A stretch of 64,000 nt of DNA from Polyangiaceae bacterium (GTDB lineage Bacteria; Myxococcota_A; Polyangia; Polyangiales; Polyangiaceae). Positions within the stretch are counted from its first letter, which is position 1. Every line of letters begins with the position of its first letter. The position numbers and the translations under genes were made by a program. Under the pieces are notes generated by a model, which saw nothing but the letters and a program-made list of their open reading frames with translations, was not told the origin of the DNA and made no database searches. The DNA is taken from contig CANJMI010000006.1 in the NCBI GenBank assembly GCA_947475525.1, positions 204,162-268,161 of the forward strand, written 5' to 3'. This document shows, in pieces, positions 1-64,000 of this stretch.

Positions 1-892
1 CGATGACGGGTTTGAGCAAGCCGCGTTCGACGTCGACGACCTCGAGTAGCGGCGCTTTCGACTCGAAGAACCCAGGCTTCCGCGCGCCACACACCGAGAG
101 CTCGAAGAGGTCGCGCCACGTCATATCTCCAGGTAAAAACCTATCAAACGTGAAGCTCATCATCGCGGCGGTGTAGTCGATCTCGGAGTTCGTTATCAGC
201 AGGAGCCGCTTGCCTGCGTGGTACTGATCGAGCACCGCGAGCACCGTGTCTTCATCCAAATCGACGTAGCGCTCGGGGGCCGCCACAATCTCCGCCTTGA
301 GTTGCCCCTCCGTGTGAGCAGCGTCGATGTTCGCGCGTACGGCTCGGTAGAGTTCACGGTATCCAGCATGGGCCTCAGCAGCCTGCGGCGGCGCCTGAAT
401 CGTCGGGATTTTCCCGGCATCGAGCAGGTCGACGAGCTGCGAATACATGCAGCCTTCGGAGAGCGAGAACAGCGTATTGAGAAAGCTGTAACGCGGGTCA
501 CCGAGATCGATGACCGTGCGCGCGTACGTTCGCCGCAGCGTGTCGACATCGATCCGCGCTGTGCCGTGAAACCCCTGCTTCACGTAACCGAAACGATTCA
601 CCTTGAGGAGGTTGCCGCGCTCGATATCCATGACGAGGCCGCGCACGACGAGGTCGTGGTCGAAGGCGAGTTCCCCGACGGGCCAGCCGCGATCCTGCAA
701 GCGTTGTTGAAGGTAGTCGTACGCGCGGCGCTCCCACACGTTTACGCGGTAATGGACCAACGTGTAGTCCATGTCGTAGCCGATCACTTTGATCGAGCGG
801 AGGTTCAGCGTGCGGTTGCAATAGATGCCGCGCCCGGGCGGTGGGCCGCTCGAGACCCAAGAAGGGTCGGGACTTTGGTCGTGGGAGAACAC
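1..892 (-). CDS. HAD-IG family cytosolic 5'-nucleotidase (5_nucleotid family). Partial: C-terminus lies beyond window position 1. N-terminal end uncertain, with possible GTG at 892 or further upstream to ~1031.
   Basis: Reverse-strand translation gives ...RGIYCNRTLNLRSIKVIGYDMDYTLVHYRVNVWERRAYDY...GYVKQGFHGTARIDVDTLRRTYARTVIDLGDPRY..., the signature N-terminal DMDYTL motif of cN-II/HAD-IG nucleotidases. There is no in-frame stop through position 1. It is absent from the ORF track because there is no ATG start. High GC3. Confidence 0.7.
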   Translation of the reverse strand, partial: MFSHDQSPDPSWVSSGPPPGRGIYCNRTLNLRSIKVIGYDMDYTLVHYRVNVWERRAYDYLQQRLQDRGWPVGELAFDHDLVVRGLVMDIERGNLLKVNRFGYVKQGFHGTARIDVDTLRRTYARTVIDLGDPRYSFLNTLFSLSEGCMYSQLVDLLDAGKIPTIQAPPQAAEAHAGYRELYRAVRANIDAAHTEGQLKAEIVAAPERYVDLDEDTVLAVLDQYHAGKRLLLITNSEIDYTAAMMSFTFDRFLPGDMTWRDLFELSVCGARKPGFFESKAPLLEVVDVERGLLKPVI

Positions 893-941
893 GCCGACAT
901 TGTAATCACGCTCGGCGCGTCCGTGGTAACGAAGGGCAGCT

Positions 942-2816
942 ATGACGACCGTCGAGCCCCCCGCCCCGCGATTTGCCAAGCGTCTCGTCGCGCTCGAAGC
1001 GGAGGCGCAAGAGCTCGACCGGCGCGACACTGAACTGTCGAAAGCGCGCGGCGTTTCGTTTCTCGTCCTCGGCGGGCTCGGCCTCTACGGGCTCGCTCGA
1101 CCGAACGCGCTTGTGTGGTCCGGCGCAGGTGTGGCAGCGCTCGTGTTCTGCGTATTTGTTGTGCGGCATGCGCGCGTGGCAACGGCCCAGTTCGAACTCG
1201 CCCGCGTGATCGAGCTTGTGCGGCGCGCGCTCGCCCGCATGGACGGGACGTTCCGCGCACCGGAAGACGAGGCTCATCGCCTGGGTCTCGAACACCTCAC
1301 GGCCGGACATCCCTACGCGGCCGATCTCGACCTCTTCGGCAACGATTCGCTCTTCGAATTGCTCGACGTGACCTACACGCCCGCCGGGCAAACGCGACTC
1401 GCGGGTTGGCTTGCCGCGCCCGCTGACGCGACCACGATCACGGCACGGCAGGAGGCCGCGCGCGAGCTCGCCAGCAAAGAAGCCTTCCGTGAGGCGCTCG
1501 CCTTGGCAGGTATGCGCGCCGCAGGTTCCGTCGGGGTCGGTTCTCAACGTGGTGTGCTCGCATGGGCCGTCGACGCGCCGGTCTCGCTCCCGGTAGCGAA
1601 GCTCCTCGTGCTGCTCGCGGTGCAACTCGGACTTGGCATCGCGGCCTCAGCGGGATGGCCGTGGGGGACGCGCGCATGGGGCGTGGCTGTGGGGGTTCAG
1701 CTCCTCGCGGTGGTGGCGCTCCGTGGCCGGCTCGAAGCGGTCCTCGGGCCCATCGCGGTGAAGCTGGCTCCGCTCGGCGGCTACCCGGCTGTGATGGCGC
1801 TCTGCGAAGGCGAAACGATGACGGCCGACGCACTCAGCGAGGCGTGTCGAGCGCTGCGGGATGGTGGAGGCGCGGCGCGCGCGTTGGGTGAACTCGATGC
1901 CATCCTCGGCTTTGCTGCGGTTCGTAATAACGGCCTCGTGCATGTCCTCGCGGACGTCTTCCTGATGTGGGACGTGTGGGCGGCATTCCGTCTAGAGCGA
2001 TGGCGGCGGCGGCACGGGGCGCGTGTGCACGGCTGGCTCGATGCCCTCGCCGAAGTCGAAGCGCTCTCCGCCGTCGGCACCTTCGCAGCCGAACATCCGG
2101 AGTTCACGTGGCCGAAAGTCGATGCCGCGACCACGCACTTTCGGGCACGCGGACTCGGCCATCCACTCGTGCCTAAAAACCACCGCGTCGTGAACGACGT
2201 CGACCTCGGCGAGTGCCGTGCGCTGATGATCACCGGCTCGAACATGTCTGGCAAAAGCACCATGCTGCGGTCGATCGGAGTGGCCGCGGTGCTCGCACAA
2301 CTCGGCGCGCCCGTGTGCGCAGACGAACTCGAGATGTCTGAAGCGCGGGTGTGGACGAGCATGCGCATCGACGACTCCCTCAGCGAAGGCGCGTCGCATT
2401 TCTTTGCGGAAGTGCGCCGCATCAAGGCGATCGTCGATGCCGTCCGCGAAGCGCAAACTCGCCCGGTGCTCTTTCTGCTCGACGAGGTGCTCCATGGCAC
2501 AAACTCACGCGAGCGCGTTCTCGGTGCGAAGGCCGTCGTTCGGCATCTGGTCGAGCGCGGCGGGATTGGCGCGGTGTCCTCGCACGACCTCGGCCTTGTT
2601 GTGCTCGAAGCCGAGACAGATGGGCGAGTGCTCAACGTGCATTTCGAAGAGCAGGTCAGCGACGGCAAGATGGGCTTCGATTACCGCATGCGCCGCGGAC
2701 CTGTGGCGACCTCGAACGCGCTCCGCTTGATGCGTGAAGTCGGCATCGATGTCGTCCCCTTGGACGATGAGCTCGAGGCGCGCGGGGCGCTCGATTCTGC
2801 CGACGGCGCAAGCTGA
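942..2816 (+). CDS. MutS-family ATPase (MutS domain V only) with N-terminal transmembrane segments. It has no mismatch-binding domain and no Smr domain.
   Basis: 624-aa ORF. Walker A MITGSNMSGKSTMLRSIG and the MutS signature LFLLDEVLHGTNSRER, then SSHDL. Two hydrophobic stretches sit in the N-terminal third (FLVLGGLGLYGLA..., LLVLLAVQLGLGIAA...). Confidence 0.8.
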   Translation: MTTVEPPAPRFAKRLVALEAEAQELDRRDTELSKARGVSFLVLGGLGLYGLARPNALVWSGAGVAALVFCVFVVRHARVATAQFELARVIELVRRALARMDGTFRAPEDEAHRLGLEHLTAGHPYAADLDLFGNDSLFELLDVTYTPAGQTRLAGWLAAPADATTITARQEAARELASKEAFREALALAGMRAAGSVGVGSQRGVLAWAVDAPVSLPVAKLLVLLAVQLGLGIAASAGWPWGTRAWGVAVGVQLLAVVALRGRLEAVLGPIAVKLAPLGGYPAVMALCEGETMTADALSEACRALRDGGGAARALGELDAILGFAAVRNNGLVHVLADVFLMWDVWAAFRLERWRRRHGARVHGWLDALAEVEALSAVGTFAAEHPEFTWPKVDAATTHFRARGLGHPLVPKNHRVVNDVDLGECRALMITGSNMSGKSTMLRSIGVAAVLAQLGAPVCADELEMSEARVWTSMRIDDSLSEGASHFFAEVRRIKAIVDAVREAQTRPVLFLLDEVLHGTNSRERVLGAKAVVRHLVERGGIGAVSSHDLGLVVLEAETDGRVLNVHFEEQVSDGKMGFDYRMRRGPVATSNALRLMREVGIDVVPLDDELEARGALDSADGAS

Positions 2817-2837
2817 ACTCAAGTAGGCTTCTGCCCT

Positions 2838-3248
2838 ATGCTTCGCGGTTTTGACTTCGCTTTCGTCGCTTTGAGTTCGATTCTTGCTGCGTGTGGCACG
2901 CCGGCCGCGAGCGAGTTCGGGGCGACTACCGGCGGAGGCGGCGTCGCCGACACGCGGTACTACCCCATCGGTAACGGCATGCCCATGATGGAGGCGGCGG
3001 CCTGCCAGCAGGTGCAAAACGCGATCACCGACGGCGCGTTCAAGCTCGGCTGCGTCGCCACCGTCCAGCAATGCCCAGGCATGCTGCGCTCCATCTACGA
3101 GAAAGAATGCATGCAATACGACGCCGGCACCGTGACGGCGTGCGTTGCCTATTTCGGAAAAGTGACGACCTGCGGCGAGCTCGATCCCGAGAGCTGCGTG
3201 CTCATCGGGTTCCCAACCACGGCCCCCTTCGGGTGTCCCGAGAAGTAG
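2838..3248 (+). CDS. small Cys-rich lipoprotein (hypothetical)
   Basis: Signal peptide with lipobox (SSILAAC-G), 12 Cys, high GC3. Lies 21 bp downstream of the MutS-like gene. Confidence 0.6.
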   Translation: MLRGFDFAFVALSSILAACGTPAASEFGATTGGGGVADTRYYPIGNGMPMMEAAACQQVQNAITDGAFKLGCVATVQQCPGMLRSIYEKECMQYDAGTVTACVAYFGKVTTCGELDPESCVLIGFPTTAPFGCPEK

Positions 3249-3304
3249 CGGACCGGCAGTTCAAAGAGCACCGCGCTGCCGCCCCGCCTGGCTCCCGGGT
3301 GCCT

Positions 3305-4219
3305 TCAGTGAATGAGCGGCGTGACGACCTTTTGCACGCCTTCGAGTTCTTTCTTCGTAAGCTCGGCAGCGATGTCGAGGTCGCCGTTCTTCGCGACGAC
3401 GAGCACTTTTTTGAGCAGCATCTCGACGCCGAATTGCGTCAGCATCGGGTCCTTTTGAGAGCGCGCGAGAGCATCGGTGAGCTCTTTCGCGAGGGCGGCG
3501 GCCTGGGCCGGATCGCTGAAGTGCGCGTGAACATGAAGCTTGGCGCCGGCCGGGGCGCTGAAGCCGACCGCCAGGGTCTCGAGCGTGTCGGAGCCGAGCA
3601 TCCCGAGGCGCGAGCGTGCCTCTCCGTTGGTCGCCGCCGCGAACCACAGCATGTCATTTTCCACCGGCGCGCGAACTGCCGCGAGGACTGCTTTGCCGTC
3701 CGCTTTACCGAGCGCGCGCTCGACGAGTTGCGGCGCCCCCAGGAGGACGCGCTTGCCGCGAAACGCGACCGCGATACTCCCGTGGTCGGCGAGGTAGTAC
3801 GCGCCGTTCGGGCCGGTCTTCGCGACAGGCGCCTCGTGCTCGGCCTGCTCGATGAACTTGAGCACCTTCGCTTGGTTGTAAGTTCCCTCGACGATCGCGA
3901 GCACGTCCCGCGACTGTTTGATCATGTTCGGGCCGAAGACGACCGTCACGCCGGTGATGTCCTTGAACGGGTCGATGCCCGCATCGGCACGCAGCTTCGC
4001 CAAGGTTTTCTTGCCCTCGACGTCCTCACGAATCTCCTTCTCGATGTCCTTGAAGAGCTGGGTCTTCCGGAGCTTTTCGACATCCGCGTGCAACACGCCG
4101 AGCGCGTCTTTCGGAGCCAATTCGAGCGCGGCCCCGCTGGCACGTGCCTGACGCGCAAGCGACGGAACGAGCAAAGCGAGCGCGAAAACCCAGAGATATC
4201 GAACATACTTGCGATGCAT
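3305..4219 (-). CDS. secreted hypothetical protein
   Basis: ORF 3305..4273. The likely start is the internal Met giving signal peptide MHRKYVRYLWVFALALLVPSLA, with a GAGGAAG Shine-Dalgarno sequence upstream. High GC3. No recognisable catalytic motif. Confidence 0.55.
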   Translation of the reverse strand: MHRKYVRYLWVFALALLVPSLARQARASGAALELAPKDALGVLHADVEKLRKTQLFKDIEKEIREDVEGKKTLAKLRADAGIDPFKDITGVTVVFGPNMIKQSRDVLAIVEGTYNQAKVLKFIEQAEHEAPVAKTGPNGAYYLADHGSIAVAFRGKRVLLGAPQLVERALGKADGKAVLAAVRAPVENDMLWFAAATNGEARSRLGMLGSDTLETLAVGFSAPAGAKLHVHAHFSDPAQAAALAKELTDALARSQKDPMLTQFGVEMLLKKVLVVAKNGDLDIAAELTKKELEGVQKVVTPLIH

Positions 4220-4329
4220 GAACTTCCTCGATGCAGGGGGATGACGGATGACGTTGCCCCGGACGAGGGGCAAGCTACCAACTTCGACGTGACGCTATCC
4301 ACCGTATTGACCGCCGAAGCGTCGCAATC

Positions 4330-6759
4330 GTGCCTGAACGGACGTCCGGAGGTACTGGACGGACGTTCCCATTCGTGGCACTCCCCCTCGCCGTGACCGT
4401 CGAACAGAATCCGATTGCCATCATCGCCGAGGAACTCAACCTGCCCCGCGCCGGCGTCAGCGCCGTCGTCAAGCTCCTGGCCGAGAGTGCGACCGTCCCG
4501 TTTATCGCCCGCTACCGAAAAGAGCAGACGGGTGGGCTCGACGAAGTGCAAATCCGCGCGATTGACGAGCGACGCATCTACCTCGCCGACATGGCGGAGC
4601 GGCGCGGGACGGTGCTCGCCGAGATCGAAAAGCAAGGGAAGCTCACCCCGGAGCTCTTGGCGAAGATCGCGGCTTGTCAGAGCAAAGCCGAACTCGAGGA
4701 CCTCTACCTACCCTTCAAGCCGAAGCGCCGTACCCGCGCGATCATCGCGAAGGAACGCGGGCTCGAGCCGCTCTCGGACCTCATGTGGGCGCAGGCGCAC
4801 GACGGCCGGCCCGATGCGGAAGCAGCCAACTTCGTCGACGCCGCCAAGGAGGTGCCCGATGTCGCAGCGGCCCTCGCCGGCGCACGGGACATCGTCGCGG
4901 AGCGGGTTGCGGAGCATGCCGACGTCCGCAAGCGGGTGCGCGAGGCTTACACGAAGGAAGGCGCAATCGCGGTCGAGAAGACGCGTGAGCACGCCGACAA
5001 GGCGACGAAATTCGACATGTACGCGAGCTTCCGCGAGCCGGTCGATCGCATCCCCTCGCACCGCTACCTCGCCATCCGCCGCGGCGAGAGCGAAGGGGTG
5101 CTCCGCGTCGACCTCGAGCTCGACGCCGCGTCCTTGCACGCGCCGATTGCCGGGCTCGTCGGCGTGAACCCCTCCTCGCCGTGGGCGGGACAGTTCCGCG
5201 AGGCTATCGTCGACGCTGTGAAGCGGTTGCTTCTGCCCACGGTGCAGACCGATGTGCGGGTCGACTTGAAGATGCAGTCCGACCGAGCGGCGGTGGAAGT
5301 GTTCGCGCAGAACCTGCGAGAGTTGCTATTGGCGGCTCCGTTCGGGACGAAGACGGTGCTCGGCATCGATCCCGGGCAGCGCACGGGCTGCAAGTGCGCA
5401 CTCGTCGACAACACTGGTAAAATGCTGGAGCACACGACTGTTTATCTCGTTCAAGGGGACGGCGCGGTCGCCGATGCCAAAAGGAAATTGGCCGAGCTTT
5501 GCACGAAGTATCGACCGAACGCCGTCGCCGTCGGCAACGGCACCCACGGTCGCGAAACCGAAGCCGTCGTTCGGGAAGTTCTCTCCGCGTTCGGTTCCTC
5601 CACGGACCCCGCGGCCCAAGCTCTCGCCGCGGTACCGTGCGTCGCCGTCAGCGAGTCAGGCGCGAGCGTGTACTCCGCCAGTGACGTCGCGCGCGAAGAG
5701 TTTCCCGATCTCGATCTGACGATTCGAGGCGCAATCAGCATCGCGCGGCGCCTGCAAGATCCGCTCGCCGAGCTCGTCAAAGTCGATCCGAAGAGCATCG
5801 GCGTCGGTCAGTACCAGCACGACGTCTACCAGGGCTTGCTCTCGAAGCGCCTCGATGAGGTCGTCGAGAGTTGCGTAAGTTCGGTCGGCGTCGAGCTCAA
5901 CACCGCGAGTGCACCTTTGCTCGCACGCGTCTCCGGCATTGGGCCGACACTCGCGAAGCGGATCGTCGAGCACCGCAACGCGCACGGCGCCTTCAAGAGC
6001 CGCAAGATGCTGCTCGAGGTCGCCGGCGTAGGGCCGCGAACGTTTGAGCAATGTGCCGGCTTCCTGCGTATTCGAGGTGGCGAGCACCCCCTCGACGCGA
6101 GCGCGGTGCACCCCGAACGGTATGCCCTCGTCGAGCGCATTGCGGCAGACCTCGGCGTGGCAGTGACGACCCTCGTTGGCAGCGACAAAGCAGCGCATGC
6201 GATCGATCCGAAGAAGTACCTCGGCCCGGACGTCGGCGAGTTCACGTTGAACGACATCCTCGCCGAGCTGAAAAAGCCGGGGCGCGACCCACGCGCGACC
6301 TTCGAGCCGCCGAAGTTTCGCGACGATGTCCGTACGATGCACGACCTCAAGATCGGCATGGAGCTCGAAGGGGTCGTCACCAACGTGACCGCGTTCGGCG
6401 CGTTCGTCGACGTTGGCGTCCACCAAGACGGCCTCGTCCACGTCTCGCAGATCGCCGACCGATTCGTGCAAAACCCGGCGGACGCCGTCAAGGTCGGCGA
6501 CAAGCTGAAAGTGCGCGTGCTCGAAGTCGATCTCGAGCGCAAGCGCATCTCGCTGACGGCGAAGCGCGGCGAGCCCAGCCGAACGGAGCCGCAGCGAAAC
6601 GACGACCGCGGCAGCCCCGCCGCGCGTGGGCGCGACGACCGCAACCGCCCGCAAGGTCAGGGCCGCCCCGTTGGCAAGGCCGGCGCTACGCCCGCAGTTG
6701 ACCGCAACGCCCCCGGATTCCGCCACAATCCGTTCGCGGACCGCTTCCGCAAGGATTGA
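4330..6759 (+). CDS. tex: transcription accessory protein Tex (YqgF/HhH/S1 domains) with an unusual Arg/Gly/Asp-rich C-terminal extension
   Basis: N-terminus IAIIAEELNLPRAGVSAVVKLLAESATVPFIARYRKEQTGGLDEVQIR matches the Tex N-terminus. The C-terminal S1 domain reads GMELEGVVTNVTAFGAFVDVGVHQDGLVHVSQI. The true start may be GTG at 4393. Confidence 0.92.
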   Translation: MPERTSGGTGRTFPFVALPLAVTVEQNPIAIIAEELNLPRAGVSAVVKLLAESATVPFIARYRKEQTGGLDEVQIRAIDERRIYLADMAERRGTVLAEIEKQGKLTPELLAKIAACQSKAELEDLYLPFKPKRRTRAIIAKERGLEPLSDLMWAQAHDGRPDAEAANFVDAAKEVPDVAAALAGARDIVAERVAEHADVRKRVREAYTKEGAIAVEKTREHADKATKFDMYASFREPVDRIPSHRYLAIRRGESEGVLRVDLELDAASLHAPIAGLVGVNPSSPWAGQFREAIVDAVKRLLLPTVQTDVRVDLKMQSDRAAVEVFAQNLRELLLAAPFGTKTVLGIDPGQRTGCKCALVDNTGKMLEHTTVYLVQGDGAVADAKRKLAELCTKYRPNAVAVGNGTHGRETEAVVREVLSAFGSSTDPAAQALAAVPCVAVSESGASVYSASDVAREEFPDLDLTIRGAISIARRLQDPLAELVKVDPKSIGVGQYQHDVYQGLLSKRLDEVVESCVSSVGVELNTASAPLLARVSGIGPTLAKRIVEHRNAHGAFKSRKMLLEVAGVGPRTFEQCAGFLRIRGGEHPLDASAVHPERYALVERIAADLGVAVTTLVGSDKAAHAIDPKKYLGPDVGEFTLNDILAELKKPGRDPRATFEPPKFRDDVRTMHDLKIGMELEGVVTNVTAFGAFVDVGVHQDGLVHVSQIADRFVQNPADAVKVGDKLKVRVLEVDLERKRISLTAKRGEPSRTEPQRNDDRGSPAARGRDDRNRPQGQGRPVGKAGATPAVDRNAPGFRHNPFADRFRKD

Positions 6760-6919
6760 GACGCGGCGCGTCGGCGCTCCTTAGGTAGAGCCCCATCGGC
6801 CCGTCTTCGGCCTGACACCGCCCGACGGCGAAGCGTCAGGCGCGTGGCGCTCGCGAGGCTCCAAGTCCCCGATCTCTGGTCGCCCCAATGCGGCACGCAC
6901 CTTGCCAGAGTGTACCACC

Positions 6920-7471
6920 ATGACCTCCGCCGCTCTCGACGTCGCCCGTGCCACGCCATGGTTCCGTGTCCCCCGAGCCACGAATCGGCTTGGAGAGCTG
7001 CTCGCGCACGCATCCAACGCGCTCGCCGGCGGTGTGCACGAGGATGCCCTCGGCGCCCTCGCGATGGCGCTGACGCTTGCCCCAGCCGACATCGGCCTGC
7101 GGCTTCGCTACGCGGTGTTGCTCGCCCATCAAGGCCGGCACCGCGCCGCGCAGGACGCTTTCATGGACGTGCTCGACCGCGACCGGACGAACCTCGACGC
7201 GCTGATAAGCTTGGCCGAACTCTGCCGCGGAGCGAAGCACCTCGTCGGCGCAGTCGACCTGCTCGAACATGCCCGCCGGTTCCACGGTGACCATCCGGAC
7301 GTGCTTGCGGCACTTGCCGGCATCGCACTCGATCTTGCGGACGTTGACGGCGCGATGAGGCTCTTGGTTCACCTGCAGCGCCGGACGCCGACTCACCCCG
7401 ACCTCGACACGCTGGTCCAACGGGTGGCCGACCAACGCGCGCGTGAAAATCTGGCGGCGCTCGGACTCTGA
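6920..7471 (+). CDS. TPR-like repeat protein (hypothetical)
   Basis: Alpha-helical repeat pattern (ALAMALTLAPADIGLRLRYAVLLAHQGRHRAAQDAF...). High GC3 in this frame only. Confidence 0.55.
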   Translation: MTSAALDVARATPWFRVPRATNRLGELLAHASNALAGGVHEDALGALAMALTLAPADIGLRLRYAVLLAHQGRHRAAQDAFMDVLDRDRTNLDALISLAELCRGAKHLVGAVDLLEHARRFHGDHPDVLAALAGIALDLADVDGAMRLLVHLQRRTPTHPDLDTLVQRVADQRARENLAALGL

Positions 7472-7477
7472 GAGTCG

Positions 7478-7876
7478 TCAGTCGCTCGACGCGGAGCCGC
7501 CCGAGGAGCTGCCAGAAGACCCGGTCGAGGAGCTGCCCGAGGAGCTGCCAGAAGACCCGGTCGATGTGCTCGATGACGAGCCGCTGGACGAGTCACCGGA
7601 CGAACTGCTGGACGAGCTGGCCGCAGGGCTTGCGGATGAGCTCGCGGACGAGCTTGCGGATGAGCTTGCTCCGGAATCCGTCTTCGGCTTCGACGAGGCG
7701 TAGAGGTCGCTGTACCAGCCGCCTCCCTTGAGGATGAAGCCTGCGCCCCGCGAGATCATTCGCTGCGCCTCTGGCTTGCCGCAAGTTGGGCAATCCGTGA
7801 GCGGGTCATCCTTCATCGAGTGGAAGGCCTCCCAACTGTGGCCGCAGGCTCGACAGCCATAATCATAAGTCGGCAT
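7478..7876 (-). CDS. FmdB-family zinc-ribbon protein with a Ser/Gly-rich low-complexity C-terminal tail
   Basis: MPTYDYGCRACGHSWEAFHSMKDDPLTDCPTCGKPEAQRMISRGAGFILKGGGWY is the classic FmdB CxxC...CxxC zinc ribbon. An AAGGG motif lies upstream of the ATG at 7876. The tail is ~65 aa of S/G/T repeats. Confidence 0.8.
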   Translation of the reverse strand: MPTYDYGCRACGHSWEAFHSMKDDPLTDCPTCGKPEAQRMISRGAGFILKGGGWYSDLYASSKPKTDSGASSSASSSASSSASPAASSSSSSSGDSSSGSSSSTSTGSSGSSSGSSSTGSSGSSSGGSASSD

Positions 7877-8292
7877 TTCGGGTGAACCCTTAGGAACGCG
7901 CGCGCTCCGTGTCAACTCCGCCGGAGCGCCTCGGTGAAGGTTCCGCGCCACGCGGCACGGCCGTTGCGCTGAACCGCCGGCGCCTTGCCTCGAAGTCACC
8001 TGAAGGACTTCATCGCAAGTACTTAGAAGTAAAGACAAACATCTGGACCCTCTTGCCGTCGGGGTGCGCAGCGTGTAGCTCTTTCCGACATCACGTGACG
8101 GTACATGGCCTTGGGTGACCATACACGCCTGTCAACGCATGTTGACATTACCACCCAAGGGCATGACGAGGCCAAGCAACTGGCCTCGATTTGAGCCGGG
8201 GCTCGTCCCGATTCAGCACCGCCTACGACGTTCCACCGACCGCAAGGCTCCCCACACGCCGTCGCGGACCTCCCCCCCGAGTCACGCCTCGC

Positions 8293-11200
8293 ATGCACAT
8301 TAAGAAGCTCGAGATCTGCGGTTTCAAGTCCTTCGTGGACCGCACCGTCATCCAGTTTGACCACGACGTCATCGGCATCGTCGGCCCGAATGGGTGCGGC
8401 AAGTCGAACGTCGTCGACGCCATTCGCTGGGTCATGGGCGAACAGTCCGCGAAGGCCCTCCGTGGCAAGGCGATGGGGGACGTCATCTTCGCCGGCTCCG
8501 AGTCGCGCCAGCAGGCCGGTTTTGCTGAGGTGACGATCACCTTCGACAACAGCGACCCCGCCGGAGCTCAGTCGCTGCCACTTGAGTACCGCGACTATCC
8601 CGAGCTTGCGGTGACGCGCCGCCTCTTCCACGGGGACGGGTCGAACGAGTACTGCATCAACAAAATCCCCGTGCGTTTGCGCGACGTGACCGACGTCTTT
8701 CTCGGAACCGGCGTCGGTCGAAAAGCGTACTCGATCGTCGAGCAGGGCAAGATTGGACTCATCGTTTCGGCGCGACCGGAAGACCGCCGCATCCTGATTG
8801 AGGAAGCGGCTGGCATCACGAAGTACAAGGCTCGGAAGAAGCAGGCCGAGCAGAAGATGGACCAGACTCGCGTCAATCTGACGCGCGTAAACGACATCGT
8901 CAGCGAGATCGAACGCCAGATCGGCAATCTGAAACGGCAAGCTGCGAAGGCCGAGCGCTACGTGAAGTACCGCGAGGAGCTCGACGACCTGGCACTCTGG
9001 GACGCCTCGCATCGTTGGCTCGAACTCTTCGCGCGAGCGGATGTGGCCGAGCGTAACCGCCGGGGTCTTGCTGAGAGGACCGAACGCGAACGTGCCCTCG
9101 TCGACACGCGCGACGCCGAGATCGAAGTGATGCGGCACAAGGCGAAGGACGCCGAGTCCGCCGCGGAGCGAGCCCAGACCGCCGCCTTTACGTCCGACAA
9201 TGACGTCCGCGAATGGGAGACCGAACTCGAGCGCGCCCAGGACCGTTACGGCCACCTGATTGCGAGGCTCGAGAAAGAGCGCACCGAGCAGCTCTCGCTC
9301 CAGGAAAAGGCGACCTCGCGGGCGGACGAGCGCGACGTGCTGATCGACCAACTCGACACCATCGAAAACGAGCAGCAGCGCGAAGAGGCCAGCGTTCACT
9401 CCGAAGGCGAGAAGCTCGAAGCACTCCGCCACGAGAGCGAAAGCTCGGCCCGACGCTTGCTCCGCTTGCGCCAGATGCAGTCCGAGAGCACCGCGACGAT
9501 CGCGCGTGCGGAAGCGGCCATTCACGGCATCGAGCAGCGCGTCCGCGACATGCAAGGCCGGCGCCTGCGTCTCGCCGAAGAACTCGAGCGGCTTGCGTTC
9601 GAGCACAGCGATCTCGACGGTAAGCGCGAAACCATGTCGCTCCGTAGCGCCGAGTTTTGTGACCAGCGGGTCACCACGGTCGAGCAGCGCGATGCGCTCG
9701 CCATCGAACTCCCCATCTTGCAGAAAACGCTCCAAATTGCTGAGCAATCGCTCGACAAACAGAACGGGGAGCTCAACCGGAAAAAGAGCCGCCTCGCCGC
9801 GTTGACGGAGGTCTCCGAGCGCATGGAAGGGCTTGGTTCCGGAGTGAGGAGCCTGCTGTCGACGAACGATGACGCGCTCGGCGGCATCATGGCCGACTGC
9901 GTGGACGTTCCAGCCGAATTCACCGCAGCGTTCGCCGGTCTCGTCGGCGAACGGTTGCAGTGCGTCATCGTCTCCGACGTCGAGCGTGCTGTGTTCCTGT
10001 TGCGCAACCTCGCCGATGGTCGCCGCGGCCGCGCCACCGTGATCCCGCGCGTGCTTCCTTCGGCCATGGATTCGATCCTGCACTCGCCCCTCGAACTACT
10101 CGGGCCCATGTCGAGCAGCGCAGCACATGGAGACGGCGTCCTCGGCCTGATGATCGATCGAATTCGCTTCGCAGCAGCAGACGAGCCGGTCATCCGTGCG
10201 CTCGTTGGGGACGCGATCCTCGTGGAGACGGCGCAGCATGCTCAGATCCTGCGCTCGCACATCGCGGAGTCTGACGTCGTCACGCTCGACGGGACCGTGT
10301 TCCATCGCGACGGGCGCATCACGGGCGGAGCCGGCGACGCTTTGGCAAGCGGCATGCTCGAGCAAAAGCGCGAGATGCGTGAGCTTGCCGAGTTCTGCGA
10401 GACACTGTCCGCCGAGGTCGAACGCCAGAGGGCCGAAGTACTCGACCTGCGCGACCGCCTCACGCGCTCTCGCGACCAACTCGACCAAGCGAAGAGCCGC
10501 GCGCACGAGGCCGAGATTGCGAAGGTTACCGCCGAGCAGGATCTGCGGCGCGTCGAGCAGCAACTCACGGTGGTGAGCCGTCGCCGCGGCGAAGTCGCCG
10601 ACGAAATTGCCGAAGTCGACTTTCAGGCCGAGACCTCTCGTGATCAAGAGGAGACGACCCGCGCGACCCTGCGCGACGCTACCGAGATGCGCGGGGCGGT
10701 CGCATCTGACGTGCTCGCTGCCGAGGAGCAAGACATCGGCGCGCGCGATGAACTCGCCCGCCAGCAAGCTCAGTTCACGGAGCGAAAAGTTCAGCTCGCC
10801 TCGGTGCGGGAGCGCGTTCAGTCGATTCGGTCCGCACTCAACCGTATCGAGCAGGATTACGCGGAACTCATCGAACGCATCGAAGAGCTCGAGCTGTCGC
10901 GCACCGAAGCTGCCGTCGAAGCCGGACGCGTCGCGGCCGCGATGTTCGAGGCCAGGCACGAGCTGCTCGAGTCGCGCATGATGCAACGCCGAGCGCGCTC
11001 CACCGCGGAGAGCAGCCGCGGTGAGCTCGACGACAATCGCCACAGCCTTGCGCTCGCCGAGGCGGAGTTCCGCCAGCTACGCGCCTCGCTCGACGAGGTG
11101 TCGAGTCAGCTCCGCGGCGATGAGATGGAGTTGCAGCGGCTCGAGCTCGAGAAAGAGCACCTCCTCGGGGCGATCCGCGAGCGTTACCGCGGCCTCGAAC

Positions 11201-12024
11201 TACCGACCGTGGTTGGTGATTTCCACGCGCGCCCCCTCGTAACGAATGACCAGCGCGCACGCATCAAGGAGCTGTCGCAACTGATCGAGCGCATGGGCTC
11301 GGTCAACCTCGAGGCGATGAAAGAGTACGAAGAACAGGCGAAGCGCTACGACTACTACACGACCCAGCGCGACGACTTGAACTCCGCATTGCGCGACCTC
11401 GACCAAGCCATCGCCCAGATGAACCGCGAGAGCGAGCGCCTCTTCGAGCACGCATTCACGGGCATCAACCGTCGCTTCACCGAGCTCTTCCCGAAGATGT
11501 TCCGTGGCGGAAAGGCCGAGCTGCGCCTGACCAATCCGAACGACATGCTGGAGACGGGCATCGAGATCCTCGCCCAGCCGCCAGGCAAGCGCCTCGGGCA
11601 CATCGAGCTGATGAGCGGTGGCGAAAAAGCCTTCACGGCCGTCTCGCTCCTCTTCGCAATCTTCCGCTACAAGCCTTCGCCGTTCTGCATCCTCGACGAG
11701 GTCGATGCACCGCTCGACGACGCGAACATCGATCGCTACGTCGAGGCCATCCGAGCCATGACGGACCGCTCACAGTTCATCATCATCACGCATTCGAAGC
11801 GCACGATGCAGGCCGTCGACGTCCTCTACGGCGTCACGATGCAGGAGCCGGGTGTCTCGAAGCTCGTCGGTGTTCGCGTCAACGAGGCGGCGGCGCGCAG
11901 CGAACACAAACGCGCAAATCCAGCCCCGCTCCCCGAGTTGGACGAGGCTCCGATGTTGGCCGGCGGCGCGGCGGACGGTGGCGGCGAAGAAGAAGAGACG
12001 GCAGACGAAGTCGCGGTGGCCTGA
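8293..12024 (+). CDS. smc: chromosome segregation protein SMC
   Basis: MHIKKLEICGFKSFVDRTVIQFDHDVIGIVGPNGCGKSNVVDAIRWVMGEQS N-terminal Walker A. Long coiled coils. C-terminal LSGGEKAFTAVSLLFAIF...ILDEVDAPLDDAN signature. Confidence 0.95.
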   Translation: MHIKKLEICGFKSFVDRTVIQFDHDVIGIVGPNGCGKSNVVDAIRWVMGEQSAKALRGKAMGDVIFAGSESRQQAGFAEVTITFDNSDPAGAQSLPLEYRDYPELAVTRRLFHGDGSNEYCINKIPVRLRDVTDVFLGTGVGRKAYSIVEQGKIGLIVSARPEDRRILIEEAAGITKYKARKKQAEQKMDQTRVNLTRVNDIVSEIERQIGNLKRQAAKAERYVKYREELDDLALWDASHRWLELFARADVAERNRRGLAERTERERALVDTRDAEIEVMRHKAKDAESAAERAQTAAFTSDNDVREWETELERAQDRYGHLIARLEKERTEQLSLQEKATSRADERDVLIDQLDTIENEQQREEASVHSEGEKLEALRHESESSARRLLRLRQMQSESTATIARAEAAIHGIEQRVRDMQGRRLRLAEELERLAFEHSDLDGKRETMSLRSAEFCDQRVTTVEQRDALAIELPILQKTLQIAEQSLDKQNGELNRKKSRLAALTEVSERMEGLGSGVRSLLSTNDDALGGIMADCVDVPAEFTAAFAGLVGERLQCVIVSDVERAVFLLRNLADGRRGRATVIPRVLPSAMDSILHSPLELLGPMSSSAAHGDGVLGLMIDRIRFAAADEPVIRALVGDAILVETAQHAQILRSHIAESDVVTLDGTVFHRDGRITGGAGDALASGMLEQKREMRELAEFCETLSAEVERQRAEVLDLRDRLTRSRDQLDQAKSRAHEAEIAKVTAEQDLRRVEQQLTVVSRRRGEVADEIAEVDFQAETSRDQEETTRATLRDATEMRGAVASDVLAAEEQDIGARDELARQQAQFTERKVQLASVRERVQSIRSALNRIEQDYAELIERIEELELSRTEAAVEAGRVAAAMFEARHELLESRMMQRRARSTAESSRGELDDNRHSLALAEAEFRQLRASLDEVSSQLRGDEMELQRLELEKEHLLGAIRERYRGLELPTVVGDFHARPLVTNDQRARIKELSQLIERMGSVNLEAMKEYEEQAKRYDYYTTQRDDLNSALRDLDQAIAQMNRESERLFEHAFTGINRRFTELFPKMFRGGKAELRLTNPNDMLETGIEILAQPPGKRLGHIELMSGGEKAFTAVSLLFAIFRYKPSPFCILDEVDAPLDDANIDRYVEAIRAMTDRSQFIIITHSKRTMQAVDVLYGVTMQEPGVSKLVGVRVNEAAARSEHKRANPAPLPELDEAPMLAGGAADGGGEEEETADEVAVA

Positions 12025-12034
12025 CCCGGCCGTC

Positions 12035-12571
12035 TCACCCGGCGGGCGTGCCGCTTAGCCCCCAGAGAACCCTCACGCTCGTCGGCAGCTCTCCTTTCGA
12101 GGAGAGCTGCTCGCAGCCCTCGCATCCTTGAGGGAAAGCGGGGTCCGTGCAGCTGAAGCAGTGCTCGAGCACGCTGCGGACACGGCCGAGTTCGCCACGA
12201 AGCCGCGTGAGAACGGCGATGCGCTCATCGAGGGTAGCAAGCTGACGCTCGACCGCCTTCACGACCGCCGTCGATGCGGAGATGGCCGTCGTCCCCCGGT
12301 CCTTCACCTCGAGCAATGCCCGAATCTCGTCGAGCGAGAGTCCCGTCGCGCGCAGGTCAGAGATAAGCTGCAGGCGGTCGAGTTCGCGTTTGCTGAAGAG
12401 CCGATGACCTCCGGCACTGCGTCGCTCCGGCCGCAAGATACCCGCCTCTTCGTAGAAGCGGACCGTGCGAAGCGTGTTGCCCGTGAGGCGCGCCATGTCC
12501 CCGGTCGAGAGCAGATGCTCATCGTTGTCGGAGTCCACTTGGGTGACCGTTGAGTCGATGGATGGGGACAC
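12035..12571 (-). CDS. MerR-family transcriptional regulator with C-terminal Cys cluster
   Basis: HTH LSTGDMARLTGNTLRTVRFYEEAGIL is the MerR N-terminal motif. The C-terminus carries HCFSCTDPAFPQGCEGCEQ. Confidence 0.85.
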   Translation of the reverse strand: MSPSIDSTVTQVDSDNDEHLLSTGDMARLTGNTLRTVRFYEEAGILRPERRSAGGHRLFSKRELDRLQLISDLRATGLSLDEIRALLEVKDRGTTAISASTAVVKAVERQLATLDERIAVLTRLRGELGRVRSVLEHCFSCTDPAFPQGCEGCEQLSSKGELPTSVRVLWGLSGTPAG

Positions 12572-12604
12572 AAATGGAGTGTACCACCCGGACCGAAACG
12601 GCCG

Positions 12605-14404
12605 CTACCGCACAACCGCCGCTGAGCCGACCGCGGGCATGTCGAACGCTTGATCAAACGTGATGACGAGGCCGTCAAGCCACCCGCTGCGCGGCAGACC
12701 ACGGGTGAGTGGAAAGCCAAGGTCAATGCGCATAACCGTGCGATCCAACTGCGGAAAGCCGAGACGCACGCCCATCCCGGCGCCCTGTTTCAAGCGAAAA
12801 TCACTGGAGGAATCGAACGCGTCTCCGACATCGTAGAAGAGCGCGCCGCCCATCTGAAAGGTCCACAGCTGAACGGAACGGGTGCGAAATTCAAGGTTAG
12901 CCGCGAAAACATTCTCCCCGAGAATGAAGCCACTCAGGTAGCCGCGCAGTCGGCCATCGCCACCCAACGACGAGGTCACGTTCAACCCATTGTAGGGTCG
13001 GAGCGTGAACGTCGAGTCAGCGACCAACCTCCCGACGCCGAGCCTCGGCGTGACGAGCCGCAGGCCGCCTTGCACGGTGGCGTTCACGATCGCGTCGTGA
13101 GCTGGCGGCACCTCGACACCGGCCGCGCCGAGTACGCGCACGAGCCCATCACCGAGCTCGCGGGTGTAGGAGAGTGCACTCGAATAGCCGAGCAAGGTTT
13201 GCGTGCTGCCGAACGCCGTGAGGATCGGATAGATCCGCGCGTGCCCTTCAAATCCGAGGCGGAAGTTCTCCTGGAGTCCGAGCGACTCGACTTCTTGGAG
13301 CTTGGCGTAACGATTTTCGTAATTCTGATAACGGGCGAAAGCGCCGTTGCGAGTGACGCTGGTCGGCACGCGCTGCTCGAGGAAACGCTGCGCGACGTCA
13401 GCGTCGTAGGCTCCGAGGTCGCCCGGGTTGTAGACGCGGCGATCGGCCGAGAGCCCAAGCTGGACGAGCTGGACGCGCTTGCCCGGGAACGAGCGCGTGA
13501 CGCCCAAGGTGCCGGCGATGACGTCGCTCTTGTAGCGGACCGGAATGCAGCGCGCGGCATTGGGGCATGTGTTCGTGGGATCGGTCTCCGGATCGCCGTT
13601 GAAGACCGCGAGGTCGGTTCCGCTAAAACGCCTCGTCGTCGCCTCGCGCCACGCCACCGAGCCGCCCCATGCCCACTTTTGTCGAGTGGAATAGATCGGC
13701 ACGCCATAGTCGAACGAGCCGAATGACCCCTCCGTCTTTCCTGTCTCGTGATTGACGATCGCGTTCACAGCACCAGAGAAAAGAATCCGCGAGTCGGCGA
13801 GGCGGGGCTCGATGTAGCGCACTCCGAACGAGAGCGTGACCGGGTCGTAGGCAAACGTCGACAGGATGCTTCGACGCATCCCGAAGAGGTTCTCCTCGGA
13901 TGGCTCAACGAACAACGCCTCGATGCCCCTGCCCGTGATCCGATACGCCGTGTTGAGCCGGAGGCTCCAGATGTCCTTGCCGAGCACGAGCACCCGCACG
14001 CGATCCGGCGCGGAACCTTTGAGAGGGAGCACGACGACCAACGACTGTTGTCGCAGCGACCGCAAGTTGCGTTCGGTCTCGTCGGAAAGTGCGCGCTCGA
14101 AGGGCTGCCCTTCTTTGAACAAGAGCTCGCGGCGGATCGCATGTTGCCGCGTCGTGCAATGGAACGCATTGAGCGCCTCCGGGAGCGGGTCGCGGTCTTC
14201 GATGACGTCGAGCACCTCGACCGCCACATCTTCGATGAGCTTGCCCTCGGGCGTGGCGTCGACTGTTACGCCATGCCGCGCGAGCACTCGCGCAATCGTC
14301 TGCTCCTCGTAAGGCGAGTAGACGTGCGCCTCCGAGTTCGGCTGGGCCCACGCCACTCCGAGACCTGCCGACATCACGAAAAGAAAGGTCGCAACGCGTC
14401 GCAC
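12605..14404 (-). CDS. Omp85-family outer-membrane protein (BamA/TamA-like, POTRA plus beta-barrel)
   Basis: Signal peptide MRRVATFLFVMSAGLGVAWA. C-terminal region rich in alternating aromatic/Gly beta-strand pattern, ending ...GFPLTRGLPRSGWLDGLVITFDQAF. Confidence 0.75.
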   Translation of the reverse strand: MRRVATFLFVMSAGLGVAWAQPNSEAHVYSPYEEQTIARVLARHGVTVDATPEGKLIEDVAVEVLDVIEDRDPLPEALNAFHCTTRQHAIRRELLFKEGQPFERALSDETERNLRSLRQQSLVVVLPLKGSAPDRVRVLVLGKDIWSLRLNTAYRITGRGIEALFVEPSEENLFGMRRSILSTFAYDPVTLSFGVRYIEPRLADSRILFSGAVNAIVNHETGKTEGSFGSFDYGVPIYSTRQKWAWGGSVAWREATTRRFSGTDLAVFNGDPETDPTNTCPNAARCIPVRYKSDVIAGTLGVTRSFPGKRVQLVQLGLSADRRVYNPGDLGAYDADVAQRFLEQRVPTSVTRNGAFARYQNYENRYAKLQEVESLGLQENFRLGFEGHARIYPILTAFGSTQTLLGYSSALSYTRELGDGLVRVLGAAGVEVPPAHDAIVNATVQGGLRLVTPRLGVGRLVADSTFTLRPYNGLNVTSSLGGDGRLRGYLSGFILGENVFAANLEFRTRSVQLWTFQMGGALFYDVGDAFDSSSDFRLKQGAGMGVRLGFPQLDRTVMRIDLGFPLTRGLPRSGWLDGLVITFDQAFDMPAVGSAAVVR

Positions 14405-14475
14405 GGCGTCACGATAGCTCCACCCGCTCCACCCTAGAAGCCCCGGCCTCGCGACGAACGTGTTACGCCGCTGCC

Positions 14476-15438
14476 GTGGCAGATCGAAAGGTCGTGGTTG
14501 CGGCGCACGGGCATTGCTTCGACGGCATCGCTAGCGCGGCCATGTTCACTCACCTGCGCCGCAGGACCGCCCAAGCCTCGCTCAAGTTTCGCTATTTATC
14601 CTGCGGGTATGGTCCGAATCTTCAGACGATCCCGGAGAAATGGTTAGGCGGCGACGAGAACGCGATCGTCGATTTTCGATTCACGCCGAGCAAGCGAGTG
14701 ACCTGGTATTTCGATCACCACGTGACGGCCTTCGCTTCCGAGGCGCAGCGCACGAGCGCTCTCGCTTCGAGCGAACGTTACTTTCACGACGGCGCGTACG
14801 GCTCGTGTACGAAGCTCATCGCCGACATTGGACGTGCGCGCTTCGGGGTCGACTTCGAAAAGTATGCCGACCTCATTCAGTGGGCGGACACGATCGACAC
14901 GGCGAGCTTTCGCTCTGCGGCAGCGGCGATCGATCGCACCGCGCCGGTCATGCAACTCGCAGCCGTCATTGAACAACACGGCAACCAGCAACTCTACGAG
15001 AGCGTTGTCCCGATGTTGCTCGAACGCCCACTCGAGGACGTCGCGAGTTCCGATGAGATCCAGCAGCTCTGGCGCCCGATCGCCACGGCGACCGAGGATG
15101 CACACAAGCGCATCGAGCGCGCACTCACCGTGATGGGTGACGTCTCGTACGTCGATCTCGCCGCGGAACCACTAGGTGGAAGCGGAAAATTTGTCGCTTA
15201 CGCCCTCGCGCCCGACGCGGCTTACTCGGTCGCGCTGCTCCGAATGAAGCAGCACTTCAAGATTTCGGTTGGCTACAATCCGTGGTCGGGTCGTGAGCGT
15301 CGTCACGATATCGCTGCGATATGCCAGCGTTTCGGCGGTGGGGGACATCCGGTCGTCGGTGCTGTCAGCGTTCCTTTGGACAAGCTCGACGAAGCCCGCA
15401 GGACCGCTCTCGGGATCGTAGCGGAGCTTGGCACGTGA
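14476..15438 (+). CDS. DHH-family phosphoesterase (NrnA-like, DHH plus DHHA1)
   Basis: VVAAHGHCFDGIASAAMF is the DHH-type metal site. The C-terminal GGGGHPVVGA is the DHHA1 GGGH motif. Confidence 0.75.
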   Translation: MADRKVVVAAHGHCFDGIASAAMFTHLRRRTAQASLKFRYLSCGYGPNLQTIPEKWLGGDENAIVDFRFTPSKRVTWYFDHHVTAFASEAQRTSALASSERYFHDGAYGSCTKLIADIGRARFGVDFEKYADLIQWADTIDTASFRSAAAAIDRTAPVMQLAAVIEQHGNQQLYESVVPMLLERPLEDVASSDEIQQLWRPIATATEDAHKRIERALTVMGDVSYVDLAAEPLGGSGKFVAYALAPDAAYSVALLRMKQHFKISVGYNPWSGRERRHDIAAICQRFGGGGHPVVGAVSVPLDKLDEARRTALGIVAELGT

Positions 15439-16217
15439 GCACCTGGCGGCAGGCTTATTCGGCCCTGCCCCGCCCTACGCTCTTCGGACACCGCGGCTCG
15501 CGAACCTCCGCCCCGGAGAATACGCTGGCCGCGTTTCGCATCGCAGCGGCGGACGGCGCGGACGCTATCGAACTCGACGTGCGACCATCGAAGGATGGCG
15601 AGCTCATGGTCATGCACGACCCTACCCTCGAACGCACGGCGAGCGATCCGCGTGCCGTCCATGCGCTCACGGTAGCCGAGCTCGCGCGCGTTCGTGTCGG
15701 TGGCAGCGAGCGGGTGCCTACACTTGCGGAGACCTTGACGCTGTGTCGCGAACTCGGGCTCGGGCTCAACGTCGAGCTCAAGCGTGACGTCCCCTCTCGA
15801 ACGCGCGCCGTGCAGAGTGCCGCTCGCACCCTGAAGCGAAGCGCCGTGGGCTTGCCCGTGATCGTATCGAGCTTCGACCCCTTGATGCTCCTCGCGTTCC
15901 GTGTGTTGGCGCCCGCGATCCCGACCGCACTTCTCGTCGAACCCGACAGCGTCGCGCGTTACCGTCTCGACCGCGCGGCCCGCTATCTCGGTGTCGCGAT
16001 CCACGCCGACCAAAAGCTCGTCGGCTCGGAAGCCGTCGCGCGATGGCACGCGCAGGGGCTTCGCGTCGCCGTCTGGACGGTCAATGACGCCGCTACGGTG
16101 ACCGAACTCTGCCGCATAGGTGTCGACGGGATCATCAGTGACAATCCCGCGATGGCACGCGCCGCGATCGACGCCGTTCAGGGTGCCGGCAGGAGCTCGT
16201 CGTCGAGTACGCCCTGA
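15435..16217 (+). CDS. glycerophosphodiester phosphodiesterase (GDPD family)
   Basis: LFGHRGSRTSAPENTLAAFRIAAADGADAIELDVRPSKDGELMVMHDPTLERT is the canonical GDPD HR...E.D...HD motif. The GTG start overlaps the DHH gene stop (GTGA). Confidence 0.85.
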   Translation: MSTWRQAYSALPRPTLFGHRGSRTSAPENTLAAFRIAAADGADAIELDVRPSKDGELMVMHDPTLERTASDPRAVHALTVAELARVRVGGSERVPTLAETLTLCRELGLGLNVELKRDVPSRTRAVQSAARTLKRSAVGLPVIVSSFDPLMLLAFRVLAPAIPTALLVEPDSVARYRLDRAARYLGVAIHADQKLVGSEAVARWHAQGLRVAVWTVNDAATVTELCRIGVDGIISDNPAMARAAIDAVQGAGRSSSSSTP

Positions 16218-18217
16218 AGTTTGTCGTGGACGGCTTGGCCGCTTGTCGTAGTCGAGCCATCGAGCGATGAGACGTCGTTGCCGCTGAGACCGAGTGGAAG
16301 CGCGAACGCGTCGAGGTGCAACGCAGCCGCGAACCGGGCGGCCAACCCGGCAGGCGTAGAGTCGGGTGCCAGGTCCGAGCCCGGCGCGCGCTCCCGCGGC
16401 TTGCCGCACTGAAGCACCGCACCTGAGGTAGGACCGTGAATGCAAATCACGCGTTCGAGGCCGCGATCTTGGATGCGTATGACGACCCCGACAGCTCCGA
16501 CTTCGAGACGCGGCGACGCCTCGAGCAAGCTCGTGAGAGCAGCGCCCATGGCATCGTCAGGGAGCTCGAGTCGCACGGGGACGACGAAGCCCATTCGCCG
16601 AAATACACTGCCATCGAGCGCGAGAGCCTGCTCCAAAAACGCGAGCGCTCCGGGACTTTTCTCTTCACTCGCGCGAAAGCCTACGGCCGCAGTTCGAGCC
16701 CGGAGGAGCGCCTCCGAAGGTGGCAGTGCATCGAGCGCTTTCTGCGCGAACACCACCGCGCGTGCGTCGTAACCGGACTCCAAATTGACCTCGGCCTCGT
16801 ACGCGTCGAAGTACGGAATCGCGGCCTTTTCAGGTTCCCGCTCACGCGCGGCATCGAGCTGCGCTCCCACGACCCCAGGGCCAAGCACCGAGACAAGGTC
16901 ACCGACGAGCCACGGCGGCACGTCATCGAGACCGCGCGCGATGTACGGCCTTAGAGTTGCGGTCAAGCGACCGGAATCGGTCATCACGCGAACGATGCGT
17001 TCTTCGTCGGCGCGGTCGGACCAATAGCGTTCAACTCGCGCCCGAGCCCGCGACCAGAGCCCATCGAACCGCGGTTCGCCCCAACTCCGGCGCTCCGCGT
17101 CGAGCTCCCCCTGTGCACGCCGTAACGCTCGTCGCAGCAAGGCATGCCCGCCAAGTGCTTCCTCGGCAGTCGACGTCGAGAGGCCGCGTCGATCGGGCGC
17201 GTCGAGGAGCCCGTCCGCCAGCGCAAGGCCCCGCTCGAGCTCACCCGCGAGCAAAAAGACAGTCGCGGAGACCGCATCCGTCTCCGCGCGATCTTGCGCA
17301 CGCACGTTCGCGGGCTGCCGCCGTCGCCACGCCTGCATGTCGCGCAAGGCCTCGATGGCCTCGCTTGCCCGGCCTTGATCCAACCGTAGCTGTGCGATGA
17401 GCCGCCACGGATTTGCGCTGGACGGCGCGAAGGTTCGGGAGCCTTCCAGCGCGAGCTTCTCGGCATCATCGGGTCGAAATGCGGCGCGCGCCGCAAGTGC
17501 AGCGTTGTAGGCGTCGATGGCGAGGGTGGAGGGCTGAAGCGCCTTCACAGGCTGGGCGCGTTTGTTCTTCAGCGCCGCTTCGCACGCCTTGAAATACGCT
17601 TCTCGCTCTTCGGCTTCTCCCTCGAGCGCACACAGGGCGTTGTGCCCGAGTGCTCGCTGGTACGGTGATTTGCTGGCGATCGCGTGATTGGCGTACTCAC
17701 GCGCCTTGTCGAAACGCTTCAGACGCATCAGCGGCCAGGCGTGCTCACCGGCTGCCATCGGGTTGTAGAGCGCATCGTGAAAATCGAGAATCTCGAGCTG
17801 GAATTCGAACTCCTCGAGTTCGAGCGCAAGCCACGCTGTCGAGTAGAGGATCTGCTGATGCAGGCGAAAGTTCGAAGCCTCCGATCCTGGAGGATGCCGC
17901 GCCTCGTAGAGTTCGCGCGCGCGACCGAGCTCGCGCATCGCTTGAGGCAGAGCCCCTTCGGCGGCGTGCAGGACGCGCCCAAGGACGTAATGCGCGACGA
18001 TCGACTGAGGATGCTCCACGAGGTAAGCGTCCGCCTCGCGCCGCGCTCTCAAGAGCTCGTCGTCGTCGAGCAACTTCAAGAGCGCCTCCTCCGGCGCGGT
18101 CGCTCCAGGGTCGAGCGACGGCGGGGGCTCCTCGGCGTTGACTCCGAACGCCGAGAACGCGACACCGAGCGCGACCGCTCCGATGGCGAAGAGCTTCCCG
18201 AGCTTGGGCATGCTCAC
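16178..18217 (-). CDS. secreted TPR-repeat protein; last gene of the MoxR block
   Basis: Signal peptide MSMPKLGKLFAIGAVALGVAFSAFGVNA. Helical repeat composition. Its start overlaps the stop of the MoxR gene (4 bp). Confidence 0.65.
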   Translation of the reverse strand: MSMPKLGKLFAIGAVALGVAFSAFGVNAEEPPPSLDPGATAPEEALLKLLDDDELLRARREADAYLVEHPQSIVAHYVLGRVLHAAEGALPQAMRELGRARELYEARHPPGSEASNFRLHQQILYSTAWLALELEEFEFQLEILDFHDALYNPMAAGEHAWPLMRLKRFDKAREYANHAIASKSPYQRALGHNALCALEGEAEEREAYFKACEAALKNKRAQPVKALQPSTLAIDAYNAALAARAAFRPDDAEKLALEGSRTFAPSSANPWRLIAQLRLDQGRASEAIEALRDMQAWRRRQPANVRAQDRAETDAVSATVFLLAGELERGLALADGLLDAPDRRGLSTSTAEEALGGHALLRRALRRAQGELDAERRSWGEPRFDGLWSRARARVERYWSDRADEERIVRVMTDSGRLTATLRPYIARGLDDVPPWLVGDLVSVLGPGVVGAQLDAAREREPEKAAIPYFDAYEAEVNLESGYDARAVVFAQKALDALPPSEALLRARTAAVGFRASEEKSPGALAFLEQALALDGSVFRRMGFVVPVRLELPDDAMGAALTSLLEASPRLEVGAVGVVIRIQDRGLERVICIHGPTSGAVLQCGKPRERAPGSDLAPDSTPAGLAARFAAALHLDAFALPLGLSGNDVSSLDGSTTTSGQAVHDKLQGVLDDELLPAP

Positions 18218-19326
18218 ACGCTCCCGCGGGCGAGCCGCTCGAGCTCCTGCCCGCAGAGCTCACGTACAAGCTCTGCGGGGCTGTCGATCCCCGGGGCGAA
18301 CTCGAGCCGGTGGGCGAAGATTCGGTCTGCCAGGGCATCGATGTCGTCGGCGTTGACGAACTTGCGGCGTTGAATCATCGCGCGGGCCTGCAAGGCCGGT
18401 AGCGCAAGCACGAGCGAGCGGGTCGATGCGCCCTGAAGGATACGCTCATCGGCACGGGTGCGAGCCGCGATGTTGACGAGCGCGTGATGGACCTTGTCGT
18501 CGACGTAAATCGACTCGCTGACGACCTTGCGCGCGTCGAGGATCTCGGTGCGCGTCACCCGCGGAAGATCCGCACGGTCCGCGCTCGCCTTCAAGTGACG
18601 AAAGTTGCGCAGCACCTCGAGCTCGTGCTCGGGCGCGATGTGGGTCATCCGGATCTTGAACAAAAACCGGTCGAGTTGCGCATTCGGCAGCGGGAAGGTT
18701 CCGGCGACATCGAGCGGATTTTGCGTTGCGATGACTAGGAAAAACTCGTCGAGCTTGCGCGTGCGATTGTCGACGGTGACCTGTTTTTCCGCCATCGCCT
18801 CGAGCAGCGCGCTCTGCACCTTCGGTGAGGTTCGGTTGATCTCGTCGGCCAACACGACGTGGGCGAAGATAGGTCCTGGCCGAAAGAAAAATCGGTTCGT
18901 GTTGGGATCGAACACCGTTGTGCCCGTCACGTCGGACGGCAAGAGGTCCGGCGTGAATTGAATGCGGCGAAGCGTGACGATGTTGTCGTCCGGCTCGTCG
19001 TCGATGATGCAGTCGCCGAGGGCCTTGGCGAGGGTCGTTTTGCCAGAGCCCGGAAAGTCCTCGAGGAGCACGTGCCCGTCCGCGATCACGGCGATGAGGA
19101 CGAGCTCGATGACGTCATCGCGTCCCTTTACTGCCGCACGGAGTCGCTCACGCATGCGCGAGAACACGTCGAAGGCGCCTTCGAGGTCGGTTATCGGCGG
19201 GGCCTTCGTGTCGGTGACGTACTTGCTCTGCAGCGGCGCGCCGTCGTCGTCGAGGTCCCTGCCCTTCGCGGAGGCCTTCGGTTCGGTGGTCGTAGAGTGG
19301 AGCGGCTGTTCGAGTTCTTGGTTCAT
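18214..19326 (-). CDS. MoxR-family AAA+ ATPase
   Basis: Walker A LLEDFPGSGKTTLAKAL, Walker B VVLADEINRTSPKVQSALLEAMAEKQVTV, sensor LVIATQNP. AAGGA Shine-Dalgarno sequence before the ATG at 19326. Confidence 0.9.
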   Translation of the reverse strand: MNQELEQPLHSTTTEPKASAKGRDLDDDGAPLQSKYVTDTKAPPITDLEGAFDVFSRMRERLRAAVKGRDDVIELVLIAVIADGHVLLEDFPGSGKTTLAKALGDCIIDDEPDDNIVTLRRIQFTPDLLPSDVTGTTVFDPNTNRFFFRPGPIFAHVVLADEINRTSPKVQSALLEAMAEKQVTVDNRTRKLDEFFLVIATQNPLDVAGTFPLPNAQLDRFLFKIRMTHIAPEHELEVLRNFRHLKASADRADLPRVTRTEILDARKVVSESIYVDDKVHHALVNIAARTRADERILQGASTRSLVLALPALQARAMIQRRKFVNADDIDALADRIFAHRLEFAPGIDSPAELVRELCGQELERLARGSV

Positions 19327-19337
19327 GGTGGCGTCCT

Positions 19338-21767
19338 TCACTTGGAGGCGAGAAACGATGCAGGGTTCACGCGGCCGAGCCACGCGCGGGGGCCATGTCG
19401 CATCGTGCGGCATTCGTCGCGTAAGGCGGCGAGGGAACGTCTCCACTCGACCGCGGCGCCCGCGAGGCGCTCAGCATGAAAGCGGCTCGGGTCGCCGAAG
19501 TAGTGTTCGATGTGCAAATCCGTCACTCTCGCGAAAGTCGGAAATTCACGGCTCACGCGGCGACCGAAGGCTTCCCGCGTTTCACCTTCACGCCGCGTGC
19601 GCTCGAGTTCACTCAGCATGTCGAGGGCTGCCCGGTAACCGACTCGCGGAAGGGAGGCCGCCCGCGCAAAGCGTGGGAGGAGACGCCGCCACGCCTTGAT
19701 GGCGTAGAGCGCCGCGAGGATCGAGGACGCCAAGACGAGCAAGAGCTTCCGCCACGGGAGCACGAGTTTCGGCGTGAGGTTGGAGACGCGCGGCCCGTCT
19801 TTGGGCTTCTCCTCGGGGACCTTACGCGCCATATCGGCGAGCTTTCGCTGAAGTTCTTTGTCGACGGGACGCGCAGGCAGATCGATATTTTTCTGCGGTG
19901 CGATGTCGAGCACGACCCAGCCCGCGCCTTCGAGATAGAGCTCCGGCCACGCGTGCCCGTCGCCGCTCTTCACCATCAACGCCGAGCCCTCGCGCGACTC
20001 CGCATTGACGGCGTAGCCCATGCCGATGCGCGCCGGCAAGCCGAGGCTTCGCCACAAGTACACCGCGACGTGGGCGAAATGGACGCAGTAGCCGATGCGA
20101 TCTCCGAAGAGAAAGTCCGCCGCGGGATCGGCGACGTCCGCATGTCGGTGCCGAGTCGAATAGGTCAGATTCTTATCCATCCAGAGCTTCACCGACAGCG
20201 CCTGGAAGAGCGGGAGCACGCGCTTTTTTGCGTCGAGGGTCCGCGTGATGTCGTGGGCTAGCGCCGCGTAACGCGGGTCAATCGCCGGGCGCGTGTAGTA
20301 CTCGCGTAGCTCCTCGCTCCATGCCGGATTGCCGGCCTTCGCGGTGAGCAACTCCGCGAACGATGCTCGTTGGGCGAGCGCCTCGAAGCGGTAAGCCCGC
20401 GCGAATCGTTTTGGATCCGGATTTGGCGCGACATCCATCACGACGGGAGTCTCGAGCGCGAACGGTTTCTTGTGCTCCAGGACCATCGCGACGGTCGCGT
20501 GAATCAACTTGCGTGCCCCCGGTGGAGGCGGATCTCCGACGTCCTGCCGCCGCGTCGGAAACTCACTCGGCGCGTCCCTGTCGGCATCCGGCCGCGTCGT
20601 AGGAACGAGGCGATTCTCGGCAAATTGACTCCAGCTCTCTTGCCTAAGATAGAACATCTGGCCCGGTGGGTCGTAGTCGTCCCCGAGCAGCACGATCGCC
20701 ATCGGCTGTTGGTTCTCTGGACTGTCCGGCGGCGGAGGGGCGTCGAGTGGCGGGGGCTCTTCGGGCGGCGGAGAATCCCGGCCGTCGCTCGAGTCTTTGT
20801 CTTTGTCGGGCTGCCCTTGGCCGCCGTCGCTCGGGTCTTTGTCTTTGTCGGGCTGCCCTTGCCCGCCGTCGCTCGAGTCTTTGTCTTTGTCGGGCTGCCC
20901 TTGGCCGCCGTCGCTCGAGTCTTTGTCTTTGTCGGGCTGCCCTTGGCCGCCGTCCGGCTTCTCTCCGGTAGGCGGAGCTTTCGGCGGCTCACCATGAGAC
21001 TCAACGGGATGGTCACGCTCACTCTCTTTCGGGAGTCGGACGATGTGAGCGACATCGAACGAGGTGAATACGAACCACGCCAGGAGCGGAAGCGCGAGGA
21101 GCGAGAGCACGTGGGAGCGGCGACCGTGCTCAGCCGCAAGGACCGCGGCCATCACGAGAAACGCGACCGTTCCCGTCGCGAGCAAGACGACGGCCGGATC
21201 GAGCCCCGCGCGCCACGCGTAATCGCCGAGCCACAACGGCCGCGCCAGATTTCCCCCGCGGTGCGACTGAACGAGAAACGCGAGGCCGGCGATGCACGCC
21301 GCGACCTCGAGGAACACGAGAGCGCGCACGCGGATCGCCGCGGCACGCAGCGCCGCCACCGGAAGCGCAGCAAACCCAAAGAAGCGGAGCGCAACGCCCA
21401 CCGAGAGCGCGGTTGTGGGACCGAGCGCGCGTGCGATCCACTCCACGCGAACACACAGCATCGCGAGAGAATTGAGTGCCGCGAACGCGACGCCCGCTCC
21501 CGCGGCGACGACCCACCCGCGCCAGGCTGAGCGCCCGGCGAGCTCACCCAAAACCACGCCAACGAGCGTCCCCACGAGCAGCGCGCCGAGCCCGACGCCA
21601 TCTGTGAGCGGCCAGACAAGGCAGCCCAACGCAAGGGCCGTCGATAGGATCCGCAGAGGGTGGCGCAGCCAAGCCAAGCGACTCTCACCGTCCTCCCGAC
21701 CGAGGCCCCGACGGAGCTTGACGAGGAGCGTTTCGGCAGCGTTTTTGCGTGGATCGCGCGGGCTCAC
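19338..21767 (-). CDS. transglutaminase-like (Cys-His-Asp core) polytopic membrane protein with an internal 4x tandem repeat
   Basis: ~8 N-terminal TM helices. C-terminal GYCVHFAHVAVYLWRSLGLPARIGMGYAV...GHAWPELYLEGAGWVVLD is the transglutaminase core. Linker KDKDSSDGGQGQPD x4 followed by a Pro-rich stretch. Confidence 0.85.
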   Translation of the reverse strand: MSPRDPRKNAAETLLVKLRRGLGREDGESRLAWLRHPLRILSTALALGCLVWPLTDGVGLGALLVGTLVGVVLGELAGRSAWRGWVVAAGAGVAFAALNSLAMLCVRVEWIARALGPTTALSVGVALRFFGFAALPVAALRAAAIRVRALVFLEVAACIAGLAFLVQSHRGGNLARPLWLGDYAWRAGLDPAVVLLATGTVAFLVMAAVLAAEHGRRSHVLSLLALPLLAWFVFTSFDVAHIVRLPKESERDHPVESHGEPPKAPPTGEKPDGGQGQPDKDKDSSDGGQGQPDKDKDSSDGGQGQPDKDKDPSDGGQGQPDKDKDSSDGRDSPPPEEPPPLDAPPPPDSPENQQPMAIVLLGDDYDPPGQMFYLRQESWSQFAENRLVPTTRPDADRDAPSEFPTRRQDVGDPPPPGARKLIHATVAMVLEHKKPFALETPVVMDVAPNPDPKRFARAYRFEALAQRASFAELLTAKAGNPAWSEELREYYTRPAIDPRYAALAHDITRTLDAKKRVLPLFQALSVKLWMDKNLTYSTRHRHADVADPAADFLFGDRIGYCVHFAHVAVYLWRSLGLPARIGMGYAVNAESREGSALMVKSGDGHAWPELYLEGAGWVVLDIAPQKNIDLPARPVDKELQRKLADMARKVPEEKPKDGPRVSNLTPKLVLPWRKLLLVLASSILAALYAIKAWRRLLPRFARAASLPRVGYRAALDMLSELERTRREGETREAFGRRVSREFPTFARVTDLHIEHYFGDPSRFHAERLAGAAVEWRRSLAALRDECRTMRHGPRAWLGRVNPASFLASK
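20785..20952 (-). repeat. 4 near-perfect 42-bp in-frame tandem repeats inside the transglutaminase-like gene (encode DKDKDSSDGGQGQP x4)
   Basis: gtcgctcgagtctttgtctttgtcgggctgcccttggccgcc repeated 4 times. Copy 2 has 2 substitutions. Confidence 0.9.
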
Positions 21768-23056
21768 GACGCCACCTTCGTGTGAGCCTGCTTGCGGCCC
21801 GCGAGATGTTCGGGGAGGTAGGCGTGGCCCGTGCGCCGATCGACGACGACGACGCGAGCGCCATTCGTACCGCCTTCGAGCGCCTTCACGACCTTGAGGA
21901 GCTCGTCGATCGGAACGGCCTGCTCCCCACCACCCGAGGGCTCCGCCCGCGACAACGCGCGCAGGACCTTCGAGCCCCGCGCGATCCCGTCGGTGCCCAC
22001 GACGAAGTCGACTTTCCCCTTCAGCTCACGCACCGCAGCCCGAACCTTGGGAAGCCACGGTCCGGGGCGTGGGGGAACGAACACCACCAGCCGGCCGAGC
22101 GCCCCAGCTCGCTCGACAAAATGCGCGAGCCCCGTGCCGGCAAGGGAATCGGACACGCTCGCGCTGCGCGTCACAAGATCGAGCGCCCCATCACGCGTAC
22201 GCGCCTCGGCGTCCATGCCATCGGCACCGATGCGCCAATCATTGCCGAACGCCCCGAGCTCAAGGGCGAGGCGCGCGGCCCCCGCAGCAGGTTCGTCGCT
22301 GCTACCCGTCACGAGATAGGCCACGGTGTGTTCCACCGGACTTTCCGCGCGCTCCGGAGTTCTCACGATGAGGTTGCGGCTTTTCGCGAAGACTTTCCAA
22401 AGCACGAAGCGGATTGGATCGCCGGGGGCGTAGCGTCGGGTGTCGAAAGGATCGCCTTCGGGCTTACCCGCGCTAGCGCTTGCGTCCGAGCCCGATGAGA
22501 GCCCGCGAATCACGTGCACCTGACGTAGCGCCCCAACCGAGGGCAGAAGCCGCACGTCGCGCGACTCCGCGACTTCGAATTGGATGCGCGCGAGGCCGAA
22601 GACGTCCCCGACTTCGAAGCGCCTACGGATCCTCGGCGCCACCCCTCGGCGTGTGGCGCGCACGGTCTCGTGAAGACGACCCCGGAGCCGCTGCTGCCGC
22701 ACCTCCACGCGGAGTTCGCTCCACGTCCACGCCACTGTCGCGAACGGCACGAACCACAACGCACGAATCGAAAACCCCGTTGGCGCAAACCGACCGCACT
22801 CGAGCGCGAGCCGACCGTCCCCGTGCGCCGCGCGAGCCGACCGAAACACGACGAGCGCCGCGAGCGCGGCGACGACGATGGCCACGCCGACAAGCAAGAG
22901 CCCGAGGGCACTTACCGCAAACAAGACAAGATCACGCTGCTTGTAACCGTAATGCTGCAGTACGCCATACGAGGCCCCGCCTACGGCTAGGCCGAGCGGC
23001 GTGATGGGGAAGAGGTCCGCGATTCGGCGGGCTCGGCGCGCACTCCGTTTCAGCAT
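21764..23056 (-). CDS. DUF58 domain protein (MoxR-associated, vWA-like)
   Basis: Two N-terminal TM helices, then the DUF58 signature GDPFDTRRYAPGDPIRFVLWKVFAKSRNLIVR. Overlaps the transglutaminase gene start by 4 bp. Confidence 0.8.
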   Translation of the reverse strand: MLKRSARRARRIADLFPITPLGLAVGGASYGVLQHYGYKQRDLVLFAVSALGLLLVGVAIVVAALAALVVFRSARAAHGDGRLALECGRFAPTGFSIRALWFVPFATVAWTWSELRVEVRQQRLRGRLHETVRATRRGVAPRIRRRFEVGDVFGLARIQFEVAESRDVRLLPSVGALRQVHVIRGLSSGSDASASAGKPEGDPFDTRRYAPGDPIRFVLWKVFAKSRNLIVRTPERAESPVEHTVAYLVTGSSDEPAAGAARLALELGAFGNDWRIGADGMDAEARTRDGALDLVTRSASVSDSLAGTGLAHFVERAGALGRLVVFVPPRPGPWLPKVRAAVRELKGKVDFVVGTDGIARGSKVLRALSRAEPSGGGEQAVPIDELLKVVKALEGGTNGARVVVVDRRTGHAYLPEHLAGRKQAHTKVAS

Positions 23057-23706
23057 CCGTCCGACCGTTCCGGCGGCACGAACGGCGGAGGCGTGATGTC
23101 GACCGCCAACTTGCGAGTCGGGCCATCGAAACACTGCACGCGGCGAAACAAAGTCGGCTCGTTCACCGCGCGCCCGCCATCGTTGTTAACCGACTGGAAC
23201 TCTTGGCGTTCCTCGTCGAGTTTTCCCGTGAAATGGTCAGGTCGGTAGCCGAATCCCACAGGCAACTTGCCGCACACGAGGCCATCGAATTGGAAGGTCG
23301 TCGCTTCAAACACGACATGCCCGTCACGGTACGTTCCAAACGCATCCGGCATCGACGCGCGCGTTCGGTACGGTACAAACTCGTTGCACGGGCCTGGCTC
23401 CTGGTCGGACTTTCGGCCGCGCCAGGTCTCGTTGTGCACCTTTCCGACGAGCTCCGTTGGACTGCCAGGCTTGCGATGGATGACGAGCCGGAAGATCACC
23501 CACTGATGCCAGACCTCGTTGTACTGGTGCGCTTTCCACTCGCCTTCGACCGGGTCTTCGCACTGTGCCGGCGGAGGCAATCGACTGCGCTGCTCGGCGA
23601 TCGAGCCGCGGCTCGTCCCGGGACGCAAGACGATGGCGAACACAGTGAAGAACACGAGGCCCCGCGTGACGATCCGCGTCGTCCATTCGGCAAAGGTGGC
23701 CTTCAT
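23050..23706 (-). CDS. hypothetical membrane-anchored protein
   Basis: ORF with one TM helix (GLVFFTVFAIVL). High GC3. Stop overlaps the DUF58 start. No recognisable domain. Confidence 0.5.
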   Translation of the reverse strand: MKATFAEWTTRIVTRGLVFFTVFAIVLRPGTSRGSIAEQRSRLPPPAQCEDPVEGEWKAHQYNEVWHQWVIFRLVIHRKPGSPTELVGKVHNETWRGRKSDQEPGPCNEFVPYRTRASMPDAFGTYRDGHVVFEATTFQFDGLVCGKLPVGFGYRPDHFTGKLDEERQEFQSVNNDGGRAVNEPTLFRRVQCFDGPTRKLAVDITPPPFVPPERSDGC

Positions 23707-23874
23707 GTCGTCCTCGGCGGCGCCTAAGAGCGCGCGACCAGGGATAAGGCTACGAACGCGGCCGCGACTCGTCAAGGCGACCGCGCGAACGAGCTTCTCG
23801 TTTCAGCCTCACGCCAGAGCGAGAACCGGGCCGACTCTGTCGCTTTTCAAGATCGAGGGTTCAACGAGAAAGAA

Positions 23875-24708
23875 TCAGGGGGAAATAGAACCGGCGCAGC
23901 GAAAGCCCACGTCGCGGTACTGAATCGCGGTGGCGAGTCCGAGGCGGTAGGCGGAGCGGACGTTCCAGGAGTCGCCGTTGTACCGGCCGCCCCCGCGAGT
24001 GACGTGGCCCGCCCCCGTTGGACCGAAAACAACCGAAGTCCATTCCCACACATTTCCTGACATGTCGGCCAGTCCAAAAGGAGAGTTGCCCCCAGGGAAG
24101 GATGCGACCGCGCAGGTAGATTGGCGATTGCCTTCGCCAAGGCTGTTGCCTTCGCCGTTCCAGCACAGTTGGCCTCCCGGTTCGGGGTTGCCCCACGGAT
24201 AGACGCGGCCGTCCGTGCCGCGCGCCGCGTACTCCCACTCCGTCTCGCTTGGTAGCCGCTGCCCTTGCGCCGCGCAGTACGCCTTCGCCTGAGGCCAGTC
24301 CACACAGTTGATGGGGTGGTTGCCGCGGTCAGGCACGCCGGCGTTGCAGAGCGCGGCGGTGTCGGCGGCCGTGCACTTGCCGCTATTGACGCAAGCCGCG
24401 TACGCCGAGGTCGTGACCTCCGTCGTGTCCATGCAAAACGCGTCGACGGTTGTTGCGTTCGCTTTGGCGTTAAAAGCGTCGCCCATCGTGAAGGTGCCGG
24501 CGTGGATTTCCACCATGCCCGAGTTGCACTTTGGCGCTTTTACTGGCTCGGCCTTAGGGGGAGCCTCCACTGGCTCGGGCTTCGGCGGGGGCGCCTCCAC
24601 TGGCGGGGCCATAGGCGGGGGAGCCTCCACTTTCACAGCCATCGCGCACGATAGACCCAACAACGATGCCGCCGTCCCCATACCCAGAAACCAACCCCGT
24701 GTTTGCAT
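23875..24708 (-). CDS. formylglycine-generating-enzyme (FGE/SUMF1) family protein
   Basis: Signal/lipoprotein N-terminus and a Pro-rich linker. RLPSETEWEYAARG...GNVWEWT are the hallmark FGE-sulfatase motifs. Confidence 0.85.
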   Translation of the reverse strand: MQTRGWFLGMGTAASLLGLSCAMAVKVEAPPPMAPPVEAPPPKPEPVEAPPKAEPVKAPKCNSGMVEIHAGTFTMGDAFNAKANATTVDAFCMDTTEVTTSAYAACVNSGKCTAADTAALCNAGVPDRGNHPINCVDWPQAKAYCAAQGQRLPSETEWEYAARGTDGRVYPWGNPEPGGQLCWNGEGNSLGEGNRQSTCAVASFPGGNSPFGLADMSGNVWEWTSVVFGPTGAGHVTRGGGRYNGDSWNVRSAYRLGLATAIQYRDVGFRCAGSISP

Positions 24709-25004
24709 CCGGCGAAGCTAGGCGAGTTACACGATTTATGTCAATGGTTAGGCCATTAATCGCATCTGCACAGTGTTTCCGCGCGCAGGCGTCGCGCATC
24801 TTCGCACCTACGGGAAGCGAAGCTCCTCCGTGCCGCAGCTTGAACCCAATCGGAGTCGCGGCGTCTTTTCCGTCTTCGCTCGTCCCCGCTCGCTTAATCC
24901 GGCCAGTTGAGAAACTCGGGCGCGCGGGCTTTCGTCGTAAAGGTCATGACGCGGCGCAGGTCATGGCGTGACGATCGCCGAAACCCGGGTAGGCGACCCG
25001 CACG

Positions 25005-25886
25005 TCACGGTCCGTCGCACTCGACGCGCTGTTCGTGAGCGCCCGCCGGCACGGGTTGGGTGAACGTGCCCACTGGCAATGGCGGATTCAAGACCACCGA
25101 CCGGTACTGGAAAAGGACGTCATCGCCAGAATGGGGCACTTTGAGCCGGATGGAGCGCGGGATGTCGAGCGCGCACGGGCCGCCACTCGGCAAAATCATC
25201 GGGTCGAGGCCGTCTTCATCGTTGCGCGGTGCGGCCGTCACGGCCCTGACGAAGTTGCCGAGCTCGGCTTCGTAGAGGACGGCGCCGGACTGGACCGTCG
25301 AGACGCCGACTACGCGGACGCGCTGCTTCTGCCAATCGACGGCGTAGTCCTCGGCGTAGACTTCGAGGAGCACCGTTTGGCGCGCGCCGTGGTGGCTCGG
25401 AAGCTCGATGCGGTAGTGGCCGTCCTCCCAGTCGAGCGACGCTGCCCGAGCGTCGTGCTTCAAAAGCGGAGCTTCACCGCGCAGCAACGAGACGAGCGCG
25501 TGACCGGGGATGGGTACCTGCGTGAGACGCGCCAAATTGCAGGCGCTCGCCCGGCCGAACAGGAACTGTTTGTTCGGCAAATCATTCAGTGTGAACGACT
25601 GGCCGTTCGATGTCAGCGTATACGGCGTCGCGCCGAAGGGGCTCGAGATGTCGATGCGGACGCGCGCCGGATTGACCGCGATAACCGAAGCGTCACCGCG
25701 GATCCTACCGCGAGTGCCAAAGTGATCGAGCTTACCCGCGCCTTGGACGCCGTTCGCACACGCGTGGGTTTCCTTCATCCTTGAGAGCGCGGCCTCGCCC
25801 GTCGGAAAACGCGAAAGGGGCCGCGATTGGGTGCAGCCCGTGACGCACCCGAGCGCAACCCCAACGAAAAACGCCGTCGCCCTCAT
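25005..25886 (-). CDS. lipoprotein (hypothetical)
   Basis: MRATAFFVGVALGCVTGC lipobox. High GC3. No catalytic motif recognised. Confidence 0.55.
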   Translation of the reverse strand: MRATAFFVGVALGCVTGCTQSRPLSRFPTGEAALSRMKETHACANGVQGAGKLDHFGTRGRIRGDASVIAVNPARVRIDISSPFGATPYTLTSNGQSFTLNDLPNKQFLFGRASACNLARLTQVPIPGHALVSLLRGEAPLLKHDARAASLDWEDGHYRIELPSHHGARQTVLLEVYAEDYAVDWQKQRVRVVGVSTVQSGAVLYEAELGNFVRAVTAAPRNDEDGLDPMILPSGGPCALDIPRSIRLKVPHSGDDVLFQYRSVVLNPPLPVGTFTQPVPAGAHEQRVECDGP

Positions 25887-25958
25887 GCCTCCAGGGCATA
25901 ATCGCGACGGCGCTCCGGCTCAAGGTGTGCCGGTCTCGACGTTAAGAGCCGCTGTCAC

Positions 25959-27749
25959 TCACGAGGAGCGGAGCGCTTCGAATAGGTCGAGATCCGGAAC
26001 GGCCACGGGGTGGGTCGCACGGATAACGGCCACGTTGTGCTCCTCGCAGAGCCGCGCGATCGTCAGCCCGTCGAGCAACGTTACCGGGAGCGACCCCTCG
26101 GCGTTCGCTTCCTCGCGGGCGCCCGAGAGCACCTGCCCTGCGCTGAGGATCCAGCCCATGCGCGCGTTCTCGTAGTGGTGCAGGCTTCCGCGGAGCTCGG
26201 TCACACGCTCGCGGCCGACATCGCGGCCGTCTTTGCGAATGACGAGCGCGATGCGGAGGCCCTCTCCCGTGCCGATTCGACCCGGCAAGAGGCCCGCCGG
26301 AACGTGGAGGACGCCGGTGAGTTGCGCCTCCGCGCCGGATGCGCCCGGGAACTTCACCTGGCGAAGGTCGCTCACACCGACACGCTCGAGGAGCAGCACG
26401 GCGAGCTCCACGAAGGCGTGCCCCGGAAGCTCCGCCGCCTTGGAGGCGAAGGCACGGCGCGAAGCCTCGCGGAAACGCTCGACCGCAGCAATGGCCTCGC
26501 GTTCGAAGCGAGCAAGCTCACCGTCGAGGAACCACTCCGCGAGACCGACGCGTCCGCCGGTAAAGCGGAAGCGAGGCCGGAGCCCTGCGGCTGTACGACG
26601 GCTCGCATCGGCACGCACCGCAGCCGCGATTTGCGACTGCGCCACCTGCGTCTCGCCCGTCAGTTTTCCTGCGCGCTGCGCCGCCTCGGCGAGATTCCGC
26701 AGCGACACGGGACCCGACGCTCGGTCGAACGACGACAACACAATCGCGATCGCATCGCCAAGCTCGCGACCCGCGAGGGTGTCGAGCACGGGGACGTCAG
26801 CGGAAGCGAGATCGAGCACCTGGGGACCGCGGCCACCGTCATCGTGACGACCGTCGTGACGCGAGTCGTTGCGACCGTCGTGACGCGAGTCATTGCGACC
26901 GTCGTGACGCGAGTCATTGCGACCTTCACGCGGGCCTTGCGAACGGGGCTCCCCACGAGGGGCTCCGCCTGCGACGGGCGTGGCTGTGTAGCTCGGCAAG
27001 CCCGAACGGTCACCGCCACTACGGTCGGCCGTGCGCTCCGCCGGACGCTCCTCGGCGCCGCCACGACCGCCGCGACGGCGACGACGACGACGACGACGAC
27101 CTTGAGCGTCGGTTCCGCCATCGGCGCCTTCTGCCCCATCGGCGCCTTCTGCGCCTTCTGCGGTGTCGTCGACCGAGCGAAGGATGGGCTGATCGTCATC
27201 ATCCTCTTCGTCGAAGATCGCTGCGCCACTGGCGGCGATCTCGGCTCGGAATGCTTCGTCGGCCGAGCGCGGCAGATCATCGATCCGCGGAGCGACCACG
27301 ATCGGGGTAGCGCGCGTCGACGAACCCGAAGGCACCTCGATCACGCGTGCTGCGGGCGGGCCCTTCGCGGAGGTGTCCGATGAGCGACTCGCCGCTCGTC
27401 CCCTCGGGGCCGGGCGCTCGGTTGCCACGGACGATACCGTCGACGAAGTCCCGTCTTCCGACTCCTCGTCGTGGTTACCGTCACCGGTCGCGGCGGACTC
27501 ATGCCCGCCCGCCACCGTCGCGTCGTCCCATTCGAGAAGGGCGAATACGCCCGGCTTGACGCGAACGAGGGGGTTCTCGTCGCCGCCTTTCTTGAGGGTC
27601 GCCGCCAAGCGCGCGCCCATCGTAACTTCAGGGCTCTTGCCTACGTGGCTGAGCAGGTTTTTCTCGATGGCGAGCTCGGTTATCTCCTTGTAATGGAGCG
27701 GGCGGCCAACTTGTCGCAGCACTTCGCATGCGGCATCCGTAAACGTCAT
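25959..27749 (-). CDS. HARE-HTH domain protein fused to a C-terminal Mrr-cat (restriction endonuclease-like) domain, with a long repetitive low-complexity linker
   Basis: N-terminus MTFTDAACEVLRQVGRPLHYKEITELAIEKNLLSHVGKSPEVTMGARLAATL...NPLVRVKPGVFAL is the HARE-HTH pattern. The C-terminus (ERVGVSDLRQVKFPGASGAEAQLTGVLHV...IALVIRKDGRDVGRERVTELRGSLHHYENARMGWILSAG) is Mrr_cat-like. The linker has an acidic stretch, an R-rich block and a GRNDSRHD x3 repeat. Confidence 0.7.
   Translation of the reverse strand: MTFTDAACEVLRQVGRPLHYKEITELAIEKNLLSHVGKSPEVTMGARLAATLKKGGDENPLVRVKPGVFALLEWDDATVAGGHESAATGDGNHDEESEDGTSSTVSSVATERPAPRGRAASRSSDTSAKGPPAARVIEVPSGSSTRATPIVVAPRIDDLPRSADEAFRAEIAASGAAIFDEEDDDDQPILRSVDDTAEGAEGADGAEGADGGTDAQGRRRRRRRRRGGRGGAEERPAERTADRSGGDRSGLPSYTATPVAGGAPRGEPRSQGPREGRNDSRHDGRNDSRHDGRNDSRHDGRHDDGGRGPQVLDLASADVPVLDTLAGRELGDAIAIVLSSFDRASGPVSLRNLAEAAQRAGKLTGETQVAQSQIAAAVRADASRRTAAGLRPRFRFTGGRVGLAEWFLDGELARFEREAIAAVERFREASRRAFASKAAELPGHAFVELAVLLLERVGVSDLRQVKFPGASGAEAQLTGVLHVPAGLLPGRIGTGEGLRIALVIRKDGRDVGRERVTELRGSLHHYENARMGWILSAGQVLSGAREEANAEGSLPVTLLDGLTIARLCEEHNVAVIRATHPVAVPDLDLFEALRSS
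26851..26922 (-). repeat. 3x 24-bp in-frame tandem repeat (encodes GRNDSRHD x3) in the linker of the HARE-HTH/Mrr protein
   Basis: ccgtcgtgacgcgagtc(g/a)ttgcga repeated 3 times. Confidence 0.85.
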
Positions 27750-27989
27750 GATCTCGTCGTATCGCGAGCCATCCTCGGTGCGCGCGGCGCCGCCGAGCTC
27801 GTCCAGGCACCGCCCACATTGACGGGCGAGGCACGACTCGGCGTCCCTTCCGCGAGCCGCCTGCGGCAGCTGCGATCCTTAGTGTTGATATGTCAGGTTG
27901 CGCCCCGCGGACCGTGGAACACGTCACGCCGGTCCTCCACGAGGCGGAGGCTTGATACCATGAAGATATCGGCTTGTCAACCGCGCATT

Positions 27990-30689
27990 TTAGCCACGAA
28001 AACGCGCGTAAAAGGCCAGAATCGCGTCGTCGAGTTTATCGACATCGGCGCCCCCGGCCTGCGCCATGTCGGGGCGTCCCCCGCCCGAGCCGCCGACGGC
28101 CTGCGCGACGCTCTTGATGAGGTCTCCCGCCTTGAACCGCTCGGTGGCCGCTTTGCTGACCGTCAACACGAGCTGCGCTTTTCCGCCCGTGGCCGCACAC
28201 GCGAGCACGACCGAGCGAGCGCCGAGTTTGTCACGAAGCTTTTCGGCAAGCTCGCGCAGCGCCGCAAGTTCGGTTCCGTCGGCCACGCGGATCGCCAGCA
28301 CCTGAACGTCACCAGCCGCCACGGCCTTCGACACCATGGCCTCGATACCGCCGCCGCCCGAGCCACCTTCAAGGAGTTGCTTCTCGAGTTCTTTGACTCG
28401 TTTTTCGAGCGCTCGCTCGTGCAAAACCATTTTGTCGATTCGCTCCGCGAGGTCCGCACCTCCCGTTGCCTTCGCCGCCAAGCGAGCCCGCCGCAGCTCG
28501 TCCTCGACGCGGCGCAGGAGTGCAAGCGCGTTCTCACCCGTCACCGCGAGGATGCGCCTCACACCGGCGGCCGTCCCAGCCTCGCTGACGATCTTGAACA
28601 TGCCGATCTCTCCGAGCGACGTGCAATGCGTTCCACCGCAGAGCTCGACCGAGTCGGCGGTCATCGTCAGGACGCGCACGACGTCTCCGTATTTTTCCTC
28701 GAAAATCGCCATCGCGCCCAACTCGCGGGCGGCAGCGATGGGGAGCACTGCGGTCTGCACAGCCGCGGCGCCGAGGACTTTTGCGTTAACGAGATCTTCG
28801 ACGTGTCGCAGCTCGATCGCGGTCATTGCCTGGTGATGGGCGAAGTCAAATCGCAAGAGCTCCGCGCCGACGAGCGAGCCCTTCTGCTGCGCGTGCGGTC
28901 CAAGCACCTCGTGGAGCGCCCAATGCAAAAGGTGGGTGGCGGAGTGATTGCGGCGAATCGCGGAGCGTCGCCCGTGATCGACCTCGAGGCGCGCATTGTC
29001 ACCGACATTGACGGTTCCGCTCGTCACTCGGCCGCGGTGAAGGTGGGTGTCACCGGTGGGTTTTTGCGTGTCCTCGATGGCCACAGCGAAACCGGTTCCG
29101 AGAATCACGCCCGCGTCGCCAACCTGCCCGCCTGCTTCCGCGTAGAACGGACTGCGCTTCACGATGAGCTCGATATGGTCACCTTCGCTCGCTTGCGTCG
29201 CGCTCGTTCGGGTCACGCTCTCGGCGGCACCGGTCAACTTCAAGAGCCCGACGATCTCGGCTACGTCGCTCTCCGTGTCGTAACCCGAGAACTCGGTCCT
29301 ACCAGCTCTCGAGGCCATTTGGAGCACCGCCGAATCGAGGGCACCGGCGCCAATTTTCGAGCCTTCGCTGCGCGCTCGCTGGAGCTCGAGCTGGCGGTTG
29401 TACTCCGCCACATCGACATCGAAGGCTTGCTCGCGGCCGATCACCTGCGTGAGGTCGAGCGGGAATCCGAAGGTGTCGTAGAGCTTGAAGGCGACGTTCC
29501 CCGGCATCACGCGCCGGCCTGCCTCGTCGCGCCACTCGCGGTTTTTCGAGATGAGCTCGAGACCGCGCTCGATCGTGGTCCGAAAGCTCGTTTCCTCGCG
29601 CTCGGTCACCGAAGTTATCAGCACGGCGCGCTCGCGCAACTCGGGGTAGGCGTCGCTCATCGCAGCTGCGGCTTCGCCGGCGATCAAGTGGAGAAAGGGC
29701 TCGGTTATCCCCAAGCGATGCCCGTGCCGAATCGCGCGGCGCATCACGCGACGGAGCACGTACTCGCGGCCATCGCGATCGGGGAAGATGCCCTCCGCAA
29801 TCAGGAAGGCTGCCGTTCGGGCATGATCGGCGATCACGCGCATCGAGACGTCATCGTCGCCGGCCCCTCGCGTGTAGGTCTTCTTCGCCACCTCTTCGGT
29901 CCGCGCGATCAAGCGTCGCAAGACGTCGGTGTCGTAGTTGGAGCTGACGCCTTGCACCACACTCGCCAGACGCTCGAGGCCGGCTCCCGTGTCGATGCTC
30001 GGCCGCGGCAGCAGTACCGCGGGCGCGCCATCCAAAGCGCGATCGTATTGCATGAAGACCAGGTTCCAAATCTCCATCCAGCCGCGCCCATCGACACCGG
30101 GTTCCTGGCCGAACGCTGCGTAGTCGGGATCGTCGCCGTGGAAGTAATGGATCTCGGTGCACGGACCGCACGGGCCGGTCGCGCCCATGCTCCAGAAGTT
30201 GTCGGCCATGCCGAGGCGCCGGATGCGGTCGTCGCCGAACCCGGTGACTTTGCGCCACAGAGAGGCGGCCTCGTCATCGGCCGCAAAGCCCTCGGCTCCC
30301 TCGAACACGGTCAAAAGCAAGCGATTCGAAGGAACGCCGAGGACCTTCGTTAGGAGGTCCCACGCGTAGACGATGGCTTCCTCTTTAAAGTAGTCGCCGA
30401 AACTAAAGTTGCCGAGCATCTCGAAGAACGTGTGATGCCGCGCGGTCACGCCGACATTCTCGAGATCGTTGTGCTTGCCGCTGATGCGGATGCACTTCTG
30501 CGACGAGGTCGCTCGCACGTAGGGACGCGCTTCCCGGCCGGTGAAGACATCCTTGAACGGGACCATGCCCGCGTTGACGAACATCAGCGTCGGATCGTGC
30601 TGCGGCACGAGCTGGCCGCTCGGCACGACGACGTGTTGCCTGGCCGCAAAGAAGTCGAGAAACGCCTGGCGAATCGCCCCGCTGTTCAT
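27990..30689 (-). CDS. alaS: alanine--tRNA ligase
   Basis: MNSGAIRQAFLDFFAARQHVVVPSGQLVPQHDPTLMFVNAGMVPFKDVFTG is the canonical AlaRS N-terminus. The editing-domain HxxxH/CxxxH motifs are present (HSATHLLH...CGGTHC). Confidence 0.97.
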   Translation of the reverse strand: MNSGAIRQAFLDFFAARQHVVVPSGQLVPQHDPTLMFVNAGMVPFKDVFTGREARPYVRATSSQKCIRISGKHNDLENVGVTARHHTFFEMLGNFSFGDYFKEEAIVYAWDLLTKVLGVPSNRLLLTVFEGAEGFAADDEAASLWRKVTGFGDDRIRRLGMADNFWSMGATGPCGPCTEIHYFHGDDPDYAAFGQEPGVDGRGWMEIWNLVFMQYDRALDGAPAVLLPRPSIDTGAGLERLASVVQGVSSNYDTDVLRRLIARTEEVAKKTYTRGAGDDDVSMRVIADHARTAAFLIAEGIFPDRDGREYVLRRVMRRAIRHGHRLGITEPFLHLIAGEAAAAMSDAYPELRERAVLITSVTEREETSFRTTIERGLELISKNREWRDEAGRRVMPGNVAFKLYDTFGFPLDLTQVIGREQAFDVDVAEYNRQLELQRARSEGSKIGAGALDSAVLQMASRAGRTEFSGYDTESDVAEIVGLLKLTGAAESVTRTSATQASEGDHIELIVKRSPFYAEAGGQVGDAGVILGTGFAVAIEDTQKPTGDTHLHRGRVTSGTVNVGDNARLEVDHGRRSAIRRNHSATHLLHWALHEVLGPHAQQKGSLVGAELLRFDFAHHQAMTAIELRHVEDLVNAKVLGAAAVQTAVLPIAAARELGAMAIFEEKYGDVVRVLTMTADSVELCGGTHCTSLGEIGMFKIVSEAGTAAGVRRILAVTGENALALLRRVEDELRRARLAAKATGGADLAERIDKMVLHERALEKRVKELEKQLLEGGSGGGGIEAMVSKAVAAGDVQVLAIRVADGTELAALRELAEKLRDKLGARSVVLACAATGGKAQLVLTVSKAATERFKAGDLIKSVAQAVGGSGGGRPDMAQAGGADVDKLDDAILAFYARFRG

Positions 30690-30726
30690 GCAAGCTGGGC
30701 TACTTTAGCCGCTCTGCGTCCGCAAG

Positions 30727-30740
30727 CGTTCGCGCGAACG
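30727..30740. promoter_or_regulatory. perfect 14-bp palindrome CGTTCGCGCGAACG in the 59-bp gap immediately upstream of alaS
   Basis: Exact reverse-complement identity. Lies between the OM-protein stop (30749) and the alaS start (30689). Confidence 0.4.
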
Positions 30741-30748
30741 GAGACGAG

Positions 30749-33019
30749 CTAGTAGAGGATCCCCATGTACCAGCGCACCATCTGCGCGGTCGACGTAGCG
30801 AGCGCCGCTTCGCCGGGGTTCTGGAACGCGGCGTAGGCGGAGACCTGACCCGGCAGGTAATCAAGGCCTGAGAGGGGGAAGAGGACGCCGTACTCGAGCG
30901 ACGTGAAAAACCCGCCCATTTTCTCGAGATCGTCGTTCAATACGCCGTCTTTCGCTTGATAATGGATCTTGAAGTTGAGCTCGACGCCAAGGTCGCGCGC
31001 GTTGCCAGGAGCCTGGACGAACTGCGACGCTCGGCTCCAGATGAGGCTCGCCGCGCCCCCGAGCTTCTGACCATCCGGATCGCGCAGGAAGTCATACCCG
31101 ACGGTGGGCTTGAAGAAATACGTGCCCTGAATTCGGGAGAGGATATTCCGATAAAGGAGAAGATCGACGCGGTAGTCCGGGTGAAACCGAAAGGTCGAGA
31201 AGGTCCGATCCAGCGTCTTTTGGGGTTGCAGCTCGTTGCCGAGCGGGGCGAGGCCCTCGACGTCACTGTCACCGGAGGCGTAGCCGAAGTCGAAGGCCAA
31301 GCGCAGTTTGTCCTCGAGGAGACGCAGCTCGCTTTGCGCGGCGACACCAAACTGCAAAAGGTTCCAGCCGTTCTTCGTGGGGTCGTCGGAATTTACGTAG
31401 TTGTTCGACTCGCGAAGCGTGTTTTGAATCGTGCCCACGATCAGGGCGCTTTCCGCCTCGAAGCGGAATTTCTTCCAGCGCAAACGGAACCACAGATCGG
31501 GGATGAAGGCAGTCGCCTCGCGGCGCACGAAGCCGTCTTTGAGGTTGTCGATGTCTTGGCCCAGCGACCCGCCTGCGGCCTGACTCGTCGTGTCGTTCGC
31601 GAGCACCTGATGGCGGTAGACAAAGTAGCCACCGCCTTCGATGACCGGCTTGCCAGCCGCGAGTTCTTTGCGCGCGAGGCTCTCGTTCCTGCGGCGCATC
31701 AGCATGAAGATGAACTGGTCGACGTCATCCTTCTGCGCGGCGTCGTAGGGCTGGCCCTGCTGTTCTTGGAGCGAGGCGCTGTTCGCGCCTTCGTTCGCGA
31801 AATCCCACGCGAAGGCGCCGTAAAGATCCCAGCCTGGGTGGCCGGTGACAAACATGATGCGGTCTGCGGTCGACTGCCAATCCGAGTCGTAGCCGTCACC
31901 GGAATTCGCGAGCATGCCCAAGCCCCAGTGGCTCGGCATTCGACCAAAGCGCAGTTGGCCAACGGGCGAGGCGTACTCGCCCCACGCTCGCTTGACGGTG
32001 ATCGAATCCTTCGTGCTGTTGAAGCCGGCGACGGGCGCCCACTGGGTTGTACCGAAGGCCGACAGCGGCGCGTAACCGCCACGCGCGATCACCTGATAGC
32101 CGCCGCTCGCACCAGGCTGGTTGCCGTAGCCCTCGGGCGTCGAGCCGAGGACGATGTTGTCGAGCATGTCGATCTGCGAGCGAATTCGCAGGTTGTCCGA
32201 GATGTGAATATCCGGATTCAAGCGCAAGCGCATGTTGGCGCCGCCAAGCGAGCGCGAGGTGCAGTTCGAAAAGTCGTTCGGGACCCCGCTGTCACCGCAG
32301 AGTTTCACCGCGCGCGAACCGCCGTTGATCGGCGTGTAGCTGTCGTCAGCCGGGCGCGGAAAGAACGGTTTTACGCGCTCGACGCGGCCGAGATCGAAGT
32401 TGTGAAAGAACTCGGCGCGCACGCGGTAGACGCCGTGAAGCTCCACGGTCGGACGCGAGAGGTTCCACCAATCTTCGGAGAAGACCTCGGACGGCGGCGG
32501 GGTCGCGGTATCACGCGGGTCGGCGCGTTCTTTGGGAGCCGGGGATTTCGCGGCATCCGCGGGCTTCGTCGCCTCAGCGAACGTGGCCGCCTCCGCGGAC
32601 GTGGTCGCTTCGGCGGGCTTGACCGCTTTGGCGGGGTCTTCGGGCGACGCCGCAACGGGTGGGTCGACCGCAACGGGAGGTAACAACGGCGCGTCGGCAG
32701 GCTTGGCGTCGGCAGGCTTGGCGTCGGCAGGCTTGGCTTCGGCAGGCTTGGCGTCGGCAGGCTTGGCTTCGGCAGGCTCGGCTTCGGCGGGCGCAGTAGG
32801 CTTCTCCGCCTCGACGGGGGCCGGCTTCGCGGGCTTCGCTGGCTTCGCTGGCTTCGCTGGCTTCGCTGGCTTCGCCGGCTTCGCAACCGGGACAGCCTCG
32901 GTCGGCGGAATCTGTGCGAAGGCCTCAGTTGGCTGGGCAACGAGCGCGGCGAGCGCCGTCGACACGCAGATGAGCGGGAGTCCCATCGAGAACGAACCGA
33001 GTCCGCGTAGCCGTCGCAT
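30749..33019 (-). CDS. outer-membrane beta-barrel-type protein with an N-terminal KPA / AKPAD tandem-repeat region (myxobacterial OM protein family, hypothetical)
   Basis: Signal peptide (MGLPLICVSTALAALVA; alternative start ~32986). 7x KPA and 7x (A/E)AKPAD repeats. The C-terminal ~550 aa are rich in alternating hydrophobic/aromatic beta strands and end in an aromatic residue (...MGILY). Confidence 0.6.
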   Translation of the reverse strand: MRRLRGLGSFSMGLPLICVSTALAALVAQPTEAFAQIPPTEAVPVAKPAKPAKPAKPAKPAKPAKPAPVEAEKPTAPAEAEPAEAKPADAKPAEAKPADAKPADAKPADAPLLPPVAVDPPVAASPEDPAKAVKPAEATTSAEAATFAEATKPADAAKSPAPKERADPRDTATPPPSEVFSEDWWNLSRPTVELHGVYRVRAEFFHNFDLGRVERVKPFFPRPADDSYTPINGGSRAVKLCGDSGVPNDFSNCTSRSLGGANMRLRLNPDIHISDNLRIRSQIDMLDNIVLGSTPEGYGNQPGASGGYQVIARGGYAPLSAFGTTQWAPVAGFNSTKDSITVKRAWGEYASPVGQLRFGRMPSHWGLGMLANSGDGYDSDWQSTADRIMFVTGHPGWDLYGAFAWDFANEGANSASLQEQQGQPYDAAQKDDVDQFIFMLMRRRNESLARKELAAGKPVIEGGGYFVYRHQVLANDTTSQAAGGSLGQDIDNLKDGFVRREATAFIPDLWFRLRWKKFRFEAESALIVGTIQNTLRESNNYVNSDDPTKNGWNLLQFGVAAQSELRLLEDKLRLAFDFGYASGDSDVEGLAPLGNELQPQKTLDRTFSTFRFHPDYRVDLLLYRNILSRIQGTYFFKPTVGYDFLRDPDGQKLGGAASLIWSRASQFVQAPGNARDLGVELNFKIHYQAKDGVLNDDLEKMGGFFTSLEYGVLFPLSGLDYLPGQVSAYAAFQNPGEAALATSTAQMVRWYMGILY
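32691..32885 (-). repeat. two in-frame microsatellite-like arrays in the OM-protein gene: 7x 15-bp (AKPAD/AKPAE) at 32691-32795 and 7x 9-bp (KPA) at 32823-32885
   Basis: gcgtcggcaggcttg repeated 7 times. ggcttcgct repeated 7 times. Confidence 0.85.
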
Positions 33020-33097
33020 GCGGGGCGGTCATGCAGCAAACGCCGGATGGCGTCAAAGTCGTTACGCCCGACCCCGCGCGGCCGCGTATCGTCTGCG

Positions 33098-35500
33098 TCA
33101 GTCCATCCAAAATGCAGTGAACGCGTCGCCCCCCTCCTCCATGTCGGCGGGTCGCGCTCGGGTGACGTTCGCGTGCAAGGCAAGGTGCTCGCGGACCGCT
33201 TGGCGCAGCGCTCCTGTGCCATGCCCGTGCAACGCAAACCCATGCGGCTCGGCATCACGGAGGCACCGGTCGATGAATCGGTCGAGTTCAGAGAGCGCGG
33301 CGTCGGCGCGCATTCCCCGCAAATCACAGGTAAGACTGGCGGTTCGGACGAGTTTGTCGGCCCCCGCAGCGGGTACGCGAGCCGGCGGCAAAGGACGCGG
33401 TTCCGGCTGTTTCGGCAGATGCGGACCCTTCGGGGCAATGCGCAACTCGGCAAGCGGCACGAGCAGGTTGAACGCTCCCGCGCGAACTCGCACACGGCCC
33501 CGCTCGGGCAATTCAAGAACGTGCACCACCCCGAGACGCGGGCTCACAAGCTTCATCCCGACCGTGAGCTGCGACGACTCGACACTCGGCCCCGCAGCCT
33601 TCACCTCGCGCGTAGCCGCCTCGACGGCACTTCCGAGCGCGACCACCTTTGCGGCCTCGTCGACGATCCGCTCGGCCTCGCGCTGACCTACCGCGCCCGC
33701 GCCCTGCGTCCGTTCGAGAACCAGAAGCCGGCTCCGTGCGCCGCGAATCGCATCGCGCAGCTCCGCCGCTTCATCCTGCAGCCGCTTGCGCTCCTTGGTT
33801 CGGATGTTCGCTCTTTCTTCTTCGAGCTCGCCACGCAGACGCCGCACCGCAACCTTATCCGCCTCCGCCTCTAGCCGCGCATGTCGCTCGCGGTCGCGCT
33901 CACGTTCGAGGTCGGCGATCAGCTCCTCGCGTTGAACGACCGCCTTCGGCATCAGCTCTCGAGCGCGACAGACGACGGCCGCCGGCAGGCCATGGCGCTC
34001 AGCCGCCGCGAGCGCCGCCGACGCGCCAACCACACCGAGCCGCAGCGTAAATGTCGGAACCATGCGGTCGAAATCGAAGCCGACGGCGGCATTTGCAAAC
34101 CGCGCGTCTTCGTATGCGCGCTGTTTGAGCCGCTCGTAATGCGTCGTCGCCACAACGGCCGCGCCGCGCTGCAACAGCGCCTCGAGCAAGGCGACACCGA
34201 GCGCCGCGCCCTCCTCGGGATCGGTGCTGCCCGCGACCTCGTCGAGCAAAACGAGTGCATGCTGGCCCTGCTCGGAGGCGTGCCCGGCCGCTTCCAAAAT
34301 CGTGCGGTAGCCGACGACGTGCGCACTGAATGTCGAGAGCGAACGCTCGAGCGATTGGTGGTCGCCCATGTCCGTGACCACCGGAGCAAACCACCCGAGC
34401 CGCGAACGCCGGTCCGCTACGATTGGCAGGCCCGCTCGGATCATCAATGCCGCGAGCCCGAGGGTCTTCAAGGCAACGGTCTTGCCGCCAGCGTTTGGGC
34501 CCGAGACGACGAGCACCTCGCCGGCCCGGACGCGGATGTCGTTGGGTACGACCGGCACGCCTTGTTCAAGCAGCAAGGGGTGACGGACGAGCACGAGCTC
34601 CGCGGCCGGCTCGTCGCTCAGCGGCACCACGACCGCCTCGACATCGCGGCTCCAATTCGCAATTGCGCTCAGGCCATCGGCCTTGACGAGTGCTGCATAC
34701 GCCGCGGCGATGGGTTCAACCTGGCTCCGCACAAGCGCCGTCAATTCGCACACGATGCGCCGTTCTTCTCGCTCGACGTCGCCTTCGGCAATCCGCAGCC
34801 GATTGCTCACGGCGGTCACTTCCGGCGGCTCGACGTACAGCGTCGCGCCGGTCGCGCTCGCGCCGATCACGATGCCTTCGACACGCCGATGCGCGTCCGC
34901 TCGGACCGGAAGGCCCACGCGACCGTCACGCTCAACCGGCCCCCCGTCGCGAAGCACATCCGCGAGGTCGAGCGACAGCTGACGCAACTTGTCGCCGAGG
35001 CCTTTGCGTGCGGTGGCGACGGCGTGGCGTGCACGGCGGAGCTCCGCCGAAGCCTCGTCCTTGACGTAGCCGTGCGGCTCGATCGCCCCCAAAATCGCGC
35101 GCTCGATCTGCTCGAACTCGCGATCGTGACGCGCCTCTCCCGCGCACTCCCGCGCGAGCAACGGCAGCCGTTCGGACGCCCCACGCAAGAACGAACGCAG
35201 CGCACGGGCGCCACCGAGTAACCGAGCGACTTGCACGAGCTCAACGGCGGCCACGTCGCCCCCTCGTTCGATCCGGGCGAGCAACTCCTCGAGGTCATCT
35301 GTCCCAACAACGGGAAGCGGTTCTCCTTCGGCGAGAGTCGAGAGCGCTTCCGCCACGAGGGCGAGCCGCCGCCGAGCTTCGTTGGGCGTCTCGGCCGGAG
35401 TCAGCTCCGAGATCAGACGAACCGCGGCCTCGCCGAGGCAACGCCGCGCGATCGCCGCTACCAGCCGGCTCCACTGCAAGTCTTCGATCGAGGCGCTCAT
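33098..35500 (-). CDS. mutS2: endonuclease MutS2 (MutS domain V plus C-terminal Smr)
   Basis: Walker A LVVSGPNAGGKTVALKTLG, LVLLDEVAGSTDPEEGAAL, and a C-terminal Smr domain (LTCDLRGMRADAALSELDRFIDRCL...LHGHGTGALRQAVREHL). Start at MSASIEDLQW (35500). Confidence 0.9.
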   Translation of the reverse strand: MSASIEDLQWSRLVAAIARRCLGEAAVRLISELTPAETPNEARRRLALVAEALSTLAEGEPLPVVGTDDLEELLARIERGGDVAAVELVQVARLLGGARALRSFLRGASERLPLLARECAGEARHDREFEQIERAILGAIEPHGYVKDEASAELRRARHAVATARKGLGDKLRQLSLDLADVLRDGGPVERDGRVGLPVRADAHRRVEGIVIGASATGATLYVEPPEVTAVSNRLRIAEGDVEREERRIVCELTALVRSQVEPIAAAYAALVKADGLSAIANWSRDVEAVVVPLSDEPAAELVLVRHPLLLEQGVPVVPNDIRVRAGEVLVVSGPNAGGKTVALKTLGLAALMIRAGLPIVADRRSRLGWFAPVVTDMGDHQSLERSLSTFSAHVVGYRTILEAAGHASEQGQHALVLLDEVAGSTDPEEGAALGVALLEALLQRGAAVVATTHYERLKQRAYEDARFANAAVGFDFDRMVPTFTLRLGVVGASAALAAAERHGLPAAVVCRARELMPKAVVQREELIADLERERDRERHARLEAEADKVAVRRLRGELEEERANIRTKERKRLQDEAAELRDAIRGARSRLLVLERTQGAGAVGQREAERIVDEAAKVVALGSAVEAATREVKAAGPSVESSQLTVGMKLVSPRLGVVHVLELPERGRVRVRAGAFNLLVPLAELRIAPKGPHLPKQPEPRPLPPARVPAAGADKLVRTASLTCDLRGMRADAALSELDRFIDRCLRDAEPHGFALHGHGTGALRQAVREHLALHANVTRARPADMEEGGDAFTAFWMD

Positions 35501-35523
35501 CGCGAGCCCAGTGTGGCCCGAGC

Positions 35524-36468
35524 TCACTTCGTCAACGCGGCGTTTTTCTCGCAGAGTTCCTTGTAAAACTCTGGGATTTTCGCAAACGCCGCCGCCGGCA
35601 ACCCCTCCTCGATCGCCGCCTTCCCCCCGCTGCAGATCAAGCGACATTCCTCATCGCGCTCCTTCGAGAGGACCTTCTTTTTCTCTTTCTCCTGAAGACA
35701 GGAGTCGAGCTCGGCGCGCGCTTTATCGGCGCGTCCGACGCGCGCACACGTCGCCTTGATCATCTCGCGGTGGACGGCGGCAACCTTGCGCACTTCTTCG
35801 TCGATTTTCTCGACCGCCTTCATGTTCGTCGTCCCTTCGTCTTCGGCCGCTTGGCAAGCGTCGACGATGGTCTGAGCCGTCGCGGCCGGGTCTTCGAGTT
35901 TCCCGTAGAACGAAAGCTCCTCTTTGCCGCTGCCCATCGCTCGAACGAGCGGCGCTATCTCCTTCTTCGCCGCGTCGCTGATCGCCGAGTCGGCCACGCG
36001 GGGAAACGGGTCGGCGACGCCGGCAGCAGCCGCTTTTCCGGCCGCATCCTGGAGCGCGGCGTCGAGAGCTTGCACGGCGGTTTTGCATTTCAAGGAGCCC
36101 TCGATGCCGGGAAGGTCCGCGCACGCACGCGTGACGGCGACGAACGGCTCGGCGAGCGCAAGAAGGACGGGCGAGCTCGAGGCTTGAAGCTTCTGGCGCG
36201 CCGTGTTCGCCCCGTGCCGAATGCCATTGCCCGCGAAGGTGGCGCTACGGTCAAAGTCCGGTCGCCGCGTCGGCGCGTACTTTCCCGCGAGCGCCTTCGG
36301 CTCGAGGTAAGCGAGATACGCTGCGATCACGGCGACGGGCTCTTTCACCTGCACGATCGCCTGCTGGTAGGTCTCCTTATCGGAGCCCTTGCCGGCGTCC
36401 TCACCCTTTCCGCACGCCACGACCGCCACGACGAAACCGAGACCCGCGAGCGAAGTGCCGAGCTGCAT
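35524..36468 (-). CDS. lipoprotein (hypothetical, helical)
   Basis: MQLGTSLAGLGFVVAVVACG lipobox. High GC3. Lies directly upstream of mutS2 on the same strand. Confidence 0.55.
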   Translation of the reverse strand: MQLGTSLAGLGFVVAVVACGKGEDAGKGSDKETYQQAIVQVKEPVAVIAAYLAYLEPKALAGKYAPTRRPDFDRSATFAGNGIRHGANTARQKLQASSSPVLLALAEPFVAVTRACADLPGIEGSLKCKTAVQALDAALQDAAGKAAAAGVADPFPRVADSAISDAAKKEIAPLVRAMGSGKEELSFYGKLEDPAATAQTIVDACQAAEDEGTTNMKAVEKIDEEVRKVAAVHREMIKATCARVGRADKARAELDSCLQEKEKKKVLSKERDEECRLICSGGKAAIEEGLPAAAFAKIPEFYKELCEKNAALTK

Positions 36469-36629
36469 GCCCCGGGGGTAAACCGCGTCCGCGCCACGGT
36501 CAAGACGGCACACCAATTGTCACCGCGATGTCAGCAAAAGCCCGACTCGCCGCGTGATAGTCTCCGCCGCGTAATGCCGCGAGCGACGTTCGCATTCCGC
36601 GAATCGCTCCCGACTACCTTCCCCTCGCC

Positions 36630-39209
36630 ATGAAGCTTCGTCTATCGCTCCTCGCCGCCGCAGTTTCTACTTACGCCATCAGCCTCGCCGCTTGCGGCTC
36701 GGATGGTGACGGCTCGTCCACCGTCGAAGCCACCTCCGGGGTTGGAGCGTCGAGCGGCGTTGGAGCGTCGAGCGGCGTTGGAGCGTCGAGCGGCAACGGT
36801 GGGAACGCCTCGGGCGGCGTCGTCGTCGAGGCTTGCAAAGGCGCGCCCACCGCGTCGCCGGTAGATGCCGCATGCGCCGTGATCGCCGGAGACGCGCGGC
36901 TCTTCGTCGTAGCTGATGTGCTCACACCGGGGCACGTCGCCGAGCAAGGTGGCGTGCTGGTCGACGCGAACGGCGTCATCACCTGCACGGGTTGCGATTG
37001 CGTCGCGGAGGCGAAAGGCGCGACCACCATCGTGTGTCCGGACGCGGTCGTCTCGCCAGGCCTGATCAATGCGCACGACCACGTCGGCTGGATGAACGGT
37101 CGTCCGTGGGTCGCAAGCGAAGCGGGTGTCGATCCGGCCCTCCGCTGGGAGCAACGGCACGATTGGCGCAAAGGCAAGCGCGGCAATCCGACGGTCAAAG
37201 TAGCCGGTGGCAATGCGACCACGACGGACAAAATCTGGGGAGAGCTGCGCTTCGCGCTCGGCGGCGCAACGGCCATCTTCGGCTCCGGCGATCTTGGAGG
37301 CCTCCTTCGCGACCTCGACGCGACGGGCAAGGCCTCAAACGGACTTGGCAAGAGCGGAGCGTCTTACGAAACGTTCCCGCTCGGTGACTCGAGTGGCACG
37401 CAGACAATCGAAGGCTGCGCCGGCTACTCCATCGGCGCGAAGGCACCCGACAGCGTGGCCACCGAGGTCCCGCACGTGGCGGAAGGCATCGACAACGTCG
37501 CGCGCAACGAGTTTCACTGCCTGACGGGCAAAGGCGCGGGGTCGGCCGACGTGCTCGACCACCGCACCGCGATCGTTCACGGGGTCGGCCTCGGGCCCGA
37601 AGAGATCGCGACGATGGCAGAGCGCGGCATGCGGCTGATTTGGTCGCCTCGCTCGAACGTGTCGCTCTATGGCGACACGGCGTCGGTGACGATTTTCCGC
37701 GCGAGCGGCGTCACCATCGGACTCGGTACCGACTGGCTCCCCAGCGGCTCGATGAACATGCTGCGCGAGCTTGCCTGTGCGGCCGAGCTGAACGACACGT
37801 TTCTCGGCGGCGCATTCACCGAGCAGGAGCTCTGGCAAATGGCGACGCTCGGCTCGGCGAAGGCCCTCGGGTTCGACGACGCGATCGGTGTTATCGCCCC
37901 CGGTCGGCGCGCCGATCTCGCGGTGTTTCGCAAGGGCGGGCGCAAGAACTTCGGTGCGATCGTCCGGGCTTCGGTCGAGGACGTGGCGCTCGTCCTGAAG
38001 AACGGCAAGGTCCTCGTCGGCGATGCCTCCACGGTGGCGGCGCTCGAATCGGATTGCGAGCCGCTCGACGTCTGCGGCACGAAGAAGGCCGTCTGCGTCT
38101 CACGCGATACAGGTAAAACGCTCGCTGAAGTGAAGGCTGTCGCCCCGGCGTACCCACTCTTTTTCTGCGGCGTGCCGGAGGATGAGCCTACGTGCCTTCC
38201 GTCGCGCACCCTTGCGGCCGACAGCGTCGCAGGCTCGACCCTCTACCAAGGGACGTCGTCGCCCGACGATCTCGATGGCGATGGTTTCGCCAATTCCGAA
38301 GACAATTGCCCGAGCGTATTTAATCCCCTTCGGCCCCAGTCCACCGGGGCTCAGGAAGACCTCGACCAAGACGGCCTCGGTGACGTGTGCGATCCGTGCC
38401 CGCTCGAAAAGGGCGACGATTGCGCGGCGCCAAACCCAAACGATGTGGACGGCGATGGCCGTGAGGGAACGCAGGACAATTGCCCGACCGAAGCGAACCC
38501 GGACCAGGCCGACGCCGACAAGGACGGTCATGGCGACGTGTGCGATGAGTGCCCCGACGTCGCCAACATCGGTACCGCGAAGTGCCCCGGAGGCGTGACC
38601 ACGGTGTTCGCGGTACAGAACCCGAGCGAGCCTACCCACCCCGCGGAAAATACGCGCGTGCGCGTCGGTTGCGTGATCACCGTGGCCGGCACAACCACCA
38701 CCTGGTGCCAGGATCCAAAAGGAGGAGCCTACTCCGGCATCGCGATCTACCTCGGCACGATGCCGAAGTACTCGAACGGCGATCCGGTCCTCGTCGGCGA
38801 CAGCGTGTTGGTCGACGGCGACTATCAGGAGTATCTCGGCGCGACGCAGCTAAGTTCGCCCGAGTTCTCCTTCGTCGAGAAGGGCACGCTGCCCAAACCC
38901 ATCGTGGTCACACCCGCTGAAATTGCGACCGGCGGGGCCTCGGCCGACGCCTACCAGGGGGTGCTCGTCATCGTCAACGGCGTGACGGTTATCAATGCGA
39001 ACCCGGACGCGCCGAACGACTACGACGAGATCACGGTCACCGGCAACCTTCGCATCGACGACCAAGCGATGGACAACGGGAAGGCCGGCGCCTTCGACAA
39101 CGCAAACTTCATGATCGGCCAGTCGTTCGCCTCCATTACGGGCGTCGTCCACTTCACGTACAAGAACTCGAAGCTCCTGCCCCGCTCGCTTGCCGACCTC
39201 GTCCTATAG
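36630..39209 (+). CDS. lipoprotein metal-dependent amidohydrolase fused to thrombospondin type-3 (TSP3) Ca-binding repeats and a C-terminal beta-rich domain
   Basis: Lipobox AISLAACG. SGVGAS x3 repeat. Amidohydrolase HxH site (PGLINAHDHVGW). Aspartate-rich TSP3 repeats: DLDGDGFANSEDNCPSVFNPLRPQ, DLDQDGLGDVCDPCP, DVDGDGREGTQDNCPTEANPDQADADKDGHGDVCDECPD. Confidence 0.75.
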   Translation: MKLRLSLLAAAVSTYAISLAACGSDGDGSSTVEATSGVGASSGVGASSGVGASSGNGGNASGGVVVEACKGAPTASPVDAACAVIAGDARLFVVADVLTPGHVAEQGGVLVDANGVITCTGCDCVAEAKGATTIVCPDAVVSPGLINAHDHVGWMNGRPWVASEAGVDPALRWEQRHDWRKGKRGNPTVKVAGGNATTTDKIWGELRFALGGATAIFGSGDLGGLLRDLDATGKASNGLGKSGASYETFPLGDSSGTQTIEGCAGYSIGAKAPDSVATEVPHVAEGIDNVARNEFHCLTGKGAGSADVLDHRTAIVHGVGLGPEEIATMAERGMRLIWSPRSNVSLYGDTASVTIFRASGVTIGLGTDWLPSGSMNMLRELACAAELNDTFLGGAFTEQELWQMATLGSAKALGFDDAIGVIAPGRRADLAVFRKGGRKNFGAIVRASVEDVALVLKNGKVLVGDASTVAALESDCEPLDVCGTKKAVCVSRDTGKTLAEVKAVAPAYPLFFCGVPEDEPTCLPSRTLAADSVAGSTLYQGTSSPDDLDGDGFANSEDNCPSVFNPLRPQSTGAQEDLDQDGLGDVCDPCPLEKGDDCAAPNPNDVDGDGREGTQDNCPTEANPDQADADKDGHGDVCDECPDVANIGTAKCPGGVTTVFAVQNPSEPTHPAENTRVRVGCVITVAGTTTTWCQDPKGGAYSGIAIYLGTMPKYSNGDPVLVGDSVLVDGDYQEYLGATQLSSPEFSFVEKGTLPKPIVVTPAEIATGGASADAYQGVLVIVNGVTVINANPDAPNDYDEITVTGNLRIDDQAMDNGKAGAFDNANFMIGQSFASITGVVHFTYKNSKLLPRSLADLVL
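36741..36794 (+). repeat. 3x 18-bp in-frame tandem repeat (SGVGAS x3) in the amidohydrolase N-terminal linker
   Basis: gttggagcgtcgagcggc repeated 3 times. Confidence 0.85.
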
Positions 39210-39210
39210 T

Positions 39211-39303
39211 CCTGGCGTGCTGCGCTAGGTGGCGTTGGCGCTGCGCTATCTAGCGTTGGCGCTGCGCTATCTAGCGTTGGCGCTGCGCTATCTGGCGCTG
39301 AGG
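39211..39303. repeat. intergenic 21-bp tandem repeat (~3.3 copies plus one degenerate copy) between convergent genes
   Basis: gcgttggcgctgcgctatcta repeated at 39232-39252, 39253-39273 and 39274-39294, with a degenerate copy at 39211-39231. Each unit has internal dyad symmetry (AGCGttggCGCT). Confidence 0.85.
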
Positions 39304-40250
39304 ACGTCGCCCGTGGGTCGCAGCCTCGGAGGCACGACGACCTCGCTGACGGGCGCGATCTGGCCGGGCAGCGGTACGCGAATCACCAGGCCCGGCGCGA
39401 CGTTGCCCGAGTTCAGCGCGCGGAGCGACCTGGGCGAACACCCGGCCCGCGAGGCCACCGACTCCGCCGTCTCGCCGGCTCGCACCAAGTAGCGAACGGT
39501 CTGAACCTTCGCGTGGAACCGGCTGTGCTCGACGAGCGGCCCGAACGCCAGCCGCCCGAGCTCTTGGGCACGCGGATTGTAGAAGCGCACGTGGATGTGG
39601 GTGAAGTGCCCCCACGCGTGGCGAATCGGCGCATTCTCGTGCTTGCGACGGAACCCAAACACGCGATCGAGCCACGCGGCGTCCTCACCGCTCGCGAGGG
39701 CGTAGTCATAGATTCGCTTCTGAACGCGAAGGTCAACGAAAGCCGCATCGAGGTCGGTGTCGGTGACGAGCGCTCGCAGCAGTGCCCAGGTGCGAGGCAG
39801 ATCGAGCGAGTTTGCCGCGGCCGGTTGGTACCAGTGCTGCTTACCCGGCAAGTAGAAGAAGCTGATGTCGGCGTCGCGTCCGGCCTGGTGACTCGCGTGT
39901 GGATGCAGACGCCCGCCGGGCTCGCGCGAGACGTCGCCGACGAAGATCGGGTGGCTCCCCGGAAACTCCGCGTGAACCTTCGCCACCGCCGCTTCGAGGT
40001 ACGCGCGCGTCTCCTCGGTGGCCCACGCCGTGGCCGGCTGCATCACCTCGAGGAGCGGGTTTGACGTGAGCTGCACGCCGTTGACGAGGGCACCGGCATA
40101 CGGCCGTCCGAGCGAGAGCGAGCCGAGCGCAGCGGGATTTTCTTCCGCGACCCGGGACACGTCCTCCTGGTTGAGCGCCTCTTCCGCACGCACCGCTGGC
40201 GCGAAGCTCGCGAGGGCGATGAGGATGGAAAAAGGCGCAAAAAGGCGCAT
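39288..40250 (-). CDS. penicillin-insensitive murein endopeptidase (MepA/M74-like) with C-terminal LysM domain
   Basis: Signal peptide MRLFAPFSILIALASFAPAVRA. HPHASHQAGRDADISFF...HFTHIHV His/Asp metal motifs. The C-terminal VQTVRYLVRAGETAESVASRAGCSPRSLRALNSG looks LysM-like. The family assignment is moderate. Confidence 0.6.
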   Translation of the reverse strand: MRLFAPFSILIALASFAPAVRAEEALNQEDVSRVAEENPAALGSLSLGRPYAGALVNGVQLTSNPLLEVMQPATAWATEETRAYLEAAVAKVHAEFPGSHPIFVGDVSREPGGRLHPHASHQAGRDADISFFYLPGKQHWYQPAAANSLDLPRTWALLRALVTDTDLDAAFVDLRVQKRIYDYALASGEDAAWLDRVFGFRRKHENAPIRHAWGHFTHIHVRFYNPRAQELGRLAFGPLVEHSRFHAKVQTVRYLVRAGETAESVASRAGCSPRSLRALNSGNVAPGLVIRVPLPGQIAPVSEVVVPPRLRPTGDVLSAR

Positions 40251-40351
40251 CGGGAGGCGGAACCTAACTCAGGACCCCGGCCTGACCAACGAATTTCTTG
40301 GCCCAGCCGACTTGGATGAGCCCGCTGATTGCGACTACACTGCGCCGCCTG

Positions 40352-41647
40352 ATGACTCCGACGCCCATTCTCGACGAGCTCGAAGCCCGCGGGCTCGTGC
40401 AGGACACGACGGGAAAAGACGAGCTTCGAGAGCTTCTCTCGAAGGAAAGCGTCTCGTTTTATATCGGCTTCGATCCGACGAGCACGAGCCTCCACGCGGG
40501 CAGCTTGGTCCCCATCACGCTGATGGCGCGACTCCAGAAGGCCGGGCACAAGCCCTACCCGCTCGTCGGTGGCGCGACGGGCATGATCGGTGATCCTTCC
40601 GGCAAGAGTGAAGAGCGGCAGCTGCTCGACAAGGACACCCTCGCACGCAACGTGGCGGCCCTTCGCGACCAGCTCGCGCGGTTCCTCCAGTTCGGGGACG
40701 CGCCGAACGCGGCGGTGATGGTGAACAACCACGACTGGTTCGAAGGCTGCGGCTACATCGAGTTTCTGCGCGACGTCGGCAAGCACCTGACGGTCAACTA
40801 CATGATGGGGAAAGACTCGGTGCGCACGCGACTCGAGGAGCGCGATCAAGGCATCAGCTACACCGAATTCTCGTACATGCTGCTTCAAGCCTACGATTTT
40901 GCCGTCCTCGCGCGCAGGCACGGCTGCCGCTTGCAAGCCGGGGGCTCGGACCAGTGGGGGAACATCACGGCGGGCATCGAGCTGCATCGAAAGCTCGGCG
41001 GCAAGGAGGCTATCTACGGCCTGACGACACCGCTTCTCCTCGACTCGAAAGGCGAAAAAATGGGCAAGACCGCGTCGGGTACGCGCATCTGGCTCGATGC
41101 CGACCTCACGTCGCCGTACGCCTTCTACCAATACTGGCTCAACGTCACCGATGACGACGTCGAGCGCCTCCTCAAGATGTTCTCTCCCCGCTCTCTCGAC
41201 GAGCTCGCCACCCTCGTCGAGGCGCACCGCGTTAACCCGGCTGAGCGCCGTGCGCAGCGCACCCTCGCCGAAGACGTGACCACCTTCGTTCACGGGGTCG
41301 ACCTGACCGCGCGCGCGATCAAAGCGAGCGCCGTGATGTTTGGCGGCACGCTCGTCGGGCTCACCGATGCCGACCTCGCACCGCTGCTCGGTGACGTTCC
41401 GTCGAGCGAGCTTGCCTTCGCGGAACTCGAAGCCGGCGTCTCGCTCGTCGACCTCGTCGTGAAGACCGGCCTCGGCGCATCGCGAGGTGCCGTCAAGCGG
41501 CTCGTCGCACAAGGTGGCGTCTACGTGAACAACGTTCGAGTCACGGACGACGGCAAAACATTGACCGCCAGCGATCGAGGGACCGAGACGATGCTGGTCC
41601 TCCGGTCCGGAAAAAAGAGTTACCACATCGTGAAGGTCGGCCGATGA
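40352..41647 (+). CDS. tyrS: tyrosine--tRNA ligase
   Basis: HIGH-region variant FYIGFDPTSTSLHAGSLVP and the KMSKS-type KMGKTASG. The C-terminal S4-like domain is present. Confidence 0.95.
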   Translation: MTPTPILDELEARGLVQDTTGKDELRELLSKESVSFYIGFDPTSTSLHAGSLVPITLMARLQKAGHKPYPLVGGATGMIGDPSGKSEERQLLDKDTLARNVAALRDQLARFLQFGDAPNAAVMVNNHDWFEGCGYIEFLRDVGKHLTVNYMMGKDSVRTRLEERDQGISYTEFSYMLLQAYDFAVLARRHGCRLQAGGSDQWGNITAGIELHRKLGGKEAIYGLTTPLLLDSKGEKMGKTASGTRIWLDADLTSPYAFYQYWLNVTDDDVERLLKMFSPRSLDELATLVEAHRVNPAERRAQRTLAEDVTTFVHGVDLTARAIKASAVMFGGTLVGLTDADLAPLLGDVPSSELAFAELEAGVSLVDLVVKTGLGASRGAVKRLVAQGGVYVNNVRVTDDGKTLTASDRGTETMLVLRSGKKSYHIVKVGR

Positions 41648-42381
41648 GCCCTGCCATTCGTTCCGCCGCGCTCACCCTCTTCCTCGTCACCGGAGCCTTC
41701 GGCTGCAATCGCTCGGCGGCCCGCGGCACGGCCCTGACCGCGGACGCGAACCCGACCACCAACGCACCGATGACCCCGCCGGCGGACGCCTCGAGCCGCC
41801 CGACCGCAAACGCCGAGACCTCCGCCGCGCCGCAAGCTACCGGTGCCGCCGCTGCGCCTGCGACACCCGTCATCGCGACCGCAAGCGCCGACGCCGAGCC
41901 GCCTCTGAAGGACACCGACGGCAAGCTTTTACCCCAGACCGAAGACAAGCCGTCGCTCGCCTCGCCCGTTTTCAAAAAGCGCATCGAGCAGCTCGTTCGC
42001 GCGATCGAGAAAGACGACCCTGCCCTCGCGCGCTCGTTCTTCTTTCCGGTCGAGGCCTACGAAGTCGTGAAGGCGATAAAGCAACCGGCCAAGGACTGGA
42101 ACCGCCGCCTCTACCGCGCCTTCGAGCGGAGCGTGCACGACTACCACAAGAAACTCGGCAAGCATGCCGAGGGCACGAAGCTCGTTCGCCTCGACGTGAA
42201 CGAAGAGCGTGCAAAGTGGATGGAGCCGGGCCGCGAAGGCAACAAGCTTGGCTACTTCCGCGTGACCCGCTCGCAGTTGGTGGTCGAAGACGGTAGCGGC
42301 AAGCAGAAGAAACTCGACCTAAGCTCGATGATCTCGTGGCGCGGCGAGTGGTACGTCGTGCACCTGCACGGCTTCAAGTGA
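41644..42381 (+). CDS. lipoprotein (hypothetical); translationally coupled to tyrS (ATGA)
   Basis: LFLVTGAFGC lipobox, an Ala/Pro/Thr-rich linker, high GC3, and a 4-bp overlap with the tyrS stop. Confidence 0.6.
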   Translation: MSPAIRSAALTLFLVTGAFGCNRSAARGTALTADANPTTNAPMTPPADASSRPTANAETSAAPQATGAAAAPATPVIATASADAEPPLKDTDGKLLPQTEDKPSLASPVFKKRIEQLVRAIEKDDPALARSFFFPVEAYEVVKAIKQPAKDWNRRLYRAFERSVHDYHKKLGKHAEGTKLVRLDVNEERAKWMEPGREGNKLGYFRVTRSQLVVEDGSGKQKKLDLSSMISWRGEWYVVHLHGFK

Positions 42382-42403
42382 CGCGCGGCCGCGTGCATGC
42401 GGC

Positions 42404-43711
42404 TCACTTGCCTAGGTCTATCGAGAACGCATCGAGCTCGCTGCCATCGTTCGCGATCGCGCGCCCGTCGAGTCGGTCGGTCTGCACTTGAAAAAGAGTG
42501 CCGTGGTAACGTTTCGCCCGAAAAATGCGGGCCTTCGCTTCGTCTGGGCGCGTGGCAACGCTGGCGTCGAGGTCGTGCAGCGCGGCCCCTCCGCCCCCGG
42601 ACACGACGTAGGTGATGCCGTTCTCGATGAAGCGTTCGTAACCGTGAATGTGGCCCTGCAAGACGAGCCTCACGCCGTACTTCTGAAAGCTCGGGAGGTA
42701 GTGTTTTCGTAGCTCGGGGAAGTGCGGGTAGGCCGCCAGGGTGATCCACGGTTTGTGGAAATAGACGACCGAAAATCGAAAGCCCGGCTTGGCTGCGGCG
42801 TCCGCGAGTTGGGCTTCGAGCCACGTGCCCTGGGCGCTCGATGGCGTGAGCTCGAGCTCGGTGTCGAGCGAGAAAAACCACACGCCACCCGATTCGAATC
42901 GGTAGTACTCGACCGGCCCGTCGAAGCCCGCGCCACCGAAGAGACGCTTGTAATAATCCTCGAACTCGTGAGCGCGCTCGAGCTCGTGGTTGCCGACCGA
43001 CGGCTCTAGCGCACCGGCCTCGAAGAGCGGTGCCATCGCGGGAAACCAAGTCGCGTACGACTCGAAAACCGAGTCGTAATACTGCATGTCGCCGAGGTGC
43101 ACGGAGAAGTCGGGCTTCTGACCGAAGGTCTTGCCGTCGGTGACGCTCGCGAGCACACCATCGGTGTCGCCCACGGCGGGATTCGTGTCACCGATCGCCA
43201 GGAAGACGAACGGATCACCCAATGTTCGCGCGGTGCAAAAGCGGCCGCCACGGCCCTTCTCGGCGGTGAGTTCGTAGCGATAACAGGTGCTCGGTGCGAG
43301 GCCGGTGACGGCCACCTCGGTGCGGTAATAGGTCCCGGGCAGGTCAGGCGCGATCGTCTTGACGACGTCGTAGCTCGTCAGCACCTCGCTCGCGGTCTGT
43401 TCGCCTTCCACGGTGCGTGACGCGCCGCCTCGTTCCGGCGTGACGGTGATCGCCGCCGGGCTCTTTTTGCAAGCGTCCCAGCGCACTCGAATGGACGTTT
43501 CGTCGAAGTGCAAGGACCATGGGCCATGCAGCACGCCACTCGCGGGACAGTCGAGCGCGATGCCGCTCTCCCCGCCATTCGCGGAAGCGGCGCCGCGCAC
43601 CAGAGCTTCGCCCGCCTCCCCACACGAAGGCAAGGCGGCCGCCACCGCCAGCCCAAGGATCAAGCCTCCAAATAGAATCGCTCGCACAACGACGCCTAGA
43701 GTAGCGCCCAA
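42404..43711 (-). CDS. metallophosphoesterase (calcineurin-like/purple-acid-phosphatase-type) lipoprotein
   Basis: Lipobox AALPSCG, then GDTNP...GDMQYY...GNHE...LVLQGHIHGYERF metallophosphatase motifs. Confidence 0.8.
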   Translation of the reverse strand: MGATLGVVVRAILFGGLILGLAVAAALPSCGEAGEALVRGAASANGGESGIALDCPASGVLHGPWSLHFDETSIRVRWDACKKSPAAITVTPERGGASRTVEGEQTASEVLTSYDVVKTIAPDLPGTYYRTEVAVTGLAPSTCYRYELTAEKGRGGRFCTARTLGDPFVFLAIGDTNPAVGDTDGVLASVTDGKTFGQKPDFSVHLGDMQYYDSVFESYATWFPAMAPLFEAGALEPSVGNHELERAHEFEDYYKRLFGGAGFDGPVEYYRFESGGVWFFSLDTELELTPSSAQGTWLEAQLADAAAKPGFRFSVVYFHKPWITLAAYPHFPELRKHYLPSFQKYGVRLVLQGHIHGYERFIENGITYVVSGGGGAALHDLDASVATRPDEAKARIFRAKRYHGTLFQVQTDRLDGRAIANDGSELDAFSIDLGK

Positions 43712-43741
43712 GCGGAAGCTCGGGAATCATGCCGCTCGCTC

Positions 43742-44917
43742 ATGTCACCGATTGTCGATCGATTGCGTCTTGTGGGGATCCCCGGCTCGAACCGCGTGAT
43801 GGCGGGTGAGCTGTCGCGGCTTGCGCGTCGCGCCCTCAGCGAGTTTCGCCTCGAAGAGCCAAAAAAGCAGGGACTCGGCAGCGTCACCTACCCGTTCGAT
43901 GCCCGCCTCGGATGGCTCGCGGTGCAGCACCACCGAACGAGTGCCCGCGTGCTCTGGGATCTCTACGAGAGCCGTGCCGCGCGCCTCGAGCCGCTCTTCG
44001 CGGAGCTGGTGGCTGCGGGCACGGACGATTCGCGGCCTTGGTGCTGGGACGGCGCGAAACTCTCGGTCGATGCGTTTGGCGTCGACGAGTTCGCGGCAGG
44101 CGAGCGGCAAGTCGTAGGGACGGTAAAAAATGCGCTGATCGAAGCTGCGGCTCAGCGAAAAATCCGGCTCGAAGTCGATCCCGAAAGACCCGACATCCGC
44201 GTGCAAGTGCGGCTCTACGAGGGGACGCTCGTCGTCTCACTCGACCTGTCGGGTCGCCCCATGCACATGCGCGGCTACCGCATGGAAGCCGGCGACGCTC
44301 CGCTGCGCGAAGACCTCGCGGCGTTGCTCGTCATGCTCTCGCGTTACGACGCCCGCACCGAAGCCTTGGTCGATCCCCTCGCCGGCTCAGGCACGATCCT
44401 GATCGAGGCCGCGTGCCTCGCGAAAGGCCGCCCCGTCTGGATGAGCGGTCGCAAACCGGACGCCGAGCGTCACCCGGTATTCGAGACGTTCGCACGCCCA
44501 GCCCCGCTCTTCGGAGACACGGCGCCCGTCCTGTTCGCTAGCGAGATCGATCGCCACCTGCGCGAGACCATGGAGCGCACCTTCGTGACCGCCGGCGTCG
44601 AACGCGACGTTGCGATTCTCGGCGGGGATTTCCGCAACATCGATCCGAAACTCCTGATGGATCGCGCCCGAGCACGCGGGGTCGAACGCGGCGTCATCGT
44701 GACGAACCCACCTTACGGCCAGCGCATGGGCTCACCCGAAGCGCTGTGGGACCTCTACCGCGATCTCGGTGAGTGGTGCTGGCAACTGAAAGGCTGGCGC
44801 CACGCCGTTATCGTCGCCAACCCGGATTTTCCCGAAGCCTTCGGTGGCCGTCCGCGCATTGCCAAGCCGCTCCGCAACGGCCCCTTGCGCGGTTACTTCT
44901 ACTTGTACGAGAGCTGA
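43742..44917 (+). CDS. THUMP-domain class I SAM-dependent RNA methyltransferase (RlmL-like)
   Basis: DPLAGSGTILIEAA (SAM motif I) and the catalytic IVTNPPYGQRMG. Confidence 0.8.
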   Translation: MSPIVDRLRLVGIPGSNRVMAGELSRLARRALSEFRLEEPKKQGLGSVTYPFDARLGWLAVQHHRTSARVLWDLYESRAARLEPLFAELVAAGTDDSRPWCWDGAKLSVDAFGVDEFAAGERQVVGTVKNALIEAAAQRKIRLEVDPERPDIRVQVRLYEGTLVVSLDLSGRPMHMRGYRMEAGDAPLREDLAALLVMLSRYDARTEALVDPLAGSGTILIEAACLAKGRPVWMSGRKPDAERHPVFETFARPAPLFGDTAPVLFASEIDRHLRETMERTFVTAGVERDVAILGGDFRNIDPKLLMDRARARGVERGVIVTNPPYGQRMGSPEALWDLYRDLGEWCWQLKGWRHAVIVANPDFPEAFGGRPRIAKPLRNGPLRGYFYLYES

Positions 44918-44953
44918 ACGGTCGCCGCGGCGGGTTGCAGGCCTTCGGGCGGC

Positions 44954-46591
44954 GTGTTACCCGGCCCAGGCGTGATTCGACTCGACTCCGTCTGCAAGCA
45001 GCACGGGAAACAGATTCTGTTTCTCGATGCCTCCATGAGCCTCTTCAAAGGAGAGCGCGTCGGCCTCGTAGGTCCAAATGGTGCGGGAAAATCCACCATT
45101 TTCCGCATGATCGTTGGCGAGGAGGAGGCGGACGCCGGTCACGTGATGACCGATCGAGGCGTCGTCATCGGCTACTTCAGCCAGAGCGTCGGGGAGATGC
45201 GTGGGCGCACCGTGGTCGAGGAAACCATGGCGGGTGCCGGCGTGATCTCCGACGTCGCCCGAGAGTTGCACGAGCTCGAGCACGCCATGGGCGATCCCGA
45301 ACGTGGGGACGAACTCGAGGCGTTGGTCGATCGCTTCGGCGTGGTGCAAGCCAGGTTCGATGAGCTCGACGGTTACGCGCTCGAGTCGCGAGCGCGCGAG
45401 ATCTTGGAGGGCCTGGGCTTCCGCGCGGACATCGTCGATAACGACGTTAGCAATCTCTCCGGCGGCTGGAAGATGCGCGTGGCCCTCGCCCGCATCCTGC
45501 TCATGCGCCCCGACGCGCTGCTCCTCGATGAGCCGACGAACCATCTCGACCTCGAATCGATCATCTGGCTCGAGCGCTTCTTGCTCGAGTTCGCAGGCGG
45601 CCTCGTCATCACGTCGCATGACCGCGAGTTCATGAACCGCATCGTGACCAAGATCGTCGAGATCGAAGGTGGCGAGCTCACGACGTACACGGGCGACTAC
45701 GACTTTTACGAGGCGCAACGCGCGATAGGCGAGCTGCAACAGCAAGCCCAGTACGAACGTCAGCAGGCGATGCTCGCAAAGGAAAAGGCGTTCATCGACC
45801 GCTTCAAGGCGCGGGCGAGCCACGCCGCGCAAGTTCAGTCGCGCGTCAAAAAGCTCGAAAAGATCGAGACGGTGGAGCCACCACGGCGCCGCAAGGTGAT
45901 CGAGTTCGAGTTCCGCCCCGCTCCGCGCTCGGGTGACGACGTCGTGCGCTTCGATCACATCGGCAAGCATTACGGCGAGCGGAAGATCCACGAGGACTTC
46001 GATCTTCTGATTCGCCGCAAGGAGCGCTGGTGCGTCATGGGCATCAACGGCGCGGGTAAGACCACCCTGCTCAAGCTCGGCGCGGGCGCCATCCAACCTG
46101 ACTCCGGCTCGGTGACCATTGGGGCGAGCGTCAAGCTTGGCTACTTCGCGCAGCACGCGATGGAGCAACTCAACTCGACCGAGAACGTCATCGAGACCCT
46201 TCAGAGCGCATTTCCGCTCGCGTCCATCGGCTCACTCAAGGCGCTCGCGGGCGCTTTCGGCTTCTCGGGCGACGACGTCGAGAAGAGCTGCCGCGTCTTG
46301 TCGGGCGGTGAGAAAGCCCGGCTCGTGCTCGCGAAGATGCTCTTCGATCCGCCGAATCTTCTCGTCCTCGACGAGCCCACCAACCATCTCGACATGGGCA
46401 CGAAAGAGATGCTCGTCAACGCCTTGAAGGACTTCGAAGGGACGATGCTCTTCGTATCCCACGATCGTCACTTCCTCTCCGCGCTCTCCAACCGAGTGCT
46501 GGAACTCGATGGCGGCGAGGCGCGCGTGTACGGCGGGGGCTACGATGAGTACGTCGCTCAAACCGGGCGCGAAGCTCCAGGTCTCGGCTGA
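44954..46591 (+). CDS. ABC-F family ATPase (two tandem ABC domains, no TMD)
   Basis: Two Walker A motifs (GLVGPNGAGKST, GINGAGKTT) and two signature motifs (LSGGWKMRVALA, LSGGEKARLVLA). Confidence 0.9.
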   Translation: MLPGPGVIRLDSVCKQHGKQILFLDASMSLFKGERVGLVGPNGAGKSTIFRMIVGEEEADAGHVMTDRGVVIGYFSQSVGEMRGRTVVEETMAGAGVISDVARELHELEHAMGDPERGDELEALVDRFGVVQARFDELDGYALESRAREILEGLGFRADIVDNDVSNLSGGWKMRVALARILLMRPDALLLDEPTNHLDLESIIWLERFLLEFAGGLVITSHDREFMNRIVTKIVEIEGGELTTYTGDYDFYEAQRAIGELQQQAQYERQQAMLAKEKAFIDRFKARASHAAQVQSRVKKLEKIETVEPPRRRKVIEFEFRPAPRSGDDVVRFDHIGKHYGERKIHEDFDLLIRRKERWCVMGINGAGKTTLLKLGAGAIQPDSGSVTIGASVKLGYFAQHAMEQLNSTENVIETLQSAFPLASIGSLKALAGAFGFSGDDVEKSCRVLSGGEKARLVLAKMLFDPPNLLVLDEPTNHLDMGTKEMLVNALKDFEGTMLFVSHDRHFLSALSNRVLELDGGEARVYGGGYDEYVAQTGREAPGLG

Positions 46592-46613
46592 AGCGCTCGA
46601 GCAAAAAGGCACC

Positions 46614-47840
46614 ATGACAGCGCACACACGCGAGTTCGATCTCGTTCTTTTCGGGGCTACCGGGTTCACGGGGGCGCTCGTGGCCGAAGAGCTCCTCGCC
46701 CGAGGCGGCACGGTGCGCTGGGCGCTCGCTGGACGCGACCGAGCCAAACTCGAAGGCGTGAAGGCGCGGCTCACGGCGCTCTCGAAGACCGCGGGCGACC
46801 TGCAAATCCTGGTAGCGGACAGCCATGATGCGGTCGCACTCGACGCCCTCGCCAAGCGCACCCGCGTCGTGTGCACGACCGTAGGCCCTTACCATCAGCA
46901 CGGCCTCGAGCTTGTCCGAGCGTGCGCCGAGAACGGAACCCACTACTGCGACATCACCGGTGAGACGCCTTTCATGCGGCGAACGATCGACGCGCATCAC
47001 CGAACCGCGCAGTCAACCGGTGCCCGCATCGTTCACGCGTGCGGCTTTGACTCGATCCCATCCGACCTCGGCTGCCTCATCCTCGACGAAGCGATGCGAC
47101 TGCGCTCGGGAGCTCCCTGCGATGAAGCTACGTTGTACGTCACGAAGATGCGTGGCGGCGCGAGCGGCGGGACGCTTGCGAGCATGCTCGGCCTCCTCGA
47201 CGCGGCGAAGCGTGAGCCCGAGTTGCGCAAGGTGCTCCTCGATCCGTACGCGCTCAACCCCGACGGCGAACGCGCGGGCCCCGATGGCCCAGATGCGTTC
47301 GGTCTCTCGCTCGAAAAGGAGGGTTTTGTCGGTCCGTTCGTCATGGCGGGTGTCAACACGCGCGTCGTCCGCCGCACCAACGCGCTCCTCGGTTACCGTT
47401 ACGGGCGCGACTTTCGCTACCGCGAGGTGTCGCGTTACCGACGCTCGGTGATGGGCGCACTTCGATGCGGCGGAACCTCCCTCGGCCTCGGCGCGTTGTT
47501 GGGAGCCGCGGCCATTCCCGCGCTTCGTGGAGTGCTCGCTCGCGCGCTCCCGAAGCCCGGCGAAGGCCCCTCGAAAGAACAACGCGAACGCGGCCAATTT
47601 CGCATCGCCCTCGTCGGCACAAACCGCGTAAACGGTGTCCCGAACCGCGTCACCGCCCGAGTCGAAGGCAACCGCGATCCGGGCTACGGCTTCACCGCCA
47701 TCATGCTTTCGGAAGCCGCACTCTGCCTCGCATGTGACACGCTCACCTCCGAGGGCGGCGTGCTGACGCCCGCGTCGGCGATGGGCATGACGCTCGTGCA
47801 CCGCCTTCGTGGTGCCGGCATGGTGCTCGCCGCCGACTGA
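46614..47840 (+). CDS. saccharopine-dehydrogenase-like NAD(P)-binding protein
   Basis: Rossmann LVLFGATGFTGALV. Related to the Sacchrp_dh family. Confidence 0.7.
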   Translation: MTAHTREFDLVLFGATGFTGALVAEELLARGGTVRWALAGRDRAKLEGVKARLTALSKTAGDLQILVADSHDAVALDALAKRTRVVCTTVGPYHQHGLELVRACAENGTHYCDITGETPFMRRTIDAHHRTAQSTGARIVHACGFDSIPSDLGCLILDEAMRLRSGAPCDEATLYVTKMRGGASGGTLASMLGLLDAAKREPELRKVLLDPYALNPDGERAGPDGPDAFGLSLEKEGFVGPFVMAGVNTRVVRRTNALLGYRYGRDFRYREVSRYRRSVMGALRCGGTSLGLGALLGAAAIPALRGVLARALPKPGEGPSKEQRERGQFRIALVGTNRVNGVPNRVTARVEGNRDPGYGFTAIMLSEAALCLACDTLTSEGGVLTPASAMGMTLVHRLRGAGMVLAAD

Positions 47841-47843
47841 CGC

Positions 47844-49568
47844 TCACATCTTCTCTGGAGCCTCGATGCCGAGCAAGCCGAGCCCACGCGCAAGCACGGT
47901 CGCCGTAACGGCCGATAGCGCGAGCCTGGAGCGGCGCTCCTCGGGTGTGGCAGCCTTGAGCACCGGACAGTTCTGGTAGAAGGCCGAGAACGCGGTCGCC
48001 AGTTCGTAGAGGTAGCCACACAGACGGTGCGGAGCGAGCGACGCCGCAACGTCGCTGACGACGGTCGGATATGCGAGCAGCGCGAGCGCGAGCGCACGCT
48101 CTTGGGGAGCAATTATTTGGACCGCACTCGGGTCCACTTTTTCGTTCGCCTTGCGTAAAATCGAGCAAATTCTCGCGTGGGCGTACTGAAGATACGGGCC
48201 GGTGTTTCCCTCGAACGCGAGCATGCGTGCCCAATCGAACACGTAGTCTTTGACGCGATCGCTCGACAGGTCGGCGTATTTTATCGCACCGATCCCAATC
48301 GCTCGCCCAATTGCAGCGCGCTCGTCCGGCGCGAGCTCGGGATTCTTCTCCGCCACGACAGCGGTCGCTCGCAGGACGCCCTCTTCGAGCAGCTCGATGA
48401 GCCGCACGTTGTCGCCCGCCCGCGTTCGGAGGACCTTCCCATCCGACCCGAGCACCGAACCGAAGGCGACGTGCTCGGCACGCGCAGGCGGAGTGAGCCA
48501 GCCGGCGTGGATAGCCGCATCACGGATCATCGCGAGGTGCTGCGTTTGCGGCGCACCGACAACATAGAGGATGCGCGTAGCCGCGAGCGTCTGCAGCCGA
48601 TAGCGAATCGCTGCAAGATCCGTGGTCGCGTAGCCGTACCCGCCATCCTGTTTCTGCGCGATAAGAGGGAGCGGCGTGTCATCGCGGCCGGTGTAGCCAG
48701 GAACAAAGACGCATTTAGCGCCGTCGTTCTCGACGCACTGGCCCTTCGCCTCGAGCTCGGCAATCACCTCCGCGAGCATCGGATTGAAGAGGCTCTCGCC
48801 CGCGATGTCTTCATCTTGCAGCGTCACGCCGAGCAGCCGATAGAGCGCATTGAAGTGAACCCGCGAGGCTGAGACGAGCTGTCGCCACAACACGAGCGTC
48901 GCCTCGTCCCCGCCTTGCAAGAGAACGACCCTCCCGCGTGCGCGATCGGCAAAGGCGGGCTCGGCGTCGAACTTTGCTCGAGCAGCCTGATAGAACACGT
49001 TCAGATCGCGAATCGAGTGAGCATCGGCTTCGTTTCCCCCGTCGAGGAGGTGCTCTATCAGCATGCCGAATGGCGTGCCCCAGTCGCCAAGATGATTCTG
49101 ACGAATCACGGTGTGCCCGACAGCCTCTATCACCCGTGCGAGCGCATCCCCGATCACGGACGAACGCAGGTGCCCGACATGCATTTCCTTGGCGACGTTC
49201 GGCGAGGAGTAGTCGATGACGACGCGCTCCACGAGTGCCGCCGGTGCAAGGCCCGCGGTGCCGCCCGCTGAGACTCGCGCCACCTCGTCCGACAACAGCG
49301 CCGAGGTGAGCCGGATGTTGATGAAGCCTGGCCCCGCGAGTTCGGTGCTCTCGACAACGCCTTCAGAATCGAGATGCATCACGATCGCCGTCGCGACGTC
49401 GCGCGGGGCACGCTTCAGCACTTTCGCAAGCCCGAGAGCCGCGTTGGCCTGAAAGTCGGCGTGACTCGATGGGCGGATCGCGGGATCGACGCTCGCGTAC
49501 TCGGGACCGAAAGCGGAAACGATGGCGGCGCGAAAACGCTCGCCAAGAAGGACTGCGGGGTCGGACAT
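47844..49568 (-). CDS. argS: arginine--tRNA ligase
   Basis: HIGH motif SPNVAKEMHVGHLRSSVIGDAL. Class I aaRS fold. Length 574 aa. Confidence 0.95.
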   Translation of the reverse strand: MSDPAVLLGERFRAAIVSAFGPEYASVDPAIRPSSHADFQANAALGLAKVLKRAPRDVATAIVMHLDSEGVVESTELAGPGFINIRLTSALLSDEVARVSAGGTAGLAPAALVERVVIDYSSPNVAKEMHVGHLRSSVIGDALARVIEAVGHTVIRQNHLGDWGTPFGMLIEHLLDGGNEADAHSIRDLNVFYQAARAKFDAEPAFADRARGRVVLLQGGDEATLVLWRQLVSASRVHFNALYRLLGVTLQDEDIAGESLFNPMLAEVIAELEAKGQCVENDGAKCVFVPGYTGRDDTPLPLIAQKQDGGYGYATTDLAAIRYRLQTLAATRILYVVGAPQTQHLAMIRDAAIHAGWLTPPARAEHVAFGSVLGSDGKVLRTRAGDNVRLIELLEEGVLRATAVVAEKNPELAPDERAAIGRAIGIGAIKYADLSSDRVKDYVFDWARMLAFEGNTGPYLQYAHARICSILRKANEKVDPSAVQIIAPQERALALALLAYPTVVSDVAASLAPHRLCGYLYELATAFSAFYQNCPVLKAATPEERRSRLALSAVTATVLARGLGLLGIEAPEKM

Positions 49569-49649
49569 CGCGCGGAGCCTACACCAATCGCGCGTGCGTC
49601 GATTTGGCGCCGAACCTCACGCGGGAAGGTTTTATGGCGGCGCGGACGG

Positions 49650-52600
49650 TCAAATCGCGGGGGGCTTTCGCGGCGGAGGACGCCGGCCCTTCTCGAGCAA
49701 GGAGCGCACGGCACTCAACGCAAGCTCACTCTCCTCGCTACGCGACGCGGCGGCCTGCGCGAGCGGCAAGAGCGCTTGCTCGACCAGGCGGTTCTGCTCA
49801 CGAATGAGGTCCGCGATCTCGCGCGGCATCGCCGCATGAACGGCGACGGGGGCCTGACCGACAGCCTCGAGCGCGGCCTCGATGCGCAAAAGGTACGGGG
49901 TGAGCCACCCCTCCGCCCCTGCGAGCGAGCGCGCACGATGAAGCCGTGGAGCATCGCCACCATCCTCGTCGGCCGAAGGCTCCGCCTCGGGCGGAGGCGC
50001 CATCGTCGGCCGCTTCAGCATGACTTCGCGGACCGCACGAACGTCGAGACGCAAGCCGTCGATCGCCTCCTCAATCCCGCGCTCTCCGCCCTGTTGTACG
50101 ACATCACGGAGAGAATTCACGGCAGCCACGAGCTCCGAGCGATTGTCGTCACCGAGCTCCGCGCGAATCAACGCAAGCTCCGTCGCGACCGCCGTTGTGC
50201 GGTCCTGATCGAGCACGGCGCGAATCGCTTGAAGATCCGCTCCGACGCCTGCGATGGTCCCCGACAGACGCGCCACCGGGTCGTCGGCCGCGCCGCCCAT
50301 TCGCTTGTGGCGTACGTACTCGCGCTTGATCTCTTGCCACCGTGACGTCTCGGCCGTCGAAGCACGCCCGCGCAGCTCCCCGAGCTTGAGCAGGTTCGCT
50401 TCCGCACCCGTCGTCAACGTCTGCGCCTCCGAGGTGTAGTGCGACGTGACGAGCTGCTCGATCTCATCATCCGTCATCGCCGAGACGACCTTCTCGGCGA
50501 GCTTGTTCATGTTGCGGTAGCTCCCCTGAAGCTTGAACGGCGGCTCATTTCGGAAGCGGTCGTCTTGTGCCGCGGACGCGATGTACTGCAAATTAACGAG
50601 TAAAAGCGAACGCTGAACCCGTCCGAGGTGTTTGAAGACCGCCGTGATCTCCGCGAGCTCCGCCGCCGAGTAGCCATGCCGGAGATCCGTCGACGCGATA
50701 GGCTCGCCGCAAGACAGGCGGATCAGCTTCTCGACGTCGCCCGTGTCGCGCGTCGCGAGAGGCTGAAGCGCCGAGTTCGAGGTCAGCGCATTCTCGAGGT
50801 AGCTCGACGCGAAGACGTCTTCCTTGCCCGAGAGCACGTCACCCAAGTTGTAGGTGTCCGCGCGATTCGCGAGCATGTCCGGAATTTTGAAGGCCTCGCC
50901 GCTCTCCGTGTACGGATTGCCGGCCATCACCACGCAGAACTTCCGCCCGCGGAAATCATAGGTGCGCGTCCGCCCCCGCCACACGCCTTCGACCCGCCGC
51001 TGCGCGTCGCACAGGCTGATGAACTTCTGCAAAAACTCCGGATTCGTGTGCTGGATGTCGTCGAGGTAGAGCATCACGTTGTTGCCCATCTCGAACGCGA
51101 GATTGACCTTCTCGACCTCCTGCCGCGCGGTCGCGTTCGGTGCCTCCGCCGGATCGATCGAGACGACGCCGTGCCCGAGTGCCGGGCCGTTGACCTTGAC
51201 GAACACGAGGCCAAGGCGGCTCGCTACGTACTCCATCAGCGTCGTCTTGCCGTAGCCCGGCGGCGAGACGAGCAAGAGCAGGCCCATCAAGTCGGTGCGT
51301 TTGCCATCGCCCGCGGCACCGATCTGCTTGGCGAGGTTGTCCCCGACGAGCGGGAGGTAGACGTCATTGATCAGGCGGTTGCGAACGAACGCGCTCATCA
51401 CTTGTGGCCGGTACTCCGCGAGGCGCAACGCGGTGCGCTCGCGGTCGATGAGTTCCGCCCGAAGCTTGCGGTACCCGCGGTACGCTGGCAGCTCGTCACG
51501 CAGGTAGTGCCCGACACGAGCGAGGACCTCGTCTATGCCGATGCGCATGGCCCCCCCTACGACGCGTGGATGCTGGCCGATGAGCCCGACAACCTCGCCT
51601 TCGCACAGCGCCGCAGAAGCCACCCGCGAGAGCCCCGGCGAGCAGAGCATCACCGCGGCCTCGACCGCGACCCGACGCCGCGTCTCACGCGCCGGATCGG
51701 CCGCGATGAACGCGTCAACCCAAGCCACCGCCAGACCGAATCGCTCGCGCACGTGGCCGTCGAGAGCACGCATGTCCTCATCGAACGCGCTCCGCGTACC
51801 TTGCAACTCAAGCTGACGCACGAGCCCATCCCGCAAGGACTCCGACTCGGCACTGACCGTGAAGAATGACTCGCCGGTCAGCTCCTCGATGAGGTAGCTC
51901 CCCGCCTCGACCGCCGCGGGCACGAGCACCTCGAGGCCGTGCTTCGCAGCGAACGCACCCAACACCGGGGCCGCCTCAGCCGCGAGGGCGGTCAGCGCGT
52001 CACCGAGACCGAGGGCACTGCGCAAGCGGCCAAGACTCTTGGCCTGGAGACTCCATGCGCGCTTCGTCTCGCTGTCCTCGAGGGCCCCCCAGAAGAGTTG
52101 TCCGAGGGCGCGCGCTTTCGGTGAGAAACGCAGCAGCCCCGCCGAGTCATTCAGGATGAGGAGTCTCTCGAGGATCTTCGCCGCGTCCTGATCATGGACC
52201 CCGCGATCGTAGCCTTCGTCGTGACGCTCCGCCGCGAACGCGCCCACGACGGCATCGAGTTTGCCTGCCCGCTGTGCCTCTCGTAGCGCCGCAAGCGACG
52301 CCCCCTCTTGCCCGCGAACGGCCGCCGTGAAAACCAAAAACGCGAGGAACTCTGAGCGGTAAATCGAAGGCGTCTCGCTTGGAAGGCTCTGGTCCCAGAA
52401 GCGCCGCGTCGCCTCGAACGCCGCATCGGCGACCGGCTCGTAGTAGTCGGTTCCAGTCAGGTGAAACGCGAGCGCCGTACCCGGCTGCCCGCCCGCCGAG
52501 GTCCCATCGGACTTCGGCACCATCGTAAGCTCGAGCGGCTGCGTGTTGACGGTGAACCGGTGGCGTCCAAGCTTGATGAACTCGCCGTCCCCTTCGTAGA

Positions 52601-55196
52601 GGTCGAGCTTGTCCCGCAGGCCACGGAGAGCTTCCTGACGCGCGGCCTTCAACTTGGAGAGGACAGCCTCCGATTTCACGCTATCGCCGAGGGCTTGAAG
52701 TTCCGCGGCGAGCTGCCGTAACTTCAGCACCATCGCGTCGGCGGCGAAGTACGCGTTGAGATCATCGACGGTCTTCTGGCTGCGACCACGCCTCGCTATC
52801 CCGTCCAAGATGCGCTCGGCCGCCGTCGCCAAGCTCGCGACGCGGCGCGCCTTCTCATCGAGAAGTTGCTGCTTTTTCGCACCAAACGCCTCGTAGATCT
52901 CATCGCGTTTTCCAGCGAGTTCCGCGGAGAGTTCCTCGATGTCGGAGAAACGTCCTTCGAGTTCCTCGAGCTGAACAAGCAACCGCGAGAGTTGCTCGTC
53001 GCACTTTGCCGGACTGTCCGCGAGACCAATGGCGCTCGACACCGCTTGTCCAAGCACGGCCACTTGGACGACGACCTCGGCTCGCCCCTCCGCGCTCGCG
53101 AGCTCTTTGCGGCGGCCCTCGACGATCGCGCGGGTGCGGTTCAGCTGCCCGAAGACGGCGCTCAGTCCCTCGAGGATCTTGGTGCGCTGAGTCGCATCTT
53201 CGATCGGAAGATTGGAGACGACCTCGCCGAGCAACGCGAGCCCCTCAGCCACGAGAGCGAGTTTCTCTTTGTGCGGGCGAACATCGGAAGCCTTCACGAT
53301 CGCCGGCATCGCTCGTGCGAGCGCGTCGAGATCGACCGTCAGCGGTGCGAGCGCCTCGCCGCGTGAAAGGAAGAAGACGCACGCTTTGCTGAGCTCATCG
53401 AAACTACCGGTAACGCGCGTCTCGAGCTCGGCCACTTTCGCCAGATCCATCGAGCGGAGCTCTCGAAGCCCGATCAGATGGCCGCGCAACTTGCGTAGAT
53501 TCGCGAGCCCCTCGAGGAACGGATCGACCTTGCGCCAATGCTCGGGCCGCAGCTCGCGACCGACCACCGCGAACTTTTCCTCGGCGTCGGCGAGCGCCCG
53601 TTCAGCCTCTCGTCGGAACGCGACGACTTTCTCGAACTCATCGATGATGGTTTCGGTCGTGGCGCGTAGCTGGGCGACGACCGCCTTCAGGTTGAACGCC
53701 TCCTCGCGCTCGAGCCAGTAGAAGGCGTCCACCATTCGGTTCGCCCCCGCGATCAAGTCCTCGAAAGTCTGGCGCGTCGGCTGAGCGAGACGTGCGAGCC
53801 GGCACAGGCTGAGCGCATCGCTGATGCCGCGTACGAGCTCCGCATTGCCGACCTTCGCGAGGAACGAGCCATCGGTCGGTGCCTCCGCGGCAAACGTGAC
53901 GCTCGTGAACGGCGTCTGCCAGATTTGCATCGGGTGAACACGCGTCGGCTCTGATTCGTCGCGAAACACGACGAGTCGACCGTCGTCAAAGAGGCTGTAG
54001 CCGCCGCAACGGATCGGCGTCGCGACCTCTTTGCGGATCAAATTGTAAGGAAAGAGCGCGTAGGTCCCGCGGCGCTGCTCGTAGAAGAGGAAGAGAACAT
54101 CCTCACCGTTGGGCGAAGCGAGCTTGCGGTGGAACTCGAGGTCGCCATGGTCGCCGTCGAACAGCTTGTGGTCCCCACTCTCGAGGTACACGCCTCCCGG
54201 AAACACGAGACCGTGGTCTTCGGGGAGCGCGACGCACGATTGCGCGATGGCATCGATTCGAACCGCCGCCCGCGTCTTCGCGTTGAAGACGAAATGGCGT
54301 TTTTTCTCCTCGCGAAATGGCTGGATCTCGAGCACGACAAGGTGCCCGAACTCAGCGAAGCGAATGTTCGCATCGGACAGCGCTTGGTTGCGATCGTCCA
54401 CCGGCTCGGTGAGCACGGTGAGACCCTCCTTCGAGTTGTCCTCGACGCTGAGCCGCAGGCGGCCGCCGATGCAGCTGACGAACACCTTGCCCGCAATGTC
54501 CACGAACCGACCGTCGACCTGGTCGTCGGCCGCAGGAGCGATCCATTCGAAGTCGTGTTGGCGCGGCGATTGGTACTCGCGCTCACCCCGGTCATCGGTG
54601 TAGCGGACAGCGCCGTTCGGTTCGATGGACCAGCGAAATACCTTGGTTTCGCGCCACGAGGCGCCGACTTGGAAGATCGCAAAGAGCCGGGTATCGGTCG
54701 AGACCAGCTGCAAGAGCTGGGCGTCGCGCACGTACTTGTAGAGCGCCGTGAAATCCTTGACGAACTGCGGATCCTGGAGAAACCCACCGACATCCTCAAA
54801 GCCGACCGCGCTGCAATCGTACCCACCCTCACGCACGTCGAAGCGATGAAGGGCGAAGACGTCGGCGATCTTCGTCTCGCTCTTCAGCCCGATGAACACA
54901 TTGAAGCCGACGAGCAAACGCCCGCCGACCTCGACGATGTCGACCGGCAAGCAATTGTGCTCCGTGCGCACCCGCTCGGTCGCGATGACGGCGAGCTCCT
55001 GCCCACCGAAGGTCTCCTTGCGACGCCCATTCAGGGCATCGGCACGCCTCCCGAGTTCGCTCCCATGTTCGAGGAGCCTCCCTCGGATGACATCGTAATT
55101 CCCGCCGTCGAGCGTGGTCGCGCTGCTCGACACTTCGGCGCCACTGGCCGCTTGCTCATTCGCCATCGGAGACCTCCCGGCAGCCGCCCGGAACAC
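49650..55196 (-). CDS. very large (1848 aa) AAA+ ATPase-domain protein; probably the family that databases label 'DNA repair ATPase' (DUF3686-like, conserved LDD). Co-transcribed downstream of flotillin/YqiJ.
   Basis: Single high-GC3 ORF. Beta-rich N-terminal ~500 aa, a long helical/coiled-coil middle, then the AAA domain (Walker A LLLLVSPPGYGKTTLMEYV, Walker B VMLYLDDIQHTN, arginine finger region GNPYTESGEAFKIPDMLANRADTY), and an acidic/Pro C-terminal tail. Lies 20 bp after the flotillin stop. Confidence 0.85.
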   Translation of the reverse strand: MFRAAAGRSPMANEQAASGAEVSSSATTLDGGNYDVIRGRLLEHGSELGRRADALNGRRKETFGGQELAVIATERVRTEHNCLPVDIVEVGGRLLVGFNVFIGLKSETKIADVFALHRFDVREGGYDCSAVGFEDVGGFLQDPQFVKDFTALYKYVRDAQLLQLVSTDTRLFAIFQVGASWRETKVFRWSIEPNGAVRYTDDRGEREYQSPRQHDFEWIAPAADDQVDGRFVDIAGKVFVSCIGGRLRLSVEDNSKEGLTVLTEPVDDRNQALSDANIRFAEFGHLVVLEIQPFREEKKRHFVFNAKTRAAVRIDAIAQSCVALPEDHGLVFPGGVYLESGDHKLFDGDHGDLEFHRKLASPNGEDVLFLFYEQRRGTYALFPYNLIRKEVATPIRCGGYSLFDDGRLVVFRDESEPTRVHPMQIWQTPFTSVTFAAEAPTDGSFLAKVGNAELVRGISDALSLCRLARLAQPTRQTFEDLIAGANRMVDAFYWLEREEAFNLKAVVAQLRATTETIIDEFEKVVAFRREAERALADAEEKFAVVGRELRPEHWRKVDPFLEGLANLRKLRGHLIGLRELRSMDLAKVAELETRVTGSFDELSKACVFFLSRGEALAPLTVDLDALARAMPAIVKASDVRPHKEKLALVAEGLALLGEVVSNLPIEDATQRTKILEGLSAVFGQLNRTRAIVEGRRKELASAEGRAEVVVQVAVLGQAVSSAIGLADSPAKCDEQLSRLLVQLEELEGRFSDIEELSAELAGKRDEIYEAFGAKKQQLLDEKARRVASLATAAERILDGIARRGRSQKTVDDLNAYFAADAMVLKLRQLAAELQALGDSVKSEAVLSKLKAARQEALRGLRDKLDLYEGDGEFIKLGRHRFTVNTQPLELTMVPKSDGTSAGGQPGTALAFHLTGTDYYEPVADAAFEATRRFWDQSLPSETPSIYRSEFLAFLVFTAAVRGQEGASLAALREAQRAGKLDAVVGAFAAERHDEGYDRGVHDQDAAKILERLLILNDSAGLLRFSPKARALGQLFWGALEDSETKRAWSLQAKSLGRLRSALGLGDALTALAAEAAPVLGAFAAKHGLEVLVPAAVEAGSYLIEELTGESFFTVSAESESLRDGLVRQLELQGTRSAFDEDMRALDGHVRERFGLAVAWVDAFIAADPARETRRRVAVEAAVMLCSPGLSRVASAALCEGEVVGLIGQHPRVVGGAMRIGIDEVLARVGHYLRDELPAYRGYRKLRAELIDRERTALRLAEYRPQVMSAFVRNRLINDVYLPLVGDNLAKQIGAAGDGKRTDLMGLLLLVSPPGYGKTTLMEYVASRLGLVFVKVNGPALGHGVVSIDPAEAPNATARQEVEKVNLAFEMGNNVMLYLDDIQHTNPEFLQKFISLCDAQRRVEGVWRGRTRTYDFRGRKFCVVMAGNPYTESGEAFKIPDMLANRADTYNLGDVLSGKEDVFASSYLENALTSNSALQPLATRDTGDVEKLIRLSCGEPIASTDLRHGYSAAELAEITAVFKHLGRVQRSLLLVNLQYIASAAQDDRFRNEPPFKLQGSYRNMNKLAEKVVSAMTDDEIEQLVTSHYTSEAQTLTTGAEANLLKLGELRGRASTAETSRWQEIKREYVRHKRMGGAADDPVARLSGTIAGVGADLQAIRAVLDQDRTTAVATELALIRAELGDDNRSELVAAVNSLRDVVQQGGERGIEEAIDGLRLDVRAVREVMLKRPTMAPPPEAEPSADEDGGDAPRLHRARSLAGAEGWLTPYLLRIEAALEAVGQAPVAVHAAMPREIADLIREQNRLVEQALLPLAQAAASRSEESELALSAVRSLLEKGRRPPPRKPPAI

Positions 55197-55215
55197 CGGG
55201 CGGAAGGTTCAACAA

Positions 55216-57315
55216 TCAGGGAGCCTTCGGACCGCCCTTGCTCGACTGAGGAGCACGCGGAGTCGAGGCGGCTGGACCCATCAGTCGCTTCAGCTCATCG
55301 CCGAGTTTTCCATCGTCACCGATGTGGTCCGCGAGCAGGGCCTGCAGCGTCTTGGAGTTCTGGACCGCGCCGTCGATCGACGAGCCGACACCGACAGCCT
55401 TGACGAAGCGATCGAAGAAGGCGCCGTCGCCACCGACGATGTTGATGCTGGCCTTTTCGAAAGCCTTCGAGAGAATCAAAGCCTGCTGGCCTGCAACCGC
55501 GATGCGGGTCTCAAGCTCCTGCATCGCGATGTCCTTCTGCGTCTGGAGTCGCAGCCGGAACTCTTCATGCTCGCGGCTGTCCCCTTCGAGGCCTTGCATC
55601 GCCTCGGTCTTCTGCTTCAGCCCCTCGGCCTCCGCGAACATGCGCGCCTTGATCGCCTCGGCATCGGCGTGCCTGCCGGCCACCTCGGCGAGCAACTTCT
55701 CGCGCACGGCCGTCGCCTCGGCACGACCTAGCTTCTCGACCGCAACCGACTCCGCCTCCTTGACCTGGACCGAAGCCAGACCGCGCTGCTGCAAGCCGGC
55801 GGCCTCGGCGAATTCCTTGCGCTTGATGTTCTCCGCGTCGACGGTGCCTTCGCGCTCGCGCAGCGTGACCTCGGCGTCGCGGACGCGCACCTTGGCAAGA
55901 CCTTGTTTCTCGATCGCCGCCGCGTCGGCTTCCTTCACGCGGACCTCGGCGAGGCCCGTGGCTGCCTGCTCCGCCTGCACGCCCTCGGCGAGCCTCATCT
56001 TGGCGCGAGCATCGCGATCGGCGGCTTCGAGCTCCGCGTCCGCGAGCAACATGCGCTGACGCGCCCGGTGCTTTGCGACCTCCTCGTCAGCCTCCGCTTT
56101 GCGGACCTCCTTGACGAGCACTTCCTGAGCCGCGCCTTCGGCATGGATGACCTTCGCGTCTTTTTCGCGTTTGGCCGCTGCGAGGGTCCGAATATCCTTG
56201 ATGGCTTCCTCTTCGGTCGCGACCGTCTTCTCGACGGAAATGCGATCGCGCACGACGTCCGCGATCTTCTTCTTCTTAATCTCGAGCTCTTCTTGCCGCT
56301 CGATGTCGCGAAGCTGAACCTCCTTGTTTCGGCCGATGTCCTCGAGCTCTTTGGCCTTCGTGACACGGACTTGTTCTACGGCGAGCTCGCGCAGGCGCGC
56401 TTGTTCGGCCACCATCACCGCGCGCTGGCGATTTTGCTCGGCAACCTGGCCCTCTTCGTTGGCTTTTTCGAGGGTCTTCTTGGTCTTCAGCTGTTCGTCG
56501 ATTTGGGTGCGACGCGCATCTTCGCTCTCGCGGGACTGCGCCATCGTGATCTCTTTGTTGCGCTTGGCCTCGGCGTCGGCGCGTTGCTGATCGTAGCGAA
56601 ACACGGCCTCATCGGACGTGAGGTTTTGCTTGCCGATCTCCATGCGCTCGCGCTGCTTCAGCTCGTTGGTTTCGATGTTGCGCTGGGTCGTGATCGACGT
56701 GATCTTTCGAATGCCGTCGGCATCGAGGATGTTCTCGGGATCGAGGAGCTCGAGGGGAGTCTGCTCGACGAAATCGATCGCCGCGTCTTCGAGAACGTAG
56801 CCGTTTAGATCTTTGCCGATCATCCCAATGATGTCGTCGCGGAAGCGCTCGCGCTGCGTGTAGAGATCCTCGAAATCGAGTCCTTTACCTACGCTTTTCA
56901 GCGCTTCGGAGAATTTCGCGGCGAAGAGAACGTCGAGGGTGTTCTGGTCGCTCGCGCGGACGCAGCCGAGCGACTGAGCCACTCGGAGAACGTCCTCGAC
57001 GGTCTTGTTCACACGGACGAAGAAGGTAACTTTGATGTCCGCGCGAATGTTGTCGCGACAGATCAGCCCCTCTTTGCCGCGGCGGTCGATCTCGATCGTC
57101 TTGACGGAGATGTCCATCACCTCGGAGCGATTGATGATCGGCAGGACGACGGCACCGTTGAAGGTGACCTTCTGTCCGGTCGTGGAATTGATGATCAAGG
57201 CCCTGCCCTGCTCCACCATTCGATAGAAGCGCGCCAGCATCACAAAGACGCCAATCACGAAGACGACCAGTAGCCCCAAGACGATCAACCAGAATTCAAG
57301 CATCGGACCCTCCAA
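55216..57315 (-). CDS. flotillin-like SPFH/band-7 protein (YqiK-like) with an extended E/A/K/R-rich coiled-coil
   Basis: N-terminal TM helix, SPFH domain (ALIINSTTGQKVTFNGAVVLPIINRSEVMDISVKTIEID...), then ~400 aa of EA-rich coiled-coil. Confidence 0.9.
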   Translation of the reverse strand: MEGPMLEFWLIVLGLLVVFVIGVFVMLARFYRMVEQGRALIINSTTGQKVTFNGAVVLPIINRSEVMDISVKTIEIDRRGKEGLICRDNIRADIKVTFFVRVNKTVEDVLRVAQSLGCVRASDQNTLDVLFAAKFSEALKSVGKGLDFEDLYTQRERFRDDIIGMIGKDLNGYVLEDAAIDFVEQTPLELLDPENILDADGIRKITSITTQRNIETNELKQRERMEIGKQNLTSDEAVFRYDQQRADAEAKRNKEITMAQSRESEDARRTQIDEQLKTKKTLEKANEEGQVAEQNRQRAVMVAEQARLRELAVEQVRVTKAKELEDIGRNKEVQLRDIERQEELEIKKKKIADVVRDRISVEKTVATEEEAIKDIRTLAAAKREKDAKVIHAEGAAQEVLVKEVRKAEADEEVAKHRARQRMLLADAELEAADRDARAKMRLAEGVQAEQAATGLAEVRVKEADAAAIEKQGLAKVRVRDAEVTLREREGTVDAENIKRKEFAEAAGLQQRGLASVQVKEAESVAVEKLGRAEATAVREKLLAEVAGRHADAEAIKARMFAEAEGLKQKTEAMQGLEGDSREHEEFRLRLQTQKDIAMQELETRIAVAGQQALILSKAFEKASINIVGGDGAFFDRFVKAVGVGSSIDGAVQNSKTLQALLADHIGDDGKLGDELKRLMGPAASTPRAPQSSKGGPKAP

Positions 57316-57318
57316 CCG

Positions 57319-58173
57319 TTAGCTGTTCGAGCGGGTCGAGTCGTCTCGCCCCGTTCCCTCGTGCCCCAAAAGTTCGTCGTAGGGCTCCACCAGGTAGGCC
57401 CCACGCGCTTCGTCGTAATCGATGACGATCGCGGAATCTCCGCGCTTCAGACGTCCGCTCGTTGCGGCCCCCGCAGCTGAGCCGTCAGCTACCGCCACGC
57501 GCAGCCGAGTCGTATCGATTCTCACGTCGATGACGAGCTCCGCACCTTCGTCTTGGAGGGTCGCCTGCCCAAAGCCTTCGTCTACGCGACCGCTGCGGAT
57601 CTCACACACCGCGCCGACCAGCTCGTGGCGCTTGCGCCCCTCGGACGTCTTGAAGAGCCCTTCGAGTGGGCGCGTCGCGAGCGAGGTCATCGGCACGGCG
57701 GCAACGAGCGAGCCCAAGAAAAGCAGCGCACCGAAGAGACCGCTCGGCATCACCGTGAGCGCGAGCGGGCCGAGCAGACGCATCCCGCAGAACGTTGCGA
57801 TCCAGCCGAACAGCGCAAAGAAACTCAGCGTCACGGTCAGTGGCACGCGCCGCAGATTGAAGAACGCGGCGGCAGAGCCAGCCTCGTCAATCCCCGGAGC
57901 GTCGGCTGCATGACCCGCCGTCGCATGACCCGCCGCCGCGTGCCCGTCGAGCGCACTCGCAGCCGCCTCGCCTTTCGCCGCGGCCGCGTCGAGTAGGCCG
58001 CCGGCGACCTCGCCTTTCGCCAGCGCCGCGTCGAGAAGGCCCCCGTGGTCGCCTCCACCATCGAGGTCGACCGCGCCCGCGATCACCAGCAACCAATACG
58101 CGACGATGAGCACCAGCACGCCGGAATAAATCACGGTCGGAAAGGCCAATAGTGCGCTCGTCAACTCCCCCAT
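57319..58173 (-). CDS. YqiJ/NfeD-like membrane protein (OB-fold C-terminus); partner of flotillin
   Basis: Several TM helices. C-terminal beta-rich segment LVGAVCEIRSGRV...GSAAGAATSGRLKRGDSAIVIDYDEARGAYLVEP matches the NfeD short-form pattern. Lies 4 bp upstream of flotillin. Confidence 0.75.
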   Translation of the reverse strand: MGELTSALLAFPTVIYSGVLVLIVAYWLLVIAGAVDLDGGGDHGGLLDAALAKGEVAGGLLDAAAAKGEAAASALDGHAAAGHATAGHAADAPGIDEAGSAAAFFNLRRVPLTVTLSFFALFGWIATFCGMRLLGPLALTVMPSGLFGALLFLGSLVAAVPMTSLATRPLEGLFKTSEGRKRHELVGAVCEIRSGRVDEGFGQATLQDEGAELVIDVRIDTTRLRVAVADGSAAGAATSGRLKRGDSAIVIDYDEARGAYLVEPYDELLGHEGTGRDDSTRSNS

Positions 58174-58246
58174 TCGCGTGGCGCAGCGTAGGCTCGAACG
58201 GTGAGGTCCACAAGCGAGGAGTGCTCGTCAGGGAGTGCGACCGGCG

Positions 58247-58768
58247 TCACGCCTCGGAGTCGCCAGGGCCGTCTTCGCGAGGCGCGAGCACCCCGGCCGA
58301 TGCGCTCCCCAAACGAAGCGCGCGCAGCTCTTGCAGAACCGCATCGAGACGCTCGACGACCGCATCGTTGGTCGCGACCGCGGGGACTTGAGCCTCGCAC
58401 GGTGGTCTGAGCGCGGACGCCGCGAGCGACGGCCCAAGGGCATGCACGACCGCCGCTATCATCTGCCCAGCCTGCGTCCGCGGATGGATCTCGTGGTAGC
58501 CGACGCTCAGGCTCGTGGAGATGTAGACGAGCGCATCGGCGTAGGTTGTCACCCGCGGATTTTCGTCGTGCTCCGCTTGGTAGAAAAGCCAGGCCGCGCC
58601 GGCGGTGAAGCGAAAGAGCGCGTCGATCGGATCTTTTTCAACCTCGCTTCGAAGCGTGGACTTCAAGCCCTCGAGGCTCAGGTCTTCGCCCGTCGCGGCA
58701 AACAGCACCGCCGCGTTGAGCGCGAGCGCCGCCAGTCCTTGTTTGCGTGGCTTCTCGGTCGAGCTCAT
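58247..58768 (-). CDS. small pore-loop (2TM K+-channel-like, Ion_trans_2-type) protein with a degenerate selectivity filter (SVGYHE instead of TVGYGD)
   Basis: TTYADALVYISTSLSVGYHEIHPRTQAGQMIAAVVHALG parallels the K-channel pore helix, filter and inner helix. High GC3. The start ATG overlaps the stop of the upstream PBP gene (ATGA). Confidence 0.6.
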   Translation of the reverse strand: MSSTEKPRKQGLAALALNAAVLFAATGEDLSLEGLKSTLRSEVEKDPIDALFRFTAGAAWLFYQAEHDENPRVTTYADALVYISTSLSVGYHEIHPRTQAGQMIAAVVHALGPSLAASALRPPCEAQVPAVATNDAVVERLDAVLQELRALRLGSASAGVLAPREDGPGDSEA

Positions 58769-60306
58769 TGGGGCGGCACCACCATCACCGTATCGAAGTC
58801 GGTGAAGGCTTTGTTCGGCACCCACACCTCGATCGGCCCCGGTGCTTCTCCGCGCGCGGGGTCAAAATCGAGTGGGCCCGATATTCCGTAGATATCGATG
58901 TTTTTTCCGCCCGTGAGCGCCGCGGCGGCCTTCGTAAAATCCGTCTGACCGACGTTCACCGGACTGCCGCTCGAGAGACGCGTCAACCCTGCCGCAACAT
59001 CGAAGCCGTCGAAGCCAGCCACCGCGTGTTTCGCCGCCGTCAGCCCGTAGAGCAAACCGTATGCGCCGACGTACGCGGCATCGTAGCTGTGCGACACGAA
59101 GCCAAAGCCGGTGACGGTCACGCCATAGAGGCTGTTCATTTGCTGCACGAATTTTGCGTAGGCGGCCGCGGCGTTCGGGTCGAAAGCGGCGGGGCCGGTA
59201 CCGACCGCAGCACGAATGAGAGCCTGAACCTCCTTCGGCTGTTTCGGGTCGAGGATCACCGTGCTCCGCGAGCCATCGGTGAGAAAGAGTTTCGGCGTCG
59301 TGAACGCGTTCTTCGCGGCTTCGTTTAAGAACGTCAACGTGGTCGCGGCGTCGGACGCGACGACCAGGAGTGCGGCGGCGTTCTTTGCCTTCGCATCGAC
59401 GGCGGCCTTTGCAAGATCGGTCGCGAGGTTCGAGTCAACGCGGAACGGCAGCGAGGTCATCGTGTTGCCGGCGGCCGTCCAGCCTTCACGAAACGCGGTC
59501 TCGATGCCGCTGCCGTAGGCGTCGTTTTGATAGACGACCGTCACCGAGGTCACCATCGACTTCGCGATTTCTCCGACAAGCACGGCCGCTTGAAGCGTGT
59601 CGCGCGGGCACGTGCGCCAAAACAAGCCGGTCATCCGCCCGTCGAAGACGACCGGGTCATCGGTGAGCCCCGCCGCCGTTGCCGAAGGTGAGATAAGCGT
59701 CGTCGGGAGGGCCTTCACTTTGAGCACGCCGATGGCCGCAGCCACGTTGGCGCTCGAGGCGGGACCGAGAATCAGCGGCACACCGAGCGAGCCTGCCAAG
59801 TACTCCGTGAGCCGCGCCGTCTCGACGCTGTCGGTCGTGGTCGCGGTCGCGTCGTTGCGACACACGAGCAGCGCGACATCGAGGCCATCGATGCCGCCCG
59901 CCACGTTGATCTCGTCGACCGCGAGCCGCATCGCGCTCGCCCGTGCGTTCTGACTTGTGGTGTCTTTGAGCAGGGCGCCTATCAGCAGTCGATCGCCGAC
60001 GGTGCCCGGAAATTCGCCCGCGAGCGAAGGGGGTTCACTGAGGGAGCAGCGCGGCTCAGCGGCGGCAAGTGCGCAACGCTGAGCTTCACAGGTTGCCCCG
60101 TAACCGAAGGTCTTGCGGCAGTCGCTCGTCGTCTCGCACGTCGCGGGGTCGGTGCAGTAACCGTCCGCACACGCGCTGCCGGCGCCGAAGGCCACGGCGC
60201 ACGCGCCATCGGTCGCGCATCGCTCAGGCGAAAGATTGCCGAAGGAGCACCCCGTGAGGGCGAGCGCGACGATGGCGGCAAGCGAGGAGCGAGACACGGT
60301 GTGCAT
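58765..60306 (-). CDS. type I periplasmic binding protein (LIVBP/ANF-receptor-like, Peripla_BP_6) lipoprotein with a Cys-rich N-terminal module
   Basis: Lipobox ALALTGCS, 14 Cys in the first ~90 aa, then a PBP fold (LLIGALLKDTTSQNARASAMRLAVDEINVAGGIDG...LILGPASSANVAAAIGV). No ABC permease or ATPase genes nearby. Confidence 0.75.
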   Translation of the reverse strand: MHTVSRSSLAAIVALALTGCSFGNLSPERCATDGACAVAFGAGSACADGYCTDPATCETTSDCRKTFGYGATCEAQRCALAAAEPRCSLSEPPSLAGEFPGTVGDRLLIGALLKDTTSQNARASAMRLAVDEINVAGGIDGLDVALLVCRNDATATTTDSVETARLTEYLAGSLGVPLILGPASSANVAAAIGVLKVKALPTTLISPSATAAGLTDDPVVFDGRMTGLFWRTCPRDTLQAAVLVGEIAKSMVTSVTVVYQNDAYGSGIETAFREGWTAAGNTMTSLPFRVDSNLATDLAKAAVDAKAKNAAALLVVASDAATTLTFLNEAAKNAFTTPKLFLTDGSRSTVILDPKQPKEVQALIRAAVGTGPAAFDPNAAAAYAKFVQQMNSLYGVTVTGFGFVSHSYDAAYVGAYGLLYGLTAAKHAVAGFDGFDVAAGLTRLSSGSPVNVGQTDFTKAAAALTGGKNIDIYGISGPLDFDPARGEAPGPIEVWVPNKAFTDFDTVMVVPPQ

Positions 60307-60312
60307 GCTACC

Positions 60313-61941
60313 TCACTTCGCCTTTGGACTCGCGTCGACGTGCAGGCCGAGCTGCGCGCGCTCGAGCATCAGCCCCTCGATGGCGGCGCGGTCGGCAAGC
60401 GTCGGGCGCCCCCATTCGGGCTCGTAGCCGAACACCTCGGTGGCCGACCGCACGACGAAACCGGGATCGACGATGGCAAGTCGATCGAGCGGCACGAGCG
60501 ACGGATGAGACACACCGCATGCACCGCCGAGAGAGAGAAGTTCCTTCCGCAGCGTGGCAAGATAGTTCGCTAGCCGAGCCGACTTGTCGGTGGGATCGAG
60601 GCCTCGCATCAACCATGCGCTCTGGGTCGCGACCCCGCTCGGGCAGTTGCCCGTGTGGCACTCCTGAGCCTGGATGCACCCAAGCGCGAGCATCGCCTCC
60701 CGCGCGACGTTGAGCATGTCGCAACCCATCGCGAGCGCGAGCAATCCGACCCCGGGAAAACCGAGCTTGCCCGAGCCGATGATGACAACCTTCTCCTGGA
60801 CGCCGCGAGCCGCCAACGCTCGATAAACCGATGCGAGCCCAAGCTTGAAAGGCAACGCGACGTGGTCCGCGAAGACCAGCGGGGCTGCGCCTGTGCCACC
60901 TTCTCCGCCATCGATGGTGATGAAGTCCGGGGCGCGACCCGTCGTGTCGATAAGCCGCGCGAGGTCGTCCCAAAACGAAAGCTCACCGACGGCGCTCTTG
61001 ATGCCGACGGGCAGACCCGTGGCGTCGGCCAGCCGCTCGATGAAGTCGAGCATCGAGTCGGTGTCCTTGAAGGCTCGGTGATGCGCGGGACTGATGCAGT
61101 CTTGACCGAGCGGGATCAGGCGAATCTTTGCAATTTCGGGCGTCACTTTGGCGGCGGGAAGCACGCCACCGAGGCCGGGCTTCGCGCCTTGACTCAATTT
61201 GAGTTCGATCGCTCGAACGGGAGCCGAGGCCACCGCCTCCAGGAAGCGCTCCATGGAAAAGCCGCCGCGCTCGTCGCGGCAACCGAAGTAGCCGGTGCCG
61301 ATCTGCCAGACGAGGTCACCGCCATGGCGATGGTGCTCCGAGATCCCTCCTTCGCCCGTGTTCTGCATCGCGCCGGCGAGCTTCACGCCGCGATTGAGTG
61401 CCTGGATGGCGTTCGGGCTCAGTGAGCCGAAGCTCATCGCTGAGGTGTTGACGATCGACGAAGGGCGAAAGGCTTTCTTCCGACCGCGATGAGCACCGAG
61501 CACTTTGGCAGCCGGACACGCGAAGGAGGCATCGAAGCCCGGCTCGCCGGCATGCGGCAAGTGGAGTGGAAAAGTCGAATGCCGAACGATGACGTAGCCC
61601 GGTGATGTCTCCAAATCGTTGTCTGTCCCGAAGCCGAAGTAGTTGTTCTCCTTCTTTGCGGACGCGTAAATCCAGCGGCGCTGGTCGCGTGAGAATGGGC
61701 GCTCCTCGTCATTTTTCGCGACGAAATACTGGCGAACCGGCGGACCGAGCAGCTCGAGCCAGTAGCGTCCGTGCCCGACGAGCGGAAAATTGCGGAGGAT
61801 CGCGTGCTTCTTCTGCGTGAGATCGCGCACGACGACGAGCACGAGGAAACTTGCGATGACGATGGCGACCCAGCCGGAGGTTGGCACCCGCGGAAGCCTA
61901 CCTGCGACCGTAACGACTCGGTGAGCAAAGTCGCCATCCAT
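60313..61941 (-). CDS. FMN-binding glutamate-synthase-family protein (GltS domain-2-like) with N-terminal TM anchor
   Basis: The central GltS_FMN motifs ([14 protein letters not shown]...[26 protein letters not shown]...[15 protein letters not shown]...[13 protein letters not shown]) are all present. Confidence 0.85.
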
Positions 61942-62118
61942 GCGTTATGCCGCGATGGTGAGGGAGCGCGGTTCGGCGACGAAGCCGGGCAATCGCCTCC
62001 GCATCGCGTTCGAAGCGCCCAAGAGCGTGCGCGGCAGGGCGCAGCCGCTGCACGACAGCTACGAGGACTATCGCTCTCGGTAAAACGTCACGCTGGCCGT
62101 GGTAACCTTCGCGGCTTG

Positions 62119-62819
62119 ATGAGTACGCATGATGACGCGCCGCCGCCGCTCTCGGTGCCGAGTTTTCCGGTGCCCACGGGTCGCAACGACTCGCCGCGGA
62201 TTCTTATCCTTTACGGCTCGCTTCGCGAACGCTCCTACAGCCGGCTGCTCGCCGAGGAGGCGGCGCGGATCCTCGAGGGGCTCTCGTGCGAGGTGCGTTT
62301 CTTTCATCCCCACGACCTCCCGATCAAAGCCCCTGGTCACGATGGCCATCCCGAAGTTCAGCGTTTGCGCGAGCTTTCCCTTTGGTCGGACGGGCAAGTG
62401 TGGTCCTGCCCCGAGATGCATGGAGCGATCACCGGCGTATTCAAGAATCAGCTCGATTGGATCCCCCTCGAGCTCGGTGCGGTTCGGCCTACCCAGGGGC
62501 GCACGCTGGCGGTGATGCAGGTGTGTGGTGGCTTATAATTGTTCAATGTCGTCAACACGTTGCGACTGCTTTTGGGCGTTGGATGCGGATGCTCGCTATT
62601 CCGAATCAATCATCGGTCCCGAAACCCTACGAACAGTTTCGCGAGAACGGCCGCATGAAAGATTCCGCGTACCGTGACCGCCTCGTGGACGTGATGGAAG
62701 AACTCTACAAGTTCACCTGGCTGACCCGAGACATTCGAGAGTTTCTCGTCGATCGGTACAGCGAACGGCGCGAGGCGACGGCCAAGGCCCTCGTGAGCGC
62801 GGCCCAATTGCAATGGTGA
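62119..62819 (+). pseudogene. arsH: arsH (NADPH-dependent FMN reductase ArsH) disrupted by an in-frame TAA (62536-62538) and a frameshift in a G/T run near 62575-62579
   Basis: The first frame ([11 protein letters not shown]...[27 protein letters not shown]...AVMQVCGGL*) matches the ArsH N-terminal half. The ArsH C-terminal half ([53 protein letters not shown]...) continues in another frame. Where ArsH has GGSQSFNAVN, this sequence reads GGL*LFNVVN. Confidence 0.75.
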
Positions 62820-62884
62820 ACTGTTATTGAGGTTTTGTTGGCACCTTTGCCGAGATCTGGAGACTGCGTCGGCTTTCACAGGAA

Positions 62885-63051
62885 AACCTTGACCACTTGA
62901 CTGATGACTTAACTCACGCTTGACTTACAACCGTGTCCTACGAACCCCAATTCACGATCAGCCCGCACCTGCTTTCGCTGGTGGAGGAGTCCGCCAGAAG
63001 CCATGCGGGAGCGTGGCGCGCGGACAAAAAAACGCGACAAATACCTATAAT
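62885..63051 (+). promoter_or_regulatory. AT-rich intergenic region with clustered TTGAC(C/T) direct repeats and a sigma70-like -35/-10 (GGACAA-18 bp-TATAAT at 63022/63046) upstream of hsdM
   Basis: TTGACC/TTGACT/TGACTT/TTGACT at 62889-62926. TATAAT at 63046-63051. Local GC drops sharply relative to the window. Confidence 0.3.
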
Positions 63052-63168
63052 TCATTGCAAATGTGGATTATTGGGCGTGTTGTTCGCGAGCGAAAAAGAG
63101 TAACGTGGCGCGCTGTGAGCACTCGATGCCGCCGACATGACGAAAACACTCTGGAACCGTAGGTAGAT

Positions 63169-64000
63169 ATGTTTGAGCAAACCTTCAAAAACATCGATGA
63201 CGTCCTCTGGAAAGACGCCGGCTGCACCAGCGAGCTGGATTACACCGAGCAATCGTCGTGGCTGCTGTTTCTGAAATACCTCGACGCGCTGGAATCAGAC
63301 AAAGCCACCGAAGCCGCTTTGAACGGCAAGCCCTACGAGCACATTCTTGCCAAAGCTTATCGCTGGCAATCGTGGGCCGCGCCTCGCATCGGTGATGGCA
63401 AGAACGGCAAGATCGACCACAACACCGCCCAGACGGGCGATGACCTGATTCAGTTCGTCAACGCCAAGCTCTTTCCCTATTTGCACGGCTTCAAGGCCAA
63501 GGCCACCGGCCCGAACACCATCGAATACAAGATCGGCGAAATCTTCGGTGAGATCAAAAACCGCATCCAGAGCGGCTACAACCTGCGCGAGATCATCGAC
63601 CACATCGACGAGCTCCGCTTCGCGTCCCAGACCGAGAAGCACGAACTCTCGCACCTCTACGAAGCCAAGATCAAAAACATGGGCAACGCCGGGCGCAACG
63701 GCGGCGAGTATTACACCCCGCGCCCGCTCATCCGCGCCATCGTCGCCGTTACCGCGCCCCGGCTCGGCGAGACCATCTGCGACCCCGCCGTCGGATCCGC
63801 CGGTTTTCTCTGCGAATCCTTCGATTACCTCCGCGCCCAGAACCCCAAGCGCACCACCGCGCAGGACCGCGCCCTGCAAGAGCGCACCTTCTACGGGAAG
63901 GAAAAGAAGTCCCTCGCCTACGTCATCGCGATCATGAACATGATCCTGCACGGCATCGAAGCGCCCAACATCATCCACACCAACACGCTCGCCGAGAACC
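63169..64000 (+). CDS. hsdM: type I restriction-modification system methyltransferase subunit HsdM (N-terminal 277 aa; continues beyond the window)
   Basis: MFEQTFKNIDDVLWKDAGCTSELDYTEQSSWLLFLKYLD is the classic HsdM N-terminus. GGEYYTPRPLIRAIV and DPAVGSAGFL are SAM-binding motifs. AGGTAG Shine-Dalgarno sequence. Noticeably lower GC than the flanking DNA. Missing from the ORF track because it has no stop within the window. Confidence 0.9.
   Translation, partial: MFEQTFKNIDDVLWKDAGCTSELDYTEQSSWLLFLKYLDALESDKATEAALNGKPYEHILAKAYRWQSWAAPRIGDGKNGKIDHNTAQTGDDLIQFVNAKLFPYLHGFKAKATGPNTIEYKIGEIFGEIKNRIQSGYNLREIIDHIDELRFASQTEKHELSHLYEAKIKNMGNAGRNGGEYYTPRPLIRAIVAVTAPRLGETICDPAVGSAGFLCESFDYLRAQNPKRTTAQDRALQERTFYGKEKKSLAYVIAIMNMILHGIEAPNIIHTNTLAEN

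Follow-up and report, generated by a model that had tools for sequence, protein, structure and literature searches.

A YqiJ-flotillin-DUF3686 ATPase triad in a Polyangiaceae genome and its candidate role in membrane-stress homeostasis

Gene content and layout of the locus

Six consecutive open reading frames occupy the minus strand at 49650-61941 in the 64-kb stretch of Polyangiaceae DNA analysed here (the window). Their presence and coordinates are those of the original prediction and agree with the genes annotated publicly on this contig (MAG GCA_943331335.2). The genes and features, from the upstream end, are as follows.

60313..61941, minus strand: membrane-anchored glutamate-synthase FMN-domain protein with an N-terminal transmembrane (TM) segment (PF01645; Pfam, E 4e-79)
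58765..60306, minus strand: type-I periplasmic binding lipoprotein (PBP; ANF_receptor/Peripla_BP_6, Pfam), lipobox LTGC; its stop overlaps the start of the channel-like gene (ATGA)
58247..58768, minus strand: 173-aa pore-loop (Ion_trans_2-like) accessory, outside the conserved core (borderline Pfam match, 23.3 bits against a cut-off of 22.5)
57319..58173, minus strand: 284-aa YqiJ/YuaF-type short NfeD (NfeD2) protein (hhalign, orthologue alignment)
55216..57303, minus strand: 695-aa YqiK-type flotillin (SPFH2; BLASTP to Escherichia coli YqiK), with a GGAGGG Shine-Dalgarno sequence before the ATG at 57303
55184..55203, minus strand: GC-rich hairpin CCGCCCGG-TGTT-CCGGGCGG in the 49-nt flotillin-ATPase spacer (sequence reading)
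49650..55166, minus strand: giant, soluble AAA+ ATPase with a DUF3686 domain; the ATG at 55164-55166 gives 1838 aa, in a reading frame that reaches a GTG at 55196 (Pfam, public gene call, GGGAGG Shine-Dalgarno sequence)
53718..55058, minus strand: DUF3686 domain of the ATPase (aa 47-493), predicted to be beta-propeller-like (model)
53103..53357, minus strand: DUF7902 helical segment (PF25472, E 8e-23) inside a long coiled-coil/helical stalk (about aa 430-870), modelled as long helices
50247..51389, minus strand: AAA+ module, about aa 1270-1650 (alignments, Foldseek)

The predicted overlap between the PBP and channel-like genes is present, and the junctions around the flotillin gene are short as proposed, but the predicted sizes of 4 and 20 bp are obtained only with TTG/GTG starts. 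Measured from the ATG starts, which are also those of the public gene calls and are preceded by GGAGGG (flotillin) and GGGAGG (ATPase), the gaps are 15 bp between yqiJ and the flotillin gene and 49 bp between the flotillin and ATPase genes. Similarly, the 1848 aa first given for the giant protein correspond to a real open reading frame extending to the GTG, but the ATG start and the public gene call give 1838 aa. The channel-like gene and yqiJ are separated by 73 nt. The flotillin-ATPase spacer has a minimum free energy of -24 kcal/mol (z = -1.7) and its orthologues are often structured (z < -2 in 17 of 41 loci); such spacers often carry strong hairpins, terminator-like in some loci, so the ATPase may be expressed separately from the flotillin or at a different level.

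The flotillin comprises a single N-terminal TM segment (residues 10-28), an SPFH domain, a long, predicted E/A/K/R-rich coiled coil and a conserved C-terminal IVGGDG..FF motif. The predicted family assignment is supported by a BLASTP alignment to E. coli YqiK that spans residues 5-471, the SPFH region among them (29% identity over 483 aa, E 4e-33), and by Band_7 matches in five of 21 orthologues (best E 2e-12). Residues 200-600, 55-63% of which are E, K, R, Q or A, align with the YqiK coiled coil; the flotillin C-terminal domain PF15975 was detected neither in the window protein nor in the 21 orthologues. The YqiJ-like protein, encoded directly upstream, has three hydrophobic segments: a variable acidic/Gly-Ala loop separates TM1 from TM2-TM3, after which comes a conserved, putatively beta-rich C-terminal domain with the motif LVG..C.V.T..VD..FGQA...DGGAGL...VR in the orthologue alignment. 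Its anticipated membership of the YqiJ/NfeD group is likewise supported, by hhalign comparison with E. coli YqiJ (probability 81%, E 1e-5), by the hydrophobic segments and by YqiJ_N matches in five of 21 orthologues; NfeD (PF01957) matched in only one of the 21 (E 0.19). The window proteins themselves, both flotillin and YqiJ-like, have no Pfam, NCBIfam or PDB sequence match.

For the giant protein, the proposed architecture of a beta-rich N-terminus, a coiled coil and an AAA+ domain with an LDD motif is borne out by Pfam, structural models and alignments. Pfam matches include DUF3686 (E 1e-177), DUF7902 and AAA/AAA_5, among them the two families that had been expected, and the N-terminal portion is modelled as a beta-propeller (pLDDT 88) followed by a helical stalk (pLDDT 81). 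Neither a TM segment nor, in Pfam, a protease domain is predicted. The AAA+ module carries a Walker A motif, SPPGYGKTT (K1317), a Walker B motif, LDD (D1379, D1380), a sensor-1 asparagine (N1427) in MAGNP and a candidate arginine finger, R1445, all of which are invariant in alignments of 14 and 61 sequences. The Walker B DD in place of DE possibly indicates that the ATPase is slow and works as a switch, not as a motor. The best Foldseek matches of the module are NorQ (MoxR family, E 6e-4), RuvB and MCM, with E values about 1e-3, and similarity to PDB sequences is limited to the P-loop. The ATPase has more than 3897 homologues (916 clusters at 50% identity), and the domain architecture is kept across those of 1600-1900 aa.

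Among the upstream genes, the one described as GltS-like encodes a glutamate-synthase domain, not the GltS symporter, whereas the PBP assignment is upheld by its Pfam matches and lipobox. The 173-aa protein was considered as a potassium channel of the Ion_trans_2 type and rejected: its filter reads SVGYHE where a canonical channel has TVGYGD, and the flanking segments are weakly hydrophobic (maximum KD 1.42). In an alignment of nine homologues the filter follows SVGY[S/H/D/A][D/E], with the second filter glycine lost in all nine. Ion conduction by this protein is doubtful given its degenerate filter.

Conservation of the triad and its neighbours

The predicted linkage of the giant ATPase to an NfeD-flotillin pair is confirmed by gene neighbourhoods in both directions. 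When loci were collected with the ATPase as seed, a flotillin gene lay directly upstream in 64 of the 69 genomic loci with enough upstream DNA to judge (93%), and in 60 of the 69 the full triad was found with its order and strand conserved; median intergenic gaps come to roughly 60 and 52 nt. In the reciprocal test, seeded with the flotillin, the ATPase gene was directly downstream in 55 of 64 metagenome loci (86%). Adjacency is absent in about 7-14% of loci but is far above chance expectation, and the random distribution that would have spoken against the original prediction was not seen. Each of the five most divergent full-length ATPases that were examined, 26-31% identical in the N-terminal 690 residues and from loci of 24-42% GC, is encoded within the triad. 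In one relative (L082) the ATPase (71% identical) and flotillin (80% identical) genes are on separate contigs, neither having its partner alongside within the sequence available; since both occur in the assembly, both have been retained. No further widely conserved neighbour gene surrounds the triad in the genomic loci. The functional unit is thus viewed here, as part of a reading given slightly better than even chances, as a three-gene operon encoding the YqiJ-like (NfeD2) protein, the YqiK-like flotillin and the DUF3686 AAA+ ATPase.

This linkage to membrane proteins also bears on the database name of the ATPase. If the protein were a DNA repair enzyme, as the source name "DNA repair ATPase" (NCBI naming) implies, its adjacency to the flotillin would be incidental, which sits poorly with frequencies of 86-93%. 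Weak RuvB_N and RuvB matches accord with the name, but the NCBIfam RuvB matches, confined to the P-loop region, reach 17-20 bits where the cut-offs are 282-299, the RuvB_N match in Pfam falls short of its threshold, and Pfam identifies no nucleic-acid-binding domain. The remark in the original prediction that the label lacks evidence was therefore apt, and a repair function appears extremely improbable. The terms "DUF3686" and "PF12458" had no full-text mention in the literature searched.

The genes upstream of the triad are conserved very differently. A pore-loop gene is found near the triad in eight of 80 genomic and eight of 80 metagenome loci (about 10%), its stop overlapping the yqiJ start in four of the genomic loci; its homologues form 21 clusters only. 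Homologues of the PBP, Glu_synthase and argS genes were found in none of the 80 genomic or 80 metagenome triad-related loci. The full six-gene order recurs in a single close relative (L090; ATPase 73% and flotillin 84% identical), the only locus in which a Glu_synthase gene adjoins the PBP gene, at 82% identity, and a further contig (P0273) carries the channel-like gene and the triad with a probable PBP upstream. The PBP and Glu_synthase genes are clade-specific neighbours, and the pore-loop gene accompanies the triad as an occasional accessory; the relevance of all three additions within the clade is uncertain.

It is nevertheless conceivable that the six genes form one unit, in which the PBP lipoprotein and pore-loop protein act as a periplasmic sensor or channel feeding the flotillin and ATPase, and the Glu-synthase-domain protein is a partner on the metabolic side. 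Regulation of ion channels is known for SPFH proteins of the stomatin family, and the ATGA overlap, the common strand and the recurrences just described would all fit. The shared order in the close relative may, however, be inherited synteny, given the high identity of its proteins, and the relative with separate contigs has none of the pore-loop, PBP or Glu_synthase genes. Elsewhere (L091) a channel-like gene is found with no triad beside it, and the degenerate filter, the 73-nt gap before yqiJ and the lack of PBP and Glu_synthase homologues from 160 other related loci all weigh against this proposal. Overall it seems unlikely, and as a general system the six-gene arrangement first proposed is not sustained.

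In some relatives the genes beside the triad point to a membrane context. Nine gammaproteobacterial loci have a DUF2170 (YjfI, CesT/Tir-like) gene and pspA directly upstream of the triad. Directly downstream of the ATPase gene are genes for a rhomboid protease (six loci), a PLD/HKD protein (four) and a Zn-ribbon protein (seven), almost all of them among these nine loci, and TelA is encoded near the ATPase in three of the five distant loci. The 64-kb window has no PspA, CesT/Tir (DUF2170), TelA or PLD gene.

These partners also weigh against an anti-phage or abortive-infection module, in which a membrane scaffold would be paired with an ATPase effector. Pairs of a large ATPase and a membrane protein are common among defence systems, and some distant loci adjoin HipA, RNA ligase/kinase or Dam-like methylase genes. 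However, PADLOC-DB 2.0 yields nothing for five of the six proteins and only P-loop-level matches (IetA, mad8; E 0.004-0.015) for the ATPase, no copy was found in 2.9 million viral contigs, and the neighbours that recur are PspA, PLD, rhomboid and TelA rather than defence genes. The triad is, moreover, broadly retained across cultured Myxococcota genera and is adjoined by housekeeping genes here. The earlier speculation about phage defence thus finds no counterpart in PADLOC models, viral contigs or recurrent neighbours, and such a role is very improbable.

Proposed function of the module

On gene context and fold, the reading that is marginally favoured is that the triad encodes a sub-membrane flotillin scaffold module in which, under envelope stress, the ATPase acts as a remodeller of the scaffold or of its clients. 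NfeD proteins bind SPFH proteins through a C-terminal OB-like domain, as in QmcA-YbbJ, and by analogy with its family the YqiJ protein, with its three TM segments in the inner membrane, would bind or nucleate the flotillin in this manner. The flotillin, anchored by its one N-terminal TM segment, would use its coiled coil to oligomerize, forming a cage or patch at the cytoplasmic side of the membrane. The ATPase, which has no TM segment, may assemble through an AAA+ ring of the pre-sensor-1 hairpin group (fold nearest NorQ/MoxR, RuvB and MCM) and could extend its coiled-coil stalk and beta-propeller to the scaffold. ATP-driven assembly, remodelling or disassembly of the flotillin scaffold (and of a PspA/ESCRT-III-like one where present), or of its clients, might then contribute to envelope and membrane-stress homeostasis. 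Set against this reading are the 7-14% of loci without the adjacency, the split arrangement in the closest relative (L082), the lack of PspA, TelA and PLD genes in the window, the hairpins of the flotillin-ATPase spacers and the Walker B DD.

A related, distinctly less probable arrangement is one of client quality control, in which unfolded or damaged proteins associated with the membrane are kept inside the flotillin/NfeD cage and the AAA+ protein is an unfoldase or extractor that does not act on the scaffold. Parallels are found in HflK/C-FtsH and in client stabilization by Staphylococcus aureus FloA-NfeD. The genomic linkage (93% and 86%) serves both explanations equally, the rhomboid gene directly downstream in six gammaproteobacterial loci would suit quality control, and the predicted beta-propeller could plausibly be a substrate- or adaptor-binding domain. 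Both SPFH-AAA+ pairings and the stabilization of unfolded proteins by FloA-NfeD are established elsewhere in the family (PMC11222466, PMC13086221). Against this stand the lack of a Pfam protease domain in the ATPase, a fold nearer to MoxR/NorQ, RuvB and MCM than to the classic-clade unfoldases, a Walker B DD that is atypical of processive unfoldases, and the fact that no client is known.

The preferred scaffold-remodelling reading also admits an elaboration, which is improbable as a whole: the DUF3686 ATPase would be a dedicated, ATP-driven remodeller of flotillin (and PspA/ESCRT-III-like) scaffolds, in function a bacterial counterpart of Vps4 for membrane microdomains, and would in the Polyangia-related clade be wired to a split ligand sensor, composed of the PBP lipoprotein translationally coupled to the degenerate pore-loop protein, whose gene abuts yqiJ, such that the cage responds to a periplasmic solute.

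Comparison with known systems

The system was first put forward as a candidate undescribed one, but an operon of this kind has already been reported by comparative genomics (Ravi et al., 2024, mSystems, PMC11237479), comprising YqiJ/YuaF, band-7+flotillin and beta-propeller+coiled-coil+AAA+ genes, with and without CesT/Tir-PspA (the latter termed "abbreviated"). That study, in which a role in membrane dynamics is proposed and Dokdonia donghaensis ANH61663.1 is an example, contains no frequency data, structures or experiments. The triad of the window resembles the reported operon in its three proteins, their order (Table S3) and their domain architectures. It differs from the PspA-linked form in lacking CesT/Tir, PspA and PLD and in having the pore-loop, PBP lipoprotein and Glu-synthase-domain genes upstream instead; as the window has no PspA or DUF2170 reading frame, its locus represents the "abbreviated" form. 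The PspA-linked form was recovered in the nine gammaproteobacterial relatives of the window ATPase, four of which carry the PLD gene of that paper. The triad is a known, experimentally uncharacterized kind of operon, already put forward in that study as a likely membrane-stress module.

The yqiJ-yqiK operon of E. coli and yuaF-floT of Bacillus subtilis (Hinderhofer et al., 2009, PMC2636767) likewise have a short three-TM NfeD2 gene upstream of a flotillin-type SPFH2 gene, but neither includes an AAA+ gene (sibD/ibsD follow E. coli yqiK), and the window flotillin has a coiled coil with about 140 additional aa. HflK/C-FtsH and prohibitin-m-AAA are likewise membrane-located pairings of SPFH scaffold and AAA+ machine, and they offer a useful analogy for how the module may work. 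However, HflK/C are SPFH3 proteins rather than flotillins and their genes are not beside ftsH, and FtsH, which belongs to the classic AAA+ clade, is anchored in the membrane and has an M41 protease domain, whereas the window ATPase has neither a TM segment nor a protease domain. The MoxR/NorQ/CbbQ proteins are similar in the AAA_5 Pfam match, the "AGNP" sensor-1 motif and the best, though weak, structural match (NorQ); unlike them, the window ATPase has no VWA partner gene, carries an N-terminal extension of roughly 1270 aa and has a Walker B DD rather than DE. In Vps4-ESCRT-III and bacterial PspA/Vipp1 plus AAA+ systems, an ATPase gene likewise lies beside that of a membrane-remodelling polymer, an arrangement mirrored in the nine loci with PspA directly upstream of the triad.

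Organization of the locus

Six open reading frames follow one another on the minus strand between 49650 and 61941, as had been proposed from the sequence, and they agree with the gene calls of an identical contig that is publicly available as a MAG (GCA_943331335.2, CALQLE020000076.1).

Genes of the locus in order of transcription, with a hairpin in the last spacer
60313-61941, minus strand: first gene, membrane-anchored glutamate-synthase FMN-domain protein (PF01645, E 4e-79)
58765-60306, minus strand: second gene, type-I periplasmic binding lipoprotein (PBP; ANF_receptor/Peripla_BP_6; lipobox LTGC)
58247-58768, minus strand: third gene, 173-aa pore-loop protein (the channel; Ion_trans_2, 23.3 bits)
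57319-58173, minus strand: fourth gene, 284-aa three-TM YqiJ-like protein
55216-57303, minus strand: fifth gene, 695-aa flotillin (single TM; long, charged coiled coil)
55184-55203, minus strand: GC-rich hairpin in the flotillin-ATPase spacer, CCGCCCGG-TGTT-CCGGGCGG, no T-run
49650-55166, minus strand: sixth gene, 1838-aa ATPase (DUF3686, E 1e-177; DUF7902; AAA/AAA_5)

Some details of the original prediction need amendment. The first gene, described there as GltS-like, encodes a glutamate-synthase FMN domain and not the GltS symporter. The ATGA overlap at the PBP/channel junction is present, the channel ATG overlapping the PBP stop; the spacings of 4 and 20 nt reported for the two junctions preceding the flotillin and ATPase genes arise from upstream TTG/GTG codons, and the ATG starts, which are preceded by GGAGGG/GGGAGG, give 15 nt between yqiJ and the flotillin gene and 49 nt between the flotillin and ATPase genes. 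The argS gene lies 81 nt beyond the ATPase gene. At the other end of the locus, a divergent FMN_red (PF03358) gene at about 62068-62540 (plus strand) adjoins the glutamate-synthase FMN-domain gene (public calls, L083 999-1418), and these two FMN proteins might work together in redox chemistry as a pair with no link to the flotillin module.

A promoter consensus scan returned no promoter-like site, and the terminator-like sites found by consensus were all intragenic and no more frequent than expected from shuffles, so that the scan is uninformative on co-transcription. No Rfam match was obtained between 47000 and 63000 at E 0.1. Orthologous flotillin-ATPase spacers are often strongly structured, with z < -2 relative to shuffles in 17 of 41, which may reflect either attenuation keeping flotillin in high proportion to the ATPase or, in some lineages, separate transcription. 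Strong hairpins occur in loci L023, L041, L065, L069, L079, and others, and some spacers are terminator-like with a T-run.

Conservation of the triad and its upstream genes

Scanning with the ATPase alignment, at one genome per species, yielded 80 loci from Myxococcota, Gammaproteobacteria, Acidobacteriota, Planctomycetota, Gemmatimonadota, and Bradymonadia, of which the 69 with at least 3.2 kb of upstream sequence were used for counts of upstream linkage. A flotillin gene lies immediately upstream of the ATPase gene on the same strand in 64 of the 69 (median gap about 60 nt), within 8 kb in two further loci, and is absent in three; the complete YqiJ-flotillin-ATPase order is found in 60. Reciprocally, of 64 metagenome loci that were found through the flotillin and extend far enough downstream, 55 carry the ATPase gene immediately downstream. 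The attachment of a giant ATPase to the NfeD-flotillin pair is real and strong; homologues of the ATPase adjoin one flotillin subfamily in 86-93% of loci in several phyla, far more than expected by chance. Clustering of ORFs across the 80 loci revealed no further widely conserved neighbour.

The association extends to distant relatives. An exhaustive search with ATPase residues 1-690 gave 916 clusters at 50% identity, and full-length ATPases (1600-1900 aa) persist down to 26% identity. The five most distant loci examined (GC 24-42%), which are probably Bacteroidota-like, all keep, immediately upstream, genes for a YqiJ-like protein of 205-214 aa and a flotillin-like protein of 615-673 aa, both confirmed by profile HMMs. 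The exception is the closest relative, assembly GCA_016853205.1, in which the ATPase (71% identical; L082, JACXTT010005539.1) and the flotillin (80% identical; L092, JACXTT010066970.1) are on separate contigs, the partner gene not adjoining within the available contig sequence in either case. Both genes are therefore retained but non-adjacent, unlike in the window, and this is an operon split with both genes kept. The ATPase gene of L082 is flanked by a serpin gene on one side and by a cluster of response-regulator, FHA, and Ser-Thr kinase genes on the other.

The genes upstream of the triad are distributed quite differently, and the six genes do not constitute one general system, as had been suggested. 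Homologues of the PBP, the glutamate-synthase protein, and argS were found in none of the 80 genomic loci, and argS, missing from all related loci, was rejected as part of the unit. The full six-gene order is clade-specific, recurring in a close relative (L090) with identities of 73% for the ATPase, 84% for the flotillin, 82% for the glutamate-synthase protein, 66% for the PBP, 62% for the channel, and 54% for YqiJ; on a second contig, a PBP-sized gene overlaps the channel start and the triad follows. The channel belongs to a small family (21 clusters). Of the 80 genomic loci, eight have it close to the triad, as do eight of the 80 metagenome loci, and in four its stop overlaps the yqiJ start. 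Its filter reads SVGYHE in place of TVGYGD, and eight homologues carry SVGY[S/D/A]D, the second glycine being lost in all. The genes thus fall into three layers: the triad is universal, the channel is an accessory found occasionally, and the PBP/glutamate-synthase extension is confined to a narrow clade and may represent inherited synteny. A channel homologue with 59% identity also occurs without the triad (L091, 8001-11395), where it is followed by genes for a 253-aa protein without a Pfam match, a fatty-acid desaturase, and a phosphatidylserine decarboxylase, a lipid-metabolism context.

Proteins of the triad

The window flotillin and YqiJ-like protein match nothing in Pfam or NCBIfam at cut-offs as permissive as E 10. 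Against PDB sequences, single-sequence queries and profiles of all three triad proteins yielded only uninformative P-loop similarity. The flotillin name nevertheless holds, and the YqiJ name is supported. The flotillin aligns with Escherichia coli YqiK over 483 residues by BLASTP (29% identity, E 4e-33), and Band_7 is reached by 5 of 21 orthologues (best E 2e-12). The profile of 21 YqiJ sequences matches E. coli YqiJ in hhalign (81% probability, E 1e-5) across TM2-TM3 and the C-terminal beta domain, and YqiJ_N is matched in 5 of the 21 orthologues. These similarities support assignment of the 284-aa protein to the YqiJ type, with a putative OB fold. Hydropathy gives one TM segment for the flotillin, three for the YqiJ-like protein, and none for the ATPase. 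Pfam Band_7 and Flot miss the flotillin at 55216-57303 (minus strand) at E 10, together with 16 of the 21 orthologues, and domain-based SPFH surveys probably under-count this subfamily.

The anatomy proposed for the giant protein, a beta-rich N-terminus, a coiled coil, and an AAA domain with an LDD motif, is borne out by its domain matches and by AF2 models. Residues 11-700 are modelled confidently (pLDDT 87.7) as an N-terminal helix, about 27 strands at residues 69-427 (model 59-417), and long helices; every top Foldseek match in the PDB is a beta-propeller (Elp1, prolyl oligopeptidases, YncE, paraoxonase, WD40), with E values down to 3e-6 and low TM-scores. The model of residues 701-1848 (pLDDT 81) comprises further coiled coil, a small beta domain, a helical domain, and an AAA+ module, and ends in a partly disordered helical tail. 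Its nearest solved folds are NorQ (MoxR family), RuvB, and MCM (E about 1e-3), consistent with the AAA_5 match and a 'MAGNP' sensor-1 motif; a solved structure of the family itself was sought in the PDB and none was found. K1317, D1379/D1380, N1427, and R1445 are invariant, and the Walker B motif is LDD, with DD and not DE.

Function and relation to described operons

Members of the NfeD family bind to partners of the SPFH family, and SPFH and flotillin proteins assemble into cages attached to the membrane. The present analysis establishes the linkage, topology, folds, and intact ATPase motifs of the triad. The soluble ATPase may dock through its propeller and stalk onto a flotillin scaffold anchored by YqiJ, whereupon ATP would drive remodelling of the scaffold (and of PspA where present) or of clients held by it, and such remodelling could serve envelope-stress homeostasis. 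A membrane function is what all the recurrent accessories (PspA, YjfI, PLD, rhomboid, and TelA) point to. A variant of the scaffold model in which the activity is directed at clients, as quality control, is the less probable of the two, and the present data accord with both. The suggestion of an anti-phage defence module lacks support, PADLOC returning no defence match, the scan of viral contigs being empty, and the neighbourhoods holding no recurrent defence genes. A role as a DNA-repair enzyme likewise lacks support, and the earlier remark that the label 'DNA repair ATPase' is applied automatically and without evidence stands. The ATPase is widespread and mis-named in databases, and its re-annotation is an immediate practical consequence.

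The neighbourhood of one distant triad (L088) is of an RNA-repair or conflict type found only there, with genes for an RNA ligase, an HD/KTI12/AAA_33 kinase-like protein, and an R2K ATP-grasp protein upstream (575-3232) and an HTH-HipA toxin pair downstream (11191-12811).

The system had been proposed as a candidate undescribed one. The terms 'DUF3686' and 'PF12458' are absent from the full text of the papers searched, and neither Hinderhofer (2009) nor a 2026 paper on Pseudomonas aeruginosa SPFH proteins mentions an ATPase partner; the operon was nonetheless published as a comparative-genomics prediction in mSystems, following a 2020 preprint (Ravi et al., 2024; PMC11237479). [quoted passage not shown] Their PspA-linked form was recovered independently here, DUF2170-PspA lying immediately upstream of the triad in nine gammaproteobacterial loci, and directly downstream of the triad, nearly always within those nine, are genes for rhomboid (six loci), PLD (four), and Zn-ribbon (seven) proteins. 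Such rhomboid protease, PLD-HKD, and Zn-ribbon genes are seen in L057 (15320-17154), with equivalents in L052, L056, L060, L062, L064, L071, and L078; of these partners, Ravi et al. (2024) name neither the rhomboid nor the Zn-ribbon protein in describing the operon. PspA, DUF2170, TelA, and PLD are all missing from the 64-kb window, and its locus is therefore the abbreviated form. On this evidence the invariant core is the triad, not PspA.

TelA (PF05816) genes lie beside or near the ATPase gene in three of the five most distant low-GC loci (L086 11001-12221, immediately downstream on the same strand; L088 13176-14303; L089 11502-12608), and a PspA gene is found 6 kb downstream in L085 (18780-19532). 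TelA adds a further association with membrane or toxic-anion stress, unmentioned for the operon in that same description.

The role of bacterial flotillins and the possible active remodelling of their scaffolds are a standing question, for which an AAA+ partner of about 200 kDa is the most obvious and testable handle; cultured carriers in Myxococcus, Corallococcus, Sorangium, and Cellvibrio make experiments feasible. The operon is known once, from comparative genomics, and is experimentally untouched. To that account are added here two-way linkage figures, evidence for a core defined by the triad and not PspA, an invariant DD Walker B, models of high confidence that cover most of the ATPase fold (beta-propeller, stalk, and an AAA+ module nearest NorQ/RuvB/MCM), and an accessory list of PspA/YjfI, rhomboid, PLD, TelA, and the degenerate pore-loop protein.

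Follow-up and report, generated by a model that had tools for sequence, protein, structure and literature searches.

The locus considered here lies in a window of 64,000 nucleotides from a Polyangiaceae bacterium and contains one very long reading frame that encodes a giant ATPase. The question that it raised was what this protein is made of and on what it acts. The original prediction described it as a single-ORF AAA+ protein of 1848 aa that had not been described before, with an unannotated N-terminal domain and only ~200 aa explained by a known fold. The minus-strand ORF ran uninterrupted over 49650..55196, which corresponded to 1848 codons counted from the GTG in the ORF list and its translation. 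The GC3 of the gene was 0.80, which was similar to that of the other genes in the window, and a protein 100% identical to its product was present in NCBI/ENA. This ORF is a real gene and not an artefact, as had been predicted. The length of 1848 aa held for the mechanical ORF and not for the protein: ATG 55166 is likely the better start, because GGAGG was found ~7 nt upstream of it and the public record contained the same 1838-aa gene call. The features of the locus are listed in Table 1.

Table 1. Coordinates of the giant ATPase gene, its parts and the two adjacent genes in the window (residue numbers refer to the 1838-aa protein).
Feature	Coordinates	Strand	Remarks
Giant ATPase gene	49650..55166	(-)	1838 aa from ATG 55166; longest ORF reaches GTG 55196
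N-terminal helix and β-propeller	53916..55100	(-)	helix aa 23-53, propeller aa ~59-417; core of Pfam DUF3686
Helical rod, spectrin-like	52599..53844	(-)	aa ~441-856; helices up to 58 residues; contains DUF7902
Orphan middle region	51297..52586	(-)	aa 861-1290
Single AAA+ module with lid	50217..51296	(-)	aa ~1291-1650
C-terminal tail	49650..50216	(-)	aa ~1651-1838; variable, helical, low-complexity, followed by the stop codon
Flotillin gene, YqiK-type	55216..57303	(-)	695 aa; ends 49 nt upstream of the ATG of the giant gene
YqiJ/NfeD-type membrane protein gene	57319..58173	(-)	284 aa; 15 nt upstream of the flotillin gene

The AlphaFold models (pLDDT 86-87) comprised five parts, namely a β-propeller, a helical rod, an orphan region, an AAA+ module and a tail. 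The supposedly unannotated N-terminal part matched Pfam DUF3686 at aa 37-483 (E=1.2e-177, 591 bits vs. a cutoff of 25), and the match covered the profile from 1 to 448 of 448, which settled the DUF3686 membership that the original prediction had left to be checked. DUF7902 was detected at aa 604-688 (E=8e-23, 80.9 bits vs. a cutoff of 26). The Pfam AAA model scored 28.6 bits (cutoff 21.2), and the chain possessed one C-terminal AAA module together with DUF3686 and DUF7902 (PF12458 and PF25472). Both DUFs are domains of unknown function, and their names are labels without explanation. The estimate of ~200 aa with a known fold was nevertheless too pessimistic at the level of folds, for the propeller (~360 aa), the rod (~400 aa) and the AAA+ module with its lid (~350 aa) were all recognizable. 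The ~430 aa of the middle region (861-1290) and the ~190-aa tail are still orphan. The predicted coiled coil agreed with the long helical regions in the protein.

The propeller region was modeled by AF2 with a pLDDT of ~90 as 4-strand groups in succession. All Foldseek matches of the N-terminal part were β-propellers (probability 0.9-1.0, 7-12% identity), and the domain was found in 748 clusters at 50% identity, where it was N-terminal in proteins of 1600-1900 aa. The orphan region comprised a small β unit (861-911), a helical domain (937-1175), a second β unit (1181-1210) and a long helix (1211-1246). Neither this region nor the tail gave a match when Pfam was searched domain by domain or when a full-length family profile was compared with PDB sequences. 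In a 72-sequence alignment, the conservation of the tail was 0.17-0.39 with many gaps. No transmembrane segment and no membrane-binding element were found in the giant ATPase; its sole strongly hydrophobic stretch (698-716, mean hydropathy 1.85) lay within one of the long helices predicted for the rod. The protein should be cytoplasmic.

The Foldseek matches to proteins combining a propeller with helices included clathrin heavy chain, IFT-A, WDR11 and Elp1, and the rod was spectrin-like. Together with the linkage to the membrane-remodeling proteins flotillin and PspA described below, this could fit a membrane-coat or tether-like scaffold, in which propeller and rod would shape or bud the membrane into vesicles or invaginations and the AAA+ module would recycle its own lattice instead of flotillin. 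However, these matches did not go beyond the fold: the identity was 7-12%, the TM-scores were 0.1-0.3 and the rmsd was very high, and a coat would have to manage with an ATPase that itself lacks a membrane-binding element. Such a scaffold seems unlikely, and it overlaps our main model rather than excluding it.

The AAA+ module contained all expected motifs. Walker A (SPPGYGKTT, 1301-1309) and Walker B (LYLDDIQH, 1366-1373) were found as had been predicted, with GYGKTT beginning at residue 1304 and LYLDDIQH at residue 1366 in the 1838-aa numbering. They were followed by a β-hairpin (1391-1404) that precedes sensor 1, by sensor-1 MAGNP at 1414 and by a putative Arg finger within PDMLANRAD (~1428-1436). 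The Walker B motif was unusual in having Asp-Asp (DD) and not DE. SPPGYGKTT, DD(I/V)QH, MAGNP and PDMLxNRAD were retained in 193-200 of the 203 homologues, and the conservation of the AAA+ core was ~90%. Judged from these intact and near-invariant motifs, which include Walker A and B, sensor 1 and the Arg finger, the protein is probably an active AAA+ ATPase. The nearly invariant Arg-finger segment had a low pLDDT when the protein was modeled as a monomer, which would be expected of an inter-subunit element.

The nearest structural relatives of the module were dynein, CbbQ, NorQ and midasin, which placed it in the dynein/MoxR/midasin group. Only generic AAA and AAA_5 models scored on the giant ATPase (E ~1e-6-1e-7). 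It did not reach the AAA_3 and bpMoxR models, and no VWA gene was present among its conserved neighbors. Compared with dynein, midasin and the MoxR family (CbbQ, NorQ, RavA), it carries one AAA+ module in 1838 aa, fused to a propeller and a rod, and it further differs from the MoxR family in lacking a VWA/MIDAS partner and in the DD of Walker B; dynein and midasin themselves are concatenated relatives of the MoxR-family ATPases. Thus, the giant ATPase resembles MoxR, dynein and midasin in structure and should not be filed as a MoxR protein. A genuine MoxR gene, the relative that the original prediction had placed elsewhere in the window, was located at 18214-19446 (-) (AAA_3, E=3e-56).

The NCBI name of the protein is "DNA repair ATPase", and the Pfam description of DUF3686 reads "ATPase involved in DNA repair". 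In line with these names, the protein might be a DNA-acting counterpart of SbcC, Rad50 and RecN, which are coiled-coil ATPases; RuvB_N and RuvB gave weak P-loop matches (E ~1e-3-1e-4, far under the cutoff), and MutS-family genes occurred in the window. The RuvB similarity, however, was confined to ~40-55 residues around the P-loop and reached 17-20 bits against cutoffs of 282-299. Pfam and NCBIfam searches of the whole protein and Pfam searches by domain detected neither a DNA-binding or nuclease domain nor an ABC/SMC head, and the giant ATPase is an AAA+ protein, whereas SbcC, Rad50 and RecN are of the ABC type. The MutS genes were 14-47 kb away, the conserved neighbors were membrane proteins, and no repair gene was conserved across 80 loci. 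A role in DNA repair is therefore close to refuted. We infer that the name spread from coiled-coil similarity; as a propagated name it is unsupported and misleading.

The two genes upstream of the giant gene gave no match when the whole proteins were searched against Pfam, NCBIfam and PDB sequences. Their identities came from pairwise BLASTP and hhalign comparisons with E. coli YqiK and YqiJ, and from Pfam on the isolated SPFH segment. The first is a flotillin, which comprises a single N-terminal TM helix (aa 1-30), an SPFH/Band-7 domain and a ~450-aa charged coiled coil. It aligned with E. coli YqiK over 483 aa at 29% identity (BLASTP, E=4e-33; hhalign probability 99.8%), and its first 250 aa searched alone matched Band_7 (E=3.3e-10). 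Pfam missed the C-terminal "Flot" domain (E=0.43), although BLASTP aligned part of that region with YqiK, and a profile of the SPFH part matched none of the solved SPFH structures. According to the positive-inside rule, the SPFH domain and the coiled coil should face the cytoplasm. The second protein has TM segments plus a C-terminal β domain. As a single sequence it matched E. coli YqiJ only at E=0.027 (BLASTP), and its identity rests on a profile of 24 orthologues (hhalign probability 95.2%, E=2.8e-8); the Flammeovirga orthologue gave a weak match to Pfam YqiJ_N. Full-length partner flotillins scored nothing in Pfam, for which the coiled coil is probably to blame. Since routine annotation with Pfam overlooks these flotillins, their association with this ATPase is systematically under-reported in databases.

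The arrangement of the three genes was conserved well beyond the window. Of 72 informative loci, 59 had a flotillin gene immediately upstream of the ATPase gene and in the same orientation, which gave the flotillin-adjacent fraction that had been suggested for counting, and a YqiJ-like gene was present in 48 of the 51 flotillin-bearing loci with room to check. This synteny was found in Myxococcota, Acidobacteriota/Thermoanaerobaculia, Micromonospora and Actinoplanes, Gammaproteobacteria, plus Vibrio and Bacteroidota. No further conserved neighbor was detected around the 80 family loci. Three gammaproteobacterial loci (L071, L075, and L080) shared the longer order DUF2170-PspA-YqiJ-like-flotillin-ATPase, and neither the window nor any locus examined outside the Gammaproteobacteria contained the CesT/Tir-PspA dyad. 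The cassette was broken at the locus in many Sorangium genomes, and tight flotillin-ATPase coupling is therefore not obligatory.

The patchy spread over distant lineages suggests horizontal transfer, and this would suit an anti-phage or conflict system, in which a large NTPase with a β-propeller sensor, following the MoxR-vWA-β-propeller ternary logic, would trigger a membrane response via flotillin and PspA. The junction of a β-propeller with a MoxR-like AAA+ module, the Vibrio chagasii locus among RNA-ligase/kinase, HipA and TelA genes, and the nature of PspA as a phage-shock protein point in the same direction. The cassette in the window, however, has housekeeping genes around it, argS and tyrS among them, and the very high conservation of the family is unlike that of fast-evolving sensors. 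PADLOC (PADLOC-DB 2.0) returned only P-loop-level matches to IetA and mad8 for the ATPase (E ~0.004-0.005) and none for either neighbor; no vWA or effector domain was present, and the models matched were the generic ones and not bpMoxR. A defense function is very unlikely on these grounds.

The cassette was not new to the literature. The operon and its ATPase family were described computationally, at the domain level only, by Ravi et al. (2024, mSystems; PMC11237479), so the operon had been published, and the family carried an NCBI name, when the protein was treated as undescribed. The published operon has the common order of a YqiJ-type TM protein, a flotillin with Band-7 and coiled coil, and an ATPase with β-propeller, coiled coil and AAA domain, for which its authors proposed sub-membrane assembly and dynamics (PMC11237479). 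The cassette in the window has the flotillin, the adjacent YqiJ/YuaF-type multi-TM protein and the ATPase architecture and lacks the upstream dyad. This absence does not exclude it from the operon, because abbreviated operons without the CesT/Tir-PspA dyad were described explicitly (PMC11237479). It matches such an abbreviated operon lacking PspA, and the gammaproteobacterial loci share the DUF2170-PspA extension. The match to the Dokdonia example of that paper concerned architecture, gene order and the extended operon, and nothing essential differed. Within this described family the gene in the window is ordinary, and it introduces no system of a new kind. What goes beyond the published description is the assignment to an AAA+ clade, the Asp-Asp of Walker B, the spectrin-like character of the rod, the 430-aa orphan region and the quantified synteny. 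Our literature searches found no paper for DUF3686, none for flotillin with "DNA repair ATPase" and no experiment on any family member, and the ATPase was not mentioned in two SPFH surveys (PMC2636767 and PMC13086221).

Here, we propose that the three genes encode one membrane module, in which the giant protein is the ATPase subunit and is joined by the YqiJ/NfeD-type membrane protein and the YqiK-type flotillin. By analogy with other single-module AAA+ proteins, the giant ATPase would form a hexameric ring bearing six β-propellers on ~400-residue helical rods. Propellers and rods may bind the flotillin/YqiJ oligomer and, at loci that also encode PspA, its polymers as well. Hydrolysis of ATP would then power pulling as a rigid body, as in MoxR, dynein and midasin, and not the threading of a substrate, and membrane scaffolds could thereby be assembled, opened, disassembled or recycled in envelope stress or membrane repair. 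We lean slightly towards such a cytoplasmic hexameric remodeler of flotillin (and PspA) assemblies as the best model, and the term "mechanochemical remodeler" in the original prediction appears reasonable. That most flotillins, E. coli YqiK included, have no such ATPase counts against the model, as does the broken cassette of many Sorangium genomes, and adjacency alone does not say which partner is the substrate.

The SPFH proteins build large membrane cages, and those of HflK/C and of prohibitin act together with AAA+ proteases, namely FtsH and m-AAA, respectively. In those systems, as is proposed here, an SPFH-family scaffold and an AAA+ ATPase form a genetic and functional pair at the membrane. 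However, FtsH and m-AAA are proteases of the classical AAA clade that are anchored in the membrane within a periplasmic or intermembrane-space cage, whereas the giant ATPase is predicted to be soluble, lacks a protease domain, belongs to another AAA+ clade and has a cytoplasm-facing YqiK-type partner. The likeness could mean that it is a quality-control unfoldase or extractase, a soluble counterpart of the FtsH enclosed by HflK/C, which would pull misfolded or unwanted clients from flotillin microdomains. The cassette contained neither a protease domain nor a protease partner, direct reading of the sequence from Walker A to Walker B did not reveal an aromatic pore-loop-1 motif, and the top structural neighbors belonged to the non-threading dynein, MoxR and midasin group. 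We give the unfoldase a small but appreciable chance. The remodeler that we favor has a counterpart in Vps4 and ESCRT-III (PspA/Vipp1/Snf7 superfamily), since an AAA+ protein is likewise co-encoded with a membrane-remodeling polymer (PspA) in the extended operons; a Vps4-like role, recycling or disassembling the PspA polymer, is proposed for the giant ATPase.

To our knowledge, no ATP-driven factor that acts on flotillin-type SPFH assemblies is known, and what flotillins do in bacteria is still a matter of debate. The ATPase might be the first dedicated energy-driven regulator of flotillin (SPFH) cages, a propeller-armed hexameric motor for opening, disassembling or recycling flotillin/YqiJ assemblies that would work together with PspA when membranes are repaired. 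We put this forward tentatively, as a possibility that is more doubtful than probable. If true, the ATPase would be to bacterial flotillins what Vps4 is to ESCRT-III and NSF is to SNAREs, and it would offer a direct experimental handle on their purpose. It was the only conserved enzymatic partner in the family loci, with ~750 clusters at 50% identity in several bacterial lineages.

All 120 homologues among the matches listed had the same architecture, and the median length of 203 full-length family members was 1787 aa. Family members were found in cultivable organisms, including Myxococcus, Corallococcus, Sorangium, Micromonospora, Vibrio alginolyticus, Niabella, and Flammeovirga, which together with the invariant motifs and the confident structural models makes the protein a tractable biochemical and cryo-EM target. 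A conserved ORF of ~1000 aa upstream of the Sorangium genes proved to be a mere shadow of the opposite strand, which encodes a DUF4215 repeat protein there, and the other mid-size ORF clusters near family loci were shadow ORFs too. Pfam states that DUF3686 also occurs in eukaryotes.

The gene of the giant ATPase was genuine and its originally predicted coordinates were essentially right. The ORF list and the translation gave an uninterrupted frame, and the GC3 (0.80) equaled that of the other real genes of the window (65% G+C). An alternative ATG start, which lay 30 bases downstream of the GTG and ~7 nt past a GGAGG, yielded an 1838-aa product. An identical protein (P0001, 100% identity) was found in the public record, in the MAG assembly GCA_943331335.2, with the start called in the same way.

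The N-terminus, which the original prediction had taken to be unannotated, matched two Pfam families, DUF3686 and DUF7902, and the suspected DUF3686 membership was borne out. At 90% identity, the scored candidates of the giant ATPase family fell into more than 3900 clusters. The N-domain alone formed 748 clusters at 50% identity, and it was nearly always N-terminal in proteins of 1600–1900 aa. The window gene is a typical member of this large family, which has a Pfam model and a comparative-genomics description (Ravi et al., 2024), and the window brings no new kind of system. Literature searches found no experimental papers on any member of the family, which remains a promising subject for work on bacterial flotillins. 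The NCBI name of the family is "DNA repair ATPase," and this name is misleading. A true DNA repair protein is extremely improbable: no DNA-related domain was detected, the conserved neighbors include no repair gene, and the similarity to RuvB was confined to ~40–55 residues around the P-loop, with a score far below the cutoff.

Two confident AlphaFold2 models, each built from 76-sequence alignments, had pLDDT values of 86.3 (residues 1–870) and 87.0 (residues 861–1660). The all-β region matched exclusively β-propeller proteins in the PDB by Foldseek, including Elp1, WDR11, IFT-A, tricorn, prolyl oligopeptidases, clathrin terminal domain, Ski8, EED, and PON1 (E 3e-6 to 6e-4; probability 0.9–1.0), with 7–12% identity and low TM-scores. 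It is a propeller without a specific characterized relative. A coat or tether-like scaffold was considered improbable. The region between the rod and the AAA+ module gave no Pfam match, also as an isolated query, and no match to a PDB sequence.

Within the protein, conservation was highest in the AAA+ core (~0.9 by column). Among 203 full-length homologs from several phyla, SPPGYGKTT was kept in 200, DD(I/V)QH in 193, MAGNP in 195, and PDMLxNRAD in about 197. The Asp-Asp of Walker B (LDDIQH), which replaces the usual Asp-Glu, is a conserved family signature and may lead to slow or regulated hydrolysis. The Arg-finger segment was invariant in sequence, yet it had low pLDDT in the monomer model, as would be expected if it were ordered only at a subunit interface. 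The giant ATPase is established as soluble, with a single AAA+ module whose active site is intact and with a fused propeller and rod.

Positions of features in the giant ATPase, the window and other loci carrying homologs (window coordinates unless a locus is named)
Feature	Position	Remark
Giant ATPase ORF from GTG	49650-55196 (-)	1848 codons
Giant ATPase from ATG	55166	1838 aa
Disordered N-terminus	residues 1-20	AlphaFold2
Helix	residues 23-53	AlphaFold2
DUF3686	aa 37-483	Pfam, E=1.2e-177
All-β, successive four-strand groups (β-propeller)	residues ~59-417	AlphaFold2 and Foldseek
DUF7902	aa 604-688	Pfam, E=8e-23
Small β unit, helical domain, β unit, long helix	residues 861-1290	AlphaFold2, confident
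AAA and AAA_5	aa 1297-1420	Pfam, weak
Walker A SPPGYGKTT	residues 1301-1309	1838-aa numbering
Walker B LYLDDIQH	residues 1366-1373	1838-aa numbering
Walker B Asp-Asp	aa 1369-1370	window 51069-51074 (-)
C-terminal tail	residues ~1651-1838	poorly conserved in alignment
Flotillin gene	55216-57303 (-)	695 aa
YqiJ-like gene	57319-58173 (-)	284 aa
K+-channel-like ORF	58247-58768 (-)	173 aa, Ion_trans_2
MoxR ATPase	18214-19446 (-)	AAA_3 E=3e-56, AAA_lid_2, weak bpMoxR
Transglutaminase-core protein	19338-21767 (-)	adjoins MoxR gene
456-aa ORF	21764-23134	no Pfam match; upstream of the preceding pair
MutS-family paralogs	942-2816 (+); 33098-35647 (-)	one 624 aa with MutS_III and MutS_V, one 849-aa MutS2 with Smr domain
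DUF4215-repeat gene (Sorangium)	L013:4602-7583 (-)	PA14-like, ~1000 aa
Cassette flotillins	L082:8044-9891; L083:7850-9982	full length without Pfam match
RNA ligase, HD/KTI12/AAA_33 kinase-like, R2K ATP-grasp genes	L082:4575-7232	one side of cassette
HTH-HipA toxin and TelA genes	L082:15191-18303	other side of cassette
DUF350 (YjfL-type) and M50B peptidase genes	L074:3523-5087 (+)	just upstream of YqiJ-like gene

Two genes lay upstream of the giant ATPase gene in the same orientation; the three genes were separated by 15 and 49 nt. The 695-aa product comprised one N-terminal TM helix, a globular domain and a charged coiled coil of ~450 aa. The whole protein matched nothing in Pfam or the PDB, even at E=10. 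It was assigned as a YqiK-type flotillin because of its BLASTP match to Escherichia coli YqiK (E=4e-33, 29% identity over 483 aa), the match of its 27-sequence profile to YqiK (99.8% probability), and the Band_7 match of its first 250 residues alone (E=3.3e-10, above the gathering threshold). The missed whole-length matches were most likely an HMMER filter artifact, for which the coiled coil is a plausible cause. Full-length flotillins of two other cassettes (L082 and L083) likewise had no Pfam match at E=10, and cassette flotillins carry "-" in precomputed Pfam tables; the filters are probably triggered by the long charged coiled coil, which leaves this subfamily systematically unannotated. 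The 284-aa product contained TM segments and a C-terminal β domain. Its 24-sequence profile matched E. coli YqiJ (95.2% probability, E=2.8e-8), and a distant ortholog had a weak Pfam YqiJ_N match. The K+-channel-like ORF directly upstream was also adjacent in L019, the closest relative, and was absent from that spot in distant loci; K+ channels occur in related PspA operons (Ravi et al., 2024; PMC11237479).

The sample comprised 80 loci from one-genome-per-species contigs, and 72 had sufficient upstream DNA to judge. As had been suspected, the flotillin gene was adjacent: it lay directly upstream on the same strand in 59 of the 72 (82%) and 5–7 kb away in four more, and it was absent within the 8-kb flank in nine, mostly Sorangium. 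The YqiJ-like gene was also present in 48 of 51 testable loci. All-against-all clustering of the flanking ORFs in the 80 loci gave no other conserved neighbors. The cassette lineages included Myxococcota, Acidobacteriota/Thermoanaerobaculia, Micromonospora, Actinoplanes, and several Gammaproteobacteria. The family also occurred in Vibrio, Niabella, and Flammeovirga, and the examined Vibrio and Flammeovirga loci had the same three-gene core. Genetic linkage of the giant ATPase to a flotillin of the YqiK type and a protein of the YqiJ type is established and looks obligate. The downstream argS was seen in 0/80 other loci and is a local accident. In Sorangium, the cassette was interrupted by an unrelated opposite-strand DUF4215-repeat gene directly upstream of the ATPase gene, which separated it from the flotillin/YqiJ pair (5–7 kb away where visible); equivalent regions were found in L007, L009, L010, L012, L016, L021, L034, L049, and L076. 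A ~1000-aa ORF upstream of the Sorangium ATPase genes was spurious, being a shadow frame of this gene.

In the published operons, three other genes accompany a CesT/Tir-PspA dyad, and one of them encodes a YqiJ/YuaF-type TM protein; the tabulated order in Dokdonia is CesT_Tir, YqiJ-YuaF, Band-7+coiled-coil+flotillin, and β-propeller+coiled-coil+AAA-ATPase (Ravi et al., 2024, mSystems; PMC11237479). In L071, L075, and L080, the homolog was preceded by DUF2170 (E 1e-46 to 1e-52; the CesT_Tir-DUF2170 of PMC11237479), PspA (E ~1e-48 in L071 and L080; a weak, short match in L075), YqiJ-like and flotillin genes. This extension confirmed that the giant ATPase family is that of the Ravi et al. (2024) operon. 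PspA and DUF2170 were absent from the window and from all non-gammaproteobacterial loci; thus, the window holds the abbreviated form. The linkage to PspA is established as facultative. L074, from a gammaproteobacterial MAG, had a partial PspA at the edge of its contig, and this variant ties the cassette to yjf-type PspA operons.

The basic residues of the flotillin follow its TM helix, so the SPFH domain and the coiled coil would lie on the cytoplasmic side, together with the ATPase. SPFH cages work with AAA+ machines in HflK/C-FtsH and prohibitin-m-AAA, and Vps4 works with ESCRT-III; these are functional precedents for the proposed pairing. A direct reading of the sequence found no aromatic-hydrophobic-Gly pore-loop motif between Walker A and Walker B. 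Substrate threading is therefore unlikely, and a client-extracting quality-control unfoldase was regarded as unlikely, if less so than the scaffold. We slightly favor a cytoplasmic hexameric remodeler of flotillin/YqiJ (and PspA) assemblies. The original idea of a giant AAA+ remodeler was the right instinct, and remodeling would proceed as follows. The ATPase would form a hexamer, as other single-module AAA+ proteins do; its propellers and rods might dock on these assemblies, and ATP hydrolysis might remodel them by rigid-body pulling, as in the MoxR/dynein/midasin group.

The MutS paralogs, together with smc, tex, alaS, tyrS, and argS, indicated a core-chromosome region. With this housekeeping context and a negative PADLOC result, a part in a conflict or defense system is very improbable. 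The genuine MoxR gene and its neighbors looked like a classic MoxR operon and were unrelated to the giant ATPase. The context of L082 (Vibrio chagasii) was island-like, with a conflict or RNA-repair flavor, unlike the myxobacterial loci. L027, titled Comamonas sp. KCTC 72670, resembled the Myxococcus loci in cassette layout and similarity (51% identity to the window protein), and its assembly may be mislabeled or contaminated.

Follow-up and report, generated by a model that had tools for sequence, protein, structure and literature searches.

In animals, proteins of the SPFH class act on ion channels, with stomatin, MEC-2, STOML3 and podocin modulating DEG/ENaC, ASIC, Piezo and TRPC6 channels, and a ligand-binding domain is joined to a pore in iGluR and GluR0, where the domain is of type II (LAOBP-like) and lies within the same polypeptide as the pore, whose membrane orientation is inverted. 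That NfeD and SPFH2 genes form a conserved operon is established (PMC2636767), and channels are not mentioned in the paper that describes it (0 occurrences). The flotillin-associated rhodopsins (FArhodopsins) are divergent ion-transporter paralogs with a hard-wired link to flotillin, the rhodopsin gene lying 16 nt from the flotillin gene (PMC10308929). Our literature search for flotillin, NfeD or SPFH proteins together with an ion channel, myxobacteria included, found no paper on such a pairing. The window analysed here, a stretch of 64,000 nucleotides from a Polyangiaceae bacterium, carries a tightly packed gene cluster in which a small pore-loop protein is encoded between a periplasmic binding protein (PBP) and an NfeD-flotillin gene pair, with the following features.

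60313..61941, minus strand: GltS-like FMN-binding protein, 542 aa, with an N-terminal hydrophobic segment (Pfam Glu_synthase PF01645, 3.9e-79)
58765..60306, minus strand: orphan lipoprotein type I PBP, 513 aa, LIVBP/ANF-receptor fold (Pfam, AF2, Foldseek)
60046..60219, minus strand: Cys-rich N-terminal region of the PBP, aa 30-87 (translation, alignment)
58765..58768, minus strand: ATGA stop/start overlap from the PBP gene into the pore gene (sequence ...CCCCAATGAGC...)
58247..58768, minus strand: 173-aa pore-loop protein (Ion_trans_2, phmmer, AF2, Foldseek)
58571..58630, minus strand: outer helix M1, aa 47-66, weakly hydrophobic (AF2)
58490..58543, minus strand: pore helix (aa 76-87) and filter TSLSVGYHE (aa 85-93) (AF2, phmmer, family signature)
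58409..58477, minus strand: inner helix M2, aa 98-120 (invariant columns, AF2 helix 99-120)
58292..58381, minus strand: C-terminal amphipathic helix VVERLDAVLQELRALRL with a 3-4 heptad pattern (AF2 helix 130-159, conservation)
57319..58173, minus strand: YqiJ/NfeD-like membrane protein, 284 aa, with a C-terminal OB-fold (ortholog Pfam matches, family profile)
55216..57315, minus strand: flotillin/YqiK-like SPFH protein, 699 aa (Band_7 PF01145, 1.9e-9, N-terminal 260 aa)
49650..55196, minus strand: DUF3686-DUF7902-AAA+ giant protein, 1848 aa (Pfam DUF3686 1.2e-177, DUF7902 8e-23, AAA and AAA_5 ~2e-6)

The 173-aa gene product is a true pore-loop protein of the K-channel type, whose GYG filter has another residue in place of its second Gly. 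An earlier sequence-only reading of this DNA had proposed that its core aligns with the K-channel pore and that its filter is altered to SVGYHE, and both statements hold; both ORFs of that reading, the PBP and the 173-aa gene, also lie on the minus strand exactly where it had placed them. The protein matches Pfam Ion_trans_2 (PF07885) at E=4.9e-5 with 23.6 bits, which exceeds the cut-off of 22.5 by a margin of ~1 bit, while its homologs score 23-30 bits and most database homologs are precomputed as PF07885; NCBIfam gave a sub-threshold match only. In a phmmer search of the PDB it was matched to the KCNQ2, KCNQ5 and KcsA pores, SVGYHEIHPRT being aligned to TIGYGDKYPQT. The AF2 model, which was built from a 20-sequence alignment and which, as a monomer, is silent on the tetramer, has the M1-pore helix-M2 fold at pLDDT 81-96 over residues 31-120. 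Among the top Foldseek matches listed in the PDB, all are K-channel-type pores, with KcsA superposed at a TM score of ~0.7 and an rmsd of 2.1-2.6 Å over ~80 residues.

From the N-terminus, the protein consists of a hydrophobic helix, an amphipathic helix, M1, the pore helix, the filter, a short M2, a linker and the C-terminal heptad helix, the modelled helices spanning residues 12-24, 32-45, 47-66, 76-87, 99-120 and 130-159. The canonical K+ filter T-x-G-Y/F-G with both glycines is absent: the window has S-V-G-Y-H, with His92 in place of the second Gly, and the pre-filter segment is 1 residue shorter than that of KCNQ2 (a 1-residue gap in the phmmer alignment). G101 and G112-P113 of M2 are invariant in the homolog alignment, and M2 stops ~8 residues past the presumed hinge Gly, whose equivalence to KcsA G99 follows from ungapped extension of the phmmer alignment. 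In the C-terminal helix, which is probably a cytoplasmic tetramerisation or docking helix, R140, L141, D142, L145, L148 and R149 are nearly invariant. The Kyte-Doolittle maxima over 17 residues are 0.87 (M1) and 1.66 (M2) in the window protein, with family medians of 1.41 and 1.48, as compared with 2.76 and 2.47 in KcsA; M1 and M2 are marginally hydrophobic, and therefore membrane insertion and topology are not certain. The ATG start that gives 173 aa agrees with the N-termini of the homologs, and a GTG start at 58825 (192 aa) is less likely.

The protein represents a previously undescribed, largely myxobacterial pore family, whose members come mostly from Myxococcota. Among 50%-identity clusters, the search for the family gives 1674 hits at E<=1e-3, of which at least 225 reach E<=1e-10 and 89 reach E<=1e-30, and the members among the matches listed are 83-249 aa long; conservation across more than 200 sequence clusters excludes a chance ORF. 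The filter signature is T-[C/S]-x-S-V-G-Y-x, and in 154 members its S, V, G and Y are conserved in 147, 151, 154 and 151, respectively. The T, S, V, G and Y, the P/A-x-T motif and the G-P of M2 are nearly invariant throughout the family, an acidic or amide residue just past the filter is conserved, and the C-terminal helix is missing from some minimal members of ~90-100 aa. The residue after GY is A in 62, S in 34, D in 20, H in 19, G in 9, T in 6 and C in 4, so that the second Gly is replaced in 145 of the 154 and kept, as a full GYGD/E, in nine (~6%).

Such a filter could mean that the family is a degenerate, non-conducting channel fold, whose role would be structural, as a nucleator or adaptor in flotillin-NfeD assemblies, a possibility that we consider unlikely though worth weighing. 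Animal K channels usually become non-conducting or dominant-negative when another residue takes the place of the second filter Gly, and GYG-to-GYS/A changes in them are loss-of-function. Loss of this Gly in ~94% of the family, a pre-filter segment one residue short and weakly hydrophobic TM helices are all in keeping with such a fold, for which the FArhodopsins, with retinal apparently lost, provide a precedent (PMC10308929). However, the inner filter S-V-G-Y is as strictly conserved as in true channels, and the acidic or amide residue after the filter, P/A-x-T and the hinge G-P are conserved too; such conservation would be difficult to account for in the absence of an ion pathway, and the members that retain the full GYGD/E speak against a non-conducting fold as well. 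Moreover, transporters of the KtrB/TrkH class conduct K+ although they have only one filter Gly per P-loop (Tholema et al. 2005, in the reference list of PMC7918770), and the expectation that GYH should abolish K+ selectivity was therefore overstated.

Downstream of the pore gene, the window has the two parts of an NfeD-SPFH2 operon, an anchored coiled-coil SPFH protein and, directly upstream of it, an NfeD-type OB-fold partner. The window's YqiJ-like protein alone has no match in Pfam or NCBIfam; however, 10 of 14 aligned orthologs match YqiJ_N (best 3.2e-12), single orthologs match NfeD and YqiJ_OB, and the family profile matches the YuaF NfeD domain 2k14 at E=3e-4. The flotillin gene starts 3 bp past the YqiJ-like gene, and its product has an N-terminal hydrophobic segment/TM, an SPFH domain, a long coiled coil and an E/A/K-rich tail; searched at full length it matched nothing in Pfam or NCBIfam, whereas its N-terminal 260 aa matched Band_7 over residues 34-176 (1.9e-9).

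This module is the recurrent neighbour of the pore family. Contigs with at least 2.2 kb upstream and at least 1.5 kb downstream of the pore gene were taken as informative (n=43; 28 GTDB and 15 metagenome), and neighbouring genes were classed by reference-based labelling and jackhmmer. YqiJ/NfeD-like and SPFH/flotillin genes adjoin the pore in 31 of the 43 (72%), that is, in 19/28 GTDB and 12/15 metagenome contigs, which supports the link to the downstream flotillin module that had been suspected from the window alone. By tblastn, flotillin was found in 26 of 35 GTDB species loci of the pore, and in the jackhmmer screen an SPFH and/or NfeD-like ORF adjoined the pore in 24 of 35. The genes stand in two fixed orders, pore-NfeD-SPFH and NfeD-SPFH-pore (order B). 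The junctions, many of them 4-bp overlaps, are very tight: in 11/13 of the order-B GTDB loci the genes overlap by 4-14 bp or are 1-4 bp apart. Flotillin is found beside the pore across filter subtypes, and start/stop overlaps occur with either NfeD or flotillin. By our estimate, a pore gene and an SPFH gene would be adjacent by chance with a probability well below 1% in a ~10-Mb genome that has a handful of SPFH genes. The link is frequent and not obligate, because ~28% of the informative loci, including that of a cultured Sorangium genome, have the pore without an SPFH neighbour.

The orphan loci, together with the label of potassium channel family proteins that NCBI and JGI give to the homologs, would suit an ordinary stand-alone small K+ channel, whose proximity to flotillin and PBP would be incidental operon packing, with neither of them coupled to it in function. 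We consider this improbable, since the adjacency lies far above chance and, recurring in two gene orders, with several filter subtypes and with start/stop overlaps, is not explained by a single inherited arrangement, and the filter is non-canonical.

Three candidates that emerged from the neighbourhood survey were rejected. ORFs of 245-328 aa in flotillin-less loci (L009, L013, L017, L027), considered as another conserved partner, are Arg/Pro/Ser-rich wrong-frame artefacts; a downstream ORF in L036 encodes an unrelated secreted protein; and in L034, where flotillin and pore appear to be fused, M1 and half of the SPFH domain are missing, which points to deletion or misassembly. The cultured Sorangium homolog, having no flotillin neighbour, offers no ready model of the linked form.

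As to the cluster as a whole, the GltS-like gene is its first gene and ends 6 bp ahead of the PBP start, an upstream position that it also has in L038, L041, L045 and P0005, and the DUF3686-AAA+ gene closes it, followed by arginyl-tRNA synthetase (47844-49568). The pore-NfeD-flotillin-(DUF3686 AAA+) module is thus placed, in the window's lineage, directly downstream of a separate two-gene unit, GltS-like plus PBP, with which it is likely co-transcribed. Rfam at gathering thresholds gave no match in 49000-64000, and scans for promoters and terminators, which did not exceed the shuffle expectation, gave no information on operon boundaries.

The giant protein raises the idea of a membrane-depolarising stress or defence effector, in which damage would be sensed by the DUF3686-AAA+ protein and flotillin, and the membrane potential would collapse once they opened the pore. 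Its gene is co-linear with flotillin in the window and follows flotillin in at least seven other loci (L002, L004, L014, L024, L038, L049, L055), and a pore that has no obvious inner gate could be a danger to the cell unless it is regulated. Nevertheless, this is the least probable of the readings considered, and only a slight chance can be given to it: PADLOC shows no defence system, just a trivial P-loop similarity (E ~5e-3), the AAA+ gene is absent from most pore-flotillin loci (order B), and the surroundings of the cluster are free of mobile-element or phage features, the flanking arginyl-tRNA synthetase being a housekeeping gene.

Upstream of the pore, the PBP is what the sequence-only reading took it to be, a type I, LIVBP-like protein with a Cys-rich N-terminal module that is encoded without ABC partners. 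It matches ANF_receptor (2.4e-15) and Peripla_BP_6 (4.3e-14) in Pfam and nothing in NCBIfam, its AF2 model has a pLDDT of 92.2, and its closest PDB folds by Foldseek are LivJ (4gnr) and LivK (3td9) at TM 0.85, followed by mGluR ligand-binding domains. The lipobox LTG-C20 is followed by two C-x5-C-x9-C-x4-C modules (aa 30-78) and a conserved Cys87; this region is modelled at pLDDT >90, Cys30/36/46/51/63/87 are nearly invariant in a 46-sequence alignment, and at least one Cys module is present in 93 of the 111 PBP homologs, which come mainly from Polyangia. Genes for an ABC importer permease or ATPase are absent from the operon and ~12 kb of flank, and cognate ones from every homologous contig examined; the sole ABC protein around the cluster is of the soluble ABC-F type (44954-46591).

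The ATGA overlap, also correctly read before, joins the PBP stop (CAA-TGA) to the start of the pore gene (ATG-AGC), which suggests co-expression in the window and makes some functional link to the PBP possible. On this basis the two proteins had been read as a split ligand-gated channel, a two-polypeptide analogue of iGluR/GluR0 in which the lipoprotein PBP would bind a small ligand and gate the tetrameric pore by docking at its outer mouth. The PBP is indeed a well-folded LivJ/mGluR-like clamshell without a transporter partner, the compartments fit, with a periplasmic PBP and the filter mouth towards the periplasm, and one further contig (P0003) has a 4-bp overlap of the two genes. PBP and pore adjoin each other in every member of the window's clade that was seen (L001, L038/L039, L041, L045, P0005), and 5/5 PBP-linked loci scored have the GYHE His-type filter and extra His at 95 and 109, residues that could make up a periplasmic surface for interaction or sensing specific to this clade.

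However, the proposed pair mostly fails when relatives are compared, as PBP and pore are kept together only in the window's close, syntenic clade (pore identity 58-99%) and the PBP occurs in 0/43 informative pore loci outside it. Within the clade their adjacency carries little weight, because unrelated flanking genes (IspA, Kelch/EGF) are syntenic too. Nor are the two fused or always co-encoded: L042 has IspA-Kelch-GltS-PBP-NadA without the pore, which lies on another contig of the same sample, in L040 the pore and the GltS-like gene are present and the PBP is absent, the pore in L036 also lacks it, and farther PBP homologs (44% and 38% identity) stand in unrelated contexts. The overlap itself is not conserved, giving way to a gap of 14 bp in L001 and of ~50 bp in L038 and L041. 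Furthermore, the PBP is of type I and not of the type II class (LAOBP/SBP_bac_3/Lig_chan) to which the ligand-binding domain inserted in the iGluR channel polypeptide belongs, and with Ser at +2 the lipoprotein may be sorted to the outer membrane. The split ligand-gated channel is thus poorly supported, and we regard it as very improbable; direct gating of the pore by the PBP is not indicated, and the best reading of the PBP is a lineage-specific neighbour of the pore.

We therefore favour, with somewhat better than even confidence, a joint explanation in which the window encodes a minimal KcsA/Kcv-type cation pore that is a dedicated partner of the NfeD-flotillin module and not of the binding protein. 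What the analysis itself shows is the structure of the genes, the assignment of the fold, the family signature and the neighbourhood statistics; the oligomeric state of the pore, its conduction and selectivity, its contact with flotillin or NfeD and its physiological role we infer as follows. The 173-aa product would be one subunit of a minimal pore-loop cation channel, presumably a tetramer by analogy with K channels, in which the outer half of the K+ filter is remodelled to T-S-L-S-V-G-Y-[A/S/D/H], with the second Gly gone. A bundle-crossing gate would need a longer inner helix than the family has, and a C-terminal heptad helix is usual in it. The YqiJ/NfeD-like protein and flotillin, as an SPFH2-type operon, are the conserved genetic partners of the family. 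The pore would be an inner-membrane protein whose N-terminus and C-terminal helix are cytoplasmic, the side on which the SPFH/coiled-coil assembly of flotillin and the OB-fold of NfeD also lie. It may be assembled, stabilised or gated inside a flotillin-NfeD microdomain, and the regulated cation (K+/Na+) flux may serve membrane stress or membrane organisation. A further step, that the SVGY-A/S/D/H pore is a built-in third subunit of Myxococcota NfeD-flotillin systems and that their assembly encloses or gates it cytoplasmically, we put forward tentatively, as a real possibility that falls somewhat short of an even chance. A ligand input to the pore-flotillin complex, contributed by the PBP, is conceivable in the window's clade.

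If this is true, pore-NfeD-flotillin would be the first genetically hard-wired prokaryotic complex of an SPFH protein and an ion channel, and, as three small bacterial genes, it would be tractable for studying both the function of bacterial flotillin and NfeD and the channel regulation by animal SPFH proteins such as MEC-2, stomatin, STOML3 and podocin. The pore family would likewise be a natural experiment on the role of the second filter glycine, its more than 200 natural K-channel filter variants without this residue being useful for work on selectivity and filter gating. For annotation, the adjacent orphan PBP should not be read as a channel ligand-binding subunit, and the labels 'two pore domain' and 'voltage-gated potassium channel' are wrong for this family.

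In comparison with known systems, the pore family has in common with KcsA and Kcv (Ion_trans_2) the M1-pore helix-filter-M2 fold, T-x-x-S/T-V-G-Y, the acidic or amide residue after the filter, P-x-T and the M2 hinge Gly; Kcv is likewise small, and the KcsA bundle is likewise a C-terminal helix. It differs from them in that the second Gly is A, S, D or H in most members, the pre-filter segment is shorter by that single residue, M2 extends only a short way past the hinge, the hydrophobicity of the TM helices is weak and the setting is an NfeD-flotillin operon. NaK and CNG channels (TVGDG, TIGET) and KtrB/TrkH/HKT proteins (x-G-x per loop) also have an altered outer filter and still pass ions, so that a missing second Gly need not block conduction. 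However, the family keeps the Tyr and loses just the Gly after it, its relation to these proteins is no closer than the pore fold, and its pore would be a homo-oligomer of one small subunit and not a four-repeat polypeptide. With GluR0/iGluR the window has in common that a PBP fold and a K-channel-like pore are encoded together, although here the PBP is a separate type I lipoprotein, next to the pore in one narrow clade only. Similar in gene order are yqiJ-yqiK of E. coli and yuaF-yuaG/floT of B. subtilis, in which an NfeD-type gene precedes a flotillin-like SPFH gene as it does in the window with its 3-bp spacer, whereas the loci described here have a third, channel-like gene before NfeD or after flotillin, and often a DUF3686-AAA+ giant protein too. 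The flotillin-associated rhodopsins resemble the pore family in combining an SPFH scaffold with a divergent ion-transport paralog that has altered key residues (PMC10308929). In contrast to these rhodopsins and to the animal SPFH-channel pairs, the partner found here has a K-channel fold, and not that of a rhodopsin or a DEG/ENaC channel, and the taxon is Myxococcota.

Six tightly packed genes run head to tail on the minus strand of the window at 49650-61941, with a divergent FMN reductase gene before them and an arginyl-tRNA synthetase gene after them. The genes, and two features within them, are as follows.

60313-61941, minus strand: GltS-like FMN protein, its N-terminal segment hydrophobic
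58765-60306, minus strand: periplasmic binding protein (PBP), 513 aa, starting 6 bp past the GltS-like gene
60046-60219, minus strand: tandem Cys module of the PBP, aa 30-87, after the lipobox Cys; modelled with confidence by AlphaFold2 (AF2)
58247-58768, minus strand: pore protein, 173 aa, with an ATGA overlap with the PBP gene
58442-58495, minus strand: His residues of the pore protein, aa 92, 95 and 109, read in the PBP-linked clade
57319-58173, minus strand: YqiJ/NfeD-like membrane protein, 284 aa, separated from the pore gene by 73 bp at 58174-58246
55216-57315, minus strand: flotillin-like protein, 699 aa, 3 bp past the YqiJ-like gene
49650-55196, minus strand: DUF3686-DUF7902-AAA+ protein, 1848 aa, 19 bp past the flotillin gene

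The ORFs and the ATGA junction bear out the sequence-only reading in its account of the PBP, the small gene and their overlap, and also in its statement that the PBP lacks ABC transporter partners: no LivHMGF-type ABC genes were found in the cluster or its flanks, where the sole nearby ABC protein is of the soluble ABC-F type, and ABC partners of PBP homologs were absent from every context examined.

The 173-aa product is, as modelled, a genuine pore-loop protein, because it scores against Ion_trans_2 (23.6 bits, a small margin over the Pfam cut-off of 22.5), aligns through residues 58-116 with the KCNQ2 pore in a phmmer search of PDB sequences, is predicted to form M1, pore helix and M2, and resembles K-channel folds, as had been proposed from the sequence. 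The phmmer alignment pairs SVGYHEIHPRT with TIGYGDKYPQT of KCNQ2, with a one-residue gap ahead of the filter. The AF2 model, built from 20 homologs, places helices at 12-24, 32-45, 47-66 (M1), 76-87 (pore helix), 99-120 (M2) and 130-159, with block pLDDT values of 81-96 over residues 31-120; the top PDB matches listed by Foldseek for this model are all K-channel-type pores, KcsA superposing at a TM of about 0.7 and an rmsd of 2.1-2.6 Å over about 80 residues. M1 is poorly hydrophobic, its Kyte-Doolittle maximum being 0.87 versus 2.76 in KcsA, and the pore family medians are 1.41 for M1 and 1.48 for M2. M2 ends 8 residues past an invariant G112-P113; if G112 corresponds to the hinge glycine of KcsA, an equivalence taken from extending the KCNQ2/KcsA phmmer alignment without gaps, a bundle-crossing gate would be unlikely. 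Hydrophobic residues recur in a 3-4 pattern along the C-terminal helix, VVERLDAVLQELRALRL, which ranks with the most conserved stretches of the pore family and is predicted to act in the cytoplasm, in tetramerisation or docking.

When 1.84 billion cluster representatives were searched with a profile of the pore family, 1674 matched at E ≤ 1e-3, and the stricter limits of E ≤ 1e-10 and E ≤ 1e-30 left 225 and 89; family members among the matches listed are all 83-249 aa long, and the genome matches are nearly all MAGs of Polyangiaceae, Myxococcales or Nannocystaceae. Where the filter is recognisable, in 154 sequences, the motif reads T(148)-[C70/S63]-[L101]-S(147)-V(151)-G(154)-Y(151)-x-[D80/N41]-[I/V]-F-[P/A]-x-T(152), the residue following GY being A in 62, S in 34, D in 20, H in 19, G in 9, T in 6 and C in 4, and a minority keeps GYGD/E. 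Given this conservation and this spectrum of residues, the missing second Gly is, by the alignment, a stable and constrained family trait, not the decay of the window gene alone. With the inner S-V-G-Y sites kept and the outer site remodelled, we would expect K+ selectivity to be reduced or the filter to be shorter, as is known from NaK, CNG or KtrB/TrkH proteins. The earlier expectation that the altered filter should abolish K+ selectivity goes too far, and a total loss of K+ conduction need not follow.

In the PBP-linked clade, His occupies both the post-GY position and position 95, which corresponds to KcsA Y82 by ungapped extension of the phmmer alignment, and M2 His109 is common to this clade and its nearest PBP-less relatives, the pore homologs P0009 and P0011; with as many as three His close to the pore in each subunit, the protein could be sensitive to pH or metals. 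A cultured homolog lies on the chromosome of Sorangium sp. So ce834 (locus L125, 6001-6501), with the filter STCVSGGYAD, as an orphan between a DUF5690 gene and a methyltransferase gene and with no flotillin, NfeD or PBP neighbour. In the 258-aa homolog P0013, from an ENA contig, the N-terminus of an exonuclease VII large subunit precedes the C-terminal half of the window pore (99% identity); the protein seems to be a chimera from the assembly of a public metagenome. An ORF of locus L034 (8966-10234) joins a flotillin coiled-coil tail straight to the pore helix, filter and M2 of a pore family member; it was rejected as a true flotillin-pore fusion, M1 and half of the SPFH domain being missing, and is probably a deletion, a pseudogene or a MAG misassembly.

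The neighbours of the pore gene were surveyed in 35 loci from GTDB species representatives and 80 from metagenomes, all six-frame ORFs being screened by jackhmmer profiles seeded with the six window proteins. Most loci are MAG or metagenome contigs, and short ones are biased toward showing partners; hence frequencies were taken from the 43 contigs with at least 2.2 kb upstream and at least 1.5 kb downstream. On these, an NfeD-like/SPFH gene adjoins the pore gene in 31 (72%), namely 19/28 GTDB and 12/15 metagenome loci, and the PBP in none of either set. Two gene orders recur: order A, pore-NfeD-SPFH, at times followed by DUF3686-AAA+, and order B, NfeD-SPFH-pore. The non-redundant loci comprise 51 of order B, 13 of order A without the PBP, 5 of order A with it and 16 with neither partner, besides 32 too short to classify. 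The flotillin-pore junction of order B is a 4-14 bp overlap or a 1-4 bp gap in 11 of 13 GTDB loci, and in order A the pore and NfeD genes commonly share 4 bp. A channel that works on its own, beside neighbours that are incidental, might accommodate the partnerless loci; set against adjacency in 31 of 43 long contigs, it is quite improbable. The AAA+ gene that at times follows order A could instead place a depolarising effector under its control, a reading to which PADLOC gives no support and which we consider extremely improbable.

The N-terminal 260 aa of the flotillin match Band_7 (Pfam, 1.9e-9), and the full-length protein has no Pfam or NCBIfam match at E ≤ 1; its long E/A/K/R-rich coiled coil apparently suppresses the score, which is a pitfall for automated annotation. 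The 284-aa protein aligns with its orthologs, 10/14 of which match YqiJ_N, and its family profile matches the NfeD domain of B. subtilis YuaF (2k14, E=3e-4). NfeD and SPFH2 (YqiJ-YqiK, YuaF-YuaG) form an established conserved operon (PMC2636767).

In the alignment of YqiJ-like partners, the long loop after TM1 carries His/Asp or Asp/Ala repeats (DHDVDHDHDV, DADADADAD; for example L010 7119-7916, L015 2364-3239 and L029 7288-8022), a composition that suggests metal or cation binding; the loop of the window clade differs, being Ala/Gly/Asp-rich with a few His. The giant DUF3686-DUF7902-AAA+ gene is co-linear with flotillin in at least 8 loci (window, L002, L004, L014, L024, L038, L049 and L055). 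DUF3686 carries the Pfam label 'ATPase involved in DNA repair' and no mention of it was found in the literature searched; this flotillin-linked AAA+ machine appears to be uncharacterised.

The PBP matches ANF_receptor (2.4e-15) and Peripla_BP_6 (4.3e-14) in Pfam, and its AF2 model (46-sequence alignment, pLDDT 92.2) is closest to LivJ 4gnr and LivK 3td9 (TM 0.85), with many mGluR ligand-binding domains next in rank. Its N-terminus has a lipobox, LTG-C20, and then two C-x5-C-x9-C-x4-C modules, the Cys of which are nearly invariant in the alignment, with at least one module in 93/111 homologs; no Pfam or NCBIfam model matched, and the module appears to form a disulfide-rich stalk, specific to Polyangia, on orphan PBPs, a family that is large in Polyangia.

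Adjacency of PBP and pore is confined to the clade to which the window belongs: L001 (pore identity 73%), L045 (74%), L038/L039 carrying P0006 (63%), the contig of P0005 (63%), L041 carrying P0007 (58% in alignment) and, probably, the contig of P0003. The GYHE His-type filter is present in 5/5 scored PBP-linked loci. Because IspA and a Kelch/EGF protein, both unrelated, are conserved neighbours in these contigs too, the adjacency may stem from recent shared descent rather than from functional coupling. The ATGA overlap is unconserved, the two genes lying 14 bp and about 50 bp apart in relatives. L042 has the order IspA-Kelch-GltS-PBP (55% identity)-NadA and has neither pore nor flotillin, and the pore P0011 (57-59% identity) of the same sample lies on a separate contig among unrelated neighbours, the same-sample contigs L036 and L042 being presumed to come from one organism; L040 has a GltS-like gene and a pore without PBP and flotillin; and distant PBP homologs neighbour FG-GAP proteins, or CNNM/CorC proteins and kinases. 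Therefore, GltS-like protein and PBP are a conserved unit, separable from the pore-NfeD-flotillin unit. A split channel gated by the PBP, as the sequence-only reading had proposed from the coupled pair, finds the two genes together in the window clade only and the PBP in 0/43 long-contig pore loci, and is very improbable. The pair of GltS-like protein and Cys-rich lipoprotein PBP (60313-61941 and 58765-60306 in the window; 5309-8440 in L042, pore- and flotillin-free) brings together a cytoplasmic-type FMN enzyme and a periplasmic binding protein.

All functional statements here are drawn from sequence, gene neighbourhood and the predicted structure of the monomer. On this basis we lean towards a minimal cation pore of the KcsA/Kcv type, with the pore protein as its subunit and with the NfeD-flotillin module as the system of which it is a partner or client. 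The positive-inside rule, applied to the translations, would place the SPFH and coiled-coil regions of flotillin, the NfeD OB-fold, and the N-terminal helices and C-terminal heptad helix of the pore in the cytoplasm, with only the filter mouth exposed to the periplasm, the compartment of the PBP. The flotillin-NfeD scaffold could then stabilise or gate a marginally hydrophobic pore without an inner gate, yielding a controlled flux of cations.

By profile and fold, the pore protein is a member of the K-channel pore superfamily, but it lacks the canonical GYG signature and is therefore not to be filed as a K+-selective channel. It also differs from iGluR/GluR0-type receptors in both of the defining features tested, its coupling to a PBP not being obligatory and the window PBP not being a type II ligand-binding domain. 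The neighbours of the pore gene have the defining features of the NfeD-SPFH2 operon. No description of a channel-fold gene fixed to such operons, or of its filter motif, was found in the literature searched. The closest precedent for the pore-flotillin linkage is the flotillin-associated rhodopsins, which seem to have lost retinal (PMC10308929); by analogy the pore protein might be a non-conducting scaffold, which, beside the constrained filter of the family, we consider unlikely. The locus is better read as holding a member of a pore family that is linked to flotillin and has a natural GY-x filter than as holding a PBP-pore split receptor.
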